From a virus (taxonomy: Duplodnaviria; Caudoviricetes), in the IMG/VR virus record IMGVR_UViG_3300030012_000241, positions 1-53,527 of that record: a stretch of DNA of 53,527 nt. One strand, 5' to 3'. This document shows, in pieces, positions 1 to 53,527 of this stretch (position 1 is the stretch's first letter; every line of letters begins with the position of its first letter). The position numbers were made by a program, and so were the translations under genes. The notes under the pieces are model-generated. The model was not told the origin of the DNA. It did no database searches and worked only from the letters and a program-made list of their open reading frames with translations.

Positions 1-98
1 CACTATAAAGAAACTAAGTCAAATTTATTTGCTTTTAGTTGTATAGTAAAAGTTGACATGCTCCAGGTTTTTTATTATCTTTAAGACTTCATTAACTA
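1..98. repeat. Terminal direct repeat, left copy (circular assembly overlap)
   Basis: 1-98 is identical to 53428-53525; the last 2 nt of the window differ (ac vs ca). Confidence 0.95.
53..81 (+). promoter_or_regulatory. Sigma70-type early promoter, rightward
   Basis: TTGACA (53-58), 17 bp spacer, TATCTT (76-81); SD GGAG precedes ATG 114. Confidence 0.75.
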
Positions 99-113
99 CA
101 CGGAGAAAAGACG

Positions 114-425
114 ATGAAAAAATTAAATAACGTTTTGAATGTCTCGGCTATTATTAATAGTAATGGGCGAGCAGTTGCCAATCAGTATGTAATAACTACT
201 GAAGAGGGAACATACTTTAAAAGCTATGGGACTTTAATAGCAGGTTTTGTAGATGGTGGGCTTGTCATGGATAAAGACTTTTGGAATTATTCAAGGACGA
301 CAAGCAGACACAGAAACAATTTCACAGGCTTAGACACTAAAGAAACTAAGTCAAAAATAAAAGATGGTTCTATTAAACTCGTCAAACTAAATGCAGATAA
401 CCATTATGTTGGCTACGGATATTAA
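114..425 (+). CDS. Early hypothetical protein
   Basis: 103 aa ORF with SD; WNYSRTTSRHRNNF resembles small early phage proteins. Confidence 0.8.
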   Translation: MKKLNNVLNVSAIINSNGRAVANQYVITTEEGTYFKSYGTLIAGFVDGGLVMDKDFWNYSRTTSRHRNNFTGLDTKETKSKIKDGSIKLVKLNADNHYVGYGY

Positions 426-434
426 GGAGGTAGC

Positions 435-593
435 ATGAAACTTACAGAAAAACAAATATTACATATTTTAAGAAATAATCTTATTAATAAATGTAATGAG
501 AAAGAAAAAGCCCAAGTTTATGTATATGCCTTTGGCGAAGAATTTATGGCTTCTAACGATAAAGGAGTATTAAAGACGTATAAAGAATTATAA
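435..593 (+). CDS. Small early hypothetical protein, 52 aa (not in ORF track)
   Basis: AAGGAGG SD, then MKLTEKQILH...KTYKEL*, followed by a terminator. Confidence 0.75.
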   Translation: MKLTEKQILHILRNNLINKCNEKEKAQVYVYAFGEEFMASNDKGVLKTYKEL

Positions 594-609
594 AAACCAT
601 AGCAAAGAT

Positions 610-635
610 AACCCCCTTAATTGGGGGTTTTTTTT
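610..635 (+). terminator. Intrinsic terminator
   Basis: AACCCCC-ttaatt-GGGGGTT followed by a T run. Confidence 0.85.
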
Positions 636-639
636 GTCC

Positions 640-778
640 TCTATAAAGTCTATAAAGACGGCATAGACTATATAAATTTTAATAACTTAATATAATCTTT
701 TTATAATTATTTATAATTTTATCTTTAAAGACTATTTACTTATTAAATTTTATATGTTTATAATCTATATAGTCTATG
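640..778. other. AT-rich element flanked by inverted repeats (candidate origin)
   Basis: catagactatata (662-674) and tatatagtctatg (766-778) flank a very AT-rich tract; related AGTCTATAA-like units nearby. Confidence 0.35.
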
Positions 779-896
779 GCGAAATGTTAGTTTTAGTAGG
801 GTGTCATAGTGGGAAGAGAAGTCTTTGAAGCTAGTACGTACCCACCTAACATGAGAGGAAACGATTGTAGCTAATAGTTTCGCCAAAGACTTTTTT
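771..896 (+). ncRNA. Candidate structured RNA or leader
   Basis: TATAAT at 759-764; 771-784 pairs with 878-891 (13/14); internal helices; U-tract follows. Confidence 0.45.
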
Positions 897-907
897 AGGA
901 GAACGAT

Positions 908-1153
908 ATGAAAAAACAATTTAGAACTGATAGTTATGTTTTCTCAGTCGACACACAAAGTGATGACGATATGAGCAGACTAGAAGAAGTCAGAAATAGT
1001 GTTAAGCTTGTCAATAAGCATTCAATCCACAAACACTATGTCAAATGCCAAGGTCGATGGGGACGAAAGAACCCACGATACAACCATAGAACTTTTACGT
1101 TTTGTCCATTAGCTGATGCTGTTAGATGGGACGTTTACATTTATACGAGGTGA
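908..1153 (+). CDS. Early hypothetical protein
   Basis: AGGAG SD; 81 aa ORF. Confidence 0.75.
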   Translation: MKKQFRTDSYVFSVDTQSDDDMSRLEEVRNSVKLVNKHSIHKHYVKCQGRWGRKNPRYNHRTFTFCPLADAVRWDVYIYTR

Positions 1154-1157
1154 TAAT

Positions 1158-1514
1158 ATGAGTGGTTATCCTTACGTAAATAATTATTTAGAAGATATAG
1201 AACTACCAAAAGGCTGGGAGGATGTCAGCTATCATAATGATGCTCTTCCAAGTTGGATGACAAGTTCTAATCAACAAGTCGGCTACCATGTATGGATTGA
1301 TAGTTGGGACGAGGCAGAACGAAGACGGAATGCCAAAGATATTTATGGTATTAAAGATGACGAGGTATTACCTCCAAGATTTCATGTTGTGCTTGGATAT
1401 GGTGCAAGTGAAAACTTATTTATGTCTAACGATTTGTCAGAAGTTGTTGAGTGGGTTAAGAATAATCCAAAGACAAAAGAACAGTTAAAACAGACTGAGG
1501 AGGAATGCTACTAA
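1158..1514 (+). CDS. Early hypothetical protein
   Basis: ORF 1116-1514; start moved to 1158 because of the GAGGTG SD. Confidence 0.75.
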   Translation: MSGYPYVNNYLEDIELPKGWEDVSYHNDALPSWMTSSNQQVGYHVWIDSWDEAERRRNAKDIYGIKDDEVLPPRFHVVLGYGASENLFMSNDLSEVVEWVKNNPKTKEQLKQTEEECY

Positions 1515-1753
1515 TGAGTAAAATAATAGAAAATGTTTATGCAGATTACAGACAGTCTGTTGAGTTTAATATTAAAGATGAAAATATTAAATGGGAAGAT
1601 GTCAAGGATTATTCTGTGAAGTGGGACACTCTATATCTAAATATGAAAGACGGCACGATAAAAGAGTTTGACTCTTCACGTGATTGCGATGTAGATTGGA
1701 AATGGCCTGACAAGACAACAGCTTATGATACAGAAGGAGGGAAGTTAGAATGA
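1514..1753 (+). CDS. Hypothetical protein
   Basis: GAGGAGG SD; TAATG coupling with the upstream gene. Confidence 0.7.
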   Translation: MSKIIENVYADYRQSVEFNIKDENIKWEDVKDYSVKWDTLYLNMKDGTIKEFDSSRDCDVDWKWPDKTTAYDTEGGKLE

Positions 1754-2052
1754 GCCACGAAGGACATACAAGATTTTTAGAAGACAGGCTTGAGCTGGTG
1801 CAAGAAAGCCTCAGACATATACCAGGACTAGACGGCATGCGAGATGATTTGAAAGATGATTTGCTTGAGCATGTGATGTCATACGTTGAGGGCTACGAAG
1901 ATGCTGGACAGGACTATCCTATCTTACAGCTTGTCATTGAATGGTTTGTTCATAAGACAGCAGATAGTATGTCAGGTGCAGATTTAAACAAGATGGCAGA
2001 CGAATATCAAAAAGAAAAGATGCCAGCTCACTTTAGGTATTTAGTAGAATGA
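1750..2052 (+). CDS. Hypothetical protein
   Basis: ATGA coupling; AGGAGG upstream. Confidence 0.75.
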   Translation: MSHEGHTRFLEDRLELVQESLRHIPGLDGMRDDLKDDLLEHVMSYVEGYEDAGQDYPILQLVIEWFVHKTADSMSGADLNKMADEYQKEKMPAHFRYLVE

Positions 2053-2204
2053 GAAAAGCTAAACAAATAATTACAATAGACCATGTGAGAAAAGCTACAT
2101 CACAGGGTGTGGGTGGACGAGGCAGACGTATCAAGTGTGCAATGGCTACTATGAATAAACATAAGAAACGTAGCTACAAAAGATATAGAGGACAAGGCAG
2201 ATGA
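2049..2204 (+). CDS. Small basic protein, 51 aa, ending KRYRGQGR (not in ORF track)
   Basis: ATGA-coupled at both ends; MNKHKKRSYKRYRGQGR tail resembles a common marine phage peptide family (from recall). Confidence 0.75.
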   Translation: MRKAKQIITIDHVRKATSQGVGGRGRRIKCAMATMNKHKKRSYKRYRGQGR

Positions 2205-2509
2205 AAAAATTAATAACGACCAGTAAGAGACTTGCAAAAGCAAAGAACTGGAGCATGAAAGAATTAGAAAAAGAAAATAACTTTTTGTATGTAGGCGATG
2301 TAGTAATGTGGGCTGGAGCATGGGGACATGAACCCTATAAGAAAGCCAAGGTTGAAAGCATTACTGTAGTTGAACCTGGAACAAAATACGGAGACGATGT
2401 AGAAACTTTACATTGGAACTTCGTAAGAAATAGAGAATGTATTATTGGTTTAGACAACACTCATTGGTGTTGGGGCTTTCAAGTTAAGAAGGTTGACGAT
2501 GGAAAGTGA
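2201..2509 (+). CDS. Hypothetical protein
   Basis: 102 aa, coupled ORF. Confidence 0.7.
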   Translation: MKKLITTSKRLAKAKNWSMKELEKENNFLYVGDVVMWAGAWGHEPYKKAKVESITVVEPGTKYGDDVETLHWNFVRNRECIIGLDNTHWCWGFQVKKVDDGK

Positions 2510-2621
2510 AGTGTTGAATAATATCATTGGTGTTGTGTTGCTTATTGGTGCAGGTTGGTTTGCATGGGAAAGCTGCATGATAGTAGATGAAATGAAACGT
2601 AAAAGAAGGAGAAGAAAATGA
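2499..2621 (+). CDS. Small single-TM membrane protein, 40 aa (not in ORF track)
   Basis: MESEVLNNIIGVVLLIGAGWFAWESCMIVDEMKRKRRRRK; fills the gap and is ATGA-coupled to the next gene. Confidence 0.65.
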   Translation: MESEVLNNIIGVVLLIGAGWFAWESCMIVDEMKRKRRRRK

Positions 2622-3427
2622 GTATTGTAAAGCAATATGTAATGTCTCTAATAGCAGTATTGTTATTAGTTGGGTTGTCTTTTGGATTGATAGTATCTTT
2701 CAATCTAATAGAACAAGATAGAAAATATTTAATCGACAGATTAGATGAACTAGATGCAAAGTATAATACGATGCAACAACAAGTGATGGAGGCCACTAAT
2801 AAACAAGAGAAAGTTTTAATGTTAATGGCTGTCTATCGTGATGGTATTAATACTTTGAAAGAGCAAATGGACGACAATAACATTGAGCTTATTGAAAGTC
2901 TTAATGAATTGGTAGATAACCAAGAGATGATGGCTGACGACATAGAAGAGCTATCAGCCACAGGTGGATATGGTGTTATTACAGGAGAGTTAATGCCAAT
3001 GCCAGCTAATCTTGATGAGCCAATGGACGAACCATTTACAGAAGAAGACTTTGTAATTTTTGAAGAAGAGCAATTTGAAGATGGAGAATTGATAGAGGAA
3101 GAAGTAGAGGGGCAGGAAATGGTGAGTTTACCCCCTAATGAGCCATTAATACAAGAGCCTGCCCCTGTCTTCGCATGTCCTGAAAGAGACAGAAGTGTAA
3201 ACCTGGATAGGTATATACGTAGACTAGAGTTCTCTACAACAACAAGTGTTGTATTAAATTATGATGTTATTGAAGGCGAGATACAAAACATGGTCTTTAC
3301 TGAGAGTAAAGGCAACACAGGAAGAAGACTATACGAAGCATTAGAAAGATACTTACTTGATAGTGCCATGATAGTAGAGCCTGAAGGTAGAGAGTGTAGA
3401 CTACCATTTAGAATTGTAGTGGAGTAA
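2618..3427 (+). CDS. Membrane-anchored TonB-like protein
   Basis: N-terminal TM, coiled coil, acidic/Pro linker, then a C-terminal ~80 aa domain with TonB-CTD-like pattern (VVLNYDV.EGEIQN...LYEALERYL...LPFRI). Confidence 0.55.
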   Translation: MSIVKQYVMSLIAVLLLVGLSFGLIVSFNLIEQDRKYLIDRLDELDAKYNTMQQQVMEATNKQEKVLMLMAVYRDGINTLKEQMDDNNIELIESLNELVDNQEMMADDIEELSATGGYGVITGELMPMPANLDEPMDEPFTEEDFVIFEEEQFEDGELIEEEVEGQEMVSLPPNEPLIQEPAPVFACPERDRSVNLDRYIRRLEFSTTTSVVLNYDVIEGEIQNMVFTESKGNTGRRLYEALERYLLDSAMIVEPEGRECRLPFRIVVE

Positions 3428-3429
3428 TC

Positions 3430-3555
3430 ATGGAAGAACAGATAGAAGTCTATGATGGTAGTGAAGAAAGATGTATATGTGGTCGGCTGCTTTCAGAAGA
3501 CTATTGGAAAGACGAAGAAGATAATTGCTACGTCCACATGACAAAAGGATATTAG
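3430..3555 (+). CDS. Small Cys/His protein, 41 aa (not in ORF track)
   Basis: GGAG SD; CICG...CYVH possible Zn ligands. Confidence 0.65.
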   Translation: MEEQIEVYDGSEERCICGRLLSEDYWKDEEDNCYVHMTKGY

Positions 3556-3556
3556 A

Positions 3557-3778
3557 ATGGTAAATCAATTATATGTATGTAAAAGATATAAGGGCGAAGA
3601 AGAGCCTGATGTAAGAACTATATCAGTAGAGTTCTTCATACATCTTTACAACAACGATGAGCTACCTAGTCCAGATGACATGATAGTTATGTGTAGCGAA
3701 GAAGATATGTCTCTCGCTTTGTATGGAGAGAAAGATGTACCATTAGACTCTAAACCTTTAAATGGAGAAGGAATATGA
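3557..3778 (+). CDS. Hypothetical protein
   Basis: 73 aa ORF in the operon. Confidence 0.7.
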   Translation: MVNQLYVCKRYKGEEEPDVRTISVEFFIHLYNNDELPSPDDMIVMCSEEDMSLALYGEKDVPLDSKPLNGEGI

Positions 3779-3939
3779 AATTATGGATAGGACAAATAGG
3801 TAAGTTTGTTATTTACAAAAGCACAAATGCTTATGACGAGCCTTGTTATCTAGTTGATAGTGATACAGGCACAATGTATTTTGATTGTAGATGGTATAAC
3901 TTAAAGACTTTATACGGTCTTTTGAGAAAACTTACATGA
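3775..3939 (+). CDS. Hypothetical protein, 54 aa (not in ORF track)
   Basis: MKLWIGQIGK...LLRKLT*; ATGA-coupled at both ends. Confidence 0.65.
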   Translation: MKLWIGQIGKFVIYKSTNAYDEPCYLVDSDTGTMYFDCRWYNLKTLYGLLRKLT

Positions 3940-4139
3940 GCAAAGACAAGGCTGTGTTCATCACAAAAGAGATGACGTATGAGCAATACAGAAAGTTTTG
4001 TAATACAGAACATGGCCTTAATAGTTATATGGTGGAGTATGTGCAGACAGATAAAGCACATCAAAACACTTTTAAAGTTTCTGTCTTCGAGGAAGACGAA
4101 GATAAATTCAATGATTTAGTGGTTGCATTGAATTTATAA
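3936..4139 (+). CDS. Hypothetical protein
   Basis: 67 aa coupled ORF. Confidence 0.7.
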   Translation: MSKDKAVFITKEMTYEQYRKFCNTEHGLNSYMVEYVQTDKAHQNTFKVSVFEEDEDKFNDLVVALNL

Positions 4140-4152
4140 TTATGTTTATAAT
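4123..4152 (+). promoter_or_regulatory. Possible promoter for replication genes
   Basis: TTGCAT, 18 bp spacer, TATAAT upstream of ssb. Confidence 0.5.
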
Positions 4153-4182
4153 AAATCACAAATATTTTACAGGAGAATATAT

Positions 4183-4620
4183 ATGGCAGTAGTAAGTGGT
4201 AAAGCTTATTGGGCTTCAATAACTAGCCCTAACACAACGTTTGAACCAGTCTATACAGTAGACTTGGTAGTAGATGATAAGACGGCTGATGACTTTCAGG
4301 CACGTGGATATAAAGTTAAAGAACTAACTATCAACGAAGAGCCTGTGGGTAGAGCTATCACTATCAAAAGAAAAGTAAATGGAGCTGATGGTAGAACTAG
4401 AGCAGCCCCAAAACTTTTTGATAAAGATAAAGTTCCTATGGACGAAGTAGTAGGGAATGGAAGTGAAGTCAAAGTGCAATATGCTGAGTGGGAAACCTCC
4501 AACAAGTATGGCGACTTCAAAGGGCTAGACCTACAAGCAATGCAAGTCATTGATTTAGTTCAGTATAGAAGTGGTGATGGTGATGAGCTTGGCTCAGTAG
4601 AAGGTGGCGAGGAGTTCTAA
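4183..4620 (+). CDS. ssb: Single-stranded DNA-binding protein (T7 gp2.5-like)
   Basis: GKAYWA, VGNGSEVKV, LQAMQVIDLV motifs; acidic tail ending in Phe; upstream of primase. Confidence 0.85.
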   Translation: MAVVSGKAYWASITSPNTTFEPVYTVDLVVDDKTADDFQARGYKVKELTINEEPVGRAITIKRKVNGADGRTRAAPKLFDKDKVPMDEVVGNGSEVKVQYAEWETSNKYGDFKGLDLQAMQVIDLVQYRSGDGDELGSVEGGEEF

Positions 4621-4847
4621 TGATTGTTAAAATAGAAACAAGCGAAGGAACTCTTGAACATGATACAAATGCTATTAAGAACAAAGATAGCAGAGTTCAA
4701 GCAGAAGTCTTAGTAAGAAAAGTATCTACACTTGAAATTCTAAGAGAAGCATTACAAATAGCAAATGTAGTTCATCGTAAGAACTTGGAAGACATTTGTA
4801 GTGCATCACCTGAGTCTAAAGTAGAAGCCTCTACAAAAGACGAGTAA
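4620..4847 (+). CDS. Hypothetical protein
   Basis: TAATG-coupled, 75 aa. Confidence 0.7.
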   Translation: MIVKIETSEGTLEHDTNAIKNKDSRVQAEVLVRKVSTLEILREALQIANVVHRKNLEDICSASPESKVEASTKDE

Positions 4848-4880
4848 GTAATATGGTTGGCTACTCCATAAAAGTAGCAC

Positions 4881-4951
4881 GGTGTTGGGGTAAGTTATAT
4901 CGTAGTGTATATTTGTTCTCCATCTCTTGTCTCAACACCAATTTGGAGAAC
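4881..4951 (+). promoter_or_regulatory. Structured leader with anti-SD upstream of primase-helicase
   Basis: 14-bp stem 4881-4894/4926-4939 with GU pairs; loop GUUCUCCA (4915-4922) complementary to UGGAGAAC (4944-4951). Confidence 0.5.
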
Positions 4952-4953
4952 CT

Positions 4954-6609
4954 ATGAAAGAACAAAGTAAATTTAAAAAATACCATCTACCTTGTCCTGA
5001 ATGTAAAAGTTCAGATGCATTGTCAGTAAACGAAGATGGGTCAGCTAAATGTTTTAGTTGCGACAAATTCTTCCCAAAGTTTGAGCAAAACACAGATGAA
5101 TTTTATACACCAGAACCAAAGTCAGCTCCCTTGTTAAACGTTCACGGAGCATCTTTTGCATCTTTAAAAGATAGATGTATTAGTTCGGAGACTGCAAAGA
5201 AGTATGGTGTTAAAGTAGTCTATGATAGTCAGGGCGAGATAGCTCAACATATATATCCTTATTATATAAAGCATGAGCTGACAGCAAATAAAATAAGATA
5301 TACAAGAGATAAAAAGTTTTTATGCCAAGGCCAAATACAAGGCACAGGATTATTTGGTCAGCATCTATTTAAAGAAGGTGGAAAGTTTCTAACCATAACT
5401 GAAGGGGAAGTAGATGCCATGTCTGCTTATGAACTAATGGGTTCTAAGTGGGCATGTGTATCAATCAAGAGAGGAGCTGCCTCAGCAATAAGAGATATAA
5501 AAGAAAACTTAGAATATGTAGAAAGTTTTGAGAACATAGTGATATGTTTTGATGGCGACACTCCAGGTGTCAAAGCATCGAAAGAAGTTGCCTCCATTCT
5601 TAAACCTGGTAAAGCTAAGATAATGACTTTACCAAATGGATTTAAGGATGCTAATGATATGCTCAAGCAGAAAAAGTTTGAGCAATTCGTTAGAGCATGG
5701 TGGGATGCACAAGTCTTTACTCCTTCAGGTATCATAAGAGTATCTGAAAAGAAAGAACAATTCTTTCAGAGAGAAAAGAAAGAGTGTGTCCCTTATCCAT
5801 GGCAAGGACTCAACAATAAACTATATGGCTTACGACAAGGTGAGCTGCTTACATTAACAGGAGGAACTGGTCTTGGTAAGTCAAGTGTAACGAGAGAGTT
5901 AGAGCATTGGTTAATTAGAGAGACAGTAGATAACGTAGGCATTATAGCCTTGGAAGAAGATTGGAGAAGAACAGTTGATGGTGTGTTATCTATTGAAGCT
6001 AATGCTAGAATATACATAGACCAAATCCGAGATGAGTTTGATAGAACTACATTGGAGGAAATGTATGATAGAACTTTTAACACAGACAGAGTATTTGTCC
6101 ATGCTCACTTTGGCACTAATGATATTGAGTCTATTTTTTCAAAACTTAGATATTTAATAATAGGGTGTGATTGTAAGTGGGTAGTGGTAGACCACCTACA
6201 CATGTTAGTTAGTGCTGTCCATGAAGGAGATGAAAGACGAGCAATAGACTCTATTATGACTAGATTAAGAAGCATGGTTGAAGAGACAGGAGCAGGTATA
6301 ATCTTAGTGTCCCATCTTAGAAGAGTAGACGGTAACAAAGGACATGAAAACGGTATAGAAGTTTCTCTATCACATCTTAGAGGCTCTAACAGTATCGGAC
6401 AACTATCTGATTGTGTAATTGCTTTAGAAAGAAATCAACAAAGCGATGATGAATTAGTCTCTAGAACAACAAGACTTAGAATACTTAAGTCAAGATATAC
6501 AGGAGACGTAGGGCTAGCAACTAATTTAATATACGATGTTGAGACAGGCAGACTGCATGAGCAAGACCTATCAGAACTAGAACCAGATGAGCAGGAGCTG
6601 CTGTTGTGA
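4954..6609 (+). CDS. DNA primase/helicase (T7 gp4-like)
   Basis: CPEC...CFSC Zn finger, TOPRIM (EGEVDA, FDGD), Walker A GGTGLGKS, VDHLH, LRGS..I.QLSD; start at 4954 from SD. Confidence 0.95.
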   Translation: MKEQSKFKKYHLPCPECKSSDALSVNEDGSAKCFSCDKFFPKFEQNTDEFYTPEPKSAPLLNVHGASFASLKDRCISSETAKKYGVKVVYDSQGEIAQHIYPYYIKHELTANKIRYTRDKKFLCQGQIQGTGLFGQHLFKEGGKFLTITEGEVDAMSAYELMGSKWACVSIKRGAASAIRDIKENLEYVESFENIVICFDGDTPGVKASKEVASILKPGKAKIMTLPNGFKDANDMLKQKKFEQFVRAWWDAQVFTPSGIIRVSEKKEQFFQREKKECVPYPWQGLNNKLYGLRQGELLTLTGGTGLGKSSVTRELEHWLIRETVDNVGIIALEEDWRRTVDGVLSIEANARIYIDQIRDEFDRTTLEEMYDRTFNTDRVFVHAHFGTNDIESIFSKLRYLIIGCDCKWVVVDHLHMLVSAVHEGDERRAIDSIMTRLRSMVEETGAGIILVSHLRRVDGNKGHENGIEVSLSHLRGSNSIGQLSDCVIALERNQQSDDELVSRTTRLRILKSRYTGDVGLATNLIYDVETGRLHEQDLSELEPDEQELLL

Positions 6610-7745
6610 AAGTCCTCAGCCTATTCGATGGAATGAGCTGTGGTCGTATTGCCCTTGACCAATTAAATATACCAATAGATACTTATTATGCAAGTGAGAT
6701 AGATAAGTATGCCATACAAGTAACACAAGCTAACTATCCTGATACAATACAAGTCGGAGATATTTGTAATTTAGACCCTAAAGATTATCAAGATGTTGAC
6801 CTTATATTTGCAGGTTCACCATGTCAAGGTTTTTCTTTTGCAGGTAAACAGTTAGCATTTGATGACCCAAGAAGTGCTTTATTTTTTGAGTTTGTAAGAC
6901 TTCTTAAAGCCATCAAACCAAAGTATTTTTTATTAGAAAATGTAAGAATGAAGAAAGAGTTTTTAGATATAATATCTGAACAAGTATCTGAGTGCTATCC
7001 TGAAATACCTTTTGGTATAGAACCAATACTAATTAATTCTGCATTAGTCTCAGCACAGTCAAGACAAAGATACTATTGGACTAACATACCTGGAGTCAAT
7101 CAGCCAGATGATAGAGGCTTCGTGTTAAGAGATATTTTAGAAACAGAACCAAACAATTACACAATCATGTCTGATAAATTTGTTGCAAGAAACGGCAATA
7201 GAAATTGCATGATAGATAAAAATAAAAAGAAAGCCAGCAATCTATCTGCTATGGAATATGTTAAAAATGGTAGACAAGGAGACTATCTTGCATGTGATAA
7301 AAAAGGAACACCCCAGCAGGTTGGAGTAGCCGTAGATATAAATGGCCACGATATACTCAAAAGAGTTTACAGTCCTGATGGTAAATCTCCTACATTAAAT
7401 AGTATGAACGGAGGTAATCGACAACCAAAGGTTGTTAAAGGAGGTGCTTTTAGAGCTAGGTCAATAGATAAAGATGGTAATAGAGTTGCATGGAAAGAAG
7501 TAAAACCAAAACAAATGTTAGAACTAAGAAAAGATGATAAGTCAAACACAGTATCAAGTGTGTCAAAGGATAGTTTGGTGGTAGAAGACTTGTCCTGGAG
7601 AAAGCTAACACCCTTAGAGTGTGAAAGGCTGCAAACAGTTCCTGATAATTATACAAACCATGTTTCTAATACACAAAGATATAAGATGCTTGGCAATGGT
7701 TGGACGGTAGAAGTTATTAAGCATATATTAAAAGGGATGCAATGA
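6606..7745 (+). CDS. C5-cytosine DNA methyltransferase
   Basis: LSLFDG (motif I), GSPCQGFS (catalytic PC), ENV, Q.R.RYY, RKLTPLECERLQ, LGNG. Confidence 0.93.
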   Translation: MKVLSLFDGMSCGRIALDQLNIPIDTYYASEIDKYAIQVTQANYPDTIQVGDICNLDPKDYQDVDLIFAGSPCQGFSFAGKQLAFDDPRSALFFEFVRLLKAIKPKYFLLENVRMKKEFLDIISEQVSECYPEIPFGIEPILINSALVSAQSRQRYYWTNIPGVNQPDDRGFVLRDILETEPNNYTIMSDKFVARNGNRNCMIDKNKKKASNLSAMEYVKNGRQGDYLACDKKGTPQQVGVAVDINGHDILKRVYSPDGKSPTLNSMNGGNRQPKVVKGGAFRARSIDKDGNRVAWKEVKPKQMLELRKDDKSNTVSSVSKDSLVVEDLSWRKLTPLECERLQTVPDNYTNHVSNTQRYKMLGNGWTVEVIKHILKGMQ

Positions 7746-9490
7746 AGTTAGTCTTTGACATAGAAACTGATGACATAAAAGCTACTAAGATATGGTGCAT
7801 CGTAGCAATAGATGAAGACAATAATATAAAAACTTTTGACCTAGATAATATAGAAGAAGGCATAGACTATTTAGAACAAGCAGACACTTTGATAGGCCAT
7901 AATATATTAGGCTTTGATATACCAGTCATCAAAGATTTATATGGTGTTGACCTTTACAATAAAAAAATTATAGACACACTTGTTATATCAAGACTTATAA
8001 ATCCTAATAAAGAGAAAGGTCATAGTCTAAAAAATTGGGGCTTTCTTTTAGGACAAAATAAAGGAACACCTCCAGAAGATTTTACTATCTATTCAAAAGA
8101 GATGCTTGACTATTGTGTATTAGATGTGCAACTTAATAAAAAACTTTATAATCATTTACAACAACACGTCAAAGGATTTTCTCAAGAATGTGTAAACCTG
8201 GAGCATTCTGTTTTTAAAATTATAGCAAAGCAACGTAAAGACGGTTTTAAATTTGACATGGAACAAGCGATGTCTTTGTTAAGTAAATTAGTTTCTAGAA
8301 GGAAAGAAGTTGAAGATGAAGTGCATGAAACATTTAAACCAAAGTGGGTAGACGTAAAAGAAGTTCAGCCACGTTTAAAAAAAGATGGTTCATTATCTAA
8401 GCAAGGACTGACAGAGCATGAGTACAATAATTTATTAGAAAAGTTTGCAGATGTACCCATGCCAAAAGACTACAAGTTTATTAGAAAAGAATTAGTAGAA
8501 TTTAATTTAGGAAGTAGAAAACAAATAGGTGAGTATCTAATAGATTTTGGATGGAAGCCTGAAAGATTTACTCCTACTGGACAACCTATAGTAGATGAGG
8601 GTACACTAAAAAAGATAGACCATATTCACGAAGCTAATCTGATAGCAGAGTTTTTACTTCTTCAAAAAAGGATTGCTCAAATACAGTCTTGGATAGATGC
8701 AGTAGAAGACGATGAAAGAGTGCATGGTGGGGTCATTAGTAATGGTGCTATTACAGGAAGAATGACACATAACAATCCAAACATGGCACAAGTTCCTAGT
8801 GTTCATAATGTATATGGAAAAGAGTGTCGTCAATGCTGGACAGTAGAAGAAGGTAACAGACTTGTAGGTATAGATGCAAGTCAGTTGGAACTTAGATTAC
8901 TAGCACACTATATGGCAGACAAGGAGTACGTCAATGAAATATTACATGGAGATATTCACACAACTAACCAAAAACTTGCAGGACTTAAATCAAGAGACCA
9001 GGCAAAAACTTTCATCTATGCCCTCATTTACGGAGCAGGAGATGAAAAAATTGGAAAAATCATTGGAGGAGATAGACAAGAAGGTAAGAGAATGCGAGAG
9101 TCTTTTCTCAATAGTCTCCCATCATTTAACAATCTTAAGAACAGAGTTGAGTCAGCAACAAGGAAAGGATTTTTAAAAGGTCTTGACGGTAGGAAGATAA
9201 GACTAAGACATAAACATGCTGCTTTAAATACATTATTACAATGTGGTGGAGCAGTAGTAATGAAGAGAGCTTTAGTAAAATTAGTTGACCTTCTAGATTT
9301 AAACACAATCAATTATAAAATCGTAGCCAACGTACACGATGAGTGGCAGATAGAAACCACAGAGAAAACAGCAGACTTTGTAGGTGAGATGGGGATAAAA
9401 GCAATAAGAGAAACTGCTGATTACTATGATATGAGGTGTCCATTGGATGCTGAATATAAAGTAGGAGGGAACTGGAGTGAAACCCACTAA
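7742..9490 (+). CDS. polA: DNA polymerase family A with 3'-5' exonuclease
   Basis: FDIET, GHN..FD, DASQLELR (motif A), RDQAKTFIYALIYG (motif B, Tyr type), VHDE (motif C). Confidence 0.96.
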   Translation: MKLVFDIETDDIKATKIWCIVAIDEDNNIKTFDLDNIEEGIDYLEQADTLIGHNILGFDIPVIKDLYGVDLYNKKIIDTLVISRLINPNKEKGHSLKNWGFLLGQNKGTPPEDFTIYSKEMLDYCVLDVQLNKKLYNHLQQHVKGFSQECVNLEHSVFKIIAKQRKDGFKFDMEQAMSLLSKLVSRRKEVEDEVHETFKPKWVDVKEVQPRLKKDGSLSKQGLTEHEYNNLLEKFADVPMPKDYKFIRKELVEFNLGSRKQIGEYLIDFGWKPERFTPTGQPIVDEGTLKKIDHIHEANLIAEFLLLQKRIAQIQSWIDAVEDDERVHGGVISNGAITGRMTHNNPNMAQVPSVHNVYGKECRQCWTVEEGNRLVGIDASQLELRLLAHYMADKEYVNEILHGDIHTTNQKLAGLKSRDQAKTFIYALIYGAGDEKIGKIIGGDRQEGKRMRESFLNSLPSFNNLKNRVESATRKGFLKGLDGRKIRLRHKHAALNTLLQCGGAVVMKRALVKLVDLLDLNTINYKIVANVHDEWQIETTEKTADFVGEMGIKAIRETADYYDMRCPLDAEYKVGGNWSETH

Positions 9491-9914
9491 AGACGATAGA
9501 AAAAAATATGACTTAGATTTACAGTACGGAGAGATAAGGGAGGACAAAATCAGAGACATGTTAGAAAATAAAAAAATAGAAGTTAAATCTGAACGTGGCC
9601 GTTGGATGGAAACAGGAAACATTTGTATTGAGTACGAGTCCTGGGGCAAGCCTTCAGGCATACGAGCTACAGAGTCAGACTATTGGTTTCACAATCTTTG
9701 TGTTGGCGATAAAGAATTTTGCACTATAGTTTTTGATACTAAAATGTTAAAGCTTATAGTAAATGAATTAGATAGTTTTAAAACTGTTGCAGGGGGAGAC
9801 CATAATGCAAGTAGAATGTATTTAGTTAGTCTTCAAAAGTTATTTTCTAATGATGTTATTAAAGCATTTAAAAAAGAATTATCAAAAGGACAAAAAAATG
9901 ACAACAAAAACTAA
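9477..9914 (+). CDS. Putative PD-(D/E)xK nuclease-fold protein
   Basis: IEVKSE...TGNICIEYE...GKPSGI...DYW pattern. Confidence 0.5.
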   Translation: MKPTKDDRKKYDLDLQYGEIREDKIRDMLENKKIEVKSERGRWMETGNICIEYESWGKPSGIRATESDYWFHNLCVGDKEFCTIVFDTKMLKLIVNELDSFKTVAGGDHNASRMYLVSLQKLFSNDVIKAFKKELSKGQKNDNKN

Positions 9915-10707
9915 CGAGCCTATCGACAAATCTGAATCACAGGTGTATAATAATAAGTTCACATCGGAAGCTGGACATTGGTATGACAGAGAGGGGTCGC
10001 CAGCTTACACCATCATCGGTGCTAACGGTAAAGAAAGAAACACAACATTAAGAGATGCCAAGAAAGAAGGGCTAGTACCTTCTGTAACTACAGTTCTTAA
10101 TATTGTAGCTAAACCTTCATTAGAAAATTGGAAAATAAATAAAGCTCTTGAAGCCTCCATTGAGTTACAACAGGGCGAGGACGAACCAAACGAAGACTTT
10201 ATTTATAGATGTAAGACAGCTCAAAGAGACATTGGTCAATCAGCTGCAGCCCAAGGAACTAAGATACATGCTCTAATTGAAAGAGGATTTGAAGGTAAGT
10301 CAAATAATAAATCGTATCGTGCCGTAAAGAAATTTTTAGACAAGCACTTTCCAAATGAGGAATGGATTGCTGAGGATTCTTTTTGCTCAGAATTAGGGTA
10401 TGGTGGCAAGATAGACTTATATTCTAAGTCAGGTATCTTTGTGGATTTTAAAACTAAAGATGGCTTAGAAGGTAAAGACCCAGCAAGATTAGTATATGAT
10501 GAGCATGGTATGCAGTTATCAGCTTATGCTCAGGGCTGTGGGTTTGATAATCCTCAACGTGTATCTGTATTTGTTGATAGAGAGAAAACAGATTTAGCAC
10601 TAGGCCACATTTGGGATGACGACTCACATATAAAACATGTAGAAATGTTTAACAGTTTATTAACCTATTGGAAGTTAGTTAAGAATTACGACTCATCTAC
10701 TTTATGA
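9898..10707 (+). CDS. RecB/Cas4-like exonuclease
   Basis: PSVTTVL, GTKIH, GKIDL, VDFKTK, QLSAY; the start may be 9850. Confidence 0.8.
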   Translation: MTTKTNEPIDKSESQVYNNKFTSEAGHWYDREGSPAYTIIGANGKERNTTLRDAKKEGLVPSVTTVLNIVAKPSLENWKINKALEASIELQQGEDEPNEDFIYRCKTAQRDIGQSAAAQGTKIHALIERGFEGKSNNKSYRAVKKFLDKHFPNEEWIAEDSFCSELGYGGKIDLYSKSGIFVDFKTKDGLEGKDPARLVYDEHGMQLSAYAQGCGFDNPQRVSVFVDREKTDLALGHIWDDDSHIKHVEMFNSLLTYWKLVKNYDSSTL

Positions 10708-11045
10708 ATGCAAGAAAAGCTAAAGCTATACGAAGAAAAAGCTATCAGTTATTGTATGACTGGATAAGGTTTGAATGTTTGTCTGAAGAAGAACGTAACA
10801 CTATGAAGCCTATTGTTGATAGTGAAGTAAAAGAAGATATGATGAGTATGATACCAAAACAAACTCATTACTTTCATAGACAGACTTTGTATTTATCAGC
10901 CTGGACTTTAAAATGGGTACAGAAAAAAGTTAAGAGACTAATTAAGAAAGGATATACTTTAGAAGAAATAGAATATACTTTATTATTAGACAAGCAACCA
11001 GAAGCTCCTATAGGAATGGGAGTAAACACAGGAATACAATTCTAA
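10704..11045 (+). CDS. Hypothetical protein
   Basis: Coupled 113 aa ORF. Confidence 0.7.
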   Translation: MNARKAKAIRRKSYQLLYDWIRFECLSEEERNTMKPIVDSEVKEDMMSMIPKQTHYFHRQTLYLSAWTLKWVQKKVKRLIKKGYTLEEIEYTLLLDKQPEAPIGMGVNTGIQF

Positions 11046-11305
11046 TGGAAAGTAAATTTGATGAGCTAGAAATATTAGAGGATGTAGAAGAATATATTAT
11101 TGATACATACAAACAACACTATGCAGGTAAGTATCAGGCAACAGATATGATTATTGATGCTGGTCATGGTGAAGGTTTTTGTATAGGTAATATAATGAAA
11201 TATGCTATGCGATGTGGGAAGAAAGACGAAAAAGAAAAAGAGCTATTGAAGATAATACATTATGCAATCATAGCCATATACATAGAGAGGAACAATGGAA
11301 GATAA
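11045..11305 (+). CDS. DUF3310 / T7 gp1.7-like protein
   Basis: HY...GFCIGNIMKY..R.GKK...ELLKIIHY. Confidence 0.65.
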   Translation: MESKFDELEILEDVEEYIIDTYKQHYAGKYQATDMIIDAGHGEGFCIGNIMKYAMRCGKKDEKEKELLKIIHYAIIAIYIERNNGR

Positions 11306-13187
11306 AGTGGGGAAGAAACCTTATTTAGGTATAACAATAGATTATGATAAAGAAAAAGAGTTTGATAAATTTAGTTTAGATACTTTAAAAGATAGATATT
11401 TATGGGATAATGAAACACATGCACAAGAAGCATTCGCAAGAGCCTCAATCTTCGGAGCAACATACAAAGGGGAAGTGGATTTTGAATTGGCTCAAAGACT
11501 TTACAACTATAGTTCCTCTCGCTGGTTCATGTTCAGCACTCCTATTCTTAGCAACGGAGGAACGACACGTGGGCTTCCTATCAGTTGTTTTCTTAATTAT
11601 GTACCTGACAGTAGGGATGGTCTTTCTGCTCATTATGATGAGAATATATGGCTCGCAAGTTCAGGTGGAGGGATTGGTGGATATTGGGGGGATGTTAGGA
11701 GTAACGGTATATCTACTACTCATGGCTCTCGTTCTACTGGAAGTATTCCCTTCATCCATGTAGTAGACTCACAGATGCTTGCCTTTAACCAAGGCACTAC
11801 AAGACGTGGAAGTTATGCAGCTTACATGGATATATCTCATCCTGAGATAGAAGAGTTTATTAATATCAGAAAAGAGTCTGGTGGAGATATAAATAGAAAG
11901 TCTCTTAACTTACATAACGGAGTCAATCTAAATAATGATTATCTTAATGCAGTAAAAGAAGATGCAGATTGGAGACTAATAGACCCTAAGACAAAAGAAG
12001 CAGTAAGAACTGTAAAAGCTAGAGACTTGTGGTGGCAAATGTTAAATGCCAGAGCAGAAACAGGAGAGCCTTACATGATTAATATAGATACATGTAATGA
12101 TAAACTTCCTGAAGCACAAAAAGAATTAGGCCTTAGTATAAAACAAAGTAATTTATGTTCTGAGATTACACTACCTACAGACGAAGAGAGAACAGCAGTA
12201 TGTTGTTTGTCTTCCGTAAATTTAGAACACTTTGATGAGTGGGTTAGTGATAACTATTTTATTGAAGACCTAATAACTATGTTGGATAATATTATTGAAC
12301 ACTACATTGAAAATGCTGTAGATACAAAACACTTAGGAGGTTACATTGCAAATTTTAAACGTTTTAAAAACTATATCAAACCTGGGAAAGAAGGCTTTGT
12401 TAAGTCTGCTTACTCTGCTTATAGAGAAAGGTCTTTGGGTCTGGGAGCAATGGGTTTCCATGCTTATCTCCAGTCTAAAAACATTTCGTTTGAAAGCATC
12501 TTTGCTACGAGCTTTAACCACAAGGCATTTAGCTTTATTAAAAATTCAGCCACCAAAGCTTCTGAAAGACTTTGCGAGTTACGTGGTGAGTGTCCTGACT
12601 TACATGGTGGGAAGCTTCGTAATGCTAACCTTCTTGCTGTTGCTCCTAATGCTAGCTCTGGTATTATTTGTAGTGGCACTAGCCCTAGCATTGAGCCTTA
12701 CCGTGCTAATGCATATACCCACAAAACTTTATCAGGCTCTTACCAAGTCAAAAACAAATTCCTCTCAAAACTCTTCGGAAGAAAAAAACTTAGAGGAAAA
12801 AAGCTAGAAGAAACTTGGAAAAGTATTACAGCTAACGAAGGTAGTGTGCAACATTTAGATATACTAACTGAAGAAGAAAAAGAAGTATTCAAAACAGCTA
12901 ACGAAATAAATCAGATATGGATTGTAGAACATGCCTATCAAAGACAACAATATATATGTCAGGCACAATCAGTAAATTTATTTTTTACTTTACCCAAAAC
13001 AACGGAGGCTCAGGAAGTACATGATGACTACATGCAGTATGTAAACGATGTGCATTGGTACGGCATGAACAAATTAAAATCTTTATATTATTTTAGGTCT
13101 AATGCTGCAAGAAATGTAGAGAATGTAAACGTTAAAGTACCTAGAATAAAACTAGACGAAGTAGAATGTATAGCCTGTGAAGGATGA
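11295..13187 (+). CDS. nrdA: Ribonucleotide reductase class Ia alpha subunit
   Basis: STPILSN, ISCF, GGGIG, SNLCSEI, APNASS, SLYYFR, C-terminal CIACEG; no ATP cone. Confidence 0.95.
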   Translation: MEDKVGKKPYLGITIDYDKEKEFDKFSLDTLKDRYLWDNETHAQEAFARASIFGATYKGEVDFELAQRLYNYSSSRWFMFSTPILSNGGTTRGLPISCFLNYVPDSRDGLSAHYDENIWLASSGGGIGGYWGDVRSNGISTTHGSRSTGSIPFIHVVDSQMLAFNQGTTRRGSYAAYMDISHPEIEEFINIRKESGGDINRKSLNLHNGVNLNNDYLNAVKEDADWRLIDPKTKEAVRTVKARDLWWQMLNARAETGEPYMINIDTCNDKLPEAQKELGLSIKQSNLCSEITLPTDEERTAVCCLSSVNLEHFDEWVSDNYFIEDLITMLDNIIEHYIENAVDTKHLGGYIANFKRFKNYIKPGKEGFVKSAYSAYRERSLGLGAMGFHAYLQSKNISFESIFATSFNHKAFSFIKNSATKASERLCELRGECPDLHGGKLRNANLLAVAPNASSGIICSGTSPSIEPYRANAYTHKTLSGSYQVKNKFLSKLFGRKKLRGKKLEETWKSITANEGSVQHLDILTEEEKEVFKTANEINQIWIVEHAYQRQQYICQAQSVNLFFTLPKTTEAQEVHDDYMQYVNDVHWYGMNKLKSLYYFRSNAARNVENVNVKVPRIKLDEVECIACEG

Positions 13188-13522
13188 AAACACAATCAGC
13201 AAAAGCAAAAGGTCGTAATCTACAAAAGTGGACTAGAGACCAACTAATAAAAGAATTAAAAATACATGATGAAGATATTGAAAGTAGGCCTATGGGTTCT
13301 TCTGGTGAAGACCTTATTATGGCAAGAGCTGCAAGGAAGAATTTTCCTTACTCAGTTGAATGTAAAAATCAGGAACGAGTCAATGTCTGGACAGCCTACA
13401 AACAAGCATCGGAAAATTGTGGAAAGTATGAACCTCTAGTTGTTATAAAAAAGAACAGGCACAAACCATTAATAGTTATTGATGCAGAATTTTTTATTAA
13501 ATTACATAAGAGAAAGAAATGA
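13184..13522 (+). CDS. Holliday junction resolvase-like nuclease
   Basis: SAKAKGR..Q, GEDL, VECKNQE, PLVVIKKN. Confidence 0.7.
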   Translation: MKTQSAKAKGRNLQKWTRDQLIKELKIHDEDIESRPMGSSGEDLIMARAARKNFPYSVECKNQERVNVWTAYKQASENCGKYEPLVVIKKNRHKPLIVIDAEFFIKLHKRKK

Positions 13523-14082
13523 AAACATTTATAGAAATCGGAACGTGTGATTTTGATACTTGTCAGAAGTTAGCTGATAATGGTTGGCAAGGAATTATGA
13601 TAGAGCCTAACCCACAAGCATTTAAAAATATGAATAAGGTTATGGGAGACTATGATAATGTAATAACTCTACAGTATGCTGTCTCTGATTATGAAGGCAT
13701 GATAGAGTTAGGTGTATCTAAACAAGACTACCCTGATAAAATGGTCAGAGGTATGTCATCTGTTGTAGCTGAAAATCATAAAGGTGGTAGGGTCTTTGAA
13801 TATAATGATAAATCTAAAACATATTTAGATAAAGTTATAGAAGTTCCTTGCACAAGATTAGATACTCTTATTTATGAAAATGCAGTTACAAGAATAGATT
13901 TTTTAAAGATAGATGTCGAAGGACATGAAATGAATATCATCGAAGATTATACCTGGGATGTTAAGCCTACTTTTATAAAGATAGAGCATAAGCATATTGA
14001 TGATGTTAAAGCTGTAGATATATTACAGAGCCAGGGTTATTTAACATGGACAGAAAAGGAGGACATATATGCAATTCGTTAA
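13519..14082 (+). CDS. FkbM-family SAM methyltransferase
   Basis: FIEIG, IEPNP, AVSD..G, IDFLKIDVEGHE. Confidence 0.85.
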   Translation: MKTFIEIGTCDFDTCQKLADNGWQGIMIEPNPQAFKNMNKVMGDYDNVITLQYAVSDYEGMIELGVSKQDYPDKMVRGMSSVVAENHKGGRVFEYNDKSKTYLDKVIEVPCTRLDTLIYENAVTRIDFLKIDVEGHEMNIIEDYTWDVKPTFIKIEHKHIDDVKAVDILQSQGYLTWTEKEDIYAIR

Positions 14083-14221
14083 ATACTTTCACAAACTAAT
14101 GAAGTCTACTAGATTACATAAAATAATTAAAATGATGGGTCTAGGAGAAAAAAGAAAACCAAAAACGGTACGTCTCAAAAAAGATGGGACACCAGATAAA
14201 AGATATAAGGAGAATAAATGA
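14069..14221 (+). CDS. Small basic protein, 50 aa (not in ORF track)
   Basis: GGAGG SD; ends RLKKDGTPDKRYKENK; ATGA-coupled downstream. Confidence 0.65.
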   Translation: MQFVKYFHKLMKSTRLHKIIKMMGLGEKRKPKTVRLKKDGTPDKRYKENK

Positions 14222-14451
14222 AGTTACAACAACAAGTAGTACAGGCTTTGTTTTGTAAATACGAAGCACAGAAACAAGAAGCTAAAGTAGAGATAATGCT
14301 TTACTTTGAAAATCCAGTAGGAGTAGCAGACCATCCTAATTTAATTGAAACATTAGATGGGTTGATAAAAAAATATAATGAAGCAGACGAAAAAATATGT
14401 GGGCTTAAAAAACTTGTAGGGGAGGTAGAAGAAGATGGCACTATTGACTGA
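14218..14451 (+). CDS. Hypothetical phage protein
   Basis: AAGGAG SD; YFENPVGVADHP motif. Confidence 0.75.
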   Translation: MKLQQQVVQALFCKYEAQKQEAKVEIMLYFENPVGVADHPNLIETLDGLIKKYNEADEKICGLKKLVGEVEEDGTID

Positions 14452-15409
14452 TAGAGATTATTACAAACCGTTTGAATATCCGTGGATGTATGATTATTAC
14501 AAACTACAAAATCAAATGCATTGGATGCCTGAGTCAGTTCCTTTACATAACGATGTAAAAGATTGGCAAGACGTTACAAAGAATGAGAAGTATTTACTTA
14601 CTCAAATATTTAGATTATTTACACAATCAGATGTAGATGTAGGTGCAGGTTATGTAGATAAATACATGCCTATATTTAAAAAGCCTGAAGCAAGAATGAT
14701 GATGTCTTCGTTTGCAAACATGGAGTCTATACATCAGGATGCATACAGTCTTTTATTAGATACAGTAGGAATGCCTGAGATAGAATACAAAGCTTTTGCT
14801 GAGTATGAAGAGATGTCTGACAAGCATGATTATGTTGGTAACTTTAAACCATTGAAGTCTGATAAAAAAACAATAGCTAAAACCCTAGCAGTTTACTCTG
14901 CTTTTACAGAAGGCCTACAATTATTTAGTAGCTTTGCAATCTTATTAAACTTTCCAAGGTTCGGTAAGATGAAAGGCATGGGTCAGATAGTTACATATTC
15001 TATACGTGATGAGTCATTACATGTAGAAGCTATGACTAAATTATTTAGAGAGTTCATACAAGAAAACTTAAATATATGGACGGATGATTTTAAAAAAGAA
15101 ATATATCAGATATGTAGAGAAATGGTAAAACTAGAAGACAAGTTTCTAGATTTAGTATTTGATATGGGAGATATACAAGGCTTAACTAAAGACGATATGT
15201 ATAAATATAACAGATACATAGCTGACAGAAGATTATTACAACTTGGTTTAAAACCAAACTATAAACAAAATGAGAACCCTTTACCTTGGTTAGATGAAGT
15301 TATGGGTGTAGAACATCAAAACTTCTTTGAAGGTAGAGCTACTACATATATGAAAGCAGGACTGCGAGGTAGTCATAAAAATATTACCTTTGCAGATTTG
15401 TCAGAATAA
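14435..15409 (+). CDS. nrdB: Ribonucleotide reductase class Ia beta subunit
   Basis: KPFEYPW, HW.PE, D, ESIH..AY (radical Tyr), EG..LFSSF, RDESLH, NFFE. Confidence 0.95.
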   Translation: MALLTDRDYYKPFEYPWMYDYYKLQNQMHWMPESVPLHNDVKDWQDVTKNEKYLLTQIFRLFTQSDVDVGAGYVDKYMPIFKKPEARMMMSSFANMESIHQDAYSLLLDTVGMPEIEYKAFAEYEEMSDKHDYVGNFKPLKSDKKTIAKTLAVYSAFTEGLQLFSSFAILLNFPRFGKMKGMGQIVTYSIRDESLHVEAMTKLFREFIQENLNIWTDDFKKEIYQICREMVKLEDKFLDLVFDMGDIQGLTKDDMYKYNRYIADRRLLQLGLKPNYKQNENPLPWLDEVMGVEHQNFFEGRATTYMKAGLRGSHKNITFADLSE

Positions 15410-15852
15410 TGAGAAGTTTTCTAGGACTTAAATCTAGAGTAGGCATTACCTGTGGTGCATTTGATTTATTACATGCAGGTCATGTCACTATGTTAGAGGA
15501 GGCTAAGACGGTATGTGACTATCTAATAGTAGCATTACAGACTGACCCCTCAACAGATAGACCAGAAAAAAACAAACCTTTACAAAGTATTGTAGAAAGG
15601 CAGATACAATTAAAAGGTATCAGATGGGTGGACGATATTGTGGTTTATCATAGAGAGCATGAGTTGGAAGATATTTTATATACTTTCCCTATTGATGTAA
15701 GAATCATAGGAGAAGAATATAGAAATGCAATATTCACAGGTAAAGGCCTATGTAAAGAAAGAGGAATAGAAATATATTATAACAAGAGGGGACATAAATT
15801 TAGCACTACAGAACTAAGGAATAGAAATGAAGAGGAAAGAAAAAAAGAGTGA
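15409..15852 (+). CDS. Cytidylyltransferase (TagD/glycerol-3-phosphate type)
   Basis: GAFDLLHAGH (HxGH), R.H.FSTT. Confidence 0.85.
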   Translation: MRSFLGLKSRVGITCGAFDLLHAGHVTMLEEAKTVCDYLIVALQTDPSTDRPEKNKPLQSIVERQIQLKGIRWVDDIVVYHREHELEDILYTFPIDVRIIGEEYRNAIFTGKGLCKERGIEIYYNKRGHKFSTTELRNRNEEERKKE

Positions 15853-16051
15853 TGGAAACTTAATAAGTTTTTCGGTGCTATTAACACCAGAAGGGAAGAT
15901 AGTCTCAGAAATATCTGAGTTTCCTTTGGATAAAATAGATATTGTTTTTTCAGAAATGGACAGACAACTTATCAAAGTTTTACTTCAAAGAGCAAAAGCG
16001 AAGCTTGAACCACTACATGTGTACTTGCAACGTGAAATTCAGGCTTTGTGA
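15827..16051 (+). CDS. Hypothetical protein
   Basis: Last + strand ORF before the convergence point. Confidence 0.6.
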   Translation: MKRKEKKSDGNLISFSVLLTPEGKIVSEISEFPLDKIDIVFSEMDRQLIKVLLQRAKAKLEPLHVYLQREIQAL

Positions 16052-16168
16052 GAAAATCGACCTCACAGAATGCTCTGTATTGAACGGAAAGCATGTAAGT
16101 AATGCTCTAGGTATCAAAAAGCATAAAATTCGTTAGAGAGCCTCTCCGTAAGCGAGAGAGCATTTACA

Positions 16169-17899
16169 CTATATTGTGTAGATTTTTACCTCTTTTTCCT
16201 TACCTTTTACAAAAATAGGGTCTAATTCTGTATATTGACCCTGATAATTCTTAATTGTCTCCTCACCTATGACTAAATTTTTACCAACAGACTTACATGA
16301 AGACTCCAAACGAGCAGCTAAATTTACAGCATCACCTAAACAACTATATTCAAACCTGGAAGCCGACCCCATATTTCCTACACAGACTATGCCTGTATTT
16401 ATTCCTATACCAATTTCAACTTCTAACTCTGCTTCTTGCATGTCGTGTTGTATTTGAAGAGCTGTTTCAATAGCAAGCTGTTCTTGATTGTCTACATCTA
16501 GTGGAGCATTCCATACAGCCATCATTGCATCTCCTATATATTTATCTACCATCCCTCCATTTCTTTGGACGGCATCTGCTTGGACAGTCAAAGCTTTGTT
16601 CATAATCTTTATCACTTCTTCAGGCTCTAACTTTTCTGATAGACTTGTAAAGCCTCTGACATCTGTAAACATAATCGTACATCTTTTTCTTTCACCACCT
16701 AACTTCAAAAGCTCTGGATTTTTTTGTAGCCTAGCTACTTGTCTTGGGTCAAGATAATGTTCAAACTGTTTTTTTATTTGTTGTCGTAATCTATATTGTT
16801 GTCTAAACCTTAAATAGAATTGCTGTAAAGATATAAGTGTCATACATGTCATACTCCATGTAACGTCAATCAAATATCCAAGAGATACAAAGTAATATCC
16901 AAGATAGCCTACTGAAGCAAACAAACCACCAGCTAATACAACTGATAGGGTCATACCAAAAGAACGGATTACAAGAGCTATAAGAAGACCAGAGACACAT
17001 AATAGTAGTAGCTCTACAAATAATCTGTAGTCTGGTATCTGTGGTGTATCTAATAATATTGACTCGGCAAGAGCTGCTTGAATTTTGTGAGGCTCAAGCA
17101 ATCCGACAGGAGTTGCTAGTTGACTGCTTATACCTTTAGCTGTAAAACCTACAAAGACAAACTTACCTGCTACATCTAAATTACCTAGTGTAGTCTGTGG
17201 TGTATCTACCCAACTAATCCACTTACGTCCATAACTGTCAGTAGGTATAGGGTCTAGTCCTCTTACTCTTATCATCTCTATACCATTTTCATTAGTAATA
17301 ATCTGATAGGTATTACCACCACCCAATACTTTTAACACCTCAGTTCCAAAAGATGCTACCCATCCATTAGGTGTTTGTTGTAGTAAAGGTATTTGACGAA
17401 CAAGGTTATCTACATCTACAGGAGCAGATACAGCACCTTGGCTTGAATTATTTTTAAGTATGTCTATGTTTTGTAAAAATCCTTGGGCTTTGGGTAAGAC
17501 TACCGTAGGCCCTCGGATGACTGTACCATGTGTTTTAGGATATATGCCATTAGGTACTTCAGGCATTGCAAGTATACTAGGAGAAAATGACAAGGCTTCA
17601 GCAAACTTTTCATCTCCTCCTAGTCTATCTGGATGGGGAAATAACATAGTCCATCCGACACCTATTGCTCCTTCTTGTAAAAGCTTTATGTGTATGTCTG
17701 CTAGTGTTTCTCTAGGTAATGGATAACCACCTTGACTATCAATAAACTCTTCAGTTATATTAAGTATTGTAAAATACCCTGTAGGGTTAGGTGTATCTAC
17801 TAGCCTGTCAAATGTTTTAAGTCTTAATGTTTCTAACGGAGCTACATTAAACAACAAAGGCAAAGCCAATAATCCTAATAATAAACTAGCCCATCTCAT
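16169..17899 (-). CDS. CHASE2-domain class III adenylate cyclase
   Basis: N-terminal TM, CHASE2-like region (YPLPR..LA, DVDNLVRQIPL, HKIQAAL), 3 TM, then FTDVRGFT, DKYIGDA, GDAVNLAARLE. Confidence 0.9.
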   Translation of the reverse strand: MRWASLLLGLLALPLLFNVAPLETLRLKTFDRLVDTPNPTGYFTILNITEEFIDSQGGYPLPRETLADIHIKLLQEGAIGVGWTMLFPHPDRLGGDEKFAEALSFSPSILAMPEVPNGIYPKTHGTVIRGPTVVLPKAQGFLQNIDILKNNSSQGAVSAPVDVDNLVRQIPLLQQTPNGWVASFGTEVLKVLGGGNTYQIITNENGIEMIRVRGLDPIPTDSYGRKWISWVDTPQTTLGNLDVAGKFVFVGFTAKGISSQLATPVGLLEPHKIQAALAESILLDTPQIPDYRLFVELLLLCVSGLLIALVIRSFGMTLSVVLAGGLFASVGYLGYYFVSLGYLIDVTWSMTCMTLISLQQFYLRFRQQYRLRQQIKKQFEHYLDPRQVARLQKNPELLKLGGERKRCTIMFTDVRGFTSLSEKLEPEEVIKIMNKALTVQADAVQRNGGMVDKYIGDAMMAVWNAPLDVDNQEQLAIETALQIQHDMQEAELEVEIGIGINTGIVCVGNMGSASRFEYSCLGDAVNLAARLESSCKSVGKNLVIGEETIKNYQGQYTELDPIFVKGKEKEVKIYTI

Positions 17900-19008
17900 T
17901 AGTTACTCTGTGTAATTTTTATAACAGAATCGCCACCACCATTTACTATTAGCTGTGTACTCTTACCATCTTGTATTAGTATGACGGTATAAGCTCCTGC
18001 TTTATCTAAATCTATTCTTACTGTCTGTTCCACACTTCTGAAGAAAGATATTTGTTGGTCTGTAATAAAAGTATTTATTTGTGTATTAGGGTCAAAGCCA
18101 ACCTGTGTGCCTTTTAAATTTATATCTGTTCTTAATATACTTTCTGTCTCATCTAGTTCGTTTACTTCTTCTATTATATCTAGTAAGTCTTCTAAAAAAT
18201 TTACATCTAGGTAATTTATATCTAGCTCTGTAAATTCTAAACTGTCATCTTTTAGTAAATCTACGTCCAAGTCCTCAAACTCAAGATAATCAACATCAAG
18301 TATATTACTATTACTATCTGACACACTTTCCTCAGCAAGACTATACTCCTCTTTTGGTGGACTAACTATTAACATGTTATCTATTAGCTCTGTAGTTATG
18401 TCCAACACTACAGGCTTTGCAGGCTCACTCTCAAATGTAGATACTGATGTAGCTTGATAGGGCTGATTTAGAACAACCTCACCCATAGCTGTAGCAACTA
18501 CTATCTCTCCACTAGGTAAACCATTTTCGTCAGGCAATAAAATAACAAGAGACCTACCAAGTTCATCTATGGTAATCGTAAAGTCTGTACCACGAATACC
18601 AATGGTCGCACTTGGGGTCTCTATAAAAATATTTTCTTTGTTTATTGTTGCAAGTTTGCCTGTAATAAATCTTGCAGTACCACTTGCAAACTGTAAAGCC
18701 ATCTTAGATTTAGATGGGTCAGGGTCGTAGATAAACTCATCTATGATAAGTTCAGAATGCTCTGTCAATCTGACCTGACTATCGTCTAGAAATGTAATTC
18801 CTATCCGACCTTCTGAAGTTTGAACGTTGTCAAAACTTTCTATGTTAAAGGCTAAGGCAGCATTATAAGGTTTATCTCTTACAACCCTGCCTGCACCATT
18901 AAGTTCTGTTATGTTACCAATGCTAGCATCCAACGGCTGTGCCATTATCGTCTTGGATAATACACACGCTACCATTAGAACCATTGGATATAATCTTGAG
19001 CCAATCAT
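17899..19008 (-). CDS. FecR-domain exported protein
   Basis: Signal-like N-terminus; D.VQT..GR..ITFLDDSQVRLTEHSEL.ID, G.ARF.TG, IETPSATIGIRGTDF; start may be 18984. Confidence 0.8.
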   Translation of the reverse strand: MIGSRLYPMVLMVACVLSKTIMAQPLDASIGNITELNGAGRVVRDKPYNAALAFNIESFDNVQTSEGRIGITFLDDSQVRLTEHSELIIDEFIYDPDPSKSKMALQFASGTARFITGKLATINKENIFIETPSATIGIRGTDFTITIDELGRSLVILLPDENGLPSGEIVVATAMGEVVLNQPYQATSVSTFESEPAKPVVLDITTELIDNMLIVSPPKEEYSLAEESVSDSNSNILDVDYLEFEDLDVDLLKDDSLEFTELDINYLDVNFLEDLLDIIEEVNELDETESILRTDINLKGTQVGFDPNTQINTFITDQQISFFRSVEQTVRIDLDKAGAYTVILIQDGKSTQLIVNGGGDSVIKITQSN

Positions 19009-19633
19009 TATTTAATGTGCTTAATTGTTGGATGTCAAAGGTTCGTGAATCACCTGTTTGGTCTAGGTAAAAATACCCACCAGCATAGCCACTCCCCTCA
19101 AAGTTTACTGTGTTTGAATCACCATCAACGTCTACATAGTTTGTAGCTCCATCATAATTAATGTCGAAATCAAATACGTTTCCATCTCCATTTACAATCC
19201 AGTCAAGGTCTGTATTACTAGCCATAGCTGTTGTAGCCAGGTCTAATGTAAAATCATTACTACTTCCTGAAACGTCAATGTTGACATCTGAGCCGTCTGC
19301 ACCATAAGTGTTGCTTGGGTCTACTTGAATTGTGAAATCATTACTGCTTCCATCAAAATTAAAATAGCCTGTAAAGTTATCAGCCCAAATATCTCCTAGA
19401 AAAGTATTAGAACCACCTATTTGATTTATGTCTAATGTAAGATTATCTCCATCTAAATCCAACGGTGTCAAATTTCCTGCTGATGACTCTAACCCTCCGA
19501 TAATGTTTCCATCATCTCCTAGTTGCTCTAAATCAATATTGGCACTAGCTCCTGATTGGTCAATATATATCTCATTATCATCTGCCATTACACTCAACGA
19601 TAACATAACGAATATACTAATTAGATTCTTCAT
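18923..19633 (-). CDS. Curlin-like (CsgA/CsgB-like) secreted repeat protein
   Basis: Signal peptide; N-x5-Q-x-G and G.SN repeats (NEIYIDQSG, NIDLEQLG, LDINQIGGSN, YLDQTG); next to csgG. Confidence 0.7.
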   Translation of the reverse strand: MKNLISIFVMLSLSVMADDNEIYIDQSGASANIDLEQLGDDGNIIGGLESSAGNLTPLDLDGDNLTLDINQIGGSNTFLGDIWADNFTGYFNFDGSSNDFTIQVDPSNTYGADGSDVNIDVSGSSNDFTLDLATTAMASNTDLDWIVNGDGNVFDFDINYDGATNYVDVDGDSNTVNFEGSGYAGGYFYLDQTGDSRTFDIQQLSTLNNDWLKIISNGSNGSVCIIQDDNGTAVGC

Positions 19634-20426
19634 ATTCCCAATAGCCTCTCTCTATTCCTATTTTTATTATATTTAGTACCCCTGTCTCTACTGCCTTTGT
19701 TAAAGCAATAGCGATAGATTCGTTCTCAGCAACTCCTCCCTCTATCTCTACTAGCTCTGTGCCAGCTTCAATAAAACGAAATACGTCCTGAGAAACACTT
19801 GTAGATAAAATGCTTTTAGAAACGGATGTCTCCATCAACACCTCACCTGTAGATACGGAAACCAATCGTAGTGAAATGATTACAGTATCTTCTCGATATT
19901 GTTTGCTATTACCTATACCTAGGTATCTAGCTCCCAATCCTCCAGATTTTAGGTTAGCCTCATACGAGATTACCCCTCCCTGGAACATAAGCCCTGCAAA
20001 AAGCAAAGGCTGTAATTTTGCATCTTGTTCAAACTCTTTGCGAGTTGACCTAATTAATTGTCTTTCTTTTGTGAGGTCATCGAGTCCCACACGTTCTACT
20101 ACTTTGAAGAACTTGCCATCTGCTGTATGCTTCAAAGCTCTTATTAGTATTGCTTCTGGAGCTTGTGTTATGGCTGTACTAAATAAGGCAAAAGAACTAT
20201 TACTTCTTCTTTGGCCTGTTAAATCTTTAAAACTGTTAGGATATACTGCGACAACTGGTTGCTGTTTAGCACCAGGCATCTCGAATAGCTCATCTGATTG
20301 TATTTCTAATATAGTCGAGGGCTGTATCTTTTTTGTTAGAACTAAATCGTTATTCTCACTTAATACTGCACATCCACTAGAAAGAAAAATCACCAATAGG
20401 CAACTGAATAACTGTTTGTGTTCCAT
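19617..20426 (-). CDS. csgG: Curli secretion channel CsgG-like lipoprotein
   Basis: Lipobox LSSGC; FKDLTGQR, STAITQ, FKVVERVGLDDLTKERQLIR, GGVISYE, LRLVSVSTGEV. Confidence 0.92.
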   Translation of the reverse strand: MEHKQLFSCLLVIFLSSGCAVLSENNDLVLTKKIQPSTILEIQSDELFEMPGAKQQPVVAVYPNSFKDLTGQRRSNSSFALFSTAITQAPEAILIRALKHTADGKFFKVVERVGLDDLTKERQLIRSTRKEFEQDAKLQPLLFAGLMFQGGVISYEANLKSGGLGARYLGIGNSKQYREDTVIISLRLVSVSTGEVLMETSVSKSILSTSVSQDVFRFIEAGTELVEIEGGVAENESIAIALTKAVETGVLNIIKIGIERGYWEYEESN

Positions 20427-20853
20427 CGCTTGCTGTTATAGTTAATGTTATTATTCCATCTTCTATACTATATTCTATAGTATTACCCTCTAATGTTAGT
20501 ATTCCACTTGTACTAGGATTTTCTCCAAACAAGTTTTCTACTAACTGTCTGGATAACTGTGCATATATTCTAGATTCTAAGTTTCTAATAAATCTAGCAA
20601 GTGTAGTGTTTTCTTTGTCTCTTTCTATTTGTTCTTGCAAGGCTTTGAGTTCTTCTTTTATAGTCATCTTTCTAGTGAACTCTTGATTCTCTATGGTAAG
20701 GTAATGTGCAGACGTACCTATACCACTAAATGATGGGTTTTTAAATTTATGCACCATTTCATCGGCATGAAGATTGCTCACACCCAATACTGAAATTATA
20801 AATATTCCAATTAACGTTCCTAATTCAATCTTTTCTTTGGTCTTTTTTCCCAT
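20377..20853 (-). CDS. csgF: Curli assembly factor CsgF-like
   Basis: Signal peptide; mature start EMVHKFKNPSFSG; F.RNLESRIYAQLSRQL; C-terminal DGTQTVIQLP. Confidence 0.85.
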   Translation of the reverse strand: MGKKTKEKIELGTLIGIFIISVLGVSNLHADEMVHKFKNPSFSGIGTSAHYLTIENQEFTRKMTIKEELKALQEQIERDKENTTLARFIRNLESRIYAQLSRQLVENLFGENPSTSGILTLEGNTIEYSIEDGIITLTITASDGTQTVIQLPIGDFSF

Positions 20854-21112
20854 CTGCCCTCGCTAGTCTATCCACATCTACAGGTACTCCCATAGCTGTG
20901 CGACACATTGTGTCTATTCTTATTATATCGTTGTCTATTTGTCTTACTCTGTCTATTAATGCAACTATCATGCCATGTTGTGTATCTAGTTTTTTGTGTA
21001 TGTCAGCAATCAAGGCATTAAATAGTTTATATACCATCCATCCAGCAGCAACTGCAAAAGCAGCAGGGATGCCGACAGTTTCTAATATGTCCATCCATTG
21101 ATTTGTATTCAT
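20825..21112 (-). CDS. Small membrane protein (holin-like?)
   Basis: One TM followed by a coiled coil. Confidence 0.55.
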   Translation of the reverse strand: MNTNQWMDILETVGIPAAFAVAAGWMVYKLFNALIADIHKKLDTQHGMIVALIDRVRQIDNDIIRIDTMCRTAMGVPVDVDRLARADGKKDQRKD

Positions 21113-21558
21113 TATTTGCCTTTTACTAAACTACCACCAAAATACATACCAATAATAGCTGACACTAAGTTAGTATCTAGTTGTGTGATTACTAAACCTT
21201 GGAAAGTTATCCATTCAAATATCTCTCTCCCTTCTTTAAAAAACCAAAAGCCTGGATTCCAATTTGTATATCCAACAGTTACTGATACATCTGGATAATA
21301 TACAGCAACTAACTTTGGTAAAAGTACAATAGCAAATACTGAAGTCAAAGCTATTATTCTTCTTGTCCAAGCAAATCCTTTATCAGCTTGTCCTGCTTCT
21401 ATAGATTGCTTTCTAGCTTTCATCTCAAACTCCCCACGTGTAATGAGTAGTTTTTGTTGTTCTGCTTTAGCTTTTCTGCTTTCAGCCCACACACTCATAA
21501 GTCCACCTAGAACTGTAGATGCAAGCATAGTAATTATCTCAAACGGAAATCCCATCAA
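21112..21558 (-). CDS. Multi-TM membrane protein (holin-like)
   Basis: 2-3 hydrophobic segments; C-terminal IIGMYFGG. Confidence 0.55.
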   Translation of the reverse strand: MMGFPFEIITMLASTVLGGLMSVWAESRKAKAEQQKLLITRGEFEMKARKQSIEAGQADKGFAWTRRIIALTSVFAIVLLPKLVAVYYPDVSVTVGYTNWNPGFWFFKEGREIFEWITFQGLVITQLDTNLVSAIIGMYFGGSLVKGK

Positions 21559-24500
21559 TCTATCCCAAACTTACGTAAATATCTCCTAGTTTCTGATGGT
21601 AAATCAAAATCATCTCTACCTGATTCTATCCACTTTAAAGTATTACCATAACCATAGTTAAATGCTATAAGAGCATCTCTATCGTTACCTAATTTTTTTC
21701 TTAAAGCATTTATATAGTCTGTTCCAAATCTAACATTTTCTACAGGGTCTAATAAATTATCTCCTTCAAAAGGTTTTACACCAAATCCAGGCTGTTTTGC
21801 TGTATCAGGCATAATTTGCATTAATCCCATAGCACCTTTATCGCTTATGGCATTAGGATTACCTTCACTTTCTATACCAATAATTTTAGCTATAAAATCA
21901 TCGTCTGTGTATTTTCTTCCCATAGCTAAAAAGTCTGGAAAAACCTCCTTACCTTCAGAATATTTTACACGTCCTAAATTTTCAAAACCTTGTCTAACAA
22001 TACCTCCTTCTGCAAGAGGCACTCTTAATTCTCTAATACTATCTGTTATTACTTTAAGAGCTTCTTCTATACTATCATCTGCTTTTTTACCAGCTTCTAT
22101 AATTCCTGAAAAAGGCTCATAACCTGTTGCTCTTTCTAGAGGATATTTTAAACCTATCCCTGGTGTTTTTCTTGCTAAGGTTTCTATTAGACCTCTATCA
22201 TATTTTGCCACACCTGTAATGTCTGACATAATTGGGCCACCTAAACTAAGAATATCCGTAGCTGAACCTCCAGTAAATTCTGCTGCATCTGCTATTCTTT
22301 TTACATATTCAAATTGACCTAGTAAACCTACTCTTTGAAAAGCATCTATAGCTTCTATACTACTTCTAGGTAATATTTTATCAGCAAATTGTCCTGCTGG
22401 AGTTGTTGAGTAATCTCTAGCAAGTAAATCGTATTCTTCTTGTCTTCTATCACTACTTCTCCAATAGTTAGTTCCTCTTGCAACTAAACTTGAAGTAGCT
22501 ACAAAGCCTACAACTCTTGGAGCATTAACTTCAGGATTATTAATAGCATCTCTTGCAAAGTTTTTTAACACCGTATTACTAAATGCAGTAGGGTATCTTA
22601 AAAACTGTGTAAGAATATCGTACATAGGGTTCGTCATAAACTGAGGAACTTTAGAAAACTCTCTTGATGTTGGTAAAATAATACTTCTAGAAAATCTACC
22701 ACCTGCTAAAGTAAGTTCTTTTTGATAAAACTCTGAAGACTCTTTAGCCCCTTTTGATAACCAATTTAAACCTTGTCTAGTATCTATACCTAGACTATTT
22801 AATTGCTCTTTTAGAAACGTTACTCTGTCATAAAGATTTGTGCTTTTACCTGTATATTGACCATCTATACTATCTAATTTTTTCATAAGAGCTTGTACTG
22901 GAGCAGGTAATGATGGACTATCTTTACCTTTACTCAAAGCAAACAAGGCTTTGTCATCAAAGATATTTACACCTTCATCTCTAAATCTTTTTAATGTTCT
23001 TAATGAGTCTATGGCTATATCTCTTCCCATATTAAAAGATGCTAGCTCAATAGTTTTTGTCCAAGGTAATAGTAAGTTTGCTTTATAAAATGTTCTTGCT
23101 ACTCTATTTAATCCTGGACTTCTTAATGCATCTCCTGCTAGCCTATTTACCAAATCAGCCTGTACATCATCTACAGCAATAAATGCTTTATTAGCATCTC
23201 TATTGGCTTCTATTTTTGATAGTCCTCTTCTTTCTACTAATAAACTTTTTAAGTCAGTAGATAAAAACTTATAGCCATTGTAAAGTTGTTCATGGAAGTT
23301 TTTTGCAGCTTTACTAGGCCCAACTCTTGCAGCACTTATTAATGCTTCTGATAAAGATGATACTGTTGCTAATGGTAAAAATGCCATAGCATTAGCTAAT
23401 TTTAAACCATCGTATAATCCTTGAATAACTTGATTCTCATAAAATTTTACTTGACCAGTTACAGACTCAAATGACTTTATCATATTTCTTTTATCAAGTT
23501 GAGTTAGTCTTGGTAAGCCCATTTTTTCAAGTTCTTCTTCTAAAGGTTTTATCCAATTATTAATAAATAATTTTTCTCTGTCTGCTTTTAAATCGTCAAA
23601 CACCATAACTTTATTACCTTTTAAGTCTAAAGCTTGTTTTACTCCAGGTGCTAGCTTTCCTCCTAAGAAAGTTATTTTAGTTTGTATGGCATTAGCTGCA
23701 TTTAATCCATAAGATGCTCCTACATCAACTAAATTATTTATTAAAAACTTTTCATATTTATTGTCATCTATAGCTAGTTTTCTACCATGAGTTAAAAGAT
23801 TACTATGGCTGGAATATAGCTCATTGTTAATATTTAACATGTCATCTATAACCTTACCTGCCTCTGTTTCACTTATTCCTAAATCTTTAGCTAGTAATTT
23901 TTGAAACTCTTTTTGATTTTGTTGTATAGCTTTTCTATTCCACTCTCTTGGAAAATAATCTTTTATTCTAATATCTCCAAAGCCTGCATCTTTAGCATCT
24001 TTTGCAATACTATCAAACCACTTTCTTAGTTTAACTGCTGATTGTTTAACATCTTTACCATACTTTGATATAGCTTTTTTATTACCTCTAAGGTATCTTA
24101 ATATATCTAATTCAACTGCTTCGTTGAGTTTACCGTCAGGTGCTATATCTTCTAAAGCTTTCCAAAAGCCTTTATCTCCAAACATGTATTGGCCTCGTCT
24201 TCCGTTTAACAATTCAGGGAAACTCCAAGCAACTCTTTCAGATGCTCTTGTACCTATACGAAGTTGAGAATCATGGTCTAATGTAGCACTAAATCTTCTA
24301 GCAACATCACTACCTTGGTCTTGTAAAGTTTTAAAAAATCTTGCATTACCTAGAAAAACTCTACCTAAAAAATTATCAAGACCTTTGTTAAATTTTAGTC
24401 TGACATTTCCAAGAAAATCATCAGAATATACTTTAGGTTTTTTGTTTATATTTAAAACAGGATTACTGTAGTTAATAAACTTTTGAGTATATCTACCTAG

Positions 24501-25253
24501 TAAACCCCCTGTAACAGCTCCTAAAGCTGTAGAGCCTGCTAATTCTTTCTTTGAATAAACTTTTCTTAAATCTGTGTTTAGTTCTATGTTTTGATTTGCA
24601 TGATTATGAAGACCCATCCATCCACCAGCTTCTAATGCTCCATAACCTGTTGATATTTTTACAGCAGCTTTGGCTGCCTCATCTAATGAGCCGTCAGCAA
24701 TAGCATCTGCCATTTGTTTACTTGTAAATGCTTTTTTACTAGACATGTTCAGTAACTTTAAACCGTTTGCTGTACCTGTACCAACAGCTCTTGCAGCAAG
24801 CGAGCCTCCTCCAGTAAAAGGTGTAAACAAAGCAGCAGCAATAAGTGTAGGGTCAGTAATCATATCAATAGCCCCATCACCAATTAATCTAAAAAACTGG
24901 TCTAAACTTCCTATATTAGCACCATCAAATTTTGTTCTTAGATATGCATAATCTTTTTTTTGTTGCTCTGTAAATTTATTACTTGATGCCATTCTTTGCA
25001 TTGCTGAATACAAATTAAAATCAGCATCTCGCATATATTCAAATATGTCTCCATCTTCCTCACCTATGGAACTTAAAAATCTTTCAGAAGTTTCCATAAA
25101 TTTTTCATCACTTTCTAAATCTGTTAAGTCATATTCACCTGCACTTTTTTGTATGCCAGTTTGTTTATACTTTACACCAGAGTCAAAGCTGTAAGCACCC
25201 ATGCTAGGTAACTCAGGTAAGTCTCCATAGTTATTTTTATTTAGAATTGACAT
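21555..25253 (-). CDS. Large internal virion (ejection) protein with C-terminal lytic transglycosylase
   Basis: IIGIES.GNPNAIS.KGAMGLMQIMP, NVRFGTDY, AFNYG.G (SLT motifs). Confidence 0.85.
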   Translation of the reverse strand: MSILNKNNYGDLPELPSMGAYSFDSGVKYKQTGIQKSAGEYDLTDLESDEKFMETSERFLSSIGEEDGDIFEYMRDADFNLYSAMQRMASSNKFTEQQKKDYAYLRTKFDGANIGSLDQFFRLIGDGAIDMITDPTLIAAALFTPFTGGGSLAARAVGTGTANGLKLLNMSSKKAFTSKQMADAIADGSLDEAAKAAVKISTGYGALEAGGWMGLHNHANQNIELNTDLRKVYSKKELAGSTALGAVTGGLLGRYTQKFINYSNPVLNINKKPKVYSDDFLGNVRLKFNKGLDNFLGRVFLGNARFFKTLQDQGSDVARRFSATLDHDSQLRIGTRASERVAWSFPELLNGRRGQYMFGDKGFWKALEDIAPDGKLNEAVELDILRYLRGNKKAISKYGKDVKQSAVKLRKWFDSIAKDAKDAGFGDIRIKDYFPREWNRKAIQQNQKEFQKLLAKDLGISETEAGKVIDDMLNINNELYSSHSNLLTHGRKLAIDDNKYEKFLINNLVDVGASYGLNAANAIQTKITFLGGKLAPGVKQALDLKGNKVMVFDDLKADREKLFINNWIKPLEEELEKMGLPRLTQLDKRNMIKSFESVTGQVKFYENQVIQGLYDGLKLANAMAFLPLATVSSLSEALISAARVGPSKAAKNFHEQLYNGYKFLSTDLKSLLVERRGLSKIEANRDANKAFIAVDDVQADLVNRLAGDALRSPGLNRVARTFYKANLLLPWTKTIELASFNMGRDIAIDSLRTLKRFRDEGVNIFDDKALFALSKGKDSPSLPAPVQALMKKLDSIDGQYTGKSTNLYDRVTFLKEQLNSLGIDTRQGLNWLSKGAKESSEFYQKELTLAGGRFSRSIILPTSREFSKVPQFMTNPMYDILTQFLRYPTAFSNTVLKNFARDAINNPEVNAPRVVGFVATSSLVARGTNYWRSSDRRQEEYDLLARDYSTTPAGQFADKILPRSSIEAIDAFQRVGLLGQFEYVKRIADAAEFTGGSATDILSLGGPIMSDITGVAKYDRGLIETLARKTPGIGLKYPLERATGYEPFSGIIEAGKKADDSIEEALKVITDSIRELRVPLAEGGIVRQGFENLGRVKYSEGKEVFPDFLAMGRKYTDDDFIAKIIGIESEGNPNAISDKGAMGLMQIMPDTAKQPGFGVKPFEGDNLLDPVENVRFGTDYINALRKKLGNDRDALIAFNYGYGNTLKWIESGRDDFDLPSETRRYLRKFGID

Positions 25254-25258
25254 GTAAA

Positions 25259-27517
25259 TTAATTAGATTCTTCTTGTTGTCTTTTTAAGGTTAATACAAA
25301 ATCTTTTAAGAAAGTTAATTTTGTAGCATTAGGCATGTTAAAATCAAAATTATCCTGTGTTTGTTCTTCAACATATCTTCTAAAAGCAGAACTGTTGTAG
25401 CTTACCATTCTATTATTTTCTATATTTGATATAGCTCTTTCTGCTCTTTCTATACTTCTATTAAGTTGATTACTTGATATAGCTTTTCCTATATTACTAA
25501 AAAAGTCTCCTAGTATTTCTCCTCTTTTTTCATCAATAAAAGCATCTAATTCATCAGCATCCATATCTGTCATACTTTTTGTTTGGACTGTCTGAGTCGT
25601 AGTAGGAGTAGGAGTTGGAGTTGGAGTTGGAGTAGGTGTTGTTTCCTCACCTGTCTCTTCACCTGTCTCTTCAGTAACTACCTCAGTTGTTGGAGTAGTA
25701 ACAACATCCTCGATGTCAAACCTTATCTCACTTAAAGCAGGAGGTATAGTAGCATTTATTATTCTTTTAACTGTTATTTCATAATTAAGAAGTTTTTGTT
25801 CTACTGTCTCACCATCTAACTCTCTTATAAAATTTGGTAAATCTTCTATGTTAGTTATCTTGCCTTTTTCAAAGTTTTTATCAATAAAACTCTGCATGTT
25901 ATAAACAGTAAATAGGTTATTACGTAAAATCTTTCCTACAGCTTCACTATTATTTTCGCCTCTATTTGCAATATCAGCAAACAATGCTGGCATAACTGCT
26001 CTACTTGTTAAATCAATATCATTACCCACAAGTATCTGTTGATTATTTAATGTGCTTATAATTTCATACAAATAAGGTTTTGTATTATTAGCTCTTAAAA
26101 GATTATCTACTACCATTGGGTCTAACTTTTCGTTAGTCAAGGGGTCTACACCATCCGAACCTTTTTTAACTTGGTCGATAACAAATTGAGCTGATACTCT
26201 TCTTAGCTCATCGTCTGATATACCTTGGTCGTTAAAAAAAGCATTATAGGCAGGGAATCTTTTTAATGAATAATAAACTGTTGATGCTTTGTCAACATAG
26301 GCATCAAAAACTGCTTCTTCTCCTTCTACTCCATATCTTAATGTTTGTTTTAAAGTTCTGTTATTTTTTAACTTAACATCTTGACCTGTGCCTGTAGGAT
26401 TTCTAATAAGATTAACAAGTACACCTTCCATAAGAGGTCTTAGGTCATCAATTTCTTTTGCATCTATTTCAGGTGTTGGTGAAAGCCCACCTATAGCTGC
26501 ATCTACATCTGTTTCTTCTCTATATGTAGGATTACCATAAACGTCTATTCCCTCAATCGGTATTACAATTCTTGTTTGTGTTCCAAAACCAGTCTCAACT
26601 TCTCTTGTTACAGGCTCTCCTATCTTTGTAATCTTACCTTTAACTTGTCCTGATGTAATTGCATCTCTCAATTTTATTAGTATGCCATCTATTCTTGAAG
26701 AACCATAAAGACTTGCCATTCTTTCTTGATAACTTTTACTTGCTTGATTAAGTTCTGCCATCTCTCTTGCAACATCTTCACCATAAACTTTAGCTAGTTC
26801 AGCTTGTAAAGTTTCTGAGCTTTCTAAATTTTTGTAATCTAAAGTTTCAGGGGTTTCTATTCCTATAACTTTTCTTGCAAAATTACTAAATCTTTGAAAA
26901 GGATTTGAGCCATTAATTCTATTAAGATATTTATTAGCATCTAAAATAGACATATCTGGGTCAGGAATATCTAAACCTTCATCGTATGCTCTTTGTGCAT
27001 CAGCTATTTCTGCTTGAAAATCTGAGCCTGTTATGATGCTATTAAGAAAAGAAGCATAACTAGAATTATCTTTTGTTAATCCTGCAAACTCCCCAGTCCC
27101 TGAAATAATATCTCTAAGAGCTGCTGCCTGTAATACTCTATATTTATTTTCATCAACTTTACCATCTACTATATAACCATTTGGATTATTTTCTGGGTCA
27201 TATACTGCATTAGTTGTATATTTTAAAGCATTATTACTATGGTTTTGTAGCCAAGTTTTAAAAGGAATATTCTTATCGTCTAAAAAAGCACTCTTACTTG
27301 TAAACTGTTCTGTTAAAGGGTCAGTAAAATTTGATTTTATAATTTCATTTAAACTTTCACCAAGAGGAGCTACAGCAGAATCAATAAGAAAATCTTTTAT
27401 TCTATCCCTTCTATCTTTTTTTCTTCTTCTATCTTCAGCTTTTTCTGCTCTATCTCTAGCATCTCTAAATTGTTTTTGTGCATATTCTATGCCACCATCG
27501 CCATCATATAAGCCCAT
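25259..27517 (-). CDS. Putative internal virion protein
   Basis: 752 aa, in the ejection-protein position; TP-repeat linker. Confidence 0.65.
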   Translation of the reverse strand: MGLYDGDGGIEYAQKQFRDARDRAEKAEDRRRKKDRRDRIKDFLIDSAVAPLGESLNEIIKSNFTDPLTEQFTSKSAFLDDKNIPFKTWLQNHSNNALKYTTNAVYDPENNPNGYIVDGKVDENKYRVLQAAALRDIISGTGEFAGLTKDNSSYASFLNSIITGSDFQAEIADAQRAYDEGLDIPDPDMSILDANKYLNRINGSNPFQRFSNFARKVIGIETPETLDYKNLESSETLQAELAKVYGEDVAREMAELNQASKSYQERMASLYGSSRIDGILIKLRDAITSGQVKGKITKIGEPVTREVETGFGTQTRIVIPIEGIDVYGNPTYREETDVDAAIGGLSPTPEIDAKEIDDLRPLMEGVLVNLIRNPTGTGQDVKLKNNRTLKQTLRYGVEGEEAVFDAYVDKASTVYYSLKRFPAYNAFFNDQGISDDELRRVSAQFVIDQVKKGSDGVDPLTNEKLDPMVVDNLLRANNTKPYLYEIISTLNNQQILVGNDIDLTSRAVMPALFADIANRGENNSEAVGKILRNNLFTVYNMQSFIDKNFEKGKITNIEDLPNFIRELDGETVEQKLLNYEITVKRIINATIPPALSEIRFDIEDVVTTPTTEVVTEETGEETGEETTPTPTPTPTPTPTTTQTVQTKSMTDMDADELDAFIDEKRGEILGDFFSNIGKAISSNQLNRSIERAERAISNIENNRMVSYNSSAFRRYVEEQTQDNFDFNMPNATKLTFLKDFVLTLKRQQEESN

Positions 27518-28149
27518 TACTCTTCTCCTCTAGCTAGTAAACTAGCACTATCTCCCTCTTCTACTTGTCTATCTAATAAACTTTCAATAGGAGGTAACTC
27601 TTCTATTCTTTTTGCAATATCAGTTGGAATAACTCCTTCAGGAACTCCACCACTTTCTTTTGCTTTTTTTCTTGCTGCTACATTTGCAATATTTTTTGCT
27701 CGCATAACAAGCATTTTTTCTTCTTCATCAGACTCTCCATCTTCCATGTCAATCATGTTTCCAAGGTCATCTGAATCTAATCTATAACCTACTCCTGCTT
27801 TTTCAGCTAAAGCCATAAGTAAATATGCAAAAGGTTCTAGCAACATTAACATTAAATCAGGATTCCATTTACCTTCTCTGAAACCTACATATCCCATTTG
27901 TAAAGCTAAATCCATAATTGGTACTCCATCACCTATAGCTAAAACAATAGGTACATAGTTTTCTTCATCCAATAATTCTAATGCTGTATATTGCAAAGCC
28001 TCATGCATATCAGTAAAGTCTGGAGCAGTTTCAAAAGGTCTACGGTCTTCTACAGGCTGTGTCCAAGACTGACCTGGGATTGCATAGCCTCTATCCGAAA
28101 AAGCTTTTATAGCTTCTGGATTCATTTCTTCGCCCATCATTTTTTCCAT
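27517..28149 (-). CDS. Putative virion protein
   Basis: IPGQSWT...PFE.AP, GFREGKWNPDL; late operon. Confidence 0.65.
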   Translation of the reverse strand: MEKMMGEEMNPEAIKAFSDRGYAIPGQSWTQPVEDRRPFETAPDFTDMHEALQYTALELLDEENYVPIVLAIGDGVPIMDLALQMGYVGFREGKWNPDLMLMLLEPFAYLLMALAEKAGVGYRLDSDDLGNMIDMEDGESDEEEKMLVMRAKNIANVAARKKAKESGGVPEGVIPTDIAKRIEELPPIESLLDRQVEEGDSASLLARGEE

Positions 28150-28157
28150 AATTTCTC

Positions 28158-29318
28158 CTAACCGTATATTTTATATTCTTGTCTAAAGGGAGCATCTACT
28201 TGAAGCATAGATGATGCATTGTCAAAACCAAAGACTCCCATATATTTTTTGTAAACGTCATCACCAGGATTTAACTGTGCATTGACATACGGAGTATAAG
28301 CCATACTTTGAGCTTGCCAATTATTACCCAGAGGACTCATAAAGTTATCTATTTCTCCTAACGATATAGTGCTTTTAGTACCCATTCCTATAACATTTGG
28401 TACAACTCTAGTGTTGTAATTAATTACAGGGTCGCCAGGTTTGCCTGTAATAGCATACATAGCTTCTGTTCGTATACCTTGTCCTATTCCCTCTTCAACT
28501 TTTTTCTCAACATACTCATAAGGCTTAAACTCTTCAAACCTTTTTCTAGCTTTAGAATCAGGGTCTAAAATATTTATATCACTCAAAAAGTCTTGACCTT
28601 TCTCAATTAAGTTATCTCCTAAATCTTTGAAAGACTCAGAGAAATTTTTATAATCAGCATCTACACCAGTAGTTATATCTCCTACAGTTCCGTAAGGTTT
28701 ATTTTCATATCCATTAACTGTTCCAGTTACGTCTCTTACTACTCCTGCATCTTCTCTAGGCACAACATCTGTTGGTGGAGTTTCAGTTGAAGTTGAAGTA
28801 GAAACAACATCTACTACTTCTGCATTTGCTTTTGCAGCTTCTTGTTCTAAATTAAACTGTTTTACATTTTCACTTGTTGGTAAAGTATCTAAAGAAGATT
28901 TGAAATCTGCTGAGAATACAGAAGTTCTATCAGGACTTAGTTCAAATTTACCAGTCTTTAAAAAGTTACCTGCTCTGTTTAAACTATTACTAATAGCTGT
29001 GCTGACACTTGTATATGCATTCTTTATCCATGTACCACCAACATTAACCATTTCTAAAGTTTTTCCTAGAGCTTTACTTAAAAAACCTGAATTTGGGCCA
29101 AGCAGTTTACTTGACCAAGTAGCCAACTTGCCTGCCGTTCCAAACAAACTCCCTAAAGCTCCCATTGCATAAGGCATCAAAAACATCATACCTATTTGAC
29201 CAACTATTCCTAGTTTGCCAATACCTTTCATAACACTTTTAAAAGTTTTCTTAATTCTTTTACCAATCTTTTTTACTGTTTTTTTAAGACCTTTCCATGC
29301 CTTACTTAATAATCCCAT
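28158..29318 (-). CDS. Putative internal virion/pilot protein
   Basis: Basic amphipathic N-terminus followed by a Gly-rich hydrophobic segment. Confidence 0.65.
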   Translation of the reverse strand: MGLLSKAWKGLKKTVKKIGKRIKKTFKSVMKGIGKLGIVGQIGMMFLMPYAMGALGSLFGTAGKLATWSSKLLGPNSGFLSKALGKTLEMVNVGGTWIKNAYTSVSTAISNSLNRAGNFLKTGKFELSPDRTSVFSADFKSSLDTLPTSENVKQFNLEQEAAKANAEVVDVVSTSTSTETPPTDVVPREDAGVVRDVTGTVNGYENKPYGTVGDITTGVDADYKNFSESFKDLGDNLIEKGQDFLSDINILDPDSKARKRFEEFKPYEYVEKKVEEGIGQGIRTEAMYAITGKPGDPVINYNTRVVPNVIGMGTKSTISLGEIDNFMSPLGNNWQAQSMAYTPYVNAQLNPGDDVYKKYMGVFGFDNASSMLQVDAPFRQEYKIYG

Positions 29319-29328
29319 TTATTTTCTC

Positions 29329-31752
29329 CTAACTAAAGAACTCATTTATTTTTGTTGATGCGGCAGTAAAGTTTTGCCCCCAATATTTAGCAGCATCGCC
29401 TTCTGCACTTGCAGCCGACATCATAGCTTGTAACTTTCTATTAGCAGTATCATTAGTCCACCTAAAATCATAGTCTGCTTGGTCTCTTAATTCTTGCCAA
29501 AGAAAAGAGTTTGCAGCCTGTGTTAGTCCAAAAGCATTCTGAGCATTCTGTTGATTGACTGCATTTTGTGCAGCAGTATCAGCAGTATTAGCTCTTCTTC
29601 TCCAATCAATATTAGAGTTGATAACTGCTTGTGCATTTGCAGAGTTCCATTGTTGCCTATTAAAATTTTGTTGCTCGTTAAATTGTTCTACTTGATTCAT
29701 AATAGCTGCATTAGCTCTGTTTACATCAGTAAGCCTTTGAGCATCTCTAGCTTCAGCAGCATTTGATGCTTGAGCATTAAATTGATTTGTAGCATTTATA
29801 TAACCTGCATTGTATTGTCTTATCTGTGTCTCAATTTGTGCCATAAACTGTTGAGCTTGTCTGTCATTTGTAGCATTAAATTGACCCATAGCATTTATTG
29901 CTGATTGATTACTTAACAATCTTTGTTGTTCATATTGAGCTTTAATAACATTTGCTTGTTGTCTGTTACTTAAGTTTGCCATGTTAGTAGTCAAGAATGC
30001 TTTTGCATTTTCTATTTGTGCTTTCTGATAAAAGTCAGCATCAGCTAAATCAGCTCTAGCAATAGTTGCAGCATTTTGTACAGCAGCTTGTTGTTCAAAA
30101 TTAGCATCAGTTAAACTTACAGTTTGTAAAAATTTAGAGTTAGCTAATTCTGTTTGTTGCTCCATAGTCATATTAGCAACATCTATCTTAAATGCACTTT
30201 CTGCATTCTTTAAAGTTACTTGTTGTTGTCTTTGAGCATTTGCCTCAGAAACAGCAGCTTCTATACCTCTTTGCTCTGATACACTTCTTTGTATAGCTTG
30301 AGCATTTGCTTGAGCCAAAGGTAAAGATGCTTGAATAATAGTATTAGCTAAAGCATCTCTAGCTACTGATGAAGCTTGTAAACCTCTTTTAGCTAACATA
30401 GCTTCTACAGATGCTACAGCAGGTCTAGCCCATGTAGGTATTTCACCCTCTTCTATACCAGTTAATAGACTTTCAAGTTGATTAGATACTAAAGCTTCTT
30501 CAGGCAATCCTTCTATTATGCCTCTTTCTTCTTCTGTAAAGTCTGTTAATCTATCTTCAAGAGATTCAGGGTCATTACCTAAATCAGTAATAGCACTTTC
30601 TTGTAACCCTGCATTTCTTAATTGTTTTTTAGCTCTAGTAATTCTTGCTAAATCTGTTCCTGCATTTCTAGCTACTGTAGCTTTTGCATCATCTGATAAT
30701 GCTCCTGTTACTTGTTCAGCAACTGCACCAGTTACAATCGCTTCTTCTACATCTACATCAGCTACTACAGGTGCATCTTCTACCTTTGCAGCTCTAGCTA
30801 ATTTTACTTCATCTTCTTGTGCAGCTCTAGCTTGAGCAGCTTGTTCTATAGTTTCTGTAGGTGTAGCTGTAGCTGTAACCTCTCTAGCTGGGTCTACTTC
30901 ACGTACTTGGTCTTGTGTAATTGTAGTTACATCTTCGTCTGCTGTTGTAGGAGCAGTAAAAGTTTCTGCTTGACCTGCATCTGGAGCAACAACAGTAGGT
31001 GCTTCTGTATCTTCTCTATTGATACCCATTACTGTAGGAACAGGAACAGTACCTTCTGGAATATTACCTGAAGCTATATCACTTGCACCTCTTCCTGTTA
31101 AAATATTACGTGACCTTCTTTCACGGTCAAAGGCTGCTCTTTTGGCTATTTCTGACATGCCTGATAAAGGGTCTGGGTCTGTAGAAGTACCACCACCTTC
31201 ATCTGAACCGACTCTTTCCCAACTTGTACCATTCCATCTATAAGTGATACCATTTATAGTCATGGTGTCGCCTACTTTTAGTCCACCATCATCACCACCA
31301 CCATTGTTGTTACCACCGTTTTGGTCTCCACCACCATTCTGTTCACTTCCACCATTCTGTTCACTTCCACCGTTTTGTTGTGTACCGTTTTGTGAGAATG
31401 ACCCAGCATTAGCCATGTCAGCACCCTGATTACGTCCCTGTCCACGTCCACGTTGACGACCTCTTCTTGCAGCTTCTTGGTAATCTTCTTGAGTATCTCT
31501 ATCTCCAGTAGTAAAACCTGGGCCACTTGATATAGCCACAGGAGCAGGCTGTGTAGGTTGTTTTTCTTGAGGAGGTGCTACAGGTCTACCAACAGCAATA
31601 GGGTCATTATCCCTACCACCACCAGGACCACCTATGGAAATCATATCATCCCTTGTAGGTCTTGCTCCTCTTCTGGCCATGACGTTACCACCAGTTCTAT
31701 AATCTTTTCTTTTTAATTTGGCTCTTTTTCTTTTTGATTTATATTTTGCCAT
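29329..31752 (-). CDS. Putative internal virion protein (Q/N/A-rich coiled coil)
   Basis: 807 aa; QFNA-type repeats; QNGG low-complexity region. Confidence 0.7.
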   Translation of the reverse strand: MAKYKSKRKRAKLKRKDYRTGGNVMARRGARPTRDDMISIGGPGGGRDNDPIAVGRPVAPPQEKQPTQPAPVAISSGPGFTTGDRDTQEDYQEAARRGRQRGRGQGRNQGADMANAGSFSQNGTQQNGGSEQNGGSEQNGGGDQNGGNNNGGGDDGGLKVGDTMTINGITYRWNGTSWERVGSDEGGGTSTDPDPLSGMSEIAKRAAFDRERRSRNILTGRGASDIASGNIPEGTVPVPTVMGINREDTEAPTVVAPDAGQAETFTAPTTADEDVTTITQDQVREVDPAREVTATATPTETIEQAAQARAAQEDEVKLARAAKVEDAPVVADVDVEEAIVTGAVAEQVTGALSDDAKATVARNAGTDLARITRAKKQLRNAGLQESAITDLGNDPESLEDRLTDFTEEERGIIEGLPEEALVSNQLESLLTGIEEGEIPTWARPAVASVEAMLAKRGLQASSVARDALANTIIQASLPLAQANAQAIQRSVSEQRGIEAAVSEANAQRQQQVTLKNAESAFKIDVANMTMEQQTELANSKFLQTVSLTDANFEQQAAVQNAATIARADLADADFYQKAQIENAKAFLTTNMANLSNRQQANVIKAQYEQQRLLSNQSAINAMGQFNATNDRQAQQFMAQIETQIRQYNAGYINATNQFNAQASNAAEARDAQRLTDVNRANAAIMNQVEQFNEQQNFNRQQWNSANAQAVINSNIDWRRRANTADTAAQNAVNQQNAQNAFGLTQAANSFLWQELRDQADYDFRWTNDTANRKLQAMMSAASAEGDAAKYWGQNFTAASTKINEFFS

Positions 31753-31991
31753 TATTTCACCTCAAATAATTTATCTACCTTTTCATGTAGCTTTTCTACT
31801 CTCTCCATAAGAATACTCATATCTTCTTTTACTTCTTGTTTTGTAACATAATCTTTTGCTATTTCTTCTCTAGTTTTATTTAGTAATATATCTATTCTTT
31901 TTGCTTCTGTTTCGTTTTTACGTATAGCAAAAATTATAGGAGCTACAACTAAAGTTAAAACTATGTTCCAAAAGAAATACATGTCTTCCAT
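31752..31991 (-). CDS. Small TM + coiled-coil protein
   Basis: WNIVLTLVVAP...TREEIAKDYVTK. Confidence 0.7.
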   Translation of the reverse strand: MEDMYFFWNIVLTLVVAPIIFAIRKNETEAKRIDILLNKTREEIAKDYVTKQEVKEDMSILMERVEKLHEKVDKLFEVK

Positions 31992-31992
31992 T

Positions 31993-33825
31993 TTATATAC
32001 TATCCCCAGGGTATCTGTTTGACCATATAGTAAAACTATATTTGACTCCTTTGGTTAATGGTTGACATGCATGACCATGTGTTACCATACCTGGAAACAA
32101 TATACATTTTCCTACAGGTATATCTTTATTACTAAAATTTTGTCTAGGATAAACTAAATCAGCACCTTCGTAGTCATCATTTAGTTTTATACTTCCTGTA
32201 ACTAAACTTGCATCTGTATGTAATGGTAATTCTCTTTGTGTATCTACTGAGTATCTCATTGTAAATGCATCTCTAAGTCCATACATTGACATTGGTTGCC
32301 AATAATTTTCTATAATTGGAACTATGTGCTTTTCCCAATGAGCTTCCAACTCTTCCCATAAACCTAGTTCTTTTAACCTTATCTCTTGTGCAGGGAACTT
32401 ATCGTATTCTAAAGAACCCCAACCTCCATGATTGTCAGCTATCTCAATCATTCTTTCACATTGTTCTTGTGTCATAAAATCAACAAGCAATATGTCATCA
32501 TCTAATATTTCAAAATCTCTTGGTGGTATAAATAAACTTTCTTGTTTTGGAAAAAATCTGTTATACATTTGGTCAAATTTTTTCTTGGTTAAATCACCAC
32601 CATTACCATGATAAATACAACTACAACATCCTGTTAAAGGATTAAAAAGTTGACCTTCAAGCATTGTAGTATTTGCTTCGTGTGTTTGAAATATATAACC
32701 TTCATAGTCTAGTTGTATATCAAACTTACCACTTAAAAATAGTTTTTGATAATATAACTGGTCATCTCCATCATCATCTACTGAGTCTGTGGCTAGCATT
32801 TTTTTAAGCTCACCTACTTCACCTATAAACGTTCCACTATTTAAAAATCTATATTTAGTTGGAGCATCTGGAAATACATGTTCTAAATCTGCATCAGGCC
32901 AACAATATTGTTCTGCTGAAAACAAAACTTTACAATTAAATCCTAAATACCTTTCTGTAATAGTTTCTAAATTATCTGCATAAAAAACATCGTATGCATC
33001 TGTAAATAAAATTACATCATTGTCTGGTAACTTGTTGATATATTCTCTTAACAAGTTTACTTTATGTCCACCACCAGGACCTACCATATCAGTCCCTTGC
33101 CACTCTACATTGTTTCCTAGATTTACTATATCTATTCCACAATGCCTAGCACTTGTAAATAATCTAGAACATTTCTTTCTATCTGTTCCAATAGTAAGAG
33201 GATGTACCTTAAAATTTCTAGCTATACCTGCTGGAACTTCTATATCGCTTGGACTTTCTTCTCTTGATATTTGATTACAAGAATCTTCTTTCAATGCAAC
33301 TACGTTTTTCAAAATTTTCTCCTTTATTAATTTAGGTACATATTCATCAGCAGGAATAATTTTATTTATATTATCTAATAAAATTTTTGCTGTTGAGGGT
33401 TTTATTATGTAGCCTGTTAAATTATAAGGATAAGAAGGTATCTCCAATTTATCATCTATACTTATAACTTTTTCAGGTTCGTTCTCGTTTCTCTGTAAGT
33501 ATATAAAATCGTATTTGTTTATTAAAGCTTGATAGTATTTTTCATCCCAACTTTGATTTATTACTGCATCATCTTCTAAAATAATAACAGGTTCATCTAA
33601 ATCTAAACATGTTGTCCATGCTTTTTGATGAGATAAGAAACATGCTACTTCGCTTCTTAAGACTTGCCTGTTTTGAAAAGGGTCTCTAAACTCCTCATCG
33701 ACTACAAAGTTATCAAGTCTTTTGTAATCTATTGCTTCTATAAATTGATAATTAGTTAAATTATTTTTATAAAATTGTTTCTTTCTATCTGTTCTTCGTT
33801 GAAGGCTTATTACTAATTTTTTCAT
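31993..33825 (-). CDS. Three-domain collagen-modifying-like enzyme: GT25 + PLOD-type glycosyltransferase + Fe/2OG lysyl hydroxylase-like
   Basis: GT25: ISL.RR.DR, EVACFLSH, LEDD. PLOD-GT: GGGHKV, FTDAYDV, LFSAE..CWPD, RFLNSG.FIG, DDQLYY, HGNG. Hydroxylase: RY...Q..L..HTD, DYEG, FPG..TH.H. Confidence 0.88.
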   Translation of the reverse strand: MKKLVISLQRRTDRKKQFYKNNLTNYQFIEAIDYKRLDNFVVDEEFRDPFQNRQVLRSEVACFLSHQKAWTTCLDLDEPVIILEDDAVINQSWDEKYYQALINKYDFIYLQRNENEPEKVISIDDKLEIPSYPYNLTGYIIKPSTAKILLDNINKIIPADEYVPKLIKEKILKNVVALKEDSCNQISREESPSDIEVPAGIARNFKVHPLTIGTDRKKCSRLFTSARHCGIDIVNLGNNVEWQGTDMVGPGGGHKVNLLREYINKLPDNDVILFTDAYDVFYADNLETITERYLGFNCKVLFSAEQYCWPDADLEHVFPDAPTKYRFLNSGTFIGEVGELKKMLATDSVDDDGDDQLYYQKLFLSGKFDIQLDYEGYIFQTHEANTTMLEGQLFNPLTGCCSCIYHGNGGDLTKKKFDQMYNRFFPKQESLFIPPRDFEILDDDILLVDFMTQEQCERMIEIADNHGGWGSLEYDKFPAQEIRLKELGLWEELEAHWEKHIVPIIENYWQPMSMYGLRDAFTMRYSVDTQRELPLHTDASLVTGSIKLNDDYEGADLVYPRQNFSNKDIPVGKCILFPGMVTHGHACQPLTKGVKYSFTIWSNRYPGDSI

Positions 33826-33841
33826 TTACTAAGTATACCAC

Positions 33842-34594
33842 TTAGAATGGGCCTCCACCAAATCCTCCACCTCCTCCACCGAAGCCACTTCTTGTAGCAG
33901 AAGCGAAAAGAGGTTTTGTTAAATCTTGGCTAGAAGTTTGTGTTGCAATTACATCTCCGTTTGCATCTATTGCTCTAAGAACCATTGTTAAAGAAGTTCC
34001 TGATAAAGCACCAGTATCTGATGATGCAGTTCCAAATCCTTGCGATGAAGTTTTCTGTGCTGACCATATAAATGATGTAAAAGTACCATTATCATCAGCC
34101 GTACTTTGATTTGCAATAGTAACAAAGTTACCACTTGTAGCACCTGAACCAGTAGTAAAAGTACCTATACCACTTGTTACAGTAACAAAAGTTAATTGTA
34201 TTTGTATATTAGCAGGTTCATGGACAAAAGTTAATGGTATATTATTATGATTGTAACTAACTGATGAAGTATTACTAAAATTATCATGTCTAAATCTAAC
34301 TCTACTTTCACCTGGTTGATAAGCAAATCCTATTGCTACTCCACCTAAAGCAGTTCCACTTGAAGAACCTATACCTGAAAAAGATGAATTACCTGGATTA
34401 GGTGTACTTCCCATAATAACACCTGATACTCCTGCATAATCATCCATACTTATTTGGTCAGTAGAATTTTTACTAATTAAAGCACTATACTCACCCATAG
34501 TAATAGGACTAGAACCACCAAACTTAGTCTGTAAATCTGAAAAAGACTTTTGATTTCCTGCTGAACTAATACTTCCTGCTACTGGGCCACTCAT
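33842..34594 (-). CDS. Putative tail fibre-associated/adhesin protein
   Basis: Ser/Thr/Gly-rich; SFSDLQTKFGGSSPITMGEY N-terminus; Gly-rich C-terminus; follows the fibre. Confidence 0.55.
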   Translation of the reverse strand: MSGPVAGSISSAGNQKSFSDLQTKFGGSSPITMGEYSALISKNSTDQISMDDYAGVSGVIMGSTPNPGNSSFSGIGSSSGTALGGVAIGFAYQPGESRVRFRHDNFSNTSSVSYNHNNIPLTFVHEPANIQIQLTFVTVTSGIGTFTTGSGATSGNFVTIANQSTADDNGTFTSFIWSAQKTSSQGFGTASSDTGALSGTSLTMVLRAIDANGDVIATQTSSQDLTKPLFASATRSGFGGGGGGFGGGPF

Positions 34595-34596
34595 AT

Positions 34597-34779
34597 TTAT
34601 ATTCCGTTAAAAAAAGCATCCACGATAGATTTAGTGTGAGCATCTAACTCACTTCTATCTGTGTCTTTGTTCCAAAAATAATCTTCACCATCATCACATC
34701 TAATGATAACTAAAGCTTCATTTTCTACAGTCTCAGGTGGTTTAAAACAAAATATTGTTTGTACTACTTTACTAGCCAT
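34597..34779 (-). CDS. Hypothetical protein (fibre assembly?)
   Basis: 60 aa, overlaps the fibre stop. Confidence 0.6.
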   Translation of the reverse strand: MASKVVQTIFCFKPPETVENEALVIIRCDDGEDYFWNKDTDRSELDAHTKSIVDAFFNGI

Positions 34780-37700
34780 TGTTTTCTAACTCCTCTATTC
34801 TTGCTATAAGTTCTTCATATCCTTCCATATCTCCTAATCCTTTTGGAGGATGTGAGTCTTCTGCTAATTCTTTAATAGCTTCTATAAGAAGTGGAACTAA
34901 CTTGTCATACCATACTGTTAAATATTTCTCATCAATAGGTGCTGTTGTTACTACTTCTGGTAACACATCTTGTACCTCTTGAGCTGAGACACCAACTTGT
35001 CGTTCATCGTTTTCGTAACCTAACTGTTTAGCTACTTCATTCTCTCTAAAGTAATAACCACTTAAAGCTAATACTTTTTCTAGAGCATTAGGTATAGTAC
35101 CCTCAAAGTCTTTTAGTCTTGCATCAGAGTAGAAAGCTGTAATATTACCACCTGCTCTAATCTCACCGTTTCCAATACTACTTGTAGAAGCATTGACAGC
35201 TAGGCTATTTACCTCAGCATCTGAGTCATCAGTAAAGCCACCTGCTTCACCTTTTTGACCTTTCTGACCTTTATCGCCTTTTTGTCCTTTCTGACCTTTT
35301 TCACCTTTCTGACCTTTTACAGTTGAAGGTTCACCTTTCTGACCTTTAGTAGAGTTGTCATCACCTTGTTGTCCTTTCTGACCTACTTCACCTTTTTGGC
35401 CTTTAGTAGAGTTGTCATCACCTTGTTGTCCTTTCTGACCTACTTCACCTTTCTGACCTTTATCACCTGCAACTGTTGAAGCTGCACCTTTCTGTCCTTT
35501 CTGACCTACTTCACCTTTTTGTCCTTTAGCACCTGCGACTGTTGAAGCTGCACCTTTTTGACCTTTCTCTCCTTTAGAACCTGCTACTGTTGAAGCTTCA
35601 CCTTTCTGACCTTTAGAACCAGTTACAGAATTACCTTGTTCTCCTTTCTGACCTTTAGAACCATCGTTTCCATCATCGCCATCAGAGCCTCCAGCACCTT
35701 TCTGTCCTTTAGAACCTGTATCACCTTTCTGACCTTTAGAGCCATCATTACCGTCATCACCGTTATTACCTGCTGCACCTTTCTGTCCTTTAGAACCTGC
35801 ACCACCTGTATCACCTTTCTGACCTTTAGAGCCATCAGAACCATCAGAGCCTGCTGCACCTTTCTGACCTTTATCGCCATTAGTTCCATTATTTCCATTA
35901 TTACCTGCTGCACCTTTTTGTCCTTTAGAGCCATCGTTACCATCGCCACCAGCAGCACCTACTTCACCTTTTTGACCTTTAGAACCTGTGCCACCTGTGC
36001 CACCGACTTCACCTTTTTGACCTTTCGAGCCTGTTCCACCTGTGCCACCTACTTCACCTTTTTGTCCTTTAGCACCATCGTTACCATCGTCTCCATCAGA
36101 ACCGTTAGAACCTGCTGCTCCTTTCTGTCCTTTTTCACCTTTAGAACCTGTGCCACCTGTTCCACCTACTTCACCTTTCTGACCCTTAGAGCCATTGCTT
36201 CCGTTAGAACCTGCTTCACCTTTCTGACCTTTAGAACCGTCATTACCATCATTACCATCTCCACCAGTAGCTCCAGTTTGTCCTTTCTGTCCTTTCTCAC
36301 CTTTAGAACCTGTAGAACCTGTGCCACCTACTTCACCTTTCTGACCTTTGTCTCCAGTAGAACCTGTAGAACCTACTTCACCTTTCTGTCCTTTAGAACC
36401 TGTAGCTCCTGTTTCACCTTTCTGACCTTTATCACCTTGGTCTCCAGTTCTTGCAAAAGTTACAATTAAGTCTTCACCATTTGAGAATGAAGATGCTGAA
36501 CCACTTACATAACCTACAGGAACTTTGAAATATCCTGAAGCTTCTGTTATAGAACCACTAATTGTAAACAGAGCAAAGTCTGAAGCATCTAATTTGTTTG
36601 ATATTCTGACATGACCTTTTATAGTAGAATCACTATCATCAATAGTTCTTAGATAACTTTGTATATCAGTACCACCTGAATCTTGGTCATCAATATACAT
36701 TATATTTGCACTAGATACAGTACCGTTATTTAATCTTAACTCACCGTTACCTGGGTCTGCATCTGAAGTACCTGTATCAAAGTCATAAGCAAATGTTTGT
36801 CCACCAAAGTTTCCTTCTTGTCCTTTTACACCTTTTTGACCTTTTTCGCCTTTCTGACCTTTAGAACCTGTAGCTCCTACTTCACCTTTCTGTCCTTTAG
36901 AACCTGTTGAACCAGTATCTCCTGTCGTTCCTTTTTGACCTTTTTCACCTTTACTTCCATCACTACCGTCATTACCAGCAGCACCTGTGTTACCTGTTTG
37001 TCCCTTTTGGCCTTTATCTCCTTTAGAACCTGTAGCTCCTACTTCACCTTTTTGACCTTTAGAACCGTCTGAACCGTTATTACCTGTAGCACCTACTTCA
37101 CCTTTTTGTCCCTTAGAACCATCACTACCGTCATCACCAGTAGCACCTGTGTTACCTACTTCACCTTTTTGTCCCTTAGAACCTGTAGCTCCTACTTCAC
37201 CTTTAGAACCTTTTTGTCCTTTAGTACCATCTGAAGCAGCACCATCAACACCAGCCTCACCTTTCTGACCTTTATCTCCTGTAGCTCCTACTTCACCTTT
37301 TTGGCCTTTTTGTCCTTTAGCACCATTTGAACCATTACTACCACTAGCACCTACTTCACCTTTCTGACCTTTAGAACCGTCATTACCATCATTACCTGTA
37401 GCACCTACTTCACCTTTTTGACCTTTATCTCCTACTTCACCTTTCTGACCTTTATCACCATCAGAACCTGCATTACCTGTAGCACCTACTTGACCTTTTT
37501 GTCCTTTATCTCCTTTAGCTCCTGTTTCGCCTTTTTGTCCTTTGTCTCCTGTAACTCCTACTTCACCTTTCTGTCCCTTAGAACCAAGAACTCCACCTTC
37601 ACCTTTCTGTCCTTTAGAACCTTGTAAAGCTACATCTTCTATAGTTCCTTTTTCCCAAGCACTTGCACTTACATCATAGTAAGCAATTAAATCTGTGCTT

Positions 37701-40525
37701 GTAGCATCTGTACCTGTACTAAATCCTGTTAATGCACTTCCAACATTTGCTGAGTCTGTAACATCAGCATTGGCTTCTATCCCATCTAATTTTGTGTGGT
37801 CTGCATCTGTAAATACATTTGAATCACTAGCACTATCTACTAATGTTCTAATTTCTGCTGCTGTTTGGTCTTGTGTAGCACCAGCTTCTATGTTGTCGAG
37901 TTTACTATGGTCATCATCTGTAAACACATTTGAGTTTGTTGCTGCCTCAACTAATGTTCTAATCTCGGCTGCTGTTTGGTCTGCTGTAGCACCACTCTCA
38001 ACTGAATCAAGTTTTGTTTCTTGAGCATCAGTCATTAATCTCTTATCGGATGCATCAGTAAAATTAGTTGTACTAAATGTTGGAGATGCTCCACTTATTA
38101 CTGACTGGTCTAATGCTTTTACATCTGCAATACTTGCAAGTTCACTATCCATTAATGCACCTGCACTTGTTACATTATCAGTATCTGTTACATCAGCATT
38201 AGCTTCTATACCATCTAACTTACTATGGTCAGCAGATTCAAAAGGAACTGAAGCTGTACCGTTAATAGTTAATGCATCTGTTTCTAATGTTCCATCAATA
38301 TCTACATTACCTGATATATCTAAACTTGGAGAAACAATTTCATGTGAAAACACAAAGTTATCATTAGCTGCACTCCAGGCTATAGTTGCATCTGTTGAAG
38401 CATTAACTGCATCTTGAATTGTAATACCTGCACCATCTGCTGAACCTGACGTATCTCCTGAACCTTTGTTAAGTGTTATGTTTTGGTCTTCAACATCTAA
38501 GGTTGCAGTATTAAGTGTTGTGGTGCTTCCATTTACAGTTAGATTTCCTCCTATGGTAGCATTACCTGTAGTTGTAACTGTAGCAAAGTTTACATCTGAA
38601 TCTGTTTCTACTGCTTGTCCGATAGCTATTGTAGGTGTAGCACCTTCGCCTGAGTTATTACTTAAAGTAACACCAGTTCCTGCTACAAGACTATCAACAT
38701 AGTCTCCTGTTGTATCTGTACTTAGAGCAACTGCATTAGCTACTATTGTTGCATTTAATGTACCATTAGCTAAATCTGAAATAGTTACATTACCAGATAA
38801 ATCTCCACCTAATGTAATTGTAAAATCATCTACATTAAAATCTAAAGTTCCATCACCATCTTGATAAGTTACACTAATACCACTTTCAGTATTAGAAGAA
38901 ACCATAGCACCTACGATGTCTTGTACTCTTTCTGTTGTGTGATATAAATTACTTGAACCTTCTGACAGGTCATCTGTTGTGGCTGCTGCTATTCTTGCAT
39001 CTGCTCTAGCATTTGTAAAATATAAATTAGAGCTACCTTCACTAACACTATCAGTATCAAAAGATATGTTTGCAGTACCGTCAAAAGAAGTACCGTTTAT
39101 TGTTCTTGCTGTTTCTAATGCTGTGGCTGTGGCTGCATTTCCTGTTGTGTCTTGGTTTAGTGTTCCAATAGTAAAGTCTAAAGTACCATCGCCATCTTGA
39201 TATGCTACAGTAATACCACTCTCAGTATTACCAGATACCATAGCACCTACTATGTCTTGTATTCTTTCTGCATTTAGAGTTACATCACCTGAAGAAACTG
39301 TAAAGTCAGTACCATCAAAAGTAGCAACACCAGCATTTGTTTCTGTGGCTAGTTCACCTGTAATTGTAATTGTATTACCAGAACCTGAAGTATCTATACC
39401 TTCTCCACCTGCAATAGTTAATGTTTCACTATCTAGGTCTATTGCAACTGTACCACTATCAGTAGTAGCATCTAAATCTTGAGCTGTTACTTGAGCATCA
39501 ACATAAGTCTTAATAGCTTTAGCTGAAGCAAGTGTTGTGTCTGTTCCTGCTACGGAAGATATATCTGTATCTAAAACTCCAGACTTAAGATTGTCTACTT
39601 CTATATTAGATAACGTATTGTTATCTACATCTATTGTTTTGTTTGTTAAAGTTTGTGAACCTGTTAAAGTTGCTACAGTAGAATCAATAGCAACTGTTAA
39701 TGTATTACCAGAACCTGCTGTATCAATACCTGTACCACCAGCTATATCAAGAGTTTCACTATCTAAATCAATAGATAATGCTCCACCTGAATCACCTTGG
39801 AAGTCTAAGTCTTGTGCTGTTAGTTGTGCATCAACATAAGCTTTAATAGATTGTTGAGTTGCTAAAGCAGTAGCACTATTTGAAGTTAGTCCATCTTCAT
39901 CAAGAATACTTGTAACAGTTTCACCACTACCTAATACTAAGCTATCAATATTAGCAGTACCATCAATAAATAAATTTCTCCACTCTTGGGTTGTTGAACC
40001 TAAGTCATACGTATCGTCATCGTCTGGTATAATACTAGAATCTACATCTGCACCAAAAACAACATTGTCTGATGATGCATCTCCTAATGTTAATGTTCCT
40101 CCATTTAATGTAGTAGTACCTGTAACAGTTAGATTTCCTCCTACAGAAACATTACTTGTTGTAGTTATTGTATCTATATAAGCATCTTTGAATCGTAAAG
40201 CACTTGTACCTAGGTCAATGTCGCTATCTGTGACAGGAGCAATAACTCCATTGCCTATATATAATTGCTGTACTGAACTGCTTGAATCATCTATCCAAAA
40301 TTCAATATGGTCATTAGTTGTATCTATTAATACTTTATTAAGAGGTGTGACTACCCCTGCATCTCCAATAACACCTATGACTGGGCCTTCGGCTGCTGTG
40401 CCGTCATGCTTGTGTCCTGTTTGGTTATGAAAAGCATTTGCTATAGCATTATATTCATTATTGAATATTGCTGCTGTGATGGTATCGCCATCTGAAAACG
40501 TACTTTGTCGTGTATATCCTGCCAT
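34772..40525 (-). CDS. Collagen-like long tail fibre with C-terminal intramolecular chaperone (peptidase S74-like)
   Basis: Anchor GHKHDGT, internal repeats, two long Gly-X-Y tracts, YSDARLK autocleavage motif. Confidence 0.92.
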   Translation of the reverse strand: MAGYTRQSTFSDGDTITAAIFNNEYNAIANAFHNQTGHKHDGTAAEGPVIGVIGDAGVVTPLNKVLIDTTNDHIEFWIDDSSSSVQQLYIGNGVIAPVTDSDIDLGTSALRFKDAYIDTITTTSNVSVGGNLTVTGTTTLNGGTLTLGDASSDNVVFGADVDSSIIPDDDDTYDLGSTTQEWRNLFIDGTANIDSLVLGSGETVTSILDEDGLTSNSATALATQQSIKAYVDAQLTAQDLDFQGDSGGALSIDLDSETLDIAGGTGIDTAGSGNTLTVAIDSTVATLTGSQTLTNKTIDVDNNTLSNIEVDNLKSGVLDTDISSVAGTDTTLASAKAIKTYVDAQVTAQDLDATTDSGTVAIDLDSETLTIAGGEGIDTSGSGNTITITGELATETNAGVATFDGTDFTVSSGDVTLNAERIQDIVGAMVSGNTESGITVAYQDGDGTLDFTIGTLNQDTTGNAATATALETARTINGTSFDGTANISFDTDSVSEGSSNLYFTNARADARIAAATTDDLSEGSSNLYHTTERVQDIVGAMVSSNTESGISVTYQDGDGTLDFNVDDFTITLGGDLSGNVTISDLANGTLNATIVANAVALSTDTTGDYVDSLVAGTGVTLSNNSGEGATPTIAIGQAVETDSDVNFATVTTTGNATIGGNLTVNGSTTTLNTATLDVEDQNITLNKGSGDTSGSADGAGITIQDAVNASTDATIAWSAANDNFVFSHEIVSPSLDISGNVDIDGTLETDALTINGTASVPFESADHSKLDGIEANADVTDTDNVTSAGALMDSELASIADVKALDQSVISGASPTFSTTNFTDASDKRLMTDAQETKLDSVESGATADQTAAEIRTLVEAATNSNVFTDDDHSKLDNIEAGATQDQTAAEIRTLVDSASDSNVFTDADHTKLDGIEANADVTDSANVGSALTGFSTGTDATSTDLIAYYDVSASAWEKGTIEDVALQGSKGQKGEGGVLGSKGQKGEVGVTGDKGQKGETGAKGDKGQKGQVGATGNAGSDGDKGQKGEVGDKGQKGEVGATGNDGNDGSKGQKGEVGASGSNGSNGAKGQKGQKGEVGATGDKGQKGEAGVDGAASDGTKGQKGSKGEVGATGSKGQKGEVGNTGATGDDGSDGSKGQKGEVGATGNNGSDGSKGQKGEVGATGSKGDKGQKGQTGNTGAAGNDGSDGSKGEKGQKGTTGDTGSTGSKGQKGEVGATGSKGQKGEKGQKGVKGQEGNFGGQTFAYDFDTGTSDADPGNGELRLNNGTVSSANIMYIDDQDSGGTDIQSYLRTIDDSDSTIKGHVRISNKLDASDFALFTISGSITEASGYFKVPVGYVSGSASSFSNGEDLIVTFARTGDQGDKGQKGETGATGSKGQKGEVGSTGSTGDKGQKGEVGGTGSTGSKGEKGQKGQTGATGGDGNDGNDGSKGQKGEAGSNGSNGSKGQKGEVGGTGGTGSKGEKGQKGAAGSNGSDGDDGNDGAKGQKGEVGGTGGTGSKGQKGEVGGTGGTGSKGQKGEVGAAGGDGNDGSKGQKGAAGNNGNNGTNGDKGQKGAAGSDGSDGSKGQKGDTGGAGSKGQKGAAGNNGDDGNDGSKGQKGDTGSKGQKGAGGSDGDDGNDGSKGQKGEQGNSVTGSKGQKGEASTVAGSKGEKGQKGAASTVAGAKGQKGEVGQKGQKGAASTVAGDKGQKGEVGQKGQQGDDNSTKGQKGEVGQKGQQGDDNSTKGQKGEPSTVKGQKGEKGQKGQKGDKGQKGQKGEAGGFTDDSDAEVNSLAVNASTSSIGNGEIRAGGNITAFYSDARLKDFEGTIPNALEKVLALSGYYFRENEVAKQLGYENDERQVGVSAQEVQDVLPEVVTTAPIDEKYLTVWYDKLVPLLIEAIKELAEDSHPPKGLGDMEGYEELIARIEELENNG
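35237..36445 (-). repeat. Collagen Gly-X-Y tract 2 (~400 aa, few interruptions)
   Basis: GSK-GQK-GEV type triplets. Confidence 0.95.
36800..37621 (-). repeat. Collagen Gly-X-Y tract 1 (~270 aa)
   Basis: GSK/GDK-GQK-GEV-GAT triplets. Confidence 0.95.
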
Positions 40526-40528
40526 GTT

Positions 40529-42154
40529 TTATCTCCTGCCTGAAGGTACGTAGTCTACAAAAAATCCATTTACTGTGTATGGAGACTTTGTATCGTCACT
40601 TCTAATTCTGAACATATTACTATGTCCACTCCCTTGTAGTTGTTGTCTTACTAATGGTTTCTCTGAAGCACCAAAAACTGCTCCAATACCAAATGTTGCT
40701 TCTCCAAATAAAGATGGAGGTGGTATTCTATCTAATATATAATCTGCTGGCTGAGGATGATTAGGGTCATCATAATTATATCTAACTCTTAATACTGGAG
40801 TTACTTCACCCTCTGGGCCAAATGATATTTTTATAAAATGTAAAGTCTTTAATGTACCTAAATCTCCATAATCAATGTTTGGAGTTTCGTATTCAGCTAT
40901 TACATTTGCACCATTAAAACTATTTCCTTCATCATGTTTGAAAACTCTTCCTTCCAAATCTCCATGGAAATATTTTTCTAGTCCGTTATTATCAAAACCT
41001 GCTGTTATTGCAGGACATTGAATACCTAATGTTTCTGACCATTGAAATCCTGCATTTGGATTAGCAGTAGAACCTGGTCTTAATGTTCCTATAATTCCTT
41101 TAGAACTTGATGTAGTGTCTGAACCTGCATCTACATAAAATAATCTATACTGAGACCTATCACCTATAACTACACTACTGATAGTAAATGAGTTAATTCT
41201 TTCTGCTATCTTTTGTACTAACGGCTGTATTTGTTTACTAATACTACTTAACTCAATATCACCAATTCTTGATGTACCTGCAACTGTTCTGAAACCATCT
41301 GGTGCTAAAAATATCAAATCACCAGCAATCTCCTGTATGCTTTGTCCGTCTAGACAACCAACGTTATCTGTAACAGGCACTATAGCTATCGAACTTGAAT
41401 CATTTATATTTACTAGTTTGTGAATACTCTCTCTACAAAATATAAATAATTCATTACGGAAGCTTTTTATTCCAACTACAGCATCCTCTAAAGATATATT
41501 ACCTGCCGTAGCTGCACTAAAGTTGTTGACTTCATTGACTCCACTAAAAAAGATAGTGTTCTTTTGACTAGAATCACCAGCAACAACAAAGTGTTTATCG
41601 TGGATTGTTCCTACTTTGGGAGCTACAGTTCCACTTACTGTAATCTCCTCTGTTATAAAAGTTCTACTTGTTAGAACTCCTGTTCCTTCCATTCTAAATC
41701 TGAATGGTTTATTAGCTCCGTCTACTATTAAGACATCACCAAAATCACTAGCACCTTCAAAGACATCAAACGTACATTGTCCTTGATTAGTTCTAGCTAG
41801 TGTGCTTCTTCCTATAAAGGTAGTGTAGTTATCTCCACTAGAAGAAACTCCTGTTCTATTTATTTGTAGCCAGCTAGTTCCGTCTTGGCTAAAAAATATC
41901 CCATCTCCTGCACAAGCTATGACTCCATCTGCATAAACTTGTAATCCTAATATTTTATTTGTGCCGTTAGGATTAACAGCATCATCTCCACCAAATCTAG
42001 TAAAGCCACTTACACGTCTATAACCACCCTCAGTACCTACTTCAAAGTTTCTAAGCTTTGTAGCAAAACCTGGAGTTCTTAATAAAGCTAACGAGTTTGT
42101 AGATTTTATTAATCCACCTTCGCAAGCTACTGTAAACGGTTGTGAGTTTGCCAT
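40529..42154 (-). CDS. Tail nozzle / tubular protein B-like
   Basis: GGL...LRNFE....GGYRR..G; beta-propeller-like; position after the adaptor. Confidence 0.75.
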   Translation of the reverse strand: MANSQPFTVACEGGLIKSTNSLALLRTPGFATKLRNFEVGTEGGYRRVSGFTRFGGDDAVNPNGTNKILGLQVYADGVIACAGDGIFFSQDGTSWLQINRTGVSSSGDNYTTFIGRSTLARTNQGQCTFDVFEGASDFGDVLIVDGANKPFRFRMEGTGVLTSRTFITEEITVSGTVAPKVGTIHDKHFVVAGDSSQKNTIFFSGVNEVNNFSAATAGNISLEDAVVGIKSFRNELFIFCRESIHKLVNINDSSSIAIVPVTDNVGCLDGQSIQEIAGDLIFLAPDGFRTVAGTSRIGDIELSSISKQIQPLVQKIAERINSFTISSVVIGDRSQYRLFYVDAGSDTTSSSKGIIGTLRPGSTANPNAGFQWSETLGIQCPAITAGFDNNGLEKYFHGDLEGRVFKHDEGNSFNGANVIAEYETPNIDYGDLGTLKTLHFIKISFGPEGEVTPVLRVRYNYDDPNHPQPADYILDRIPPPSLFGEATFGIGAVFGASEKPLVRQQLQGSGHSNMFRIRSDDTKSPYTVNGFFVDYVPSGRR

Positions 42155-42921
42155 TAAAAGTAAATCCTATCATCAGTAATATACTTAGGCTGTGGATTTA
42201 AAAGGTTCTTTTTCATATTTCTCATTCCCTTTTTAAAATCTTCCAAAGCAAAAGCTGCCTGTTGAGGACTGTCTTTAAACTGCCAAACGTAGTATCTAGT
42301 TCTAGCTGTAATTACATTTGAGTATTGGTCTGGAAAAGCTATAGTGTCTCCATGTGCTGATAAAGCTGTTGGCTTTTCATAAGCATAGAAGTGAACATTA
42401 TAAACTTTGTCAGGTATTGGACTTAGACCAAACTTTCTATTATCTGGACTTCTATATACCCTTGCTGGTTCACCACGTGCTTGAGTATCAGCATCGTCTA
42501 AATTTTCTTGGTCTCTATAATATCTAGTCCATTCATCTAAAGTTATATACTTTAATCCTTTAGATACAAATGGAGCAGATTCTCCAGACACATTTACTGT
42601 TGTAATTAAAAAATCATCCCAATCTATTGAGGCATAATCTGTTGTTATATCTGAACTCCCAGCTTTCAACGTATACCATCTTTGTCCTGCCACAGTAGCT
42701 ACAGTTACATTCCCATAGAAAGGGTCTGTACCTCCACTAACTCCAGCACTAAAGAAAGGTAACTGAGGTTCTTCATTAGCAATATCAAAAATCGACTTGT
42801 TTATAGAATCTTTTACAAACTGTTGTAAACCTACAGCATCTGCAAAGTTAGCAGATGTTAAAGGTATTTCATTGAGTTCTCTTAATGCTTGGTTTGTTAA
42901 TTCTAAATATGTCGTAGCCAT
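42154..42921 (-). CDS. Head-tail adaptor / tubular protein A-like
   Basis: TYLELTN.ALRELNE; LSPIPDKVY.V.F. Confidence 0.75.
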   Translation of the reverse strand: MATTYLELTNQALRELNEIPLTSANFADAVGLQQFVKDSINKSIFDIANEEPQLPFFSAGVSGGTDPFYGNVTVATVAGQRWYTLKAGSSDITTDYASIDWDDFLITTVNVSGESAPFVSKGLKYITLDEWTRYYRDQENLDDADTQARGEPARVYRSPDNRKFGLSPIPDKVYNVHFYAYEKPTALSAHGDTIAFPDQYSNVITARTRYYVWQFKDSPQQAAFALEDFKKGMRNMKKNLLNPQPKYITDDRIYF

Positions 42922-43067
42922 TATTTTTTATGTACCTTTTGTATTGCAAAGTTAGCAGTCAAGCTTGCTCCTTTATGTTTCACAAACTTTCCTTTATGTT
43001 TCATTAACTTGTAACCACCTTTGGGTTGTTTCATCCAATGGTAGCCTTTGGGTGCTTTAACTTTCAT
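42921..43067 (-). CDS. Small basic protein, 48 aa (not in ORF track)
   Basis: MKVKAPKGYHWMK...QKVHKK*; coupled at both ends. Confidence 0.7.
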   Translation of the reverse strand: MKVKAPKGYHWMKQPKGGYKLMKHKGKFVKHKGASLTANFAIQKVHKK

Positions 43068-43258
43068 TAGTTAGGCATGCACTTTGGTGTGCCTTTGTAC
43101 TTAGGCTGAGTTCCTTCCATAGTGACTTCTCCACCATGGCCATACATCATTCTGCCACCCATACCTTTTTTCTGACGGTGCATCATTCCACCACCCATCA
43201 TTTTTTCTCGCATGACTTTTCCACCATGACCCATTTTCTTTTTTGTGTGATACGGCAT
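43067..43258 (-). CDS. Small Met/Gly/Lys-rich protein with repeated GG motif
   Basis: GGGAG SD; MGHGGKV, MMGGGMM, KGMGGRM, YGHGGEV. Confidence 0.7.
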   Translation of the reverse strand: MPYHTKKKMGHGGKVMREKMMGGGMMHRQKKGMGGRMMYGHGGEVTMEGTQPKYKGTPKCMPN

Positions 43259-43273
43259 TTGTTTCTCCCTTAA

Positions 43274-43304
43274 ATTAAAAGTGGAGGAGACCGTAGCCTC
43301 CCCC
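43274..43304 (-). terminator. Terminator after the major capsid gene
   Basis: GGGGGAGGC-UACG-GUCUCCUCC (cUACGg tetraloop) then ACUUUUAAU. Confidence 0.7.
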
Positions 43305-43313
43305 TAGTTGTTA

Positions 43314-44288
43314 TTAGTCAATAACGTAAAAAGCACTTACTAATGCTTCTGGTCTAAGAACTTTTGCTCCGTAGACATGAAGACCTCTCACGATGTCACC
43401 AAAAGAACTTGGGTCTCTGATAACTTCTGTTGAAAGGATTGTATTAGCAGTAGCTGTTGAACTGATATGTCCAGCTAACACTTTACCTGTTGCATTTGAT
43501 GTTGCAGCGATATTGTTAGATTTGTACATATCAAATCCTCTTAGTTTTCCACTTGATACTAAGCCATTTCTAATAGAACCTTGACCTGCATTGAAGTCAA
43601 CTGATAATAGCTTTGAACCAGATTTGCCTAGCTCTTCATAGAAGTCTGGGCTTGCGACAAACCATCTACCTTCTTCAGGTACATTTTGGTCGTCTAATTT
43701 TCTAGCTAGTCTAGCCATTAAGTCTAATGCATCAACACCAGTTCCGTCTGAACCTAATAGGTCGACTGAATTGGTTGCATGTGACAATGTAGAATCTGCT
43801 GTTGCACTATCAGAACCAATAATATGGTCTGGGCTTGAAGCTGATACACCAGAGAACATAGATGCTATAACAGCAGCATCGTATGAATCTTTTAGAGCAT
43901 AAGCTGCACTTGAAGATGCAACTTCCTTGAAGTTTACATGTGACATGTTAGTTTCAATATCATCTACGATGAATTTGAAAGCTTTAGCACTATCAACAAC
44001 GAGGTTTAACTCTTGGTCTGTCAACTTAGTAGCAGATGTGTCTGAACCTCTAGTATAGTCTGATACTGAGATTACAGGCTCTTTGATAATCTTTACTGAG
44101 TCTCCATAAGCAGATATTTCACCAGCATAGTCGGTGTTTGTAATAGCTTCTACCACACTCGCTTTTCTGAAAAAGTTTAAAACCTTTCTAGAGTAAACGG
44201 AAGGTAAGAAATAACTATTAGCTTGTCCACTTACGGAGTTAGCAAAGTTAGCATCGGTATCGGTTGAAGGCTCAAAATATTGTGCCAT
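43314..44288 (-). CDS. Major capsid protein
   Basis: FLP.VYSRKV..FFR.ASVVE.ITNTDY.GEI, F.VDDIE, FGDIVRGLHVYG.KVLRPEAL; AAGGAG SD. Confidence 0.9.
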   Translation of the reverse strand: MAQYFEPSTDTDANFANSVSGQANSYFLPSVYSRKVLNFFRKASVVEAITNTDYAGEISAYGDSVKIIKEPVISVSDYTRGSDTSATKLTDQELNLVVDSAKAFKFIVDDIETNMSHVNFKEVASSSAAYALKDSYDAAVIASMFSGVSASSPDHIIGSDSATADSTLSHATNSVDLLGSDGTGVDALDLMARLARKLDDQNVPEEGRWFVASPDFYEELGKSGSKLLSVDFNAGQGSIRNGLVSSGKLRGFDMYKSNNIAATSNATGKVLAGHISSTATANTILSTEVIRDPSSFGDIVRGLHVYGAKVLRPEALVSAFYVID

Positions 44289-44315
44289 GATACTTACTCC
44301 TTTAAGTTAATATAG

Positions 44316-45206
44316 TTAATCTCTGATAATTCTACCTTGTTGCATGGCCTCTGATATTTCCTTTTCGTATTTATCAAATTCATCCATGCTCATGGCATTT
44401 ATCTCCTTTTCTGTCCATACTCTCTCCTGCTTAGGGTCAACTGTTGTTGTTTTAGTTGATACCATATCGGCAGCAGATTGAACAGGCTTTTGAGAAACTG
44501 GCTTTACACTTGGAAGTTCTATGCCTAAATCCTTTTTAAATAAATCCAAAGCTCTTGATGCTAAGTCTGCATCTTCAGCATTGTTATAAATCCAATCCTG
44601 GATAGACTGAGGTTGTTCTTTAGCCCAATTATGAAAATCATCACTATTGCGAATATCATCAAAGTCAGGATGTCTTTCTCTCAATCTTCTTTCAGCCTCA
44701 CCTTTCTTCATCTTAATTTCATTCCCTCTCATGTCTGCAATGATTTGTTCTAAATCTTGAACTCTCTCATTACTTTGTAAGTGAGCTACAGTTTCTGCAA
44801 CTGCATAAAAATCAGGATGTTCCTGTTTAAACTTTTCAAGTTCTTCTAAAGACTTTGGAGGTTGATACTGAGCTTTCGCTTCTTGTCTCAACTCTTGTTC
44901 TCTAGCTTTGAACTCTTCGAGTTTAGAGTCATAATGTCTTTTTAGGTCATCATAACGTTTTTTATAGTCAGGCTTCTGATAAGGAGTATCTGTTGATAAC
45001 TCCTGTTTCTTAGATTCTAACTCCTCAGTATTAACATTCTCAGCTTGAGTTATGTCGTTACTGTCGAATAGTCTATTCTGAGGTTCTTCAAAGAATAAAC
45101 TATCATCTGCTGAGACAAACTTTTTGTCATCAGGTTTATGCCAAGGTTTTTTTTGGTTATAAGGATTGGCTTGTTCCTCATTTTGTGCGACTTGATTGTC
45201 TGCCAT
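44316..45206 (-). CDS. Capsid scaffolding protein
   Basis: YKKRYDDLKRHY, HPDF, C-terminal EI..AM..GRI; directly upstream of MCP. Confidence 0.8.
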   Translation of the reverse strand: MADNQVAQNEEQANPYNQKKPWHKPDDKKFVSADDSLFFEEPQNRLFDSNDITQAENVNTEELESKKQELSTDTPYQKPDYKKRYDDLKRHYDSKLEEFKAREQELRQEAKAQYQPPKSLEELEKFKQEHPDFYAVAETVAHLQSNERVQDLEQIIADMRGNEIKMKKGEAERRLRERHPDFDDIRNSDDFHNWAKEQPQSIQDWIYNNAEDADLASRALDLFKKDLGIELPSVKPVSQKPVQSAADMVSTKTTTVDPKQERVWTEKEINAMSMDEFDKYEKEISEAMQQGRIIRD

Positions 45207-45220
45207 TTTTCTCTCCTTAC

Positions 45221-45323
45221 TCAGGGCTTCGTTACAAGGTAGCTCTTTGTCGACAAGAGGGCTTGTTGTAAAGGTAGCCTTTCTGGTGTTTATGTAGGGG
45301 CTATCGAATGATAGGTAGCCTAC
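45221..45323 (-). promoter_or_regulatory. Structured leader with three copies of a CUAC/CC internal loop
   Basis: GUAGG-CUAC-CUAUC-loop-GAUAG-CC-CCUAC plus two nested copies, ending at the scaffold SD. Confidence 0.6.
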
Positions 45324-45329
45324 GGTTTA

Positions 45330-45986
45330 TTATCGAATGGGAATACCACCTGAAATCATTTCATCAGCGATTCTCTTTTCAGTATCTTCTACTTCTGCTC
45401 TGTTCAGGTCATAAGTTCTTTTGGCATCAGTTGAGCCAATAGTTTCTTCACGGACATCATCCATCATATAGTTAGTCCCATTCCTTCTTGCTTGTCTTTC
45501 CATCAAACCATCTGCTCTCATCTCAGCTTCTTCCATCATATTCTGAAGTTTGTCAGCTCCGAGTTCTTTAGTTGCTTTGGCAGTAAAGACAAACTCTCCA
45601 TCCGATAACCTCGCAGGTATCGAATCGGAGACTCCTGAACCAGGGCCTTCTACAGCTCCTGACCCAGCAAATTCTGTTGCGACTTCCATAACCTTATCAA
45701 ATATTTGGCTAAGTCTGTCGTCTTGTTCTAGTTTTTCTAATAAGTATTTTTCTTCACTTTCGGATAAAGATTCTTCTACAACAAAGTCTAGATAATCGTT
45801 TTCCATTTCTTCGTCAGATTTCATAGGTTCTGCTTCTTCCATCTCTTGTTTAGGTGCAATCATTATAGCTACACCTCCATCTTCAAAACCCATTCTTTTA
45901 ACTACTTCAGGTGCTTCTTTAGCAAGCTTTTGTAGTCCTTCGTTAGGTAAATCTTTTATTTCGTCTGGTGATAAAATACTTGCCAT
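45330..45986 (-). CDS. Head-module protein with GPG..SDSIPARLSDGEFV domain
   Basis: Motif familiar from tape-measure/virion proteins; lies between portal and scaffold. Confidence 0.7.
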   Translation of the reverse strand: MASILSPDEIKDLPNEGLQKLAKEAPEVVKRMGFEDGGVAIMIAPKQEMEEAEPMKSDEEMENDYLDFVVEESLSESEEKYLLEKLEQDDRLSQIFDKVMEVATEFAGSGAVEGPGSGVSDSIPARLSDGEFVFTAKATKELGADKLQNMMEEAEMRADGLMERQARRNGTNYMMDDVREETIGSTDAKRTYDLNRAEVEDTEKRIADEMISGGIPIR

Positions 45987-45987
45987 C

Positions 45988-46164
45988 TTATTTCTCCTTG
46001 GCTCTACCTATATTTAGGGCAAACCAATCAATAACTTTGTAAGCTTTGCTTACTAAATTGTCATCATGTGGAGTAGGTGTTAAAGCTGCAATCATTGAAC
46101 AGATTGAAACTATCCATGGAACTACTCCAACTATTTTTAAAATTGTATCTAATAAATCTAACAT
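45988..46164 (-). CDS. Small membrane protein, 58 aa (holin-like; not in ORF track)
   Basis: MLDLLDTILKIVGVVPWIVSICSMIAALTPTPHDD...; GAGGAG SD. Confidence 0.7.
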   Translation of the reverse strand: MLDLLDTILKIVGVVPWIVSICSMIAALTPTPHDDNLVSKAYKVIDWFALNIGRAKEK

Positions 46165-46391
46165 TATTGTTCTCCTCTAGTTAATGCTTCTTTTATTTTG
46201 TCTGGTAAACTTTCTAAGCTATCCAGCAAATTCATCTTCCCCTGGAGTCGGTACATTGCCTGTTCCGATTGTGCCACCACCAGTTCCTTGACTATCAAGG
46301 CCTGCTGGCTCTTGAGGTACTCCTGGAATCCCTCCCATTGGGGATGGTTGACCAAGGGGTTGAGTTTCTTCGCTAACGTTTTGTCCAGCAT
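46164..46391 (-). CDS. Small portal-adjacent protein overprinted on the portal 3' end
   Basis: AGGA SD; helical LVN.PQW...YRLQGK; TAATG-coupled downstream. Confidence 0.65.
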   Translation of the reverse strand: MLDKTLAKKLNPLVNHPQWEGFQEYLKSQQALIVKELVVAQSEQAMYRLQGKMNLLDSLESLPDKIKEALTRGEQ

Positions 46392-48384
46392 TTTGCATTC
46401 CTATTATTTGTGCCATCAATGCAGCTTCTTCAGGGTCGTTCAGAATTTCATCTGGGTCTAAATCCAAGCTGTAGGCAAGTTCACTAACCAATTTAGAAAT
46501 CTTAACAAATGGTGCAATAGCAGGATTTTGTGCAGTTTGTAAGAACATAGTAAGTCTTTGACTTCTAACTTCTTTCTGCATCAAGCTATTAGTACCAGTA
46601 GCTCTAACTTCTAAATCGCCCTCTATATCTAACTCACCTTCATGGAACTGCATGTTCCATTGATAGTAAGCTTCTCCTAAAGGTTTTAATAAAAAGTCAT
46701 CAAGGTTTTTGATAACAGTTTTAATATTTAAACTTGATGCTCCTAGTAGCATGGACATACCTGAAGCAGTCCTTGTCATACTCTGAACACCTGTTTGACC
46801 GTGTGAATAACTAGGTATTCCTGTTTGTTCGTCAGCTAACTGTCTAAACCTGTCAAACATCATCATGTTTTCAGGTGCAGTATTTGGAAACTTTAATCCA
46901 TATATTGATTGACCAGGCATTCCAGCTTGTCTTCTGAATACTTTGCCTGGATAAACTTCCATATTCTGTCCTCCGACAAGAGCAGATTCGTCAACATCAA
47001 AAACTAACGAGCCTGCTAAAGCTAGGTTATCAATAGCCATTCTTGCATGACCATTCATAATTTGCTGTGAGTCATCCATATTTTCAGCAACACCTATACC
47101 AAAAAAGTTGTATGGGTTACGTTCATACGGAAATGCATTATATGGTAATCTAAATGGTGTAAATGGATTAACTACTGCTCTAAGTAATTTGTTTCCACAT
47201 ACCCATGCATTTATTTGAACTTCATCTAGTTCGTCTATATCATCTGGTAATTGGATGCCTGCTTCTTTAGCATATTCAGCATCCATAATGCCCCAATACT
47301 CTAATACTTCAAATGTTGTTTCAGTATCGTAAGCATTGTTATCATCTCTTAAATGAGATTCATAACCTCTATCTACATAGTTTGGGCCTTGTTGTAGACA
47401 CTCTCTAATTGCATCTTCATCAAAATAAGGCATGTTTCTCAATGCTCTTAATTGACTACGATTCATTCTGTGTCTATGAATGACATATTCACATTCATCC
47501 ATATCTGTAGCTGAAGGGTCAGGATAAAAGTCCCAACAACTTACAAACTCTATGCGAGGCACTCTTACATCTACTGGACTATACTCTCTTCCATTAGGAG
47601 TATTCATCCATTTATTTAATCTTTTATTAAAATTAAATGGGCCTTTGACTATTCCTGTACCTAGTAATGCTGCTTCTAATAAAGCATTTCTAATCTCTGA
47701 AGACCCATTAGATTCTTCTATTTGGTCATGGACTAAACGTTCCATCCTTCTAGCAGACTCTTGTGCTGGGTTTACTTCAGGTATATTAGGTATAGGAATA
47801 GCTCCTTCTTTTAAAGGAACTTGGTCTTCAATAGGCTCTGATACTTCACCTTTCATAAAGGTAGACCCAGGACCTAATGTTCTGCCATCACCCTCATAGC
47901 CAACATCAAAAGGATTTACATTAGCTCCTTCTCTATTGCCTATATCATCAGGTAATTCAGGCTCGCTGGTTTCTATACCAGGATTAGGATTGTTAATATC
48001 AAGATGTGCTTGAGCTAACTCTCCTTCTGGAATCTTTGTTTCCGATATACCAATAGGAAACTTACCTGTCCCAAAAATAACATCAACTAACTGTCCAAAG
48101 GCAGCAAGGACTTTAGTTTTTGTAATTTTAACGAAGACACGTGATTTTTCAGATTCCCTGAATTTTTGATTCTTTTTATATAAACCCCTGTAGTTCTCAA
48201 ATGCTGTAATCCAACGTTTCTCGTCAGAGTTTCTAGCATCCTCGGCAGAGTCGAATCTAGAGTTTATTATACCTACAAGATTTAGCTTTTGGTCATCTTC
48301 TAATTCTAATTGCTGACCAGACTCACCTTCTACTTCCATGTAGATTTCATCTGCATTTAGTAATGTGTTGTCTCTGTCTGCCAT
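46219..48384 (-). CDS. Portal protein
   Basis: SRVFVKITKTKV, GTGIVKGP, WDFYPDP, FFGIGVAENM, RTASGMSML. Confidence 0.9.
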   Translation of the reverse strand: MADRDNTLLNADEIYMEVEGESGQQLELEDDQKLNLVGIINSRFDSAEDARNSDEKRWITAFENYRGLYKKNQKFRESEKSRVFVKITKTKVLAAFGQLVDVIFGTGKFPIGISETKIPEGELAQAHLDINNPNPGIETSEPELPDDIGNREGANVNPFDVGYEGDGRTLGPGSTFMKGEVSEPIEDQVPLKEGAIPIPNIPEVNPAQESARRMERLVHDQIEESNGSSEIRNALLEAALLGTGIVKGPFNFNKRLNKWMNTPNGREYSPVDVRVPRIEFVSCWDFYPDPSATDMDECEYVIHRHRMNRSQLRALRNMPYFDEDAIRECLQQGPNYVDRGYESHLRDDNNAYDTETTFEVLEYWGIMDAEYAKEAGIQLPDDIDELDEVQINAWVCGNKLLRAVVNPFTPFRLPYNAFPYERNPYNFFGIGVAENMDDSQQIMNGHARMAIDNLALAGSLVFDVDESALVGGQNMEVYPGKVFRRQAGMPGQSIYGLKFPNTAPENMMMFDRFRQLADEQTGIPSYSHGQTGVQSMTRTASGMSMLLGASSLNIKTVIKNLDDFLLKPLGEAYYQWNMQFHEGELDIEGDLEVRATGTNSLMQKEVRSQRLTMFLQTAQNPAIAPFVKISKLVSELAYSLDLDPDEILNDPEEAALMAQIIGMQNAGQNVSEETQPLGQPSPMGGIPGVPQEPAGLDSQGTGGGTIGTGNVPTPGEDEFAG

Positions 48385-50280
48385 TTAATAACCAAAAGTA
48401 GAGTCAAAAGGTTGGTATAAGTCCCTTTTAATCCCTTTTATTCTGTCCAATGAGCTTTGCATTCTTGGTCGGCTCATTATCATATACCTTAGTGCATCGT
48501 ATGCATGGTCTGATGCATGAGTATCAACATCTTCTGGATTTGTTTTGGATAGTGGTATTGATTGTAATTCTCTGATTAAGTTCGGACATGTGTTAAATAT
48601 CTGTAACTTAGGCCTCCCACTCTCTCTGACCTTTAGATATTCGTGTATTTGTATTTTCCCCTGTACTCTATTCTTATCTGCTCGTCTAAGCTTATGACCA
48701 GCTCGAACTAGAGATTCCCCTACGGTTGGGCCTGTTGTACCAGTTTTTGCCCATGCAGCAGTATCTAATACACCTGATACAGAAAATGGGTCTTCCATTT
48801 CCATATCTGTTATTATAGAGGCTAATTCGACTCCTGTCAAGCCTTTTCGGTATAATTCACGGTATATTATGAGAGTTCCATCATTTACGTCCACAGCCCC
48901 CCACAGGCAGCAGGATTCAGATGCATAACCATAGTCAATCCCTTTTAGTCGTTCCCAAGGCAATGGTATCTCAAATGGAGACACAATATGCACTTCAGGT
49001 TGAAACTCAACAAAGGCTGCACCTTCTGCTACATCCCAGTTTCCTTCTAGTAATTGTCGTCTTTGTATAGGTGGTAAAGATTCCAACATCTTTTCATATA
49101 CACCATCCTTAGCTAAGTAAGGGTTATCAGCTAACTTAGCAGGAATAAACTTTCTTGTTAGTCCGTCTTTACCTTCAAAACTTTGATTAGGTTCATGTGG
49201 TTCTATATATCTTTTCTTTACCCATTGAGAACCAACACCACCAGGGTTTGCTGTACATCTAAGATATGTTTCTATCTCAGAGTCTGTGGTTCTCAAACGA
49301 GATGCAAGGTAGTTCCAACTAAATTCTGTTGGGAGATGTGTGATTTCATCAAAGCCAATCCAAGAATAAGCTTGACCTTGGTATCGGTAAACATCAGCAT
49401 CTCGTTCAAGGAAACCAAATTCTATCTTAGCACCACTAGGAAAGTTCCACAACTTCTCTACTTCTCTAAACTTTGCACCAGGGAAAGCCTGTGGATATAG
49501 TTCCCTGGACTTATCTATAAGTTCTCTTAGTTCTGGCATAGACCTTCTAAGTATTAAAGCTCTATGTGCTTTTCTATGTGCATATCTTAGAGGGTCAACT
49601 AGCATGGCATAAGATTTACCACCTCCTGCTGCTCCTCCATATAGCACATCTTTCTCACCTGCTGCTAAAAAATCTGTTTGTGGGCCTTCGTTAGGGTGAA
49701 AGATAACTTTACTATCTTTTATTGTGTCTCTGATTGTCTCTGTAGTTTCTTCGAGTTCATCTTCTGTGACCAGTTTAGATGACGTGTCCTCCGTAACCTT
49801 TGTGATAACTTCTTCTTCTGTTTTAATCTTCTGTTCTTGTCTGGCAAGTTTCTTTTTCTCCTTCTGTATCTTAGCTTTCTGCTGTCGAAGTTTTATTTTT
49901 CTTTTTTGTTCTGCTGAATAGTTGTATTGAGACGTAACTCCCTTGGGTCTTCCTGTTTTTTTCTTAGGTTTACCTGCATCTGTTAAAACAAACGAGCCAT
50001 CTTCGTTGGTTTCGTACTCTTCAGGGAAAATTTCCCACAAATCTTTTTCTAAATGTTTCTTTAATGCTACATGACTAATCTTTCTGCCTGTTTCTTCAGA
50101 CAATAGTGTAGATGCCTCACGTAATGAGTAAACTTTTGTGTATATACACTTGAGATATTTGTTAAGAGCTTCTAATTGCTCTGGGATTGGCTTGAGATAG
50201 CCCTTGACCTCGCTAACTTCGTAACCAAATGGAATGGTTGCTGATTTTTTCTTAATATAGTTAGGAGGAATACTAGACAT
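48385..50280 (-). CDS. terL: Terminase large subunit with ~190 aa N-terminal extension
   Basis: YGGAAGGGKS, FDEIT, TANPGG, DYGY, DHAYDALRY. Confidence 0.93.
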   Translation of the reverse strand: MSSIPPNYIKKKSATIPFGYEVSEVKGYLKPIPEQLEALNKYLKCIYTKVYSLREASTLLSEETGRKISHVALKKHLEKDLWEIFPEEYETNEDGSFVLTDAGKPKKKTGRPKGVTSQYNYSAEQKRKIKLRQQKAKIQKEKKKLARQEQKIKTEEEVITKVTEDTSSKLVTEDELEETTETIRDTIKDSKVIFHPNEGPQTDFLAAGEKDVLYGGAAGGGKSYAMLVDPLRYAHRKAHRALILRRSMPELRELIDKSRELYPQAFPGAKFREVEKLWNFPSGAKIEFGFLERDADVYRYQGQAYSWIGFDEITHLPTEFSWNYLASRLRTTDSEIETYLRCTANPGGVGSQWVKKRYIEPHEPNQSFEGKDGLTRKFIPAKLADNPYLAKDGVYEKMLESLPPIQRRQLLEGNWDVAEGAAFVEFQPEVHIVSPFEIPLPWERLKGIDYGYASESCCLWGAVDVNDGTLIIYRELYRKGLTGVELASIITDMEMEDPFSVSGVLDTAAWAKTGTTGPTVGESLVRAGHKLRRADKNRVQGKIQIHEYLKVRESGRPKLQIFNTCPNLIRELQSIPLSKTNPEDVDTHASDHAYDALRYMIMSRPRMQSSLDRIKGIKRDLYQPFDSTFGY

Positions 50281-50359
50281 AATAAAAAGCTGCCCTTTTA
50301 GAAGACATTACCTAGATGAAATAACGATTTTTATATTCTAAAAAGGTCTTAAGCATAAC

Positions 50360-50539
50360 TCAGGACTGCTCCTTGGTTTGATTCTTATTTTTACCAAATA
50401 TTCTGTCCCAGTTATCTTCGTATTGTTGTTTAGAAACTTCTCTAGGTCTAGGCTTTGCACCTTTACCTGCTGCATTTCTATAAATACTCCGTCTTAACGG
50501 AACAGCATTGTGTTTGTCATCGCTACCAATTTGAGGCAT
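50360..50539 (-). CDS. Small protein, 59 aa (not in ORF track)
   Basis: GKGAKPRP...YEDNWDRIFGK, a recognisable small phage family. Confidence 0.7.
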   Translation of the reverse strand: MPQIGSDDKHNAVPLRRSIYRNAAGKGAKPRPREVSKQQYEDNWDRIFGKNKNQTKEQS

Positions 50540-50540
50540 C

Positions 50541-50807
50541 TTACCATTTTACCCTATTAGCCCAATAAGCTGCTGACATCTTACCTTTTTTTATGTTTGC
50601 ACGATGTCTAGCCTTAAAAGACTTAGCTCTTTTTGTCATAGTCCTGTCGCCAGTTTTACCTTGTTGTCCAAATCTGATAGTTTTAATCTTATCACCTTCT
50701 TTTGCAACAACAATATGCGACTTTGTTTTGTGTTTAGGTGTTCGTTTAGGCTTATTATAACCTGATACACCTGCTCTAGCTAACCTAGGGTCTTTTTTCT
50801 TAGCCAT
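50541..50807 (-). CDS. Small highly basic protein
   Basis: KTIRFGQQG, SFKARH, SAAYWANRVKW. Confidence 0.8.
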   Translation of the reverse strand: MAKKKDPRLARAGVSGYNKPKRTPKHKTKSHIVVAKEGDKIKTIRFGQQGKTGDRTMTKRAKSFKARHRANIKKGKMSAAYWANRVKW

Positions 50808-51046
50808 TATTTCCTGTATGCTCTAGTTTTTCTAGCAATTTTTTTAGGTTGTTTAACAAATTGCTTACCTTTTCTATTACCTGCTGCTTTAGCTCTGTTA
50901 GTTGCCCTCTTTTCAGCAGGACTCAAAGCCTTCCAAGCTGCATCAGGTAAATATCTTTTCTTACCTTTGCTTGGTTTACCATCTGAAGTTCGCCACTTTT
51001 GTCTGCCCCACTTCTTTAGAGATAGTTGAGACTTTTTTAATGTCAT
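50807..51046 (-). CDS. Small highly basic protein
   Basis: SQLSLKKWG.QKWRT, RYLPDAAW. Confidence 0.8.
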   Translation of the reverse strand: MTLKKSQLSLKKWGRQKWRTSDGKPSKGKKRYLPDAAWKALSPAEKRATNRAKAAGNRKGKQFVKQPKKIARKTRAYRK

Positions 51047-51228
51047 TTATAACCTCCACCTGCTTTCTTATAGGCTTTGGCTAACATCTGAGCCTTACGA
51101 GCTGACCATTGTCCAGGCTTACCACCTTTACCACCAGCTTTGATACGGTTAAAAATCCGTTTTCGTAGGCTTGGCTTGGTATAGTTACCTGCTTCGTTGA
51201 CTCTTGATTTTGCTTTTTTCTTTGGCAT
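51043..51228 (-). CDS. Small highly basic protein
   Basis: YTKP.LR...IKAG.KGGKPGQWSARKAQ.LA..Y...GGGY. Confidence 0.8.
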   Translation of the reverse strand: MPKKKAKSRVNEAGNYTKPSLRKRIFNRIKAGGKGGKPGQWSARKAQMLAKAYKKAGGGYK

Positions 51229-51428
51229 TAGTGTAAAGTGACCTCCTGTTGTGGCACAAAGTCTGTAACTTCACCCACGATAATAAGACCGTAGTGTTCT
51301 GCTAAGTTTTGTGCTTCTTTATATGTACCTGCTTTTATAAATGGCCCCAAAACAACTCTAGGGTCATCTTCTAAAAATTCAGTAGCATATATTCTATCAT
51401 CCATCGACTTCGGTATATTCCCCATCAT
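51228..51428 (-). CDS. Hypothetical protein
   Basis: 66 aa; the true start may be 51404 (MDDRIY). Confidence 0.65.
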   Translation of the reverse strand: MMGNIPKSMDDRIYATEFLEDDPRVVLGPFIKAGTYKEAQNLAEHYGLIIVGEVTDFVPQQEVTLH

Positions 51429-51813
51429 CGGCTGATAAGTCTATGGTTTCTTTTTTTGGAAGAATAAAAATCCCTCCTGTAACATTGTGATTAATGTCAA
51501 GTTTTTCTTTCTTGATAACACCAACTCTATCTAATAAAGTTTGTGCTGCTTGTAGTTTTACATTAGCTTGAGGCACGGCTTCATCGCTGTGCATTAACTC
51601 TACAAGCTTGAAAGCTGCTGAAGGTGCTTCCCTTGCAAGTACATTCGAGGCCAAATCAATAATTTCCTCTTTAAGACTGTTTATAACTTGATAGTGATTG
51701 CCTGAGTAGCCTGCGAGTTCGGCTGAGAGCTTTAAGTTACCCTTTGTATCTACTACGTGTTGCAAGAACTTCTCTTGCTTGTCAGTTAGTTTTCTGGTTG
51801 TTAAGGCACTCAT
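51397..51813 (-). CDS. terS: Terminase small subunit
   Basis: RKLTDKQEKFL, AELAGYS (HTH), AAQTLLDRVG, GGIFILP.K; first late gene. Confidence 0.75.
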   Translation of the reverse strand: MSALTTRKLTDKQEKFLQHVVDTKGNLKLSAELAGYSGNHYQVINSLKEEIIDLASNVLAREAPSAAFKLVELMHSDEAVPQANVKLQAAQTLLDRVGVIKKEKLDINHNVTGGIFILPKKETIDLSADDGEYTEVDG

Positions 51814-51821
51814 GCTTATAT

Positions 51822-51849
51822 ATTATAGAGGTGCTGTCAAACTTGTCAA
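51822..51849 (-). promoter_or_regulatory. Late-operon promoter (near-leaderless terS mRNA)
   Basis: TTGACA, 16 bp spacer, TATAAT ending 8 nt before the ATG; no SD. Confidence 0.75.
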
Positions 51850-51867
51850 GTTTTTCGCCAAAATCTA

Positions 51868-51896
51868 TTGACAAAACACTATCTCAACTGTATAAT
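51868..51896 (+). promoter_or_regulatory. Consensus sigma70 promoter firing into non-coding DNA
   Basis: TTGACA (51868-73), 17 bp spacer, TATAAT (51891-96). Confidence 0.8.
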
Positions 51897-51901
51897 GAGG
51901 A

Positions 51902-51981
51902 TGTGTCCGTGGGGGGTCTATATAGTCTATGAAGCCTCCCTCGACCAACAGCACCTCATGCTCGGTTGGGGGCGATTTTTT
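51902..51981 (+). ncRNA. Candidate small RNA
   Basis: Bounded by a perfect promoter and a GC hairpin with T6; no SD-led ORF. Confidence 0.5.
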
Positions 51982-52333
51982 AGTCCTGCTTAACACCGAA
52001 AAGTTCCATAAAATATTTGACCACTAGCATATATACATGGCTATGGGGGTGGTCGCCTGCCCCCTGTCTCTTAGACTTTCAAGACTTGGCAGACTTTGAA
52101 GAGCTAGCCAAAGCAACAAAGAGAACCACCAAGCCCTGAGAAGTTAACAAGTCCTAGAAGACTTTAAAGACCCGAGACGTGAAAACCTGGAAGCCCTAAA
52201 GAACTTTAAAAACTCCCCAAGCTTTGCAGGTCTTCCGAGTATTTGAGGGGTCATCTGTGAGGTGTTAACAAGCTATAAAAATTAATGAGGTTTGGGGGTC
52301 TGTTAAGTTGGGGTTTTTTGTGGCCTTTTTGCT

Positions 52334-52449
52334 TGTTTATAACCTGTGGATAACTCTAAAAATTAAGTGATGCAGCTAAAATTGCTGTAAACCTTACTGC
52401 TAAAAGCTTTGAGGGTCTTTGAAGGTTTTACGATCCTAACTGTGGATAA
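52334..52449. promoter_or_regulatory. DnaA boxes
   Basis: TGTGGATAA at 52345-53 and 52441-49; variant TGTTTATAA at 52334-42. Confidence 0.6.
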
Positions 52450-52479
52450 GTCCTAGCTAGTCCCTAAGAAATCCAAGAC

Positions 52480-52506
52480 AAAAAAAAGCCCCAATGAAGG
52501 GGCTTC
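52480..52506 (-). terminator. Intrinsic terminator, copy 1
   Basis: AAGCCCC-uucauu-GGGGCUU plus U run. Confidence 0.85.
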
Positions 52507-52521
52507 ATAGACTCGACAGCC

Positions 52522-52689
52522 TCAGCAGTCCTCAAGCAATTCTAAAAGCTCCTCCACCTTCTGAACGTCCTCAGGGGTTAACTGTCCCTTTGTTGGTGGA
52601 GTCATAAGATTATTAAGCCCCCATTGAATGAATGACATCTGCTCCATCGTAATGGTTGGTAAGTCGTGGGTTATTTCGTTATTTTCCAT
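52522..52689 (-). CDS. Small early protein, 55 aa (not in ORF track)
   Basis: GGAGG SD; MENNEITHDL...LLEDC*; own leader and terminator. Confidence 0.75.
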   Translation of the reverse strand: MENNEITHDLPTITMEQMSFIQWGLNNLMTPPTKGQLTPEDVQKVEELLELLEDC

Positions 52690-52765
52690 AGTGTATGAGC
52701 CTCCAAGCTCGTTTAGTTAATGAAGTATTATAAACATGATAATTGATAGACTGTCAAACAGACAC

Positions 52766-52790
52766 AAAAAAGCCCCAATGAAGGGGCTTC
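52766..52790 (-). terminator. Intrinsic terminator, copy 2
   Basis: 25 bp identical to 52482-52506. Confidence 0.85.
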
Positions 52791-52809
52791 TAGTTCTTGG
52801 CTGATTATC

Positions 52810-53028
52810 TTACCAATAGCGTTGGACTCCTTCCCAGTTATCGCCCTCCCAAGCTTCAAAGTCTTTTATAGCTTCTTCTTTTGTTGGGAATTGATAACGT
52901 TCAAAAGAGCTTTTCACTCTGTCGATTTGATAATCATGTTTTTTTAAATCTGCGAAGACCTCAACAACATAAAAGCCGTGTGTTCCTTCGCTGAGTTGTA
53001 GCCAATGCCGTTGGTGTCTAGCTCTCAT
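52810..53028 (-). CDS. Early hypothetical protein, 72 aa
   Basis: Start moved to MRARHQ because of the GAGGAGG SD. Confidence 0.7.
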   Translation of the reverse strand: MRARHQRHWLQLSEGTHGFYVVEVFADLKKHDYQIDRVKSSFERYQFPTKEEAIKDFEAWEGDNWEGVQRYW

Positions 53029-53386
53029 TGTCTTCGTCCTCCTCTTCAATAATATATTTACTTTGACTCGTAAGCTTCCAATAATCGAACTCATCATAGC
53101 CGTAGCTTTTTTGTAATTCATACTTCGATGAATAACTAAAACCGTCTGCTTCATGTTCTGTGGTTGCTTCCGTTCCTTTGTCGAATAAGTCATATTTAAA
53201 TAAATATAATGTTTTCTGATTATCTTCTAAACTATGTTTATTAGCTTCAAACTTATGTTTAGTGTCATTAACATATATATTTTTTAATACTTGCCCCTCA
53301 TTTTTAAACATTTCTGAAACTTCTAAAAGTTCTTTCATGCCTCCGAGGTGTACATTATACGTGGTTTTCTTTTTTTCTTTTTCCAT
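53018..53386 (-). CDS. Early hypothetical protein
   Basis: GGAGG SD; 122 aa. Confidence 0.8.
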   Translation of the reverse strand: MEKEKKKTTYNVHLGGMKELLEVSEMFKNEGQVLKNIYVNDTKHKFEANKHSLEDNQKTLYLFKYDLFDKGTEATTEHEADGFSYSSKYELQKSYGYDEFDYWKLTSQSKYIIEEEDEDNES

Positions 53387-53421
53387 AGTGTTGAGCCTCC
53401 AAGCTCTTAGTTAATGATTAC

Positions 53422-53449
53422 AATATACACTATAAAGAAACTAAGTCAA
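53422..53449 (-). promoter_or_regulatory. Leftward early promoter
   Basis: TTGACT, 16 bp spacer, TATATT; back-to-back with the rightward early promoter. Confidence 0.6.
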
Positions 53450-53525
53450 ATTTATTTGCTTTTAGTTGTATAGTAAAAGTTGACATGCTCCAGGTTTTTT
53501 ATTATCTTTAAGACTTCATTAACTA
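53428..53525. repeat. Terminal direct repeat, right copy
   Basis: Identical to 1-98. Confidence 0.95.
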
Positions 53526-53527
53526 AC

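Follow-up and report, generated by a model that had tools for sequence, protein, structure and literature searches.

A compact three-domain phage enzyme predicted to hydroxylate and glycosylate lysines of the phage's own collagen-like tail fibre

Introduction

A tail fibre rich in Gly-X-Y triplets is encoded in a marine phage genome a short distance upstream of an enzyme that resembles the collagen-modifying proteins of animals, which raises the question of whether the phage hydroxylates and glycosylates the lysines of its own fibre. Hydroxylysine-linked collagen glycosylation is treated, in the literature consulted here, as an animal feature with mimivirus as the outlier. In a 2010 comparative-genomics paper, some bacterial beta-hydroxylases were predicted to modify collagen-like proteins, and arrays of dioxygenases in cyanophages were noted. 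The original prediction for this locus was that a system of this kind is undescribed in bacteriophage, and this seems to be so: a full-text literature search returned no description of lysyl hydroxylation or hydroxylysine glycosylation in these viruses.

Results

Genome and operon

The window, meaning the whole stretch of DNA analysed, is a complete 53.5-kb podovirus-like genome placed near the Pelagibacter phages. The phage is marine and closely related to phages that infect SAR11. Its closest isolate is HTVC115P, with identities of 71% for TerL and 59% for MCP. HTVC115P gave no match to the enzyme in a search of the phage collection, not being among the 11 matching records, and no collagen ORF was seen within the examined part of its structural arm. 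When 24 kb of the window was compared with phage records by megablast, a single 55-base match was the only result. The 20 sequencing runs listed are all metagenomes of marine, seawater or vent origin, and none of those listed is an RNA data set.

The enzyme gene is located in the late structural operon, in a fibre cassette, away from the replication arm. Two ORFs, of 60 and 250 aa, separate the fibre gene from the enzyme gene, and all four lie on the minus strand (Table 1). Successive gaps from fibre to enzyme are -8, 2 and 16 bases, and no terminator-like site was found on the minus strand in the fibre-to-enzyme interval, so that the predicted placement of the fibre three genes upstream in the same operon is borne out. 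The 250-aa ORF matched nothing in Pfam, NCBIfam or PHROG.

Table 1. Features of the enzyme and fibre locus, with positions in the window
Feature	Position	Strand	Basis or remarks
Three-domain enzyme, 610 aa	31993..33825, including stop codon	-	ORF; Pfam; PDB matches; phrog_61; AlphaFold2 model
PLOD-type Fe(II)/2-oxoglutarate lysyl hydroxylase domain, residues 437-610	31996..32517	-	Profile; Lys at 2OG-anchoring position
PLOD/LH3-type GT-A domain (galactosylhydroxylysyl glucosyltransferase-like), residues 207-422	32560..33207	-	PF25342; profile; Foldseek
GT25 domain, COLGALT1-like, residues 1-200	33226..33825	-	Pfam; profile against PDB; Foldseek
250-aa ORF	33842..34594	-	No family; variable cassette part; relative at 10/88 loci (L001-L088)
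60-aa ORF	34597..34779	-	No family; variable; relative at 8/88 loci (L001-L088)
Tail fibre, 1917 aa, proposed substrate	34772..40525	-	ORF; PF01391, Peptidase_S74; tail-fibre PHROGs
Peptidase_S74 intramolecular chaperone domain, fibre residues 1800-1859	34949..35128	-	PF13884, 41.2 bits against a cut-off of 22
Second collagen block, fibre residues 1361-1764	35234..36445	-	One long run, then short interrupted runs
First collagen block, fibre residues 969-1243	36797..37621	-	Gly-X-Y runs 969-1097 and 1100-1243

Collagen repeats of the fibre

The fibre matches the Collagen family PF01391 with 260 bits against a cut-off of 27.2. Its second block is composed of Gly-X-Y runs at residues 1361-1633, 1665-1682, 1687-1704, 1709-1723 and 1738-1764. 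The description of the fibre as a lysine-rich collagen is correct, although the triplets number 208, counted in runs of at least five, rather than the roughly 220 first estimated. Dominance of G-Q-K, G-S-K and G-D-K had also been noted; the most frequent triplets are GQK (48), GSK (24), GEV (19) and GDK (11). Lysine occupies the Y position in 94 triplets and the X position in none.

Three domains in one chain

The match to phrog_61 spans residues 1-610 of the enzyme, and no NCBIfam model matched it. All of the motif strings quoted in the original prediction are present in the translation, namely FRDPFQNRQVLRSEVACFLSH, LEDD, IPADEYVP, GGGHKV, DAYD, FSAEQYCWPD, RFLNSG, DDDGDDQLYY, HGNG and HTD...THGH. 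The Pfam and PDB profile matches confirm its three domains (GT25, PLOD/LH3-type GT and PLOD-type dioxygenase) in a single ORF, and by profile and Foldseek checks each of them groups, as proposed, with PLOD, COLGALT or L230 and not with LPS or DNA-modifying enzymes. The AlphaFold2 model has a mean pLDDT of 85.2 and a pTM of 0.82. It is good for both GT domains and poor at hydroxylase residues 469-477 and 516-540, the latter including the HxD motif at a pLDDT of 40-48; Foldseek is therefore little informative for the hydroxylase domain. The catalytic and cofactor residues of all three domains are kept and are invariant across 17 diverse homologues, as detailed below.

In the GT25 domain, PF01755 matches residues 2-162 at 82.3 bits, well above its cut-off of 24. 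The family profile for this domain, searched against the PDB, retrieved COLGALT1 at 1.2e-30 (110 bits), mimivirus R655 at 7e-15 and a bacterial GT25 at 2.6e-12 (50 bits), while Foldseek gave 3.3e-12 for COLGALT1 against 5e-7 for a bacterial beta-1,4-GalT. Among solved structures, to which this comparison applies, the domain is closer to COLGALT than to the bacterial LPS-type GT25. R14, E84-D85-D86, Y134 and D160-E161 align with R354, E435-D436-D437, Y494 and D522-E523 of GLT25D1. The E-D-D metal/ribose motif, the pyrophosphate-binding Arg and the catalytic base are thus kept, with R14, E84, D85, D86 and D160 (followed by E161) invariant in 17/17 homologues. In the acceptor cleft, Y134 (Y494) is kept and two other COLGALT1 residues are not, W495 being replaced by N135 and K470 by N113; a Trp at the W495-equivalent position occurs in one homologue of the 17. 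Mutation of W495 or K470 in COLGALT1 abolishes or reduces activity, and the two asparagines count against COLGALT-like activity. The lid-loop STDE motif itself is unaligned; its counterpart may be the conserved S-x-S-D-I-E of residues 190-195. The non-catalytic N-terminal GT domain of COLGALT1 is absent, as the phage GT25 begins at residue 2.

The middle domain matches PF25342 (GT_PLOD) with a score of 174.7 bits, where the cut-off is 27. All six PDB matches of its profile are either R699 (1.3e-42) or LH3 (1e-39 to 5e-38), and superposition by Foldseek on the LH3 GGT domain (6wfv) gave a target-normalised TM score of 0.83, an rmsd of 2.3 Å and 30% identity. K255, D276, D279, E305, W309 and N329 correspond to K62, D83, D86, E114, W118 and N138 of R699, and D354, D355, Q356, H406 and N408 to D162, D163, Q164, H216 and N218. 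Hence the Mn2+ ligands of R699 (D83, D86, H216) are kept as D276, D279 and H406, and its sugar-binding residues (K62, E114, W118, N138, D162, D163, Q164, N218) are all retained. D276, D279, H406, K255, E305, N329, D355, Q356 and N408 are invariant in the 17 homologues. The W309 position varies across the family; the position of LH3 W145 is Trp in the window and Tyr or Ile in some members.

For the hydroxylase domain, the Pfam match to 2OG-FeII_Oxy_3 at residues 531-601 is sub-threshold (17.3 bits against 27). The oxygenase is nevertheless PLOD-like, because phmmer against the PDB gave alignments over residues 445-598 with LH3 and over 437-599 with the LH domain of L230, and the family profile retrieved L230 LH at 1.6e-14 and LH3 at 7e-12, with PiuC next at 0.012. 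The HxD...H Fe(II) triad H536, D538 and H585 is invariant in 17/17 homologues, together with K595. This lysine falls opposite the Arg in the 'GTRY' of LH3 and the 'GKRY' of L230, in agreement with the predicted Lys in place of the usual 2OG-binding Arg. The anchoring Arg of LH3 is R729. Lys fills the 2OG-anchor role in other 2OG oxygenases. Among compact representatives of the family this position is Lys in 47 of 49, and among the long ones it is Arg in 34 of 40; a long branch (length 2.16, SH-aLRT 89) separates the phage LH domain from the Arg-type long forms. A dead enzyme through Lys-for-Arg replacement was considered and rejected, since this lysine never varies and is the hallmark of all the compact forms as a clade. 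The replacement still counts against the proposed function, as do the sub-threshold Pfam match and the low pLDDT of residues 516-540. We take the domain as a putative PLOD-type collagen lysyl hydroxylase and predict that it acts on Lys in X-Lys-Gly, with indirect support from its linkage to collagens in which lysine is found only at Y.

GT_PLOD homology ends at residue 422 and LH homology begins at 437, leaving about 15 residues between, so the accessory domain (AC) of LH3 is missing, as had been noted. In R699 the accessory domain is the source of K438 and of dimer contacts required for activity, and its absence counts against the phage enzyme being active as proposed.

Linkage of the enzyme family to lysine-bearing collagens

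The family is large in marine phages: relatives were found on 510 IMG/VR stretches and in 923 protein clusters at E <= 1e-3. Carriers among isolates are the Synechococcus phages S-CAM9 and S-PRM1 and the Roseobacter phage CRP-6, the isolate hosts being Synechococcus and a Rhodobacteraceae strain; the collagen fibre is gp222 in S-CAM9 and gp60 in CRP-6. Among 85 IMG/VR loci examined, a same-strand upstream collagen ORF with Y-position lysine was present at 35/35 of those having at least 5 kb of upstream DNA, counts that overstate independence because many of the loci are closely related, and such an ORF lay downstream at 0/45 of those with 5 kb or more on that side. In six loci whose upstream DNA measures 2.9-4.6 kb no collagen ORF was seen, a point against the proposal. 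After clustering at 70% enzyme identity, with the three isolate loci and the window included, 14/14 clusters were positive; the co-occurrence of homologues with Lys-rich collagens that had been anticipated is therefore found across phages.

The enzyme-linked collagens comprise 50 distinct ORFs with 8023 triplets, in which Lys occurs 2246 times at Y and never at X; Arg is nearly absent. The control sample of 76 other viral Gly-X-Y ORFs (4162 triplets) contains 191 Y-Lys and 75 X-Lys, so that Y-Lys is six-fold lower in this random sample, where X-Lys does occur. None of the 62 control records searched held the enzyme, two giving single-domain matches. Five control records with Y-Lys-rich collagens yielded no lysyl hydroxylase, which counts against the proposal, although these records are only 18-85% complete. 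At one locus a separate GT25 ORF directly precedes a GT_PLOD+LH ORF, both downstream of a Y-Lys collagen; fused and split forms keep the same three modules beside collagen.

Discussion

Proposed function

What the data show is the homology of the three domains, the conservation of their catalytic residues, the place of the gene in the fibre operon and, throughout the family, a link with collagens that carry Lys only at Y. Because the enzyme is kin to collagen-lysine modifiers and its gene comes just after the fibre gene, the phage probably sugar-coats its own fibre, and the most likely function of the enzyme, with good though incomplete confidence, is hydroxylation followed by glycosylation of the fibre's lysines. 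We infer, on the other hand, that the enzyme is active, in which order its reactions run, which sugars it uses, how many sites it fills and what the phage gains. A compact single-chain enzyme would be made late in infection along with the tail fibre and would act in the host cytoplasm, prior to winding of the fibre chains into a triple helix. The C-terminal Fe(II)/2-oxoglutarate domain would convert the Y-Lys of G-X-K-G, mostly within G-Q/S/D-K-G-Q/E, to hydroxylysine. The N-terminal GT25 domain would then transfer a first hexose from a UDP-sugar to the hydroxyl just formed, with the help of Mn2+ and with D160 acting as the base, and the middle LH3/R699-type domain would attach a second hexose onto the first. 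Up to about 94 hydroxylysines per chain, in two collagen blocks, might thereby come to bear mono- or disaccharides. By analogy with animals the sugars would be Gal and then Glc, although Glc may come first as in L230; homology does not fix their identity, since the GT25 domain of L230 reportedly transfers Glc and not Gal. The coat may serve fibre stability, protease resistance or host adhesion.

The claim that one polypeptide holds the whole pathway stands as regards the three homologous domains and their conserved residues, and is weakened by the loss of the W495 and K470 equivalents. With slightly less than even confidence, we propose that tailed phages of the most abundant bacteria of the ocean (SAR11, Synechococcus, Roseobacter) carry out the full animal-type conversion of Lys to hydroxylysine, hexosyl-hydroxylysine and dihexosyl-hydroxylysine on one 610-aa chain in the bacterial cytoplasm, without an accessory domain or a COLGALT-LH3 complex; that this is a widespread virion modification; that the Lys-type compact hydroxylase is a separate, old PLOD branch; and that the three-domain enzyme offers a one-gene tool for glycosylated collagen in bacteria.

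Alternative explanations

The same fibre could be subject to other chemistry, in which the GT domains each place single sugars on different acceptors (Glc-Hyl and Y-Thr) or the hydroxylase acts alone. The product of the L230 GT25 domain, reportedly Glc-Hyl rather than Gal-Hyl, is compatible with this, as are N135 and N113 in place of the COLGALT1 cleft residues and the fact that Thr is the commonest Y residue of the enzyme-linked collagens (36.5%). Threonine does not track the enzyme, since it is equally common at Y in the control collagens (36.1%), where the enzyme is lacking; it is Y-Lys that does so, and the middle domain keeps all of the acceptor-sugar-binding residues of R699, which renders such chemistry unlikely. 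A role in DNA hypermodification, as for base J or the T-even glucosyl-hydroxymethyl bases, would fit the known use of phage 2OG oxygenases and GTs in modifying DNA. It is the most improbable of the readings: collagen lysyl hydroxylases are the only PDB matches of the oxygenase profile ahead of PiuC, no TET/JBP or AlkB being retrieved, and the gene lies with the fibre rather than in the replication arm.

Modification of the host surface, either lipopolysaccharide or another glycan, to block superinfection is suggested by the JGI name 'GR25 family glycosyltransferase involved in LPS biosynthesis' and by the Pfam name, GT25 having first been defined on LPS enzymes; modification of the O-chain has also been proposed for phage glycosyltransferases of GT8-rich pelagimyophage gene sets. 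LPS synthesis, however, has no use for a lysyl hydroxylase domain, COLGALT1 reaches 110 bits with the GT25 profile where the solved bacterial GT25 reaches 50, and the gene is found strictly beside Y-Lys collagens in a late structural operon, so we regard a host-surface target as very unlikely. K-G-E/D pairs stabilise the collagen triple helix. Y-Lys might then be purely electrostatic stabilisers of a proline-poor triple helix, the enzyme merely hitch-hiking in the fibre cassette, which is indeed mobile among podo-, sipho- and myoviruses. K-G-E accounts for 682 Y-Lys contexts, but the main context is K-G-Q (1446), which is not a salt-bridge pair; purifying selection acts on all the catalytic residues, even between sequences only 48% identical, and the three modules stay beside collagen whether fused or split. 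This explanation is hardly to be expected, and modification of the fibre's own lysines is the reading preferred here.

Significance

Across hundreds of contigs from marine phages, these modules go together with Lys-rich collagen tail fibres and are joined in a single short protein. An active enzyme would bring a new type of post-translational modification to phage virions, located where the virion contacts its host. Databases would then need correction, since the family now appears there under LPS glycosyltransferases, under the generic '2OG-Fe(II) oxygenase' or among auxiliary metabolic genes, and a branch of the PLOD family bearing on the origin of the animal enzymes would be added. According to one paper, glycosylated human collagen is still beyond bacterial production because the human glycosyltransferases are difficult to express in bacteria; an active phage protein would be a compact enzyme that should work in the bacterial cytoplasm. 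Should the full pathway be true, hydroxylysine glycosylation would be widespread in marine phage virions and no speciality of animals and giant viruses.

Comparison with known systems

Virion glycosylation by phage-encoded glycosyltransferases occurs in mycobacteriophages and reportedly also in Acinetobacter phages. In such cases the sugars are generally O-linked to Ser/Thr, in proteins of the capsid or the tail tube. As is proposed here, these phages sugar their own structural proteins with their own enzymes; unlike Ser/Thr O-glycans, the proposed acceptor would be a hydroxylysine made by the same enzyme within a collagen repeat.

Among the animal enzymes, the catalytic C-terminal GT25 domain of COLGALT1/GLT25D1 (9evj, 9u7h, 8zgc chain U) aligns with the phage N-terminal domain, which has no non-catalytic GT domain before it and bears Asn at both the W495 and K470 positions. 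LH3/PLOD3 (6fxk, 8zgc) and R699 (9dyt) share with the phage middle domain the GT-A fold and the same Mn2+, UDP-sugar and acceptor-sugar residues, and LH3 shares the HxD...H triad with the phage LH domain. By comparison with both, the phage enzyme lacks the accessory domain and has GT25 fused in front, with Lys for the LH3 Arg. COLGALT1 and LH3 are separate animal proteins that form a complex (PMC11897130), whereas the phage has one chain for the two.

The nearest known system is mimivirus L230 (895 aa), again a viral enzyme for the virus's own collagen-like proteins. Reviews describe it as beginning with a GLT25D1-like GT25 domain that has an E-D-D motif and ending in a PLOD-type hydroxylase, the domain order of the phage enzyme, and report that L230 hydroxylates and glucosylates collagen Lys; among solved structures, its LH domain (PDB 6ax6) scores best with the phage LH profile. 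L230 had been cited as a precedent for the PLOD part, which is right, but as it also carries the N-terminal GT25 the precedent was understated. The middle region of L230 is read from P0195, an L230-type protein of 899 aa that matches COLGALT1 over residues 5-193 and whole LH3 over 232-898. At 610 aa the phage enzyme is shorter than LH3 (738 aa) and about 290 aa shorter than L230; it has no accessory domain, carries Lys where L230 has R887, and is made in a bacterium, whereas L230 is made in an amoeba (Acanthamoeba polyphaga mimivirus). Because L230 carries both parts, the GT25-PLOD fusion is already known from a giant virus, from which the phage form differs in lacking the accessory domain.

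Organization of the Fibre and Enzyme Genes

According to the original prediction, a three-domain enzyme lies three genes downstream of a Lys-rich collagen fibre. This order was recovered: fibre, 60-aa ORF, 250-aa ORF and enzyme are consecutive minus-strand genes, spaced by -8, 2 and 16 bases, and every motif quoted for the enzyme is present in its translation. Within runs of at least five triplets, the fibre contains 208 Gly-X-Y triplets, including GQK (48), GSK (24), GEV (19) and GDK (11). Lys occupies the Y position in 94 of these 208 and the X position in none, and accounts for 2.7% of the fibre outside the runs. A simple scan found no minus-strand terminator-like site between 40525 and 31993 and a strong one after the capsid gene, so that co-transcription of fibre and enzyme is plausible. 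The two intervening ORFs are not core parts of the cassette, since relatives of the 250-aa and 60-aa ORFs recur in only 10 and 8 of 88 loci (L001-L088), respectively. The 79-aa ORF directly downstream of the enzyme recurs at 75-100% identity in 23 of the same 88 loci; by eye, its first third resembles a membrane helix.

Features located in the window
Feature	Position	Strand	Evidence or remark
FkbM-type methyltransferase	13519-14082	+	beside ribonucleotide reductase genes, replication arm
Cytidylyltransferase-like protein	15409-15852	+	beside ribonucleotide reductase genes, replication arm
CHASE2 sensor fused to adenylate/guanylate cyclase	16169-17899	-
FecR-like protein	17899-19008	-	same 16169-20853 stretch as CsgG/CsgF homologues
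CsgG homologue	19617-20426	-	166 bits; far end of structural arm
CsgF homologue	20377-20853	-	far end of structural arm
Four large structural-arm ORFs (807, 386, 210, 752 aa)	29329-31752; 25259-29318	-	no Pfam or PHROG family match
79-aa ORF	31752-31991	-	phrog_12220 (unknown function)
Enzyme gene, 610 aa	31993..33825	-	ORF translation
Fibre gene, 1917 aa	34772..40525	-	Collagen repeats 260 bits and C-terminal Peptidase_S74 chaperone domain (Pfam)
Strong terminator-like site	43304-43283		3' of capsid gene

Linkage to Collagens with Lys at the Y Position

The association was counted on 85 IMG/VR loci, a collagen being a same-strand ORF with at least 10 Gly-X-Y triplets and Lys at Y. Such an ORF was located upstream of the enzyme in 35 of 35 loci whose upstream DNA extends 5 kb or further; with the limit lowered to 4 kb and 3 kb, the counts were 37 of 38 and 42 of 47, respectively. 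It was not found in six loci with 2.9-4.6 kb upstream. Of 45 loci covering 5 kb or more downstream, none had it on that side. To allow for the many near-copies in the set, the 38 informative loci and the window were clustered at 70% enzyme identity, and all 14 resulting clusters were positive. The predicted co-occurrence of enzyme homologues with Lys-rich collagens is thereby borne out. An upstream Y-Lys collagen was also present in three isolates (CRP-6 gp60, S-CAM9 gp222 and S-PRM1 gp158); in CRP-6, a tail assembly chaperone sits between fibre and enzyme.

In the collagens linked to the enzyme (50 distinct ORFs, 8023 triplets), Lys was found 2246 times at Y and never at X. In a second count with slightly different de-duplication (48 ORFs, 8115 triplets), the Y position was 36.5% Thr and 28.4% Lys, and Arg occurred 0 times at X and 5 times at Y. 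Y-Lys was preceded by Q (1237), S (468), D (281) or A (182), and K-G was followed by Q (1446) or E (682). The control comprised the first 80 loci of at least 136 IMG/VR stretches with ten glycine codons spaced nine bases apart, a sample in which a few giant-virus bins and some Gly-repeat ORFs other than true collagens are included. After removal of duplicates, 76 ORFs with 4162 triplets remained; these had 191 Y-Lys (4.6%) and 75 X-Lys, with X-Lys in 27 of the 45 ORFs having any Lys; Arg occurred at both X and Y, and the main Lys context was K-G-D.

The three-domain enzyme was found in none of 62 control records searched; G016 and G020 gave single-domain matches, to a GT25 ORF and an oxygenase, respectively. 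The GT25 ORF (L226, G016:C1:20293-23871) matches the family profile at 2.2e-13 over positions 14-174, and the collagen of that phage contig has Lys at X (5) and Y (15). No lysyl hydroxylase was found in five control records (18-85% complete) whose collagens have Lys abundant at Y and rare or absent at X, which counts against modification of Y-Lys as the role of the enzyme. The nearest isolates, HTVC115P, HTVC103P and HTVC104P, are absent from the GenBank phage enzyme matches, and the stretch 24,000-46,500 of the HTVC115P structural arm shows just two four-triplet runs attributable to chance and no collagen ORF, which fits joint gain and loss of enzyme and fibre.

In cyanomyovirus-type loci, Pro is the commonest X residue of the collagens. 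Two or three small 2OG-FeII_Oxy_3 oxygenases lie between fibre and enzyme there (L002, 8839-10004; locus L230, distinct from the mimivirus protein, 7643-9359; L229, 3245-3892) and may be candidate prolyl hydroxylases for the same fibre. The small ORFs at this place in locus L230 include a DUF6445 protein.

Domain Assignment and Active-Site Residues

Pfam assigned GT25 to enzyme residues 2-162 (82.3 bits) and the PLOD GT domain to residues 207-422 (174.7 bits); the 2OG-oxygenase match at 531-601 was sub-threshold (17.3 bits, cut-off 27). Among all PDB sequences, the enzyme matched 15 distinct chains: human LH3 (1.2e-34, residues 210-381 and 445-598), mimivirus R699 (4.4e-27), human COLGALT1 (8.7e-9, residues 5-167), the mimivirus L230 hydroxylase domain (5.3e-8, residues 437-599), mimivirus R655 (8.9e-4) and otherwise only PiuC hydroxylases (about 0.009). 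Domain profiles built from IMG/VR homologues were run against the same sequences. The N-terminal profile (19 sequences) recovered COLGALT1 (1.2e-30, 110 bits), R655 (7e-15) and a bacterial 'glycosyltransferase family 25 protein' (2.6e-12, 50 bits). For the middle profile (18 sequences), all six matches at E <= 0.001 were R699 (1.3e-42) or LH3 (1e-39 to 5e-38). The C-terminal profile (18 sequences) matched L230 (1.6e-14), LH3 (about 7e-12) and then PiuC (0.012); TET/JBP, AlkB and prolyl hydroxylases were absent from its PDB matches.

An AlphaFold2 model built from a 17-sequence alignment (mean pLDDT 85.2, pTM 0.82; poor at residues 469-477 and 516-540) was compared with the PDB by Foldseek. LH3 ranked top (3.3e-20), and its isolated glucosyltransferase domain (6wfv) gave a target-normalised TM of 0.83, an rmsd of 2.3 Å and 30% identity. 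R699, COLGALT1 (3.3e-12, rmsd 3.1-3.8 Å, about 220 columns), R655 and, lower, a bacterial GT25 beta-1,4-galactosyltransferase (5e-7) followed. Among solved structures, none of the three domains grouped with LPS or DNA enzymes, the grouping that the original prediction had named as its refutation.

In the 17-sequence alignment, which reaches down to 48% identity, R14, E84, D85, D86, Y134 and D160 of the GT25 domain are invariant. GLT25D1 numbering was anchored on the 'YW' motif (Y494-W495) of the GLT25D1 cryo-EM paper together with a HMMER alignment, and the offset gives back all four residue numbers stated there. On this basis, R14 corresponds to R354 (pyrophosphate), E84-D85-D86 to E435-D436-D437 (ribose, Mn2+), Y134 to Y494, D160 to D522 (catalytic base) and E161 to E523. 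The acceptor cleft differs, W495 and K470 being replaced by N135 and N113; the Ala mutant of W495 is inactive according to that paper, and Trp is found at this position in one homologue only (L022).

Invariant in the middle domain are K255, D276, D279, E305, N329, D355, Q356, H406 and N408, with D354 close to invariant and W309 variable. They align with R699 K62, D83, D86, E114, N138, D163, Q164, H216, N218, D162 and W118, respectively, which, in the published account, are the Mn2+ ligands and the holders of both sugars in the product complex. H536, D538, H585 and K595 do not vary in the hydroxylase domain. The counterpart of K595 in the alignments is the Arg of 'GTRY' in LH3, which we take to be R729, and, in mimivirus L230, the Arg of 'GKRY' at chain position 227 of 235; the latter corresponds to R887, named in a review as the 2OG-binding residue.

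Distribution of the Family and the Lys-Type Branch

A word-indexed search returned at least 923 proteins at E <= 1e-3 (8000 scored). GT25 and GT_PLOD occur together in 118 of the 120 matches listed; the remaining two are shorter and have GT_PLOD alone. Sources that name these proteins use 'GR25 family glycosyltransferase involved in LPS biosynthesis'; in PHROGs the whole protein is phrog_61 '2OG-Fe(II) oxygenase' (auxiliary metabolic genes). Viral sequences make up 98-100% of the ESM Atlas clusters of this architecture, Uroviricota being the commonest, and 510 IMG/VR stretches encode a relative. In GenBank phages, 11 records have one at 40-49% identity, all annotated as hypothetical protein or 2OG-Fe(II) oxygenase: nine from Synechococcus myoviruses (S-CAM9, S-PRM1, S-8S53/55/56), one from a single-virus amplified genome and one from Roseobacter siphovirus CRP-6. 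The enzyme is split in IMG/VR locus L229, where a 176-aa GT25 ORF (3865-4395) directly precedes a 417-aa GT_PLOD+LH ORF (4408-5661), and the upstream collagen has 26 Y-Lys and 0 X-Lys. Other representatives are fusions: GT_PLOD+GT25+HalD halogenase-like (P0244, 753 aa), GT11+GT10+GT25+GT_PLOD (P0268, 1781 aa), GT25+GT_PLOD+GT2/Anp1 (P0224, 737 aa) and a methyltransferase ahead of the three-domain enzyme (P0133, 875 aa).

The replacement of the 2OG-binding Arg by Lys could be regarded as a sign of enzyme decay. A search of 1.84 billion proteins gave 14,351 matches at E <= 1e-3 and 486 at E <= 1e-30, from which the best 150 representatives were taken. Among these, of the sequences with the HxD...H...[KR][YFW] pattern, Lys is present in 47 of 49 of up to 700 aa and Arg in 34 of 40 longer ones. 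A quick maximum-likelihood tree of the hydroxylase region retained 86 of 151 rows, rows without the pattern near the C-terminus being dropped, and kept two pattern false positives (P0158, P0167) on a very long branch. In this tree, a branch of length 2.16 (SH-aLRT 89, not starred) separates 47 Lys-type rows from the long forms of Arg type. Decay was rejected in view of the near-constant Lys of compact representatives and their own side of the tree; Lys at this position marks a clade.

Genome Context and Likely Host

The window (53,527 bases) spans an entire virus record, rated 100% complete by CheckV. The plus-strand replication arm encodes primase-helicase, DNA polymerase A, ribonucleotide reductase and DNA methyltransferase; the minus-strand structural arm encodes terminase, portal, major capsid protein, adaptor, tail proteins, fibre and internal proteins with transglycosylase. 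Because the large terminase (71% identity) and capsid protein (50-59%) are nearest to Pelagibacter phages HTVC115P, HTVC103P and HTVC104P, followed by Roseobacter and Puniceispirillum HMO-2011-like podoviruses, the virus is most likely a podovirus infecting SAR11 or another marine alphaproteobacterium of similar kind. The presence of a pair of curli-secretion proteins and of a nucleotide cyclase is unusual for a podovirus; a pelagimyophage paper contains a section titled 'Curli operon'. The 807-aa structural-arm ORF has long Gly/Asn/Gln-rich and Ala/Gln-rich stretches.

Proposed Mechanism and Comparison with Known Enzymes

By analogy with the animal pathway and mimivirus L230, the enzyme would work on newly made, unfolded fibre chains in the cytoplasm. 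Y-Lys would be hydroxylated with Fe2+, 2-oxoglutarate and O2, K595 holding the 2OG carboxylate; the inverting GT25 domain would then add a first hexose and the retaining LH3/R699-type domain a second. No sugar-nucleotide epimerase was seen among the window genes, so the host would supply the UDP-sugars. Cleavage normally removes the S74 chaperone domain after trimerisation, which would leave only about 40 residues past the last collagen run. The modified collagen would then be close to the distal end, with possible effects on host contact, on stability or on resistance to proteases.

The original prediction described a phage system that modifies its own collagen. What it observed is confirmed, and its interpretation is supported in part. 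The architecture of the system and its linkage to the fibre are strongly supported by the domain profiles and the 14 of 14 locus clusters; that the enzyme hydroxylates and then glycosylates the fibre's own Lys is, in our judgement, fairly probable. Searches of the literature turned up no account of this Lys hydroxylation and glycosylation chemistry in phages.

Mimivirus L230, as presented in the review, has 895 aa with a C-terminal PLOD-like hydroxylase (537-895); the N-terminal domain (1-194) shares 27.7% identity with GLT25D1, contains E106-D107-D108 and glycosylates hydroxylysine with Glc rather than Gal. Proteins of about 850-1000 aa from the large search carry GT25, GT_PLOD and a C-terminal oxygenase; P0195, which belongs to them, matches COLGALT1 over 5-193, whole LH3 including the accessory domain over 232-898 and the L230 hydroxylase at 2e-52. 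From this and the L230 layout, the phage enzyme is therefore best described as L230-like, but lacking the accessory domain and having a hydroxylase of the Lys type where L230 has R887. It should be noted that three membership features are lacking: the K470/W495 acceptor residues of COLGALT1, the accessory domain and the 2OG Arg. For this reason it is filed as a distinct compact subfamily, which would work like COLGALT1, LH3 and L230 while being the orthologue of none.
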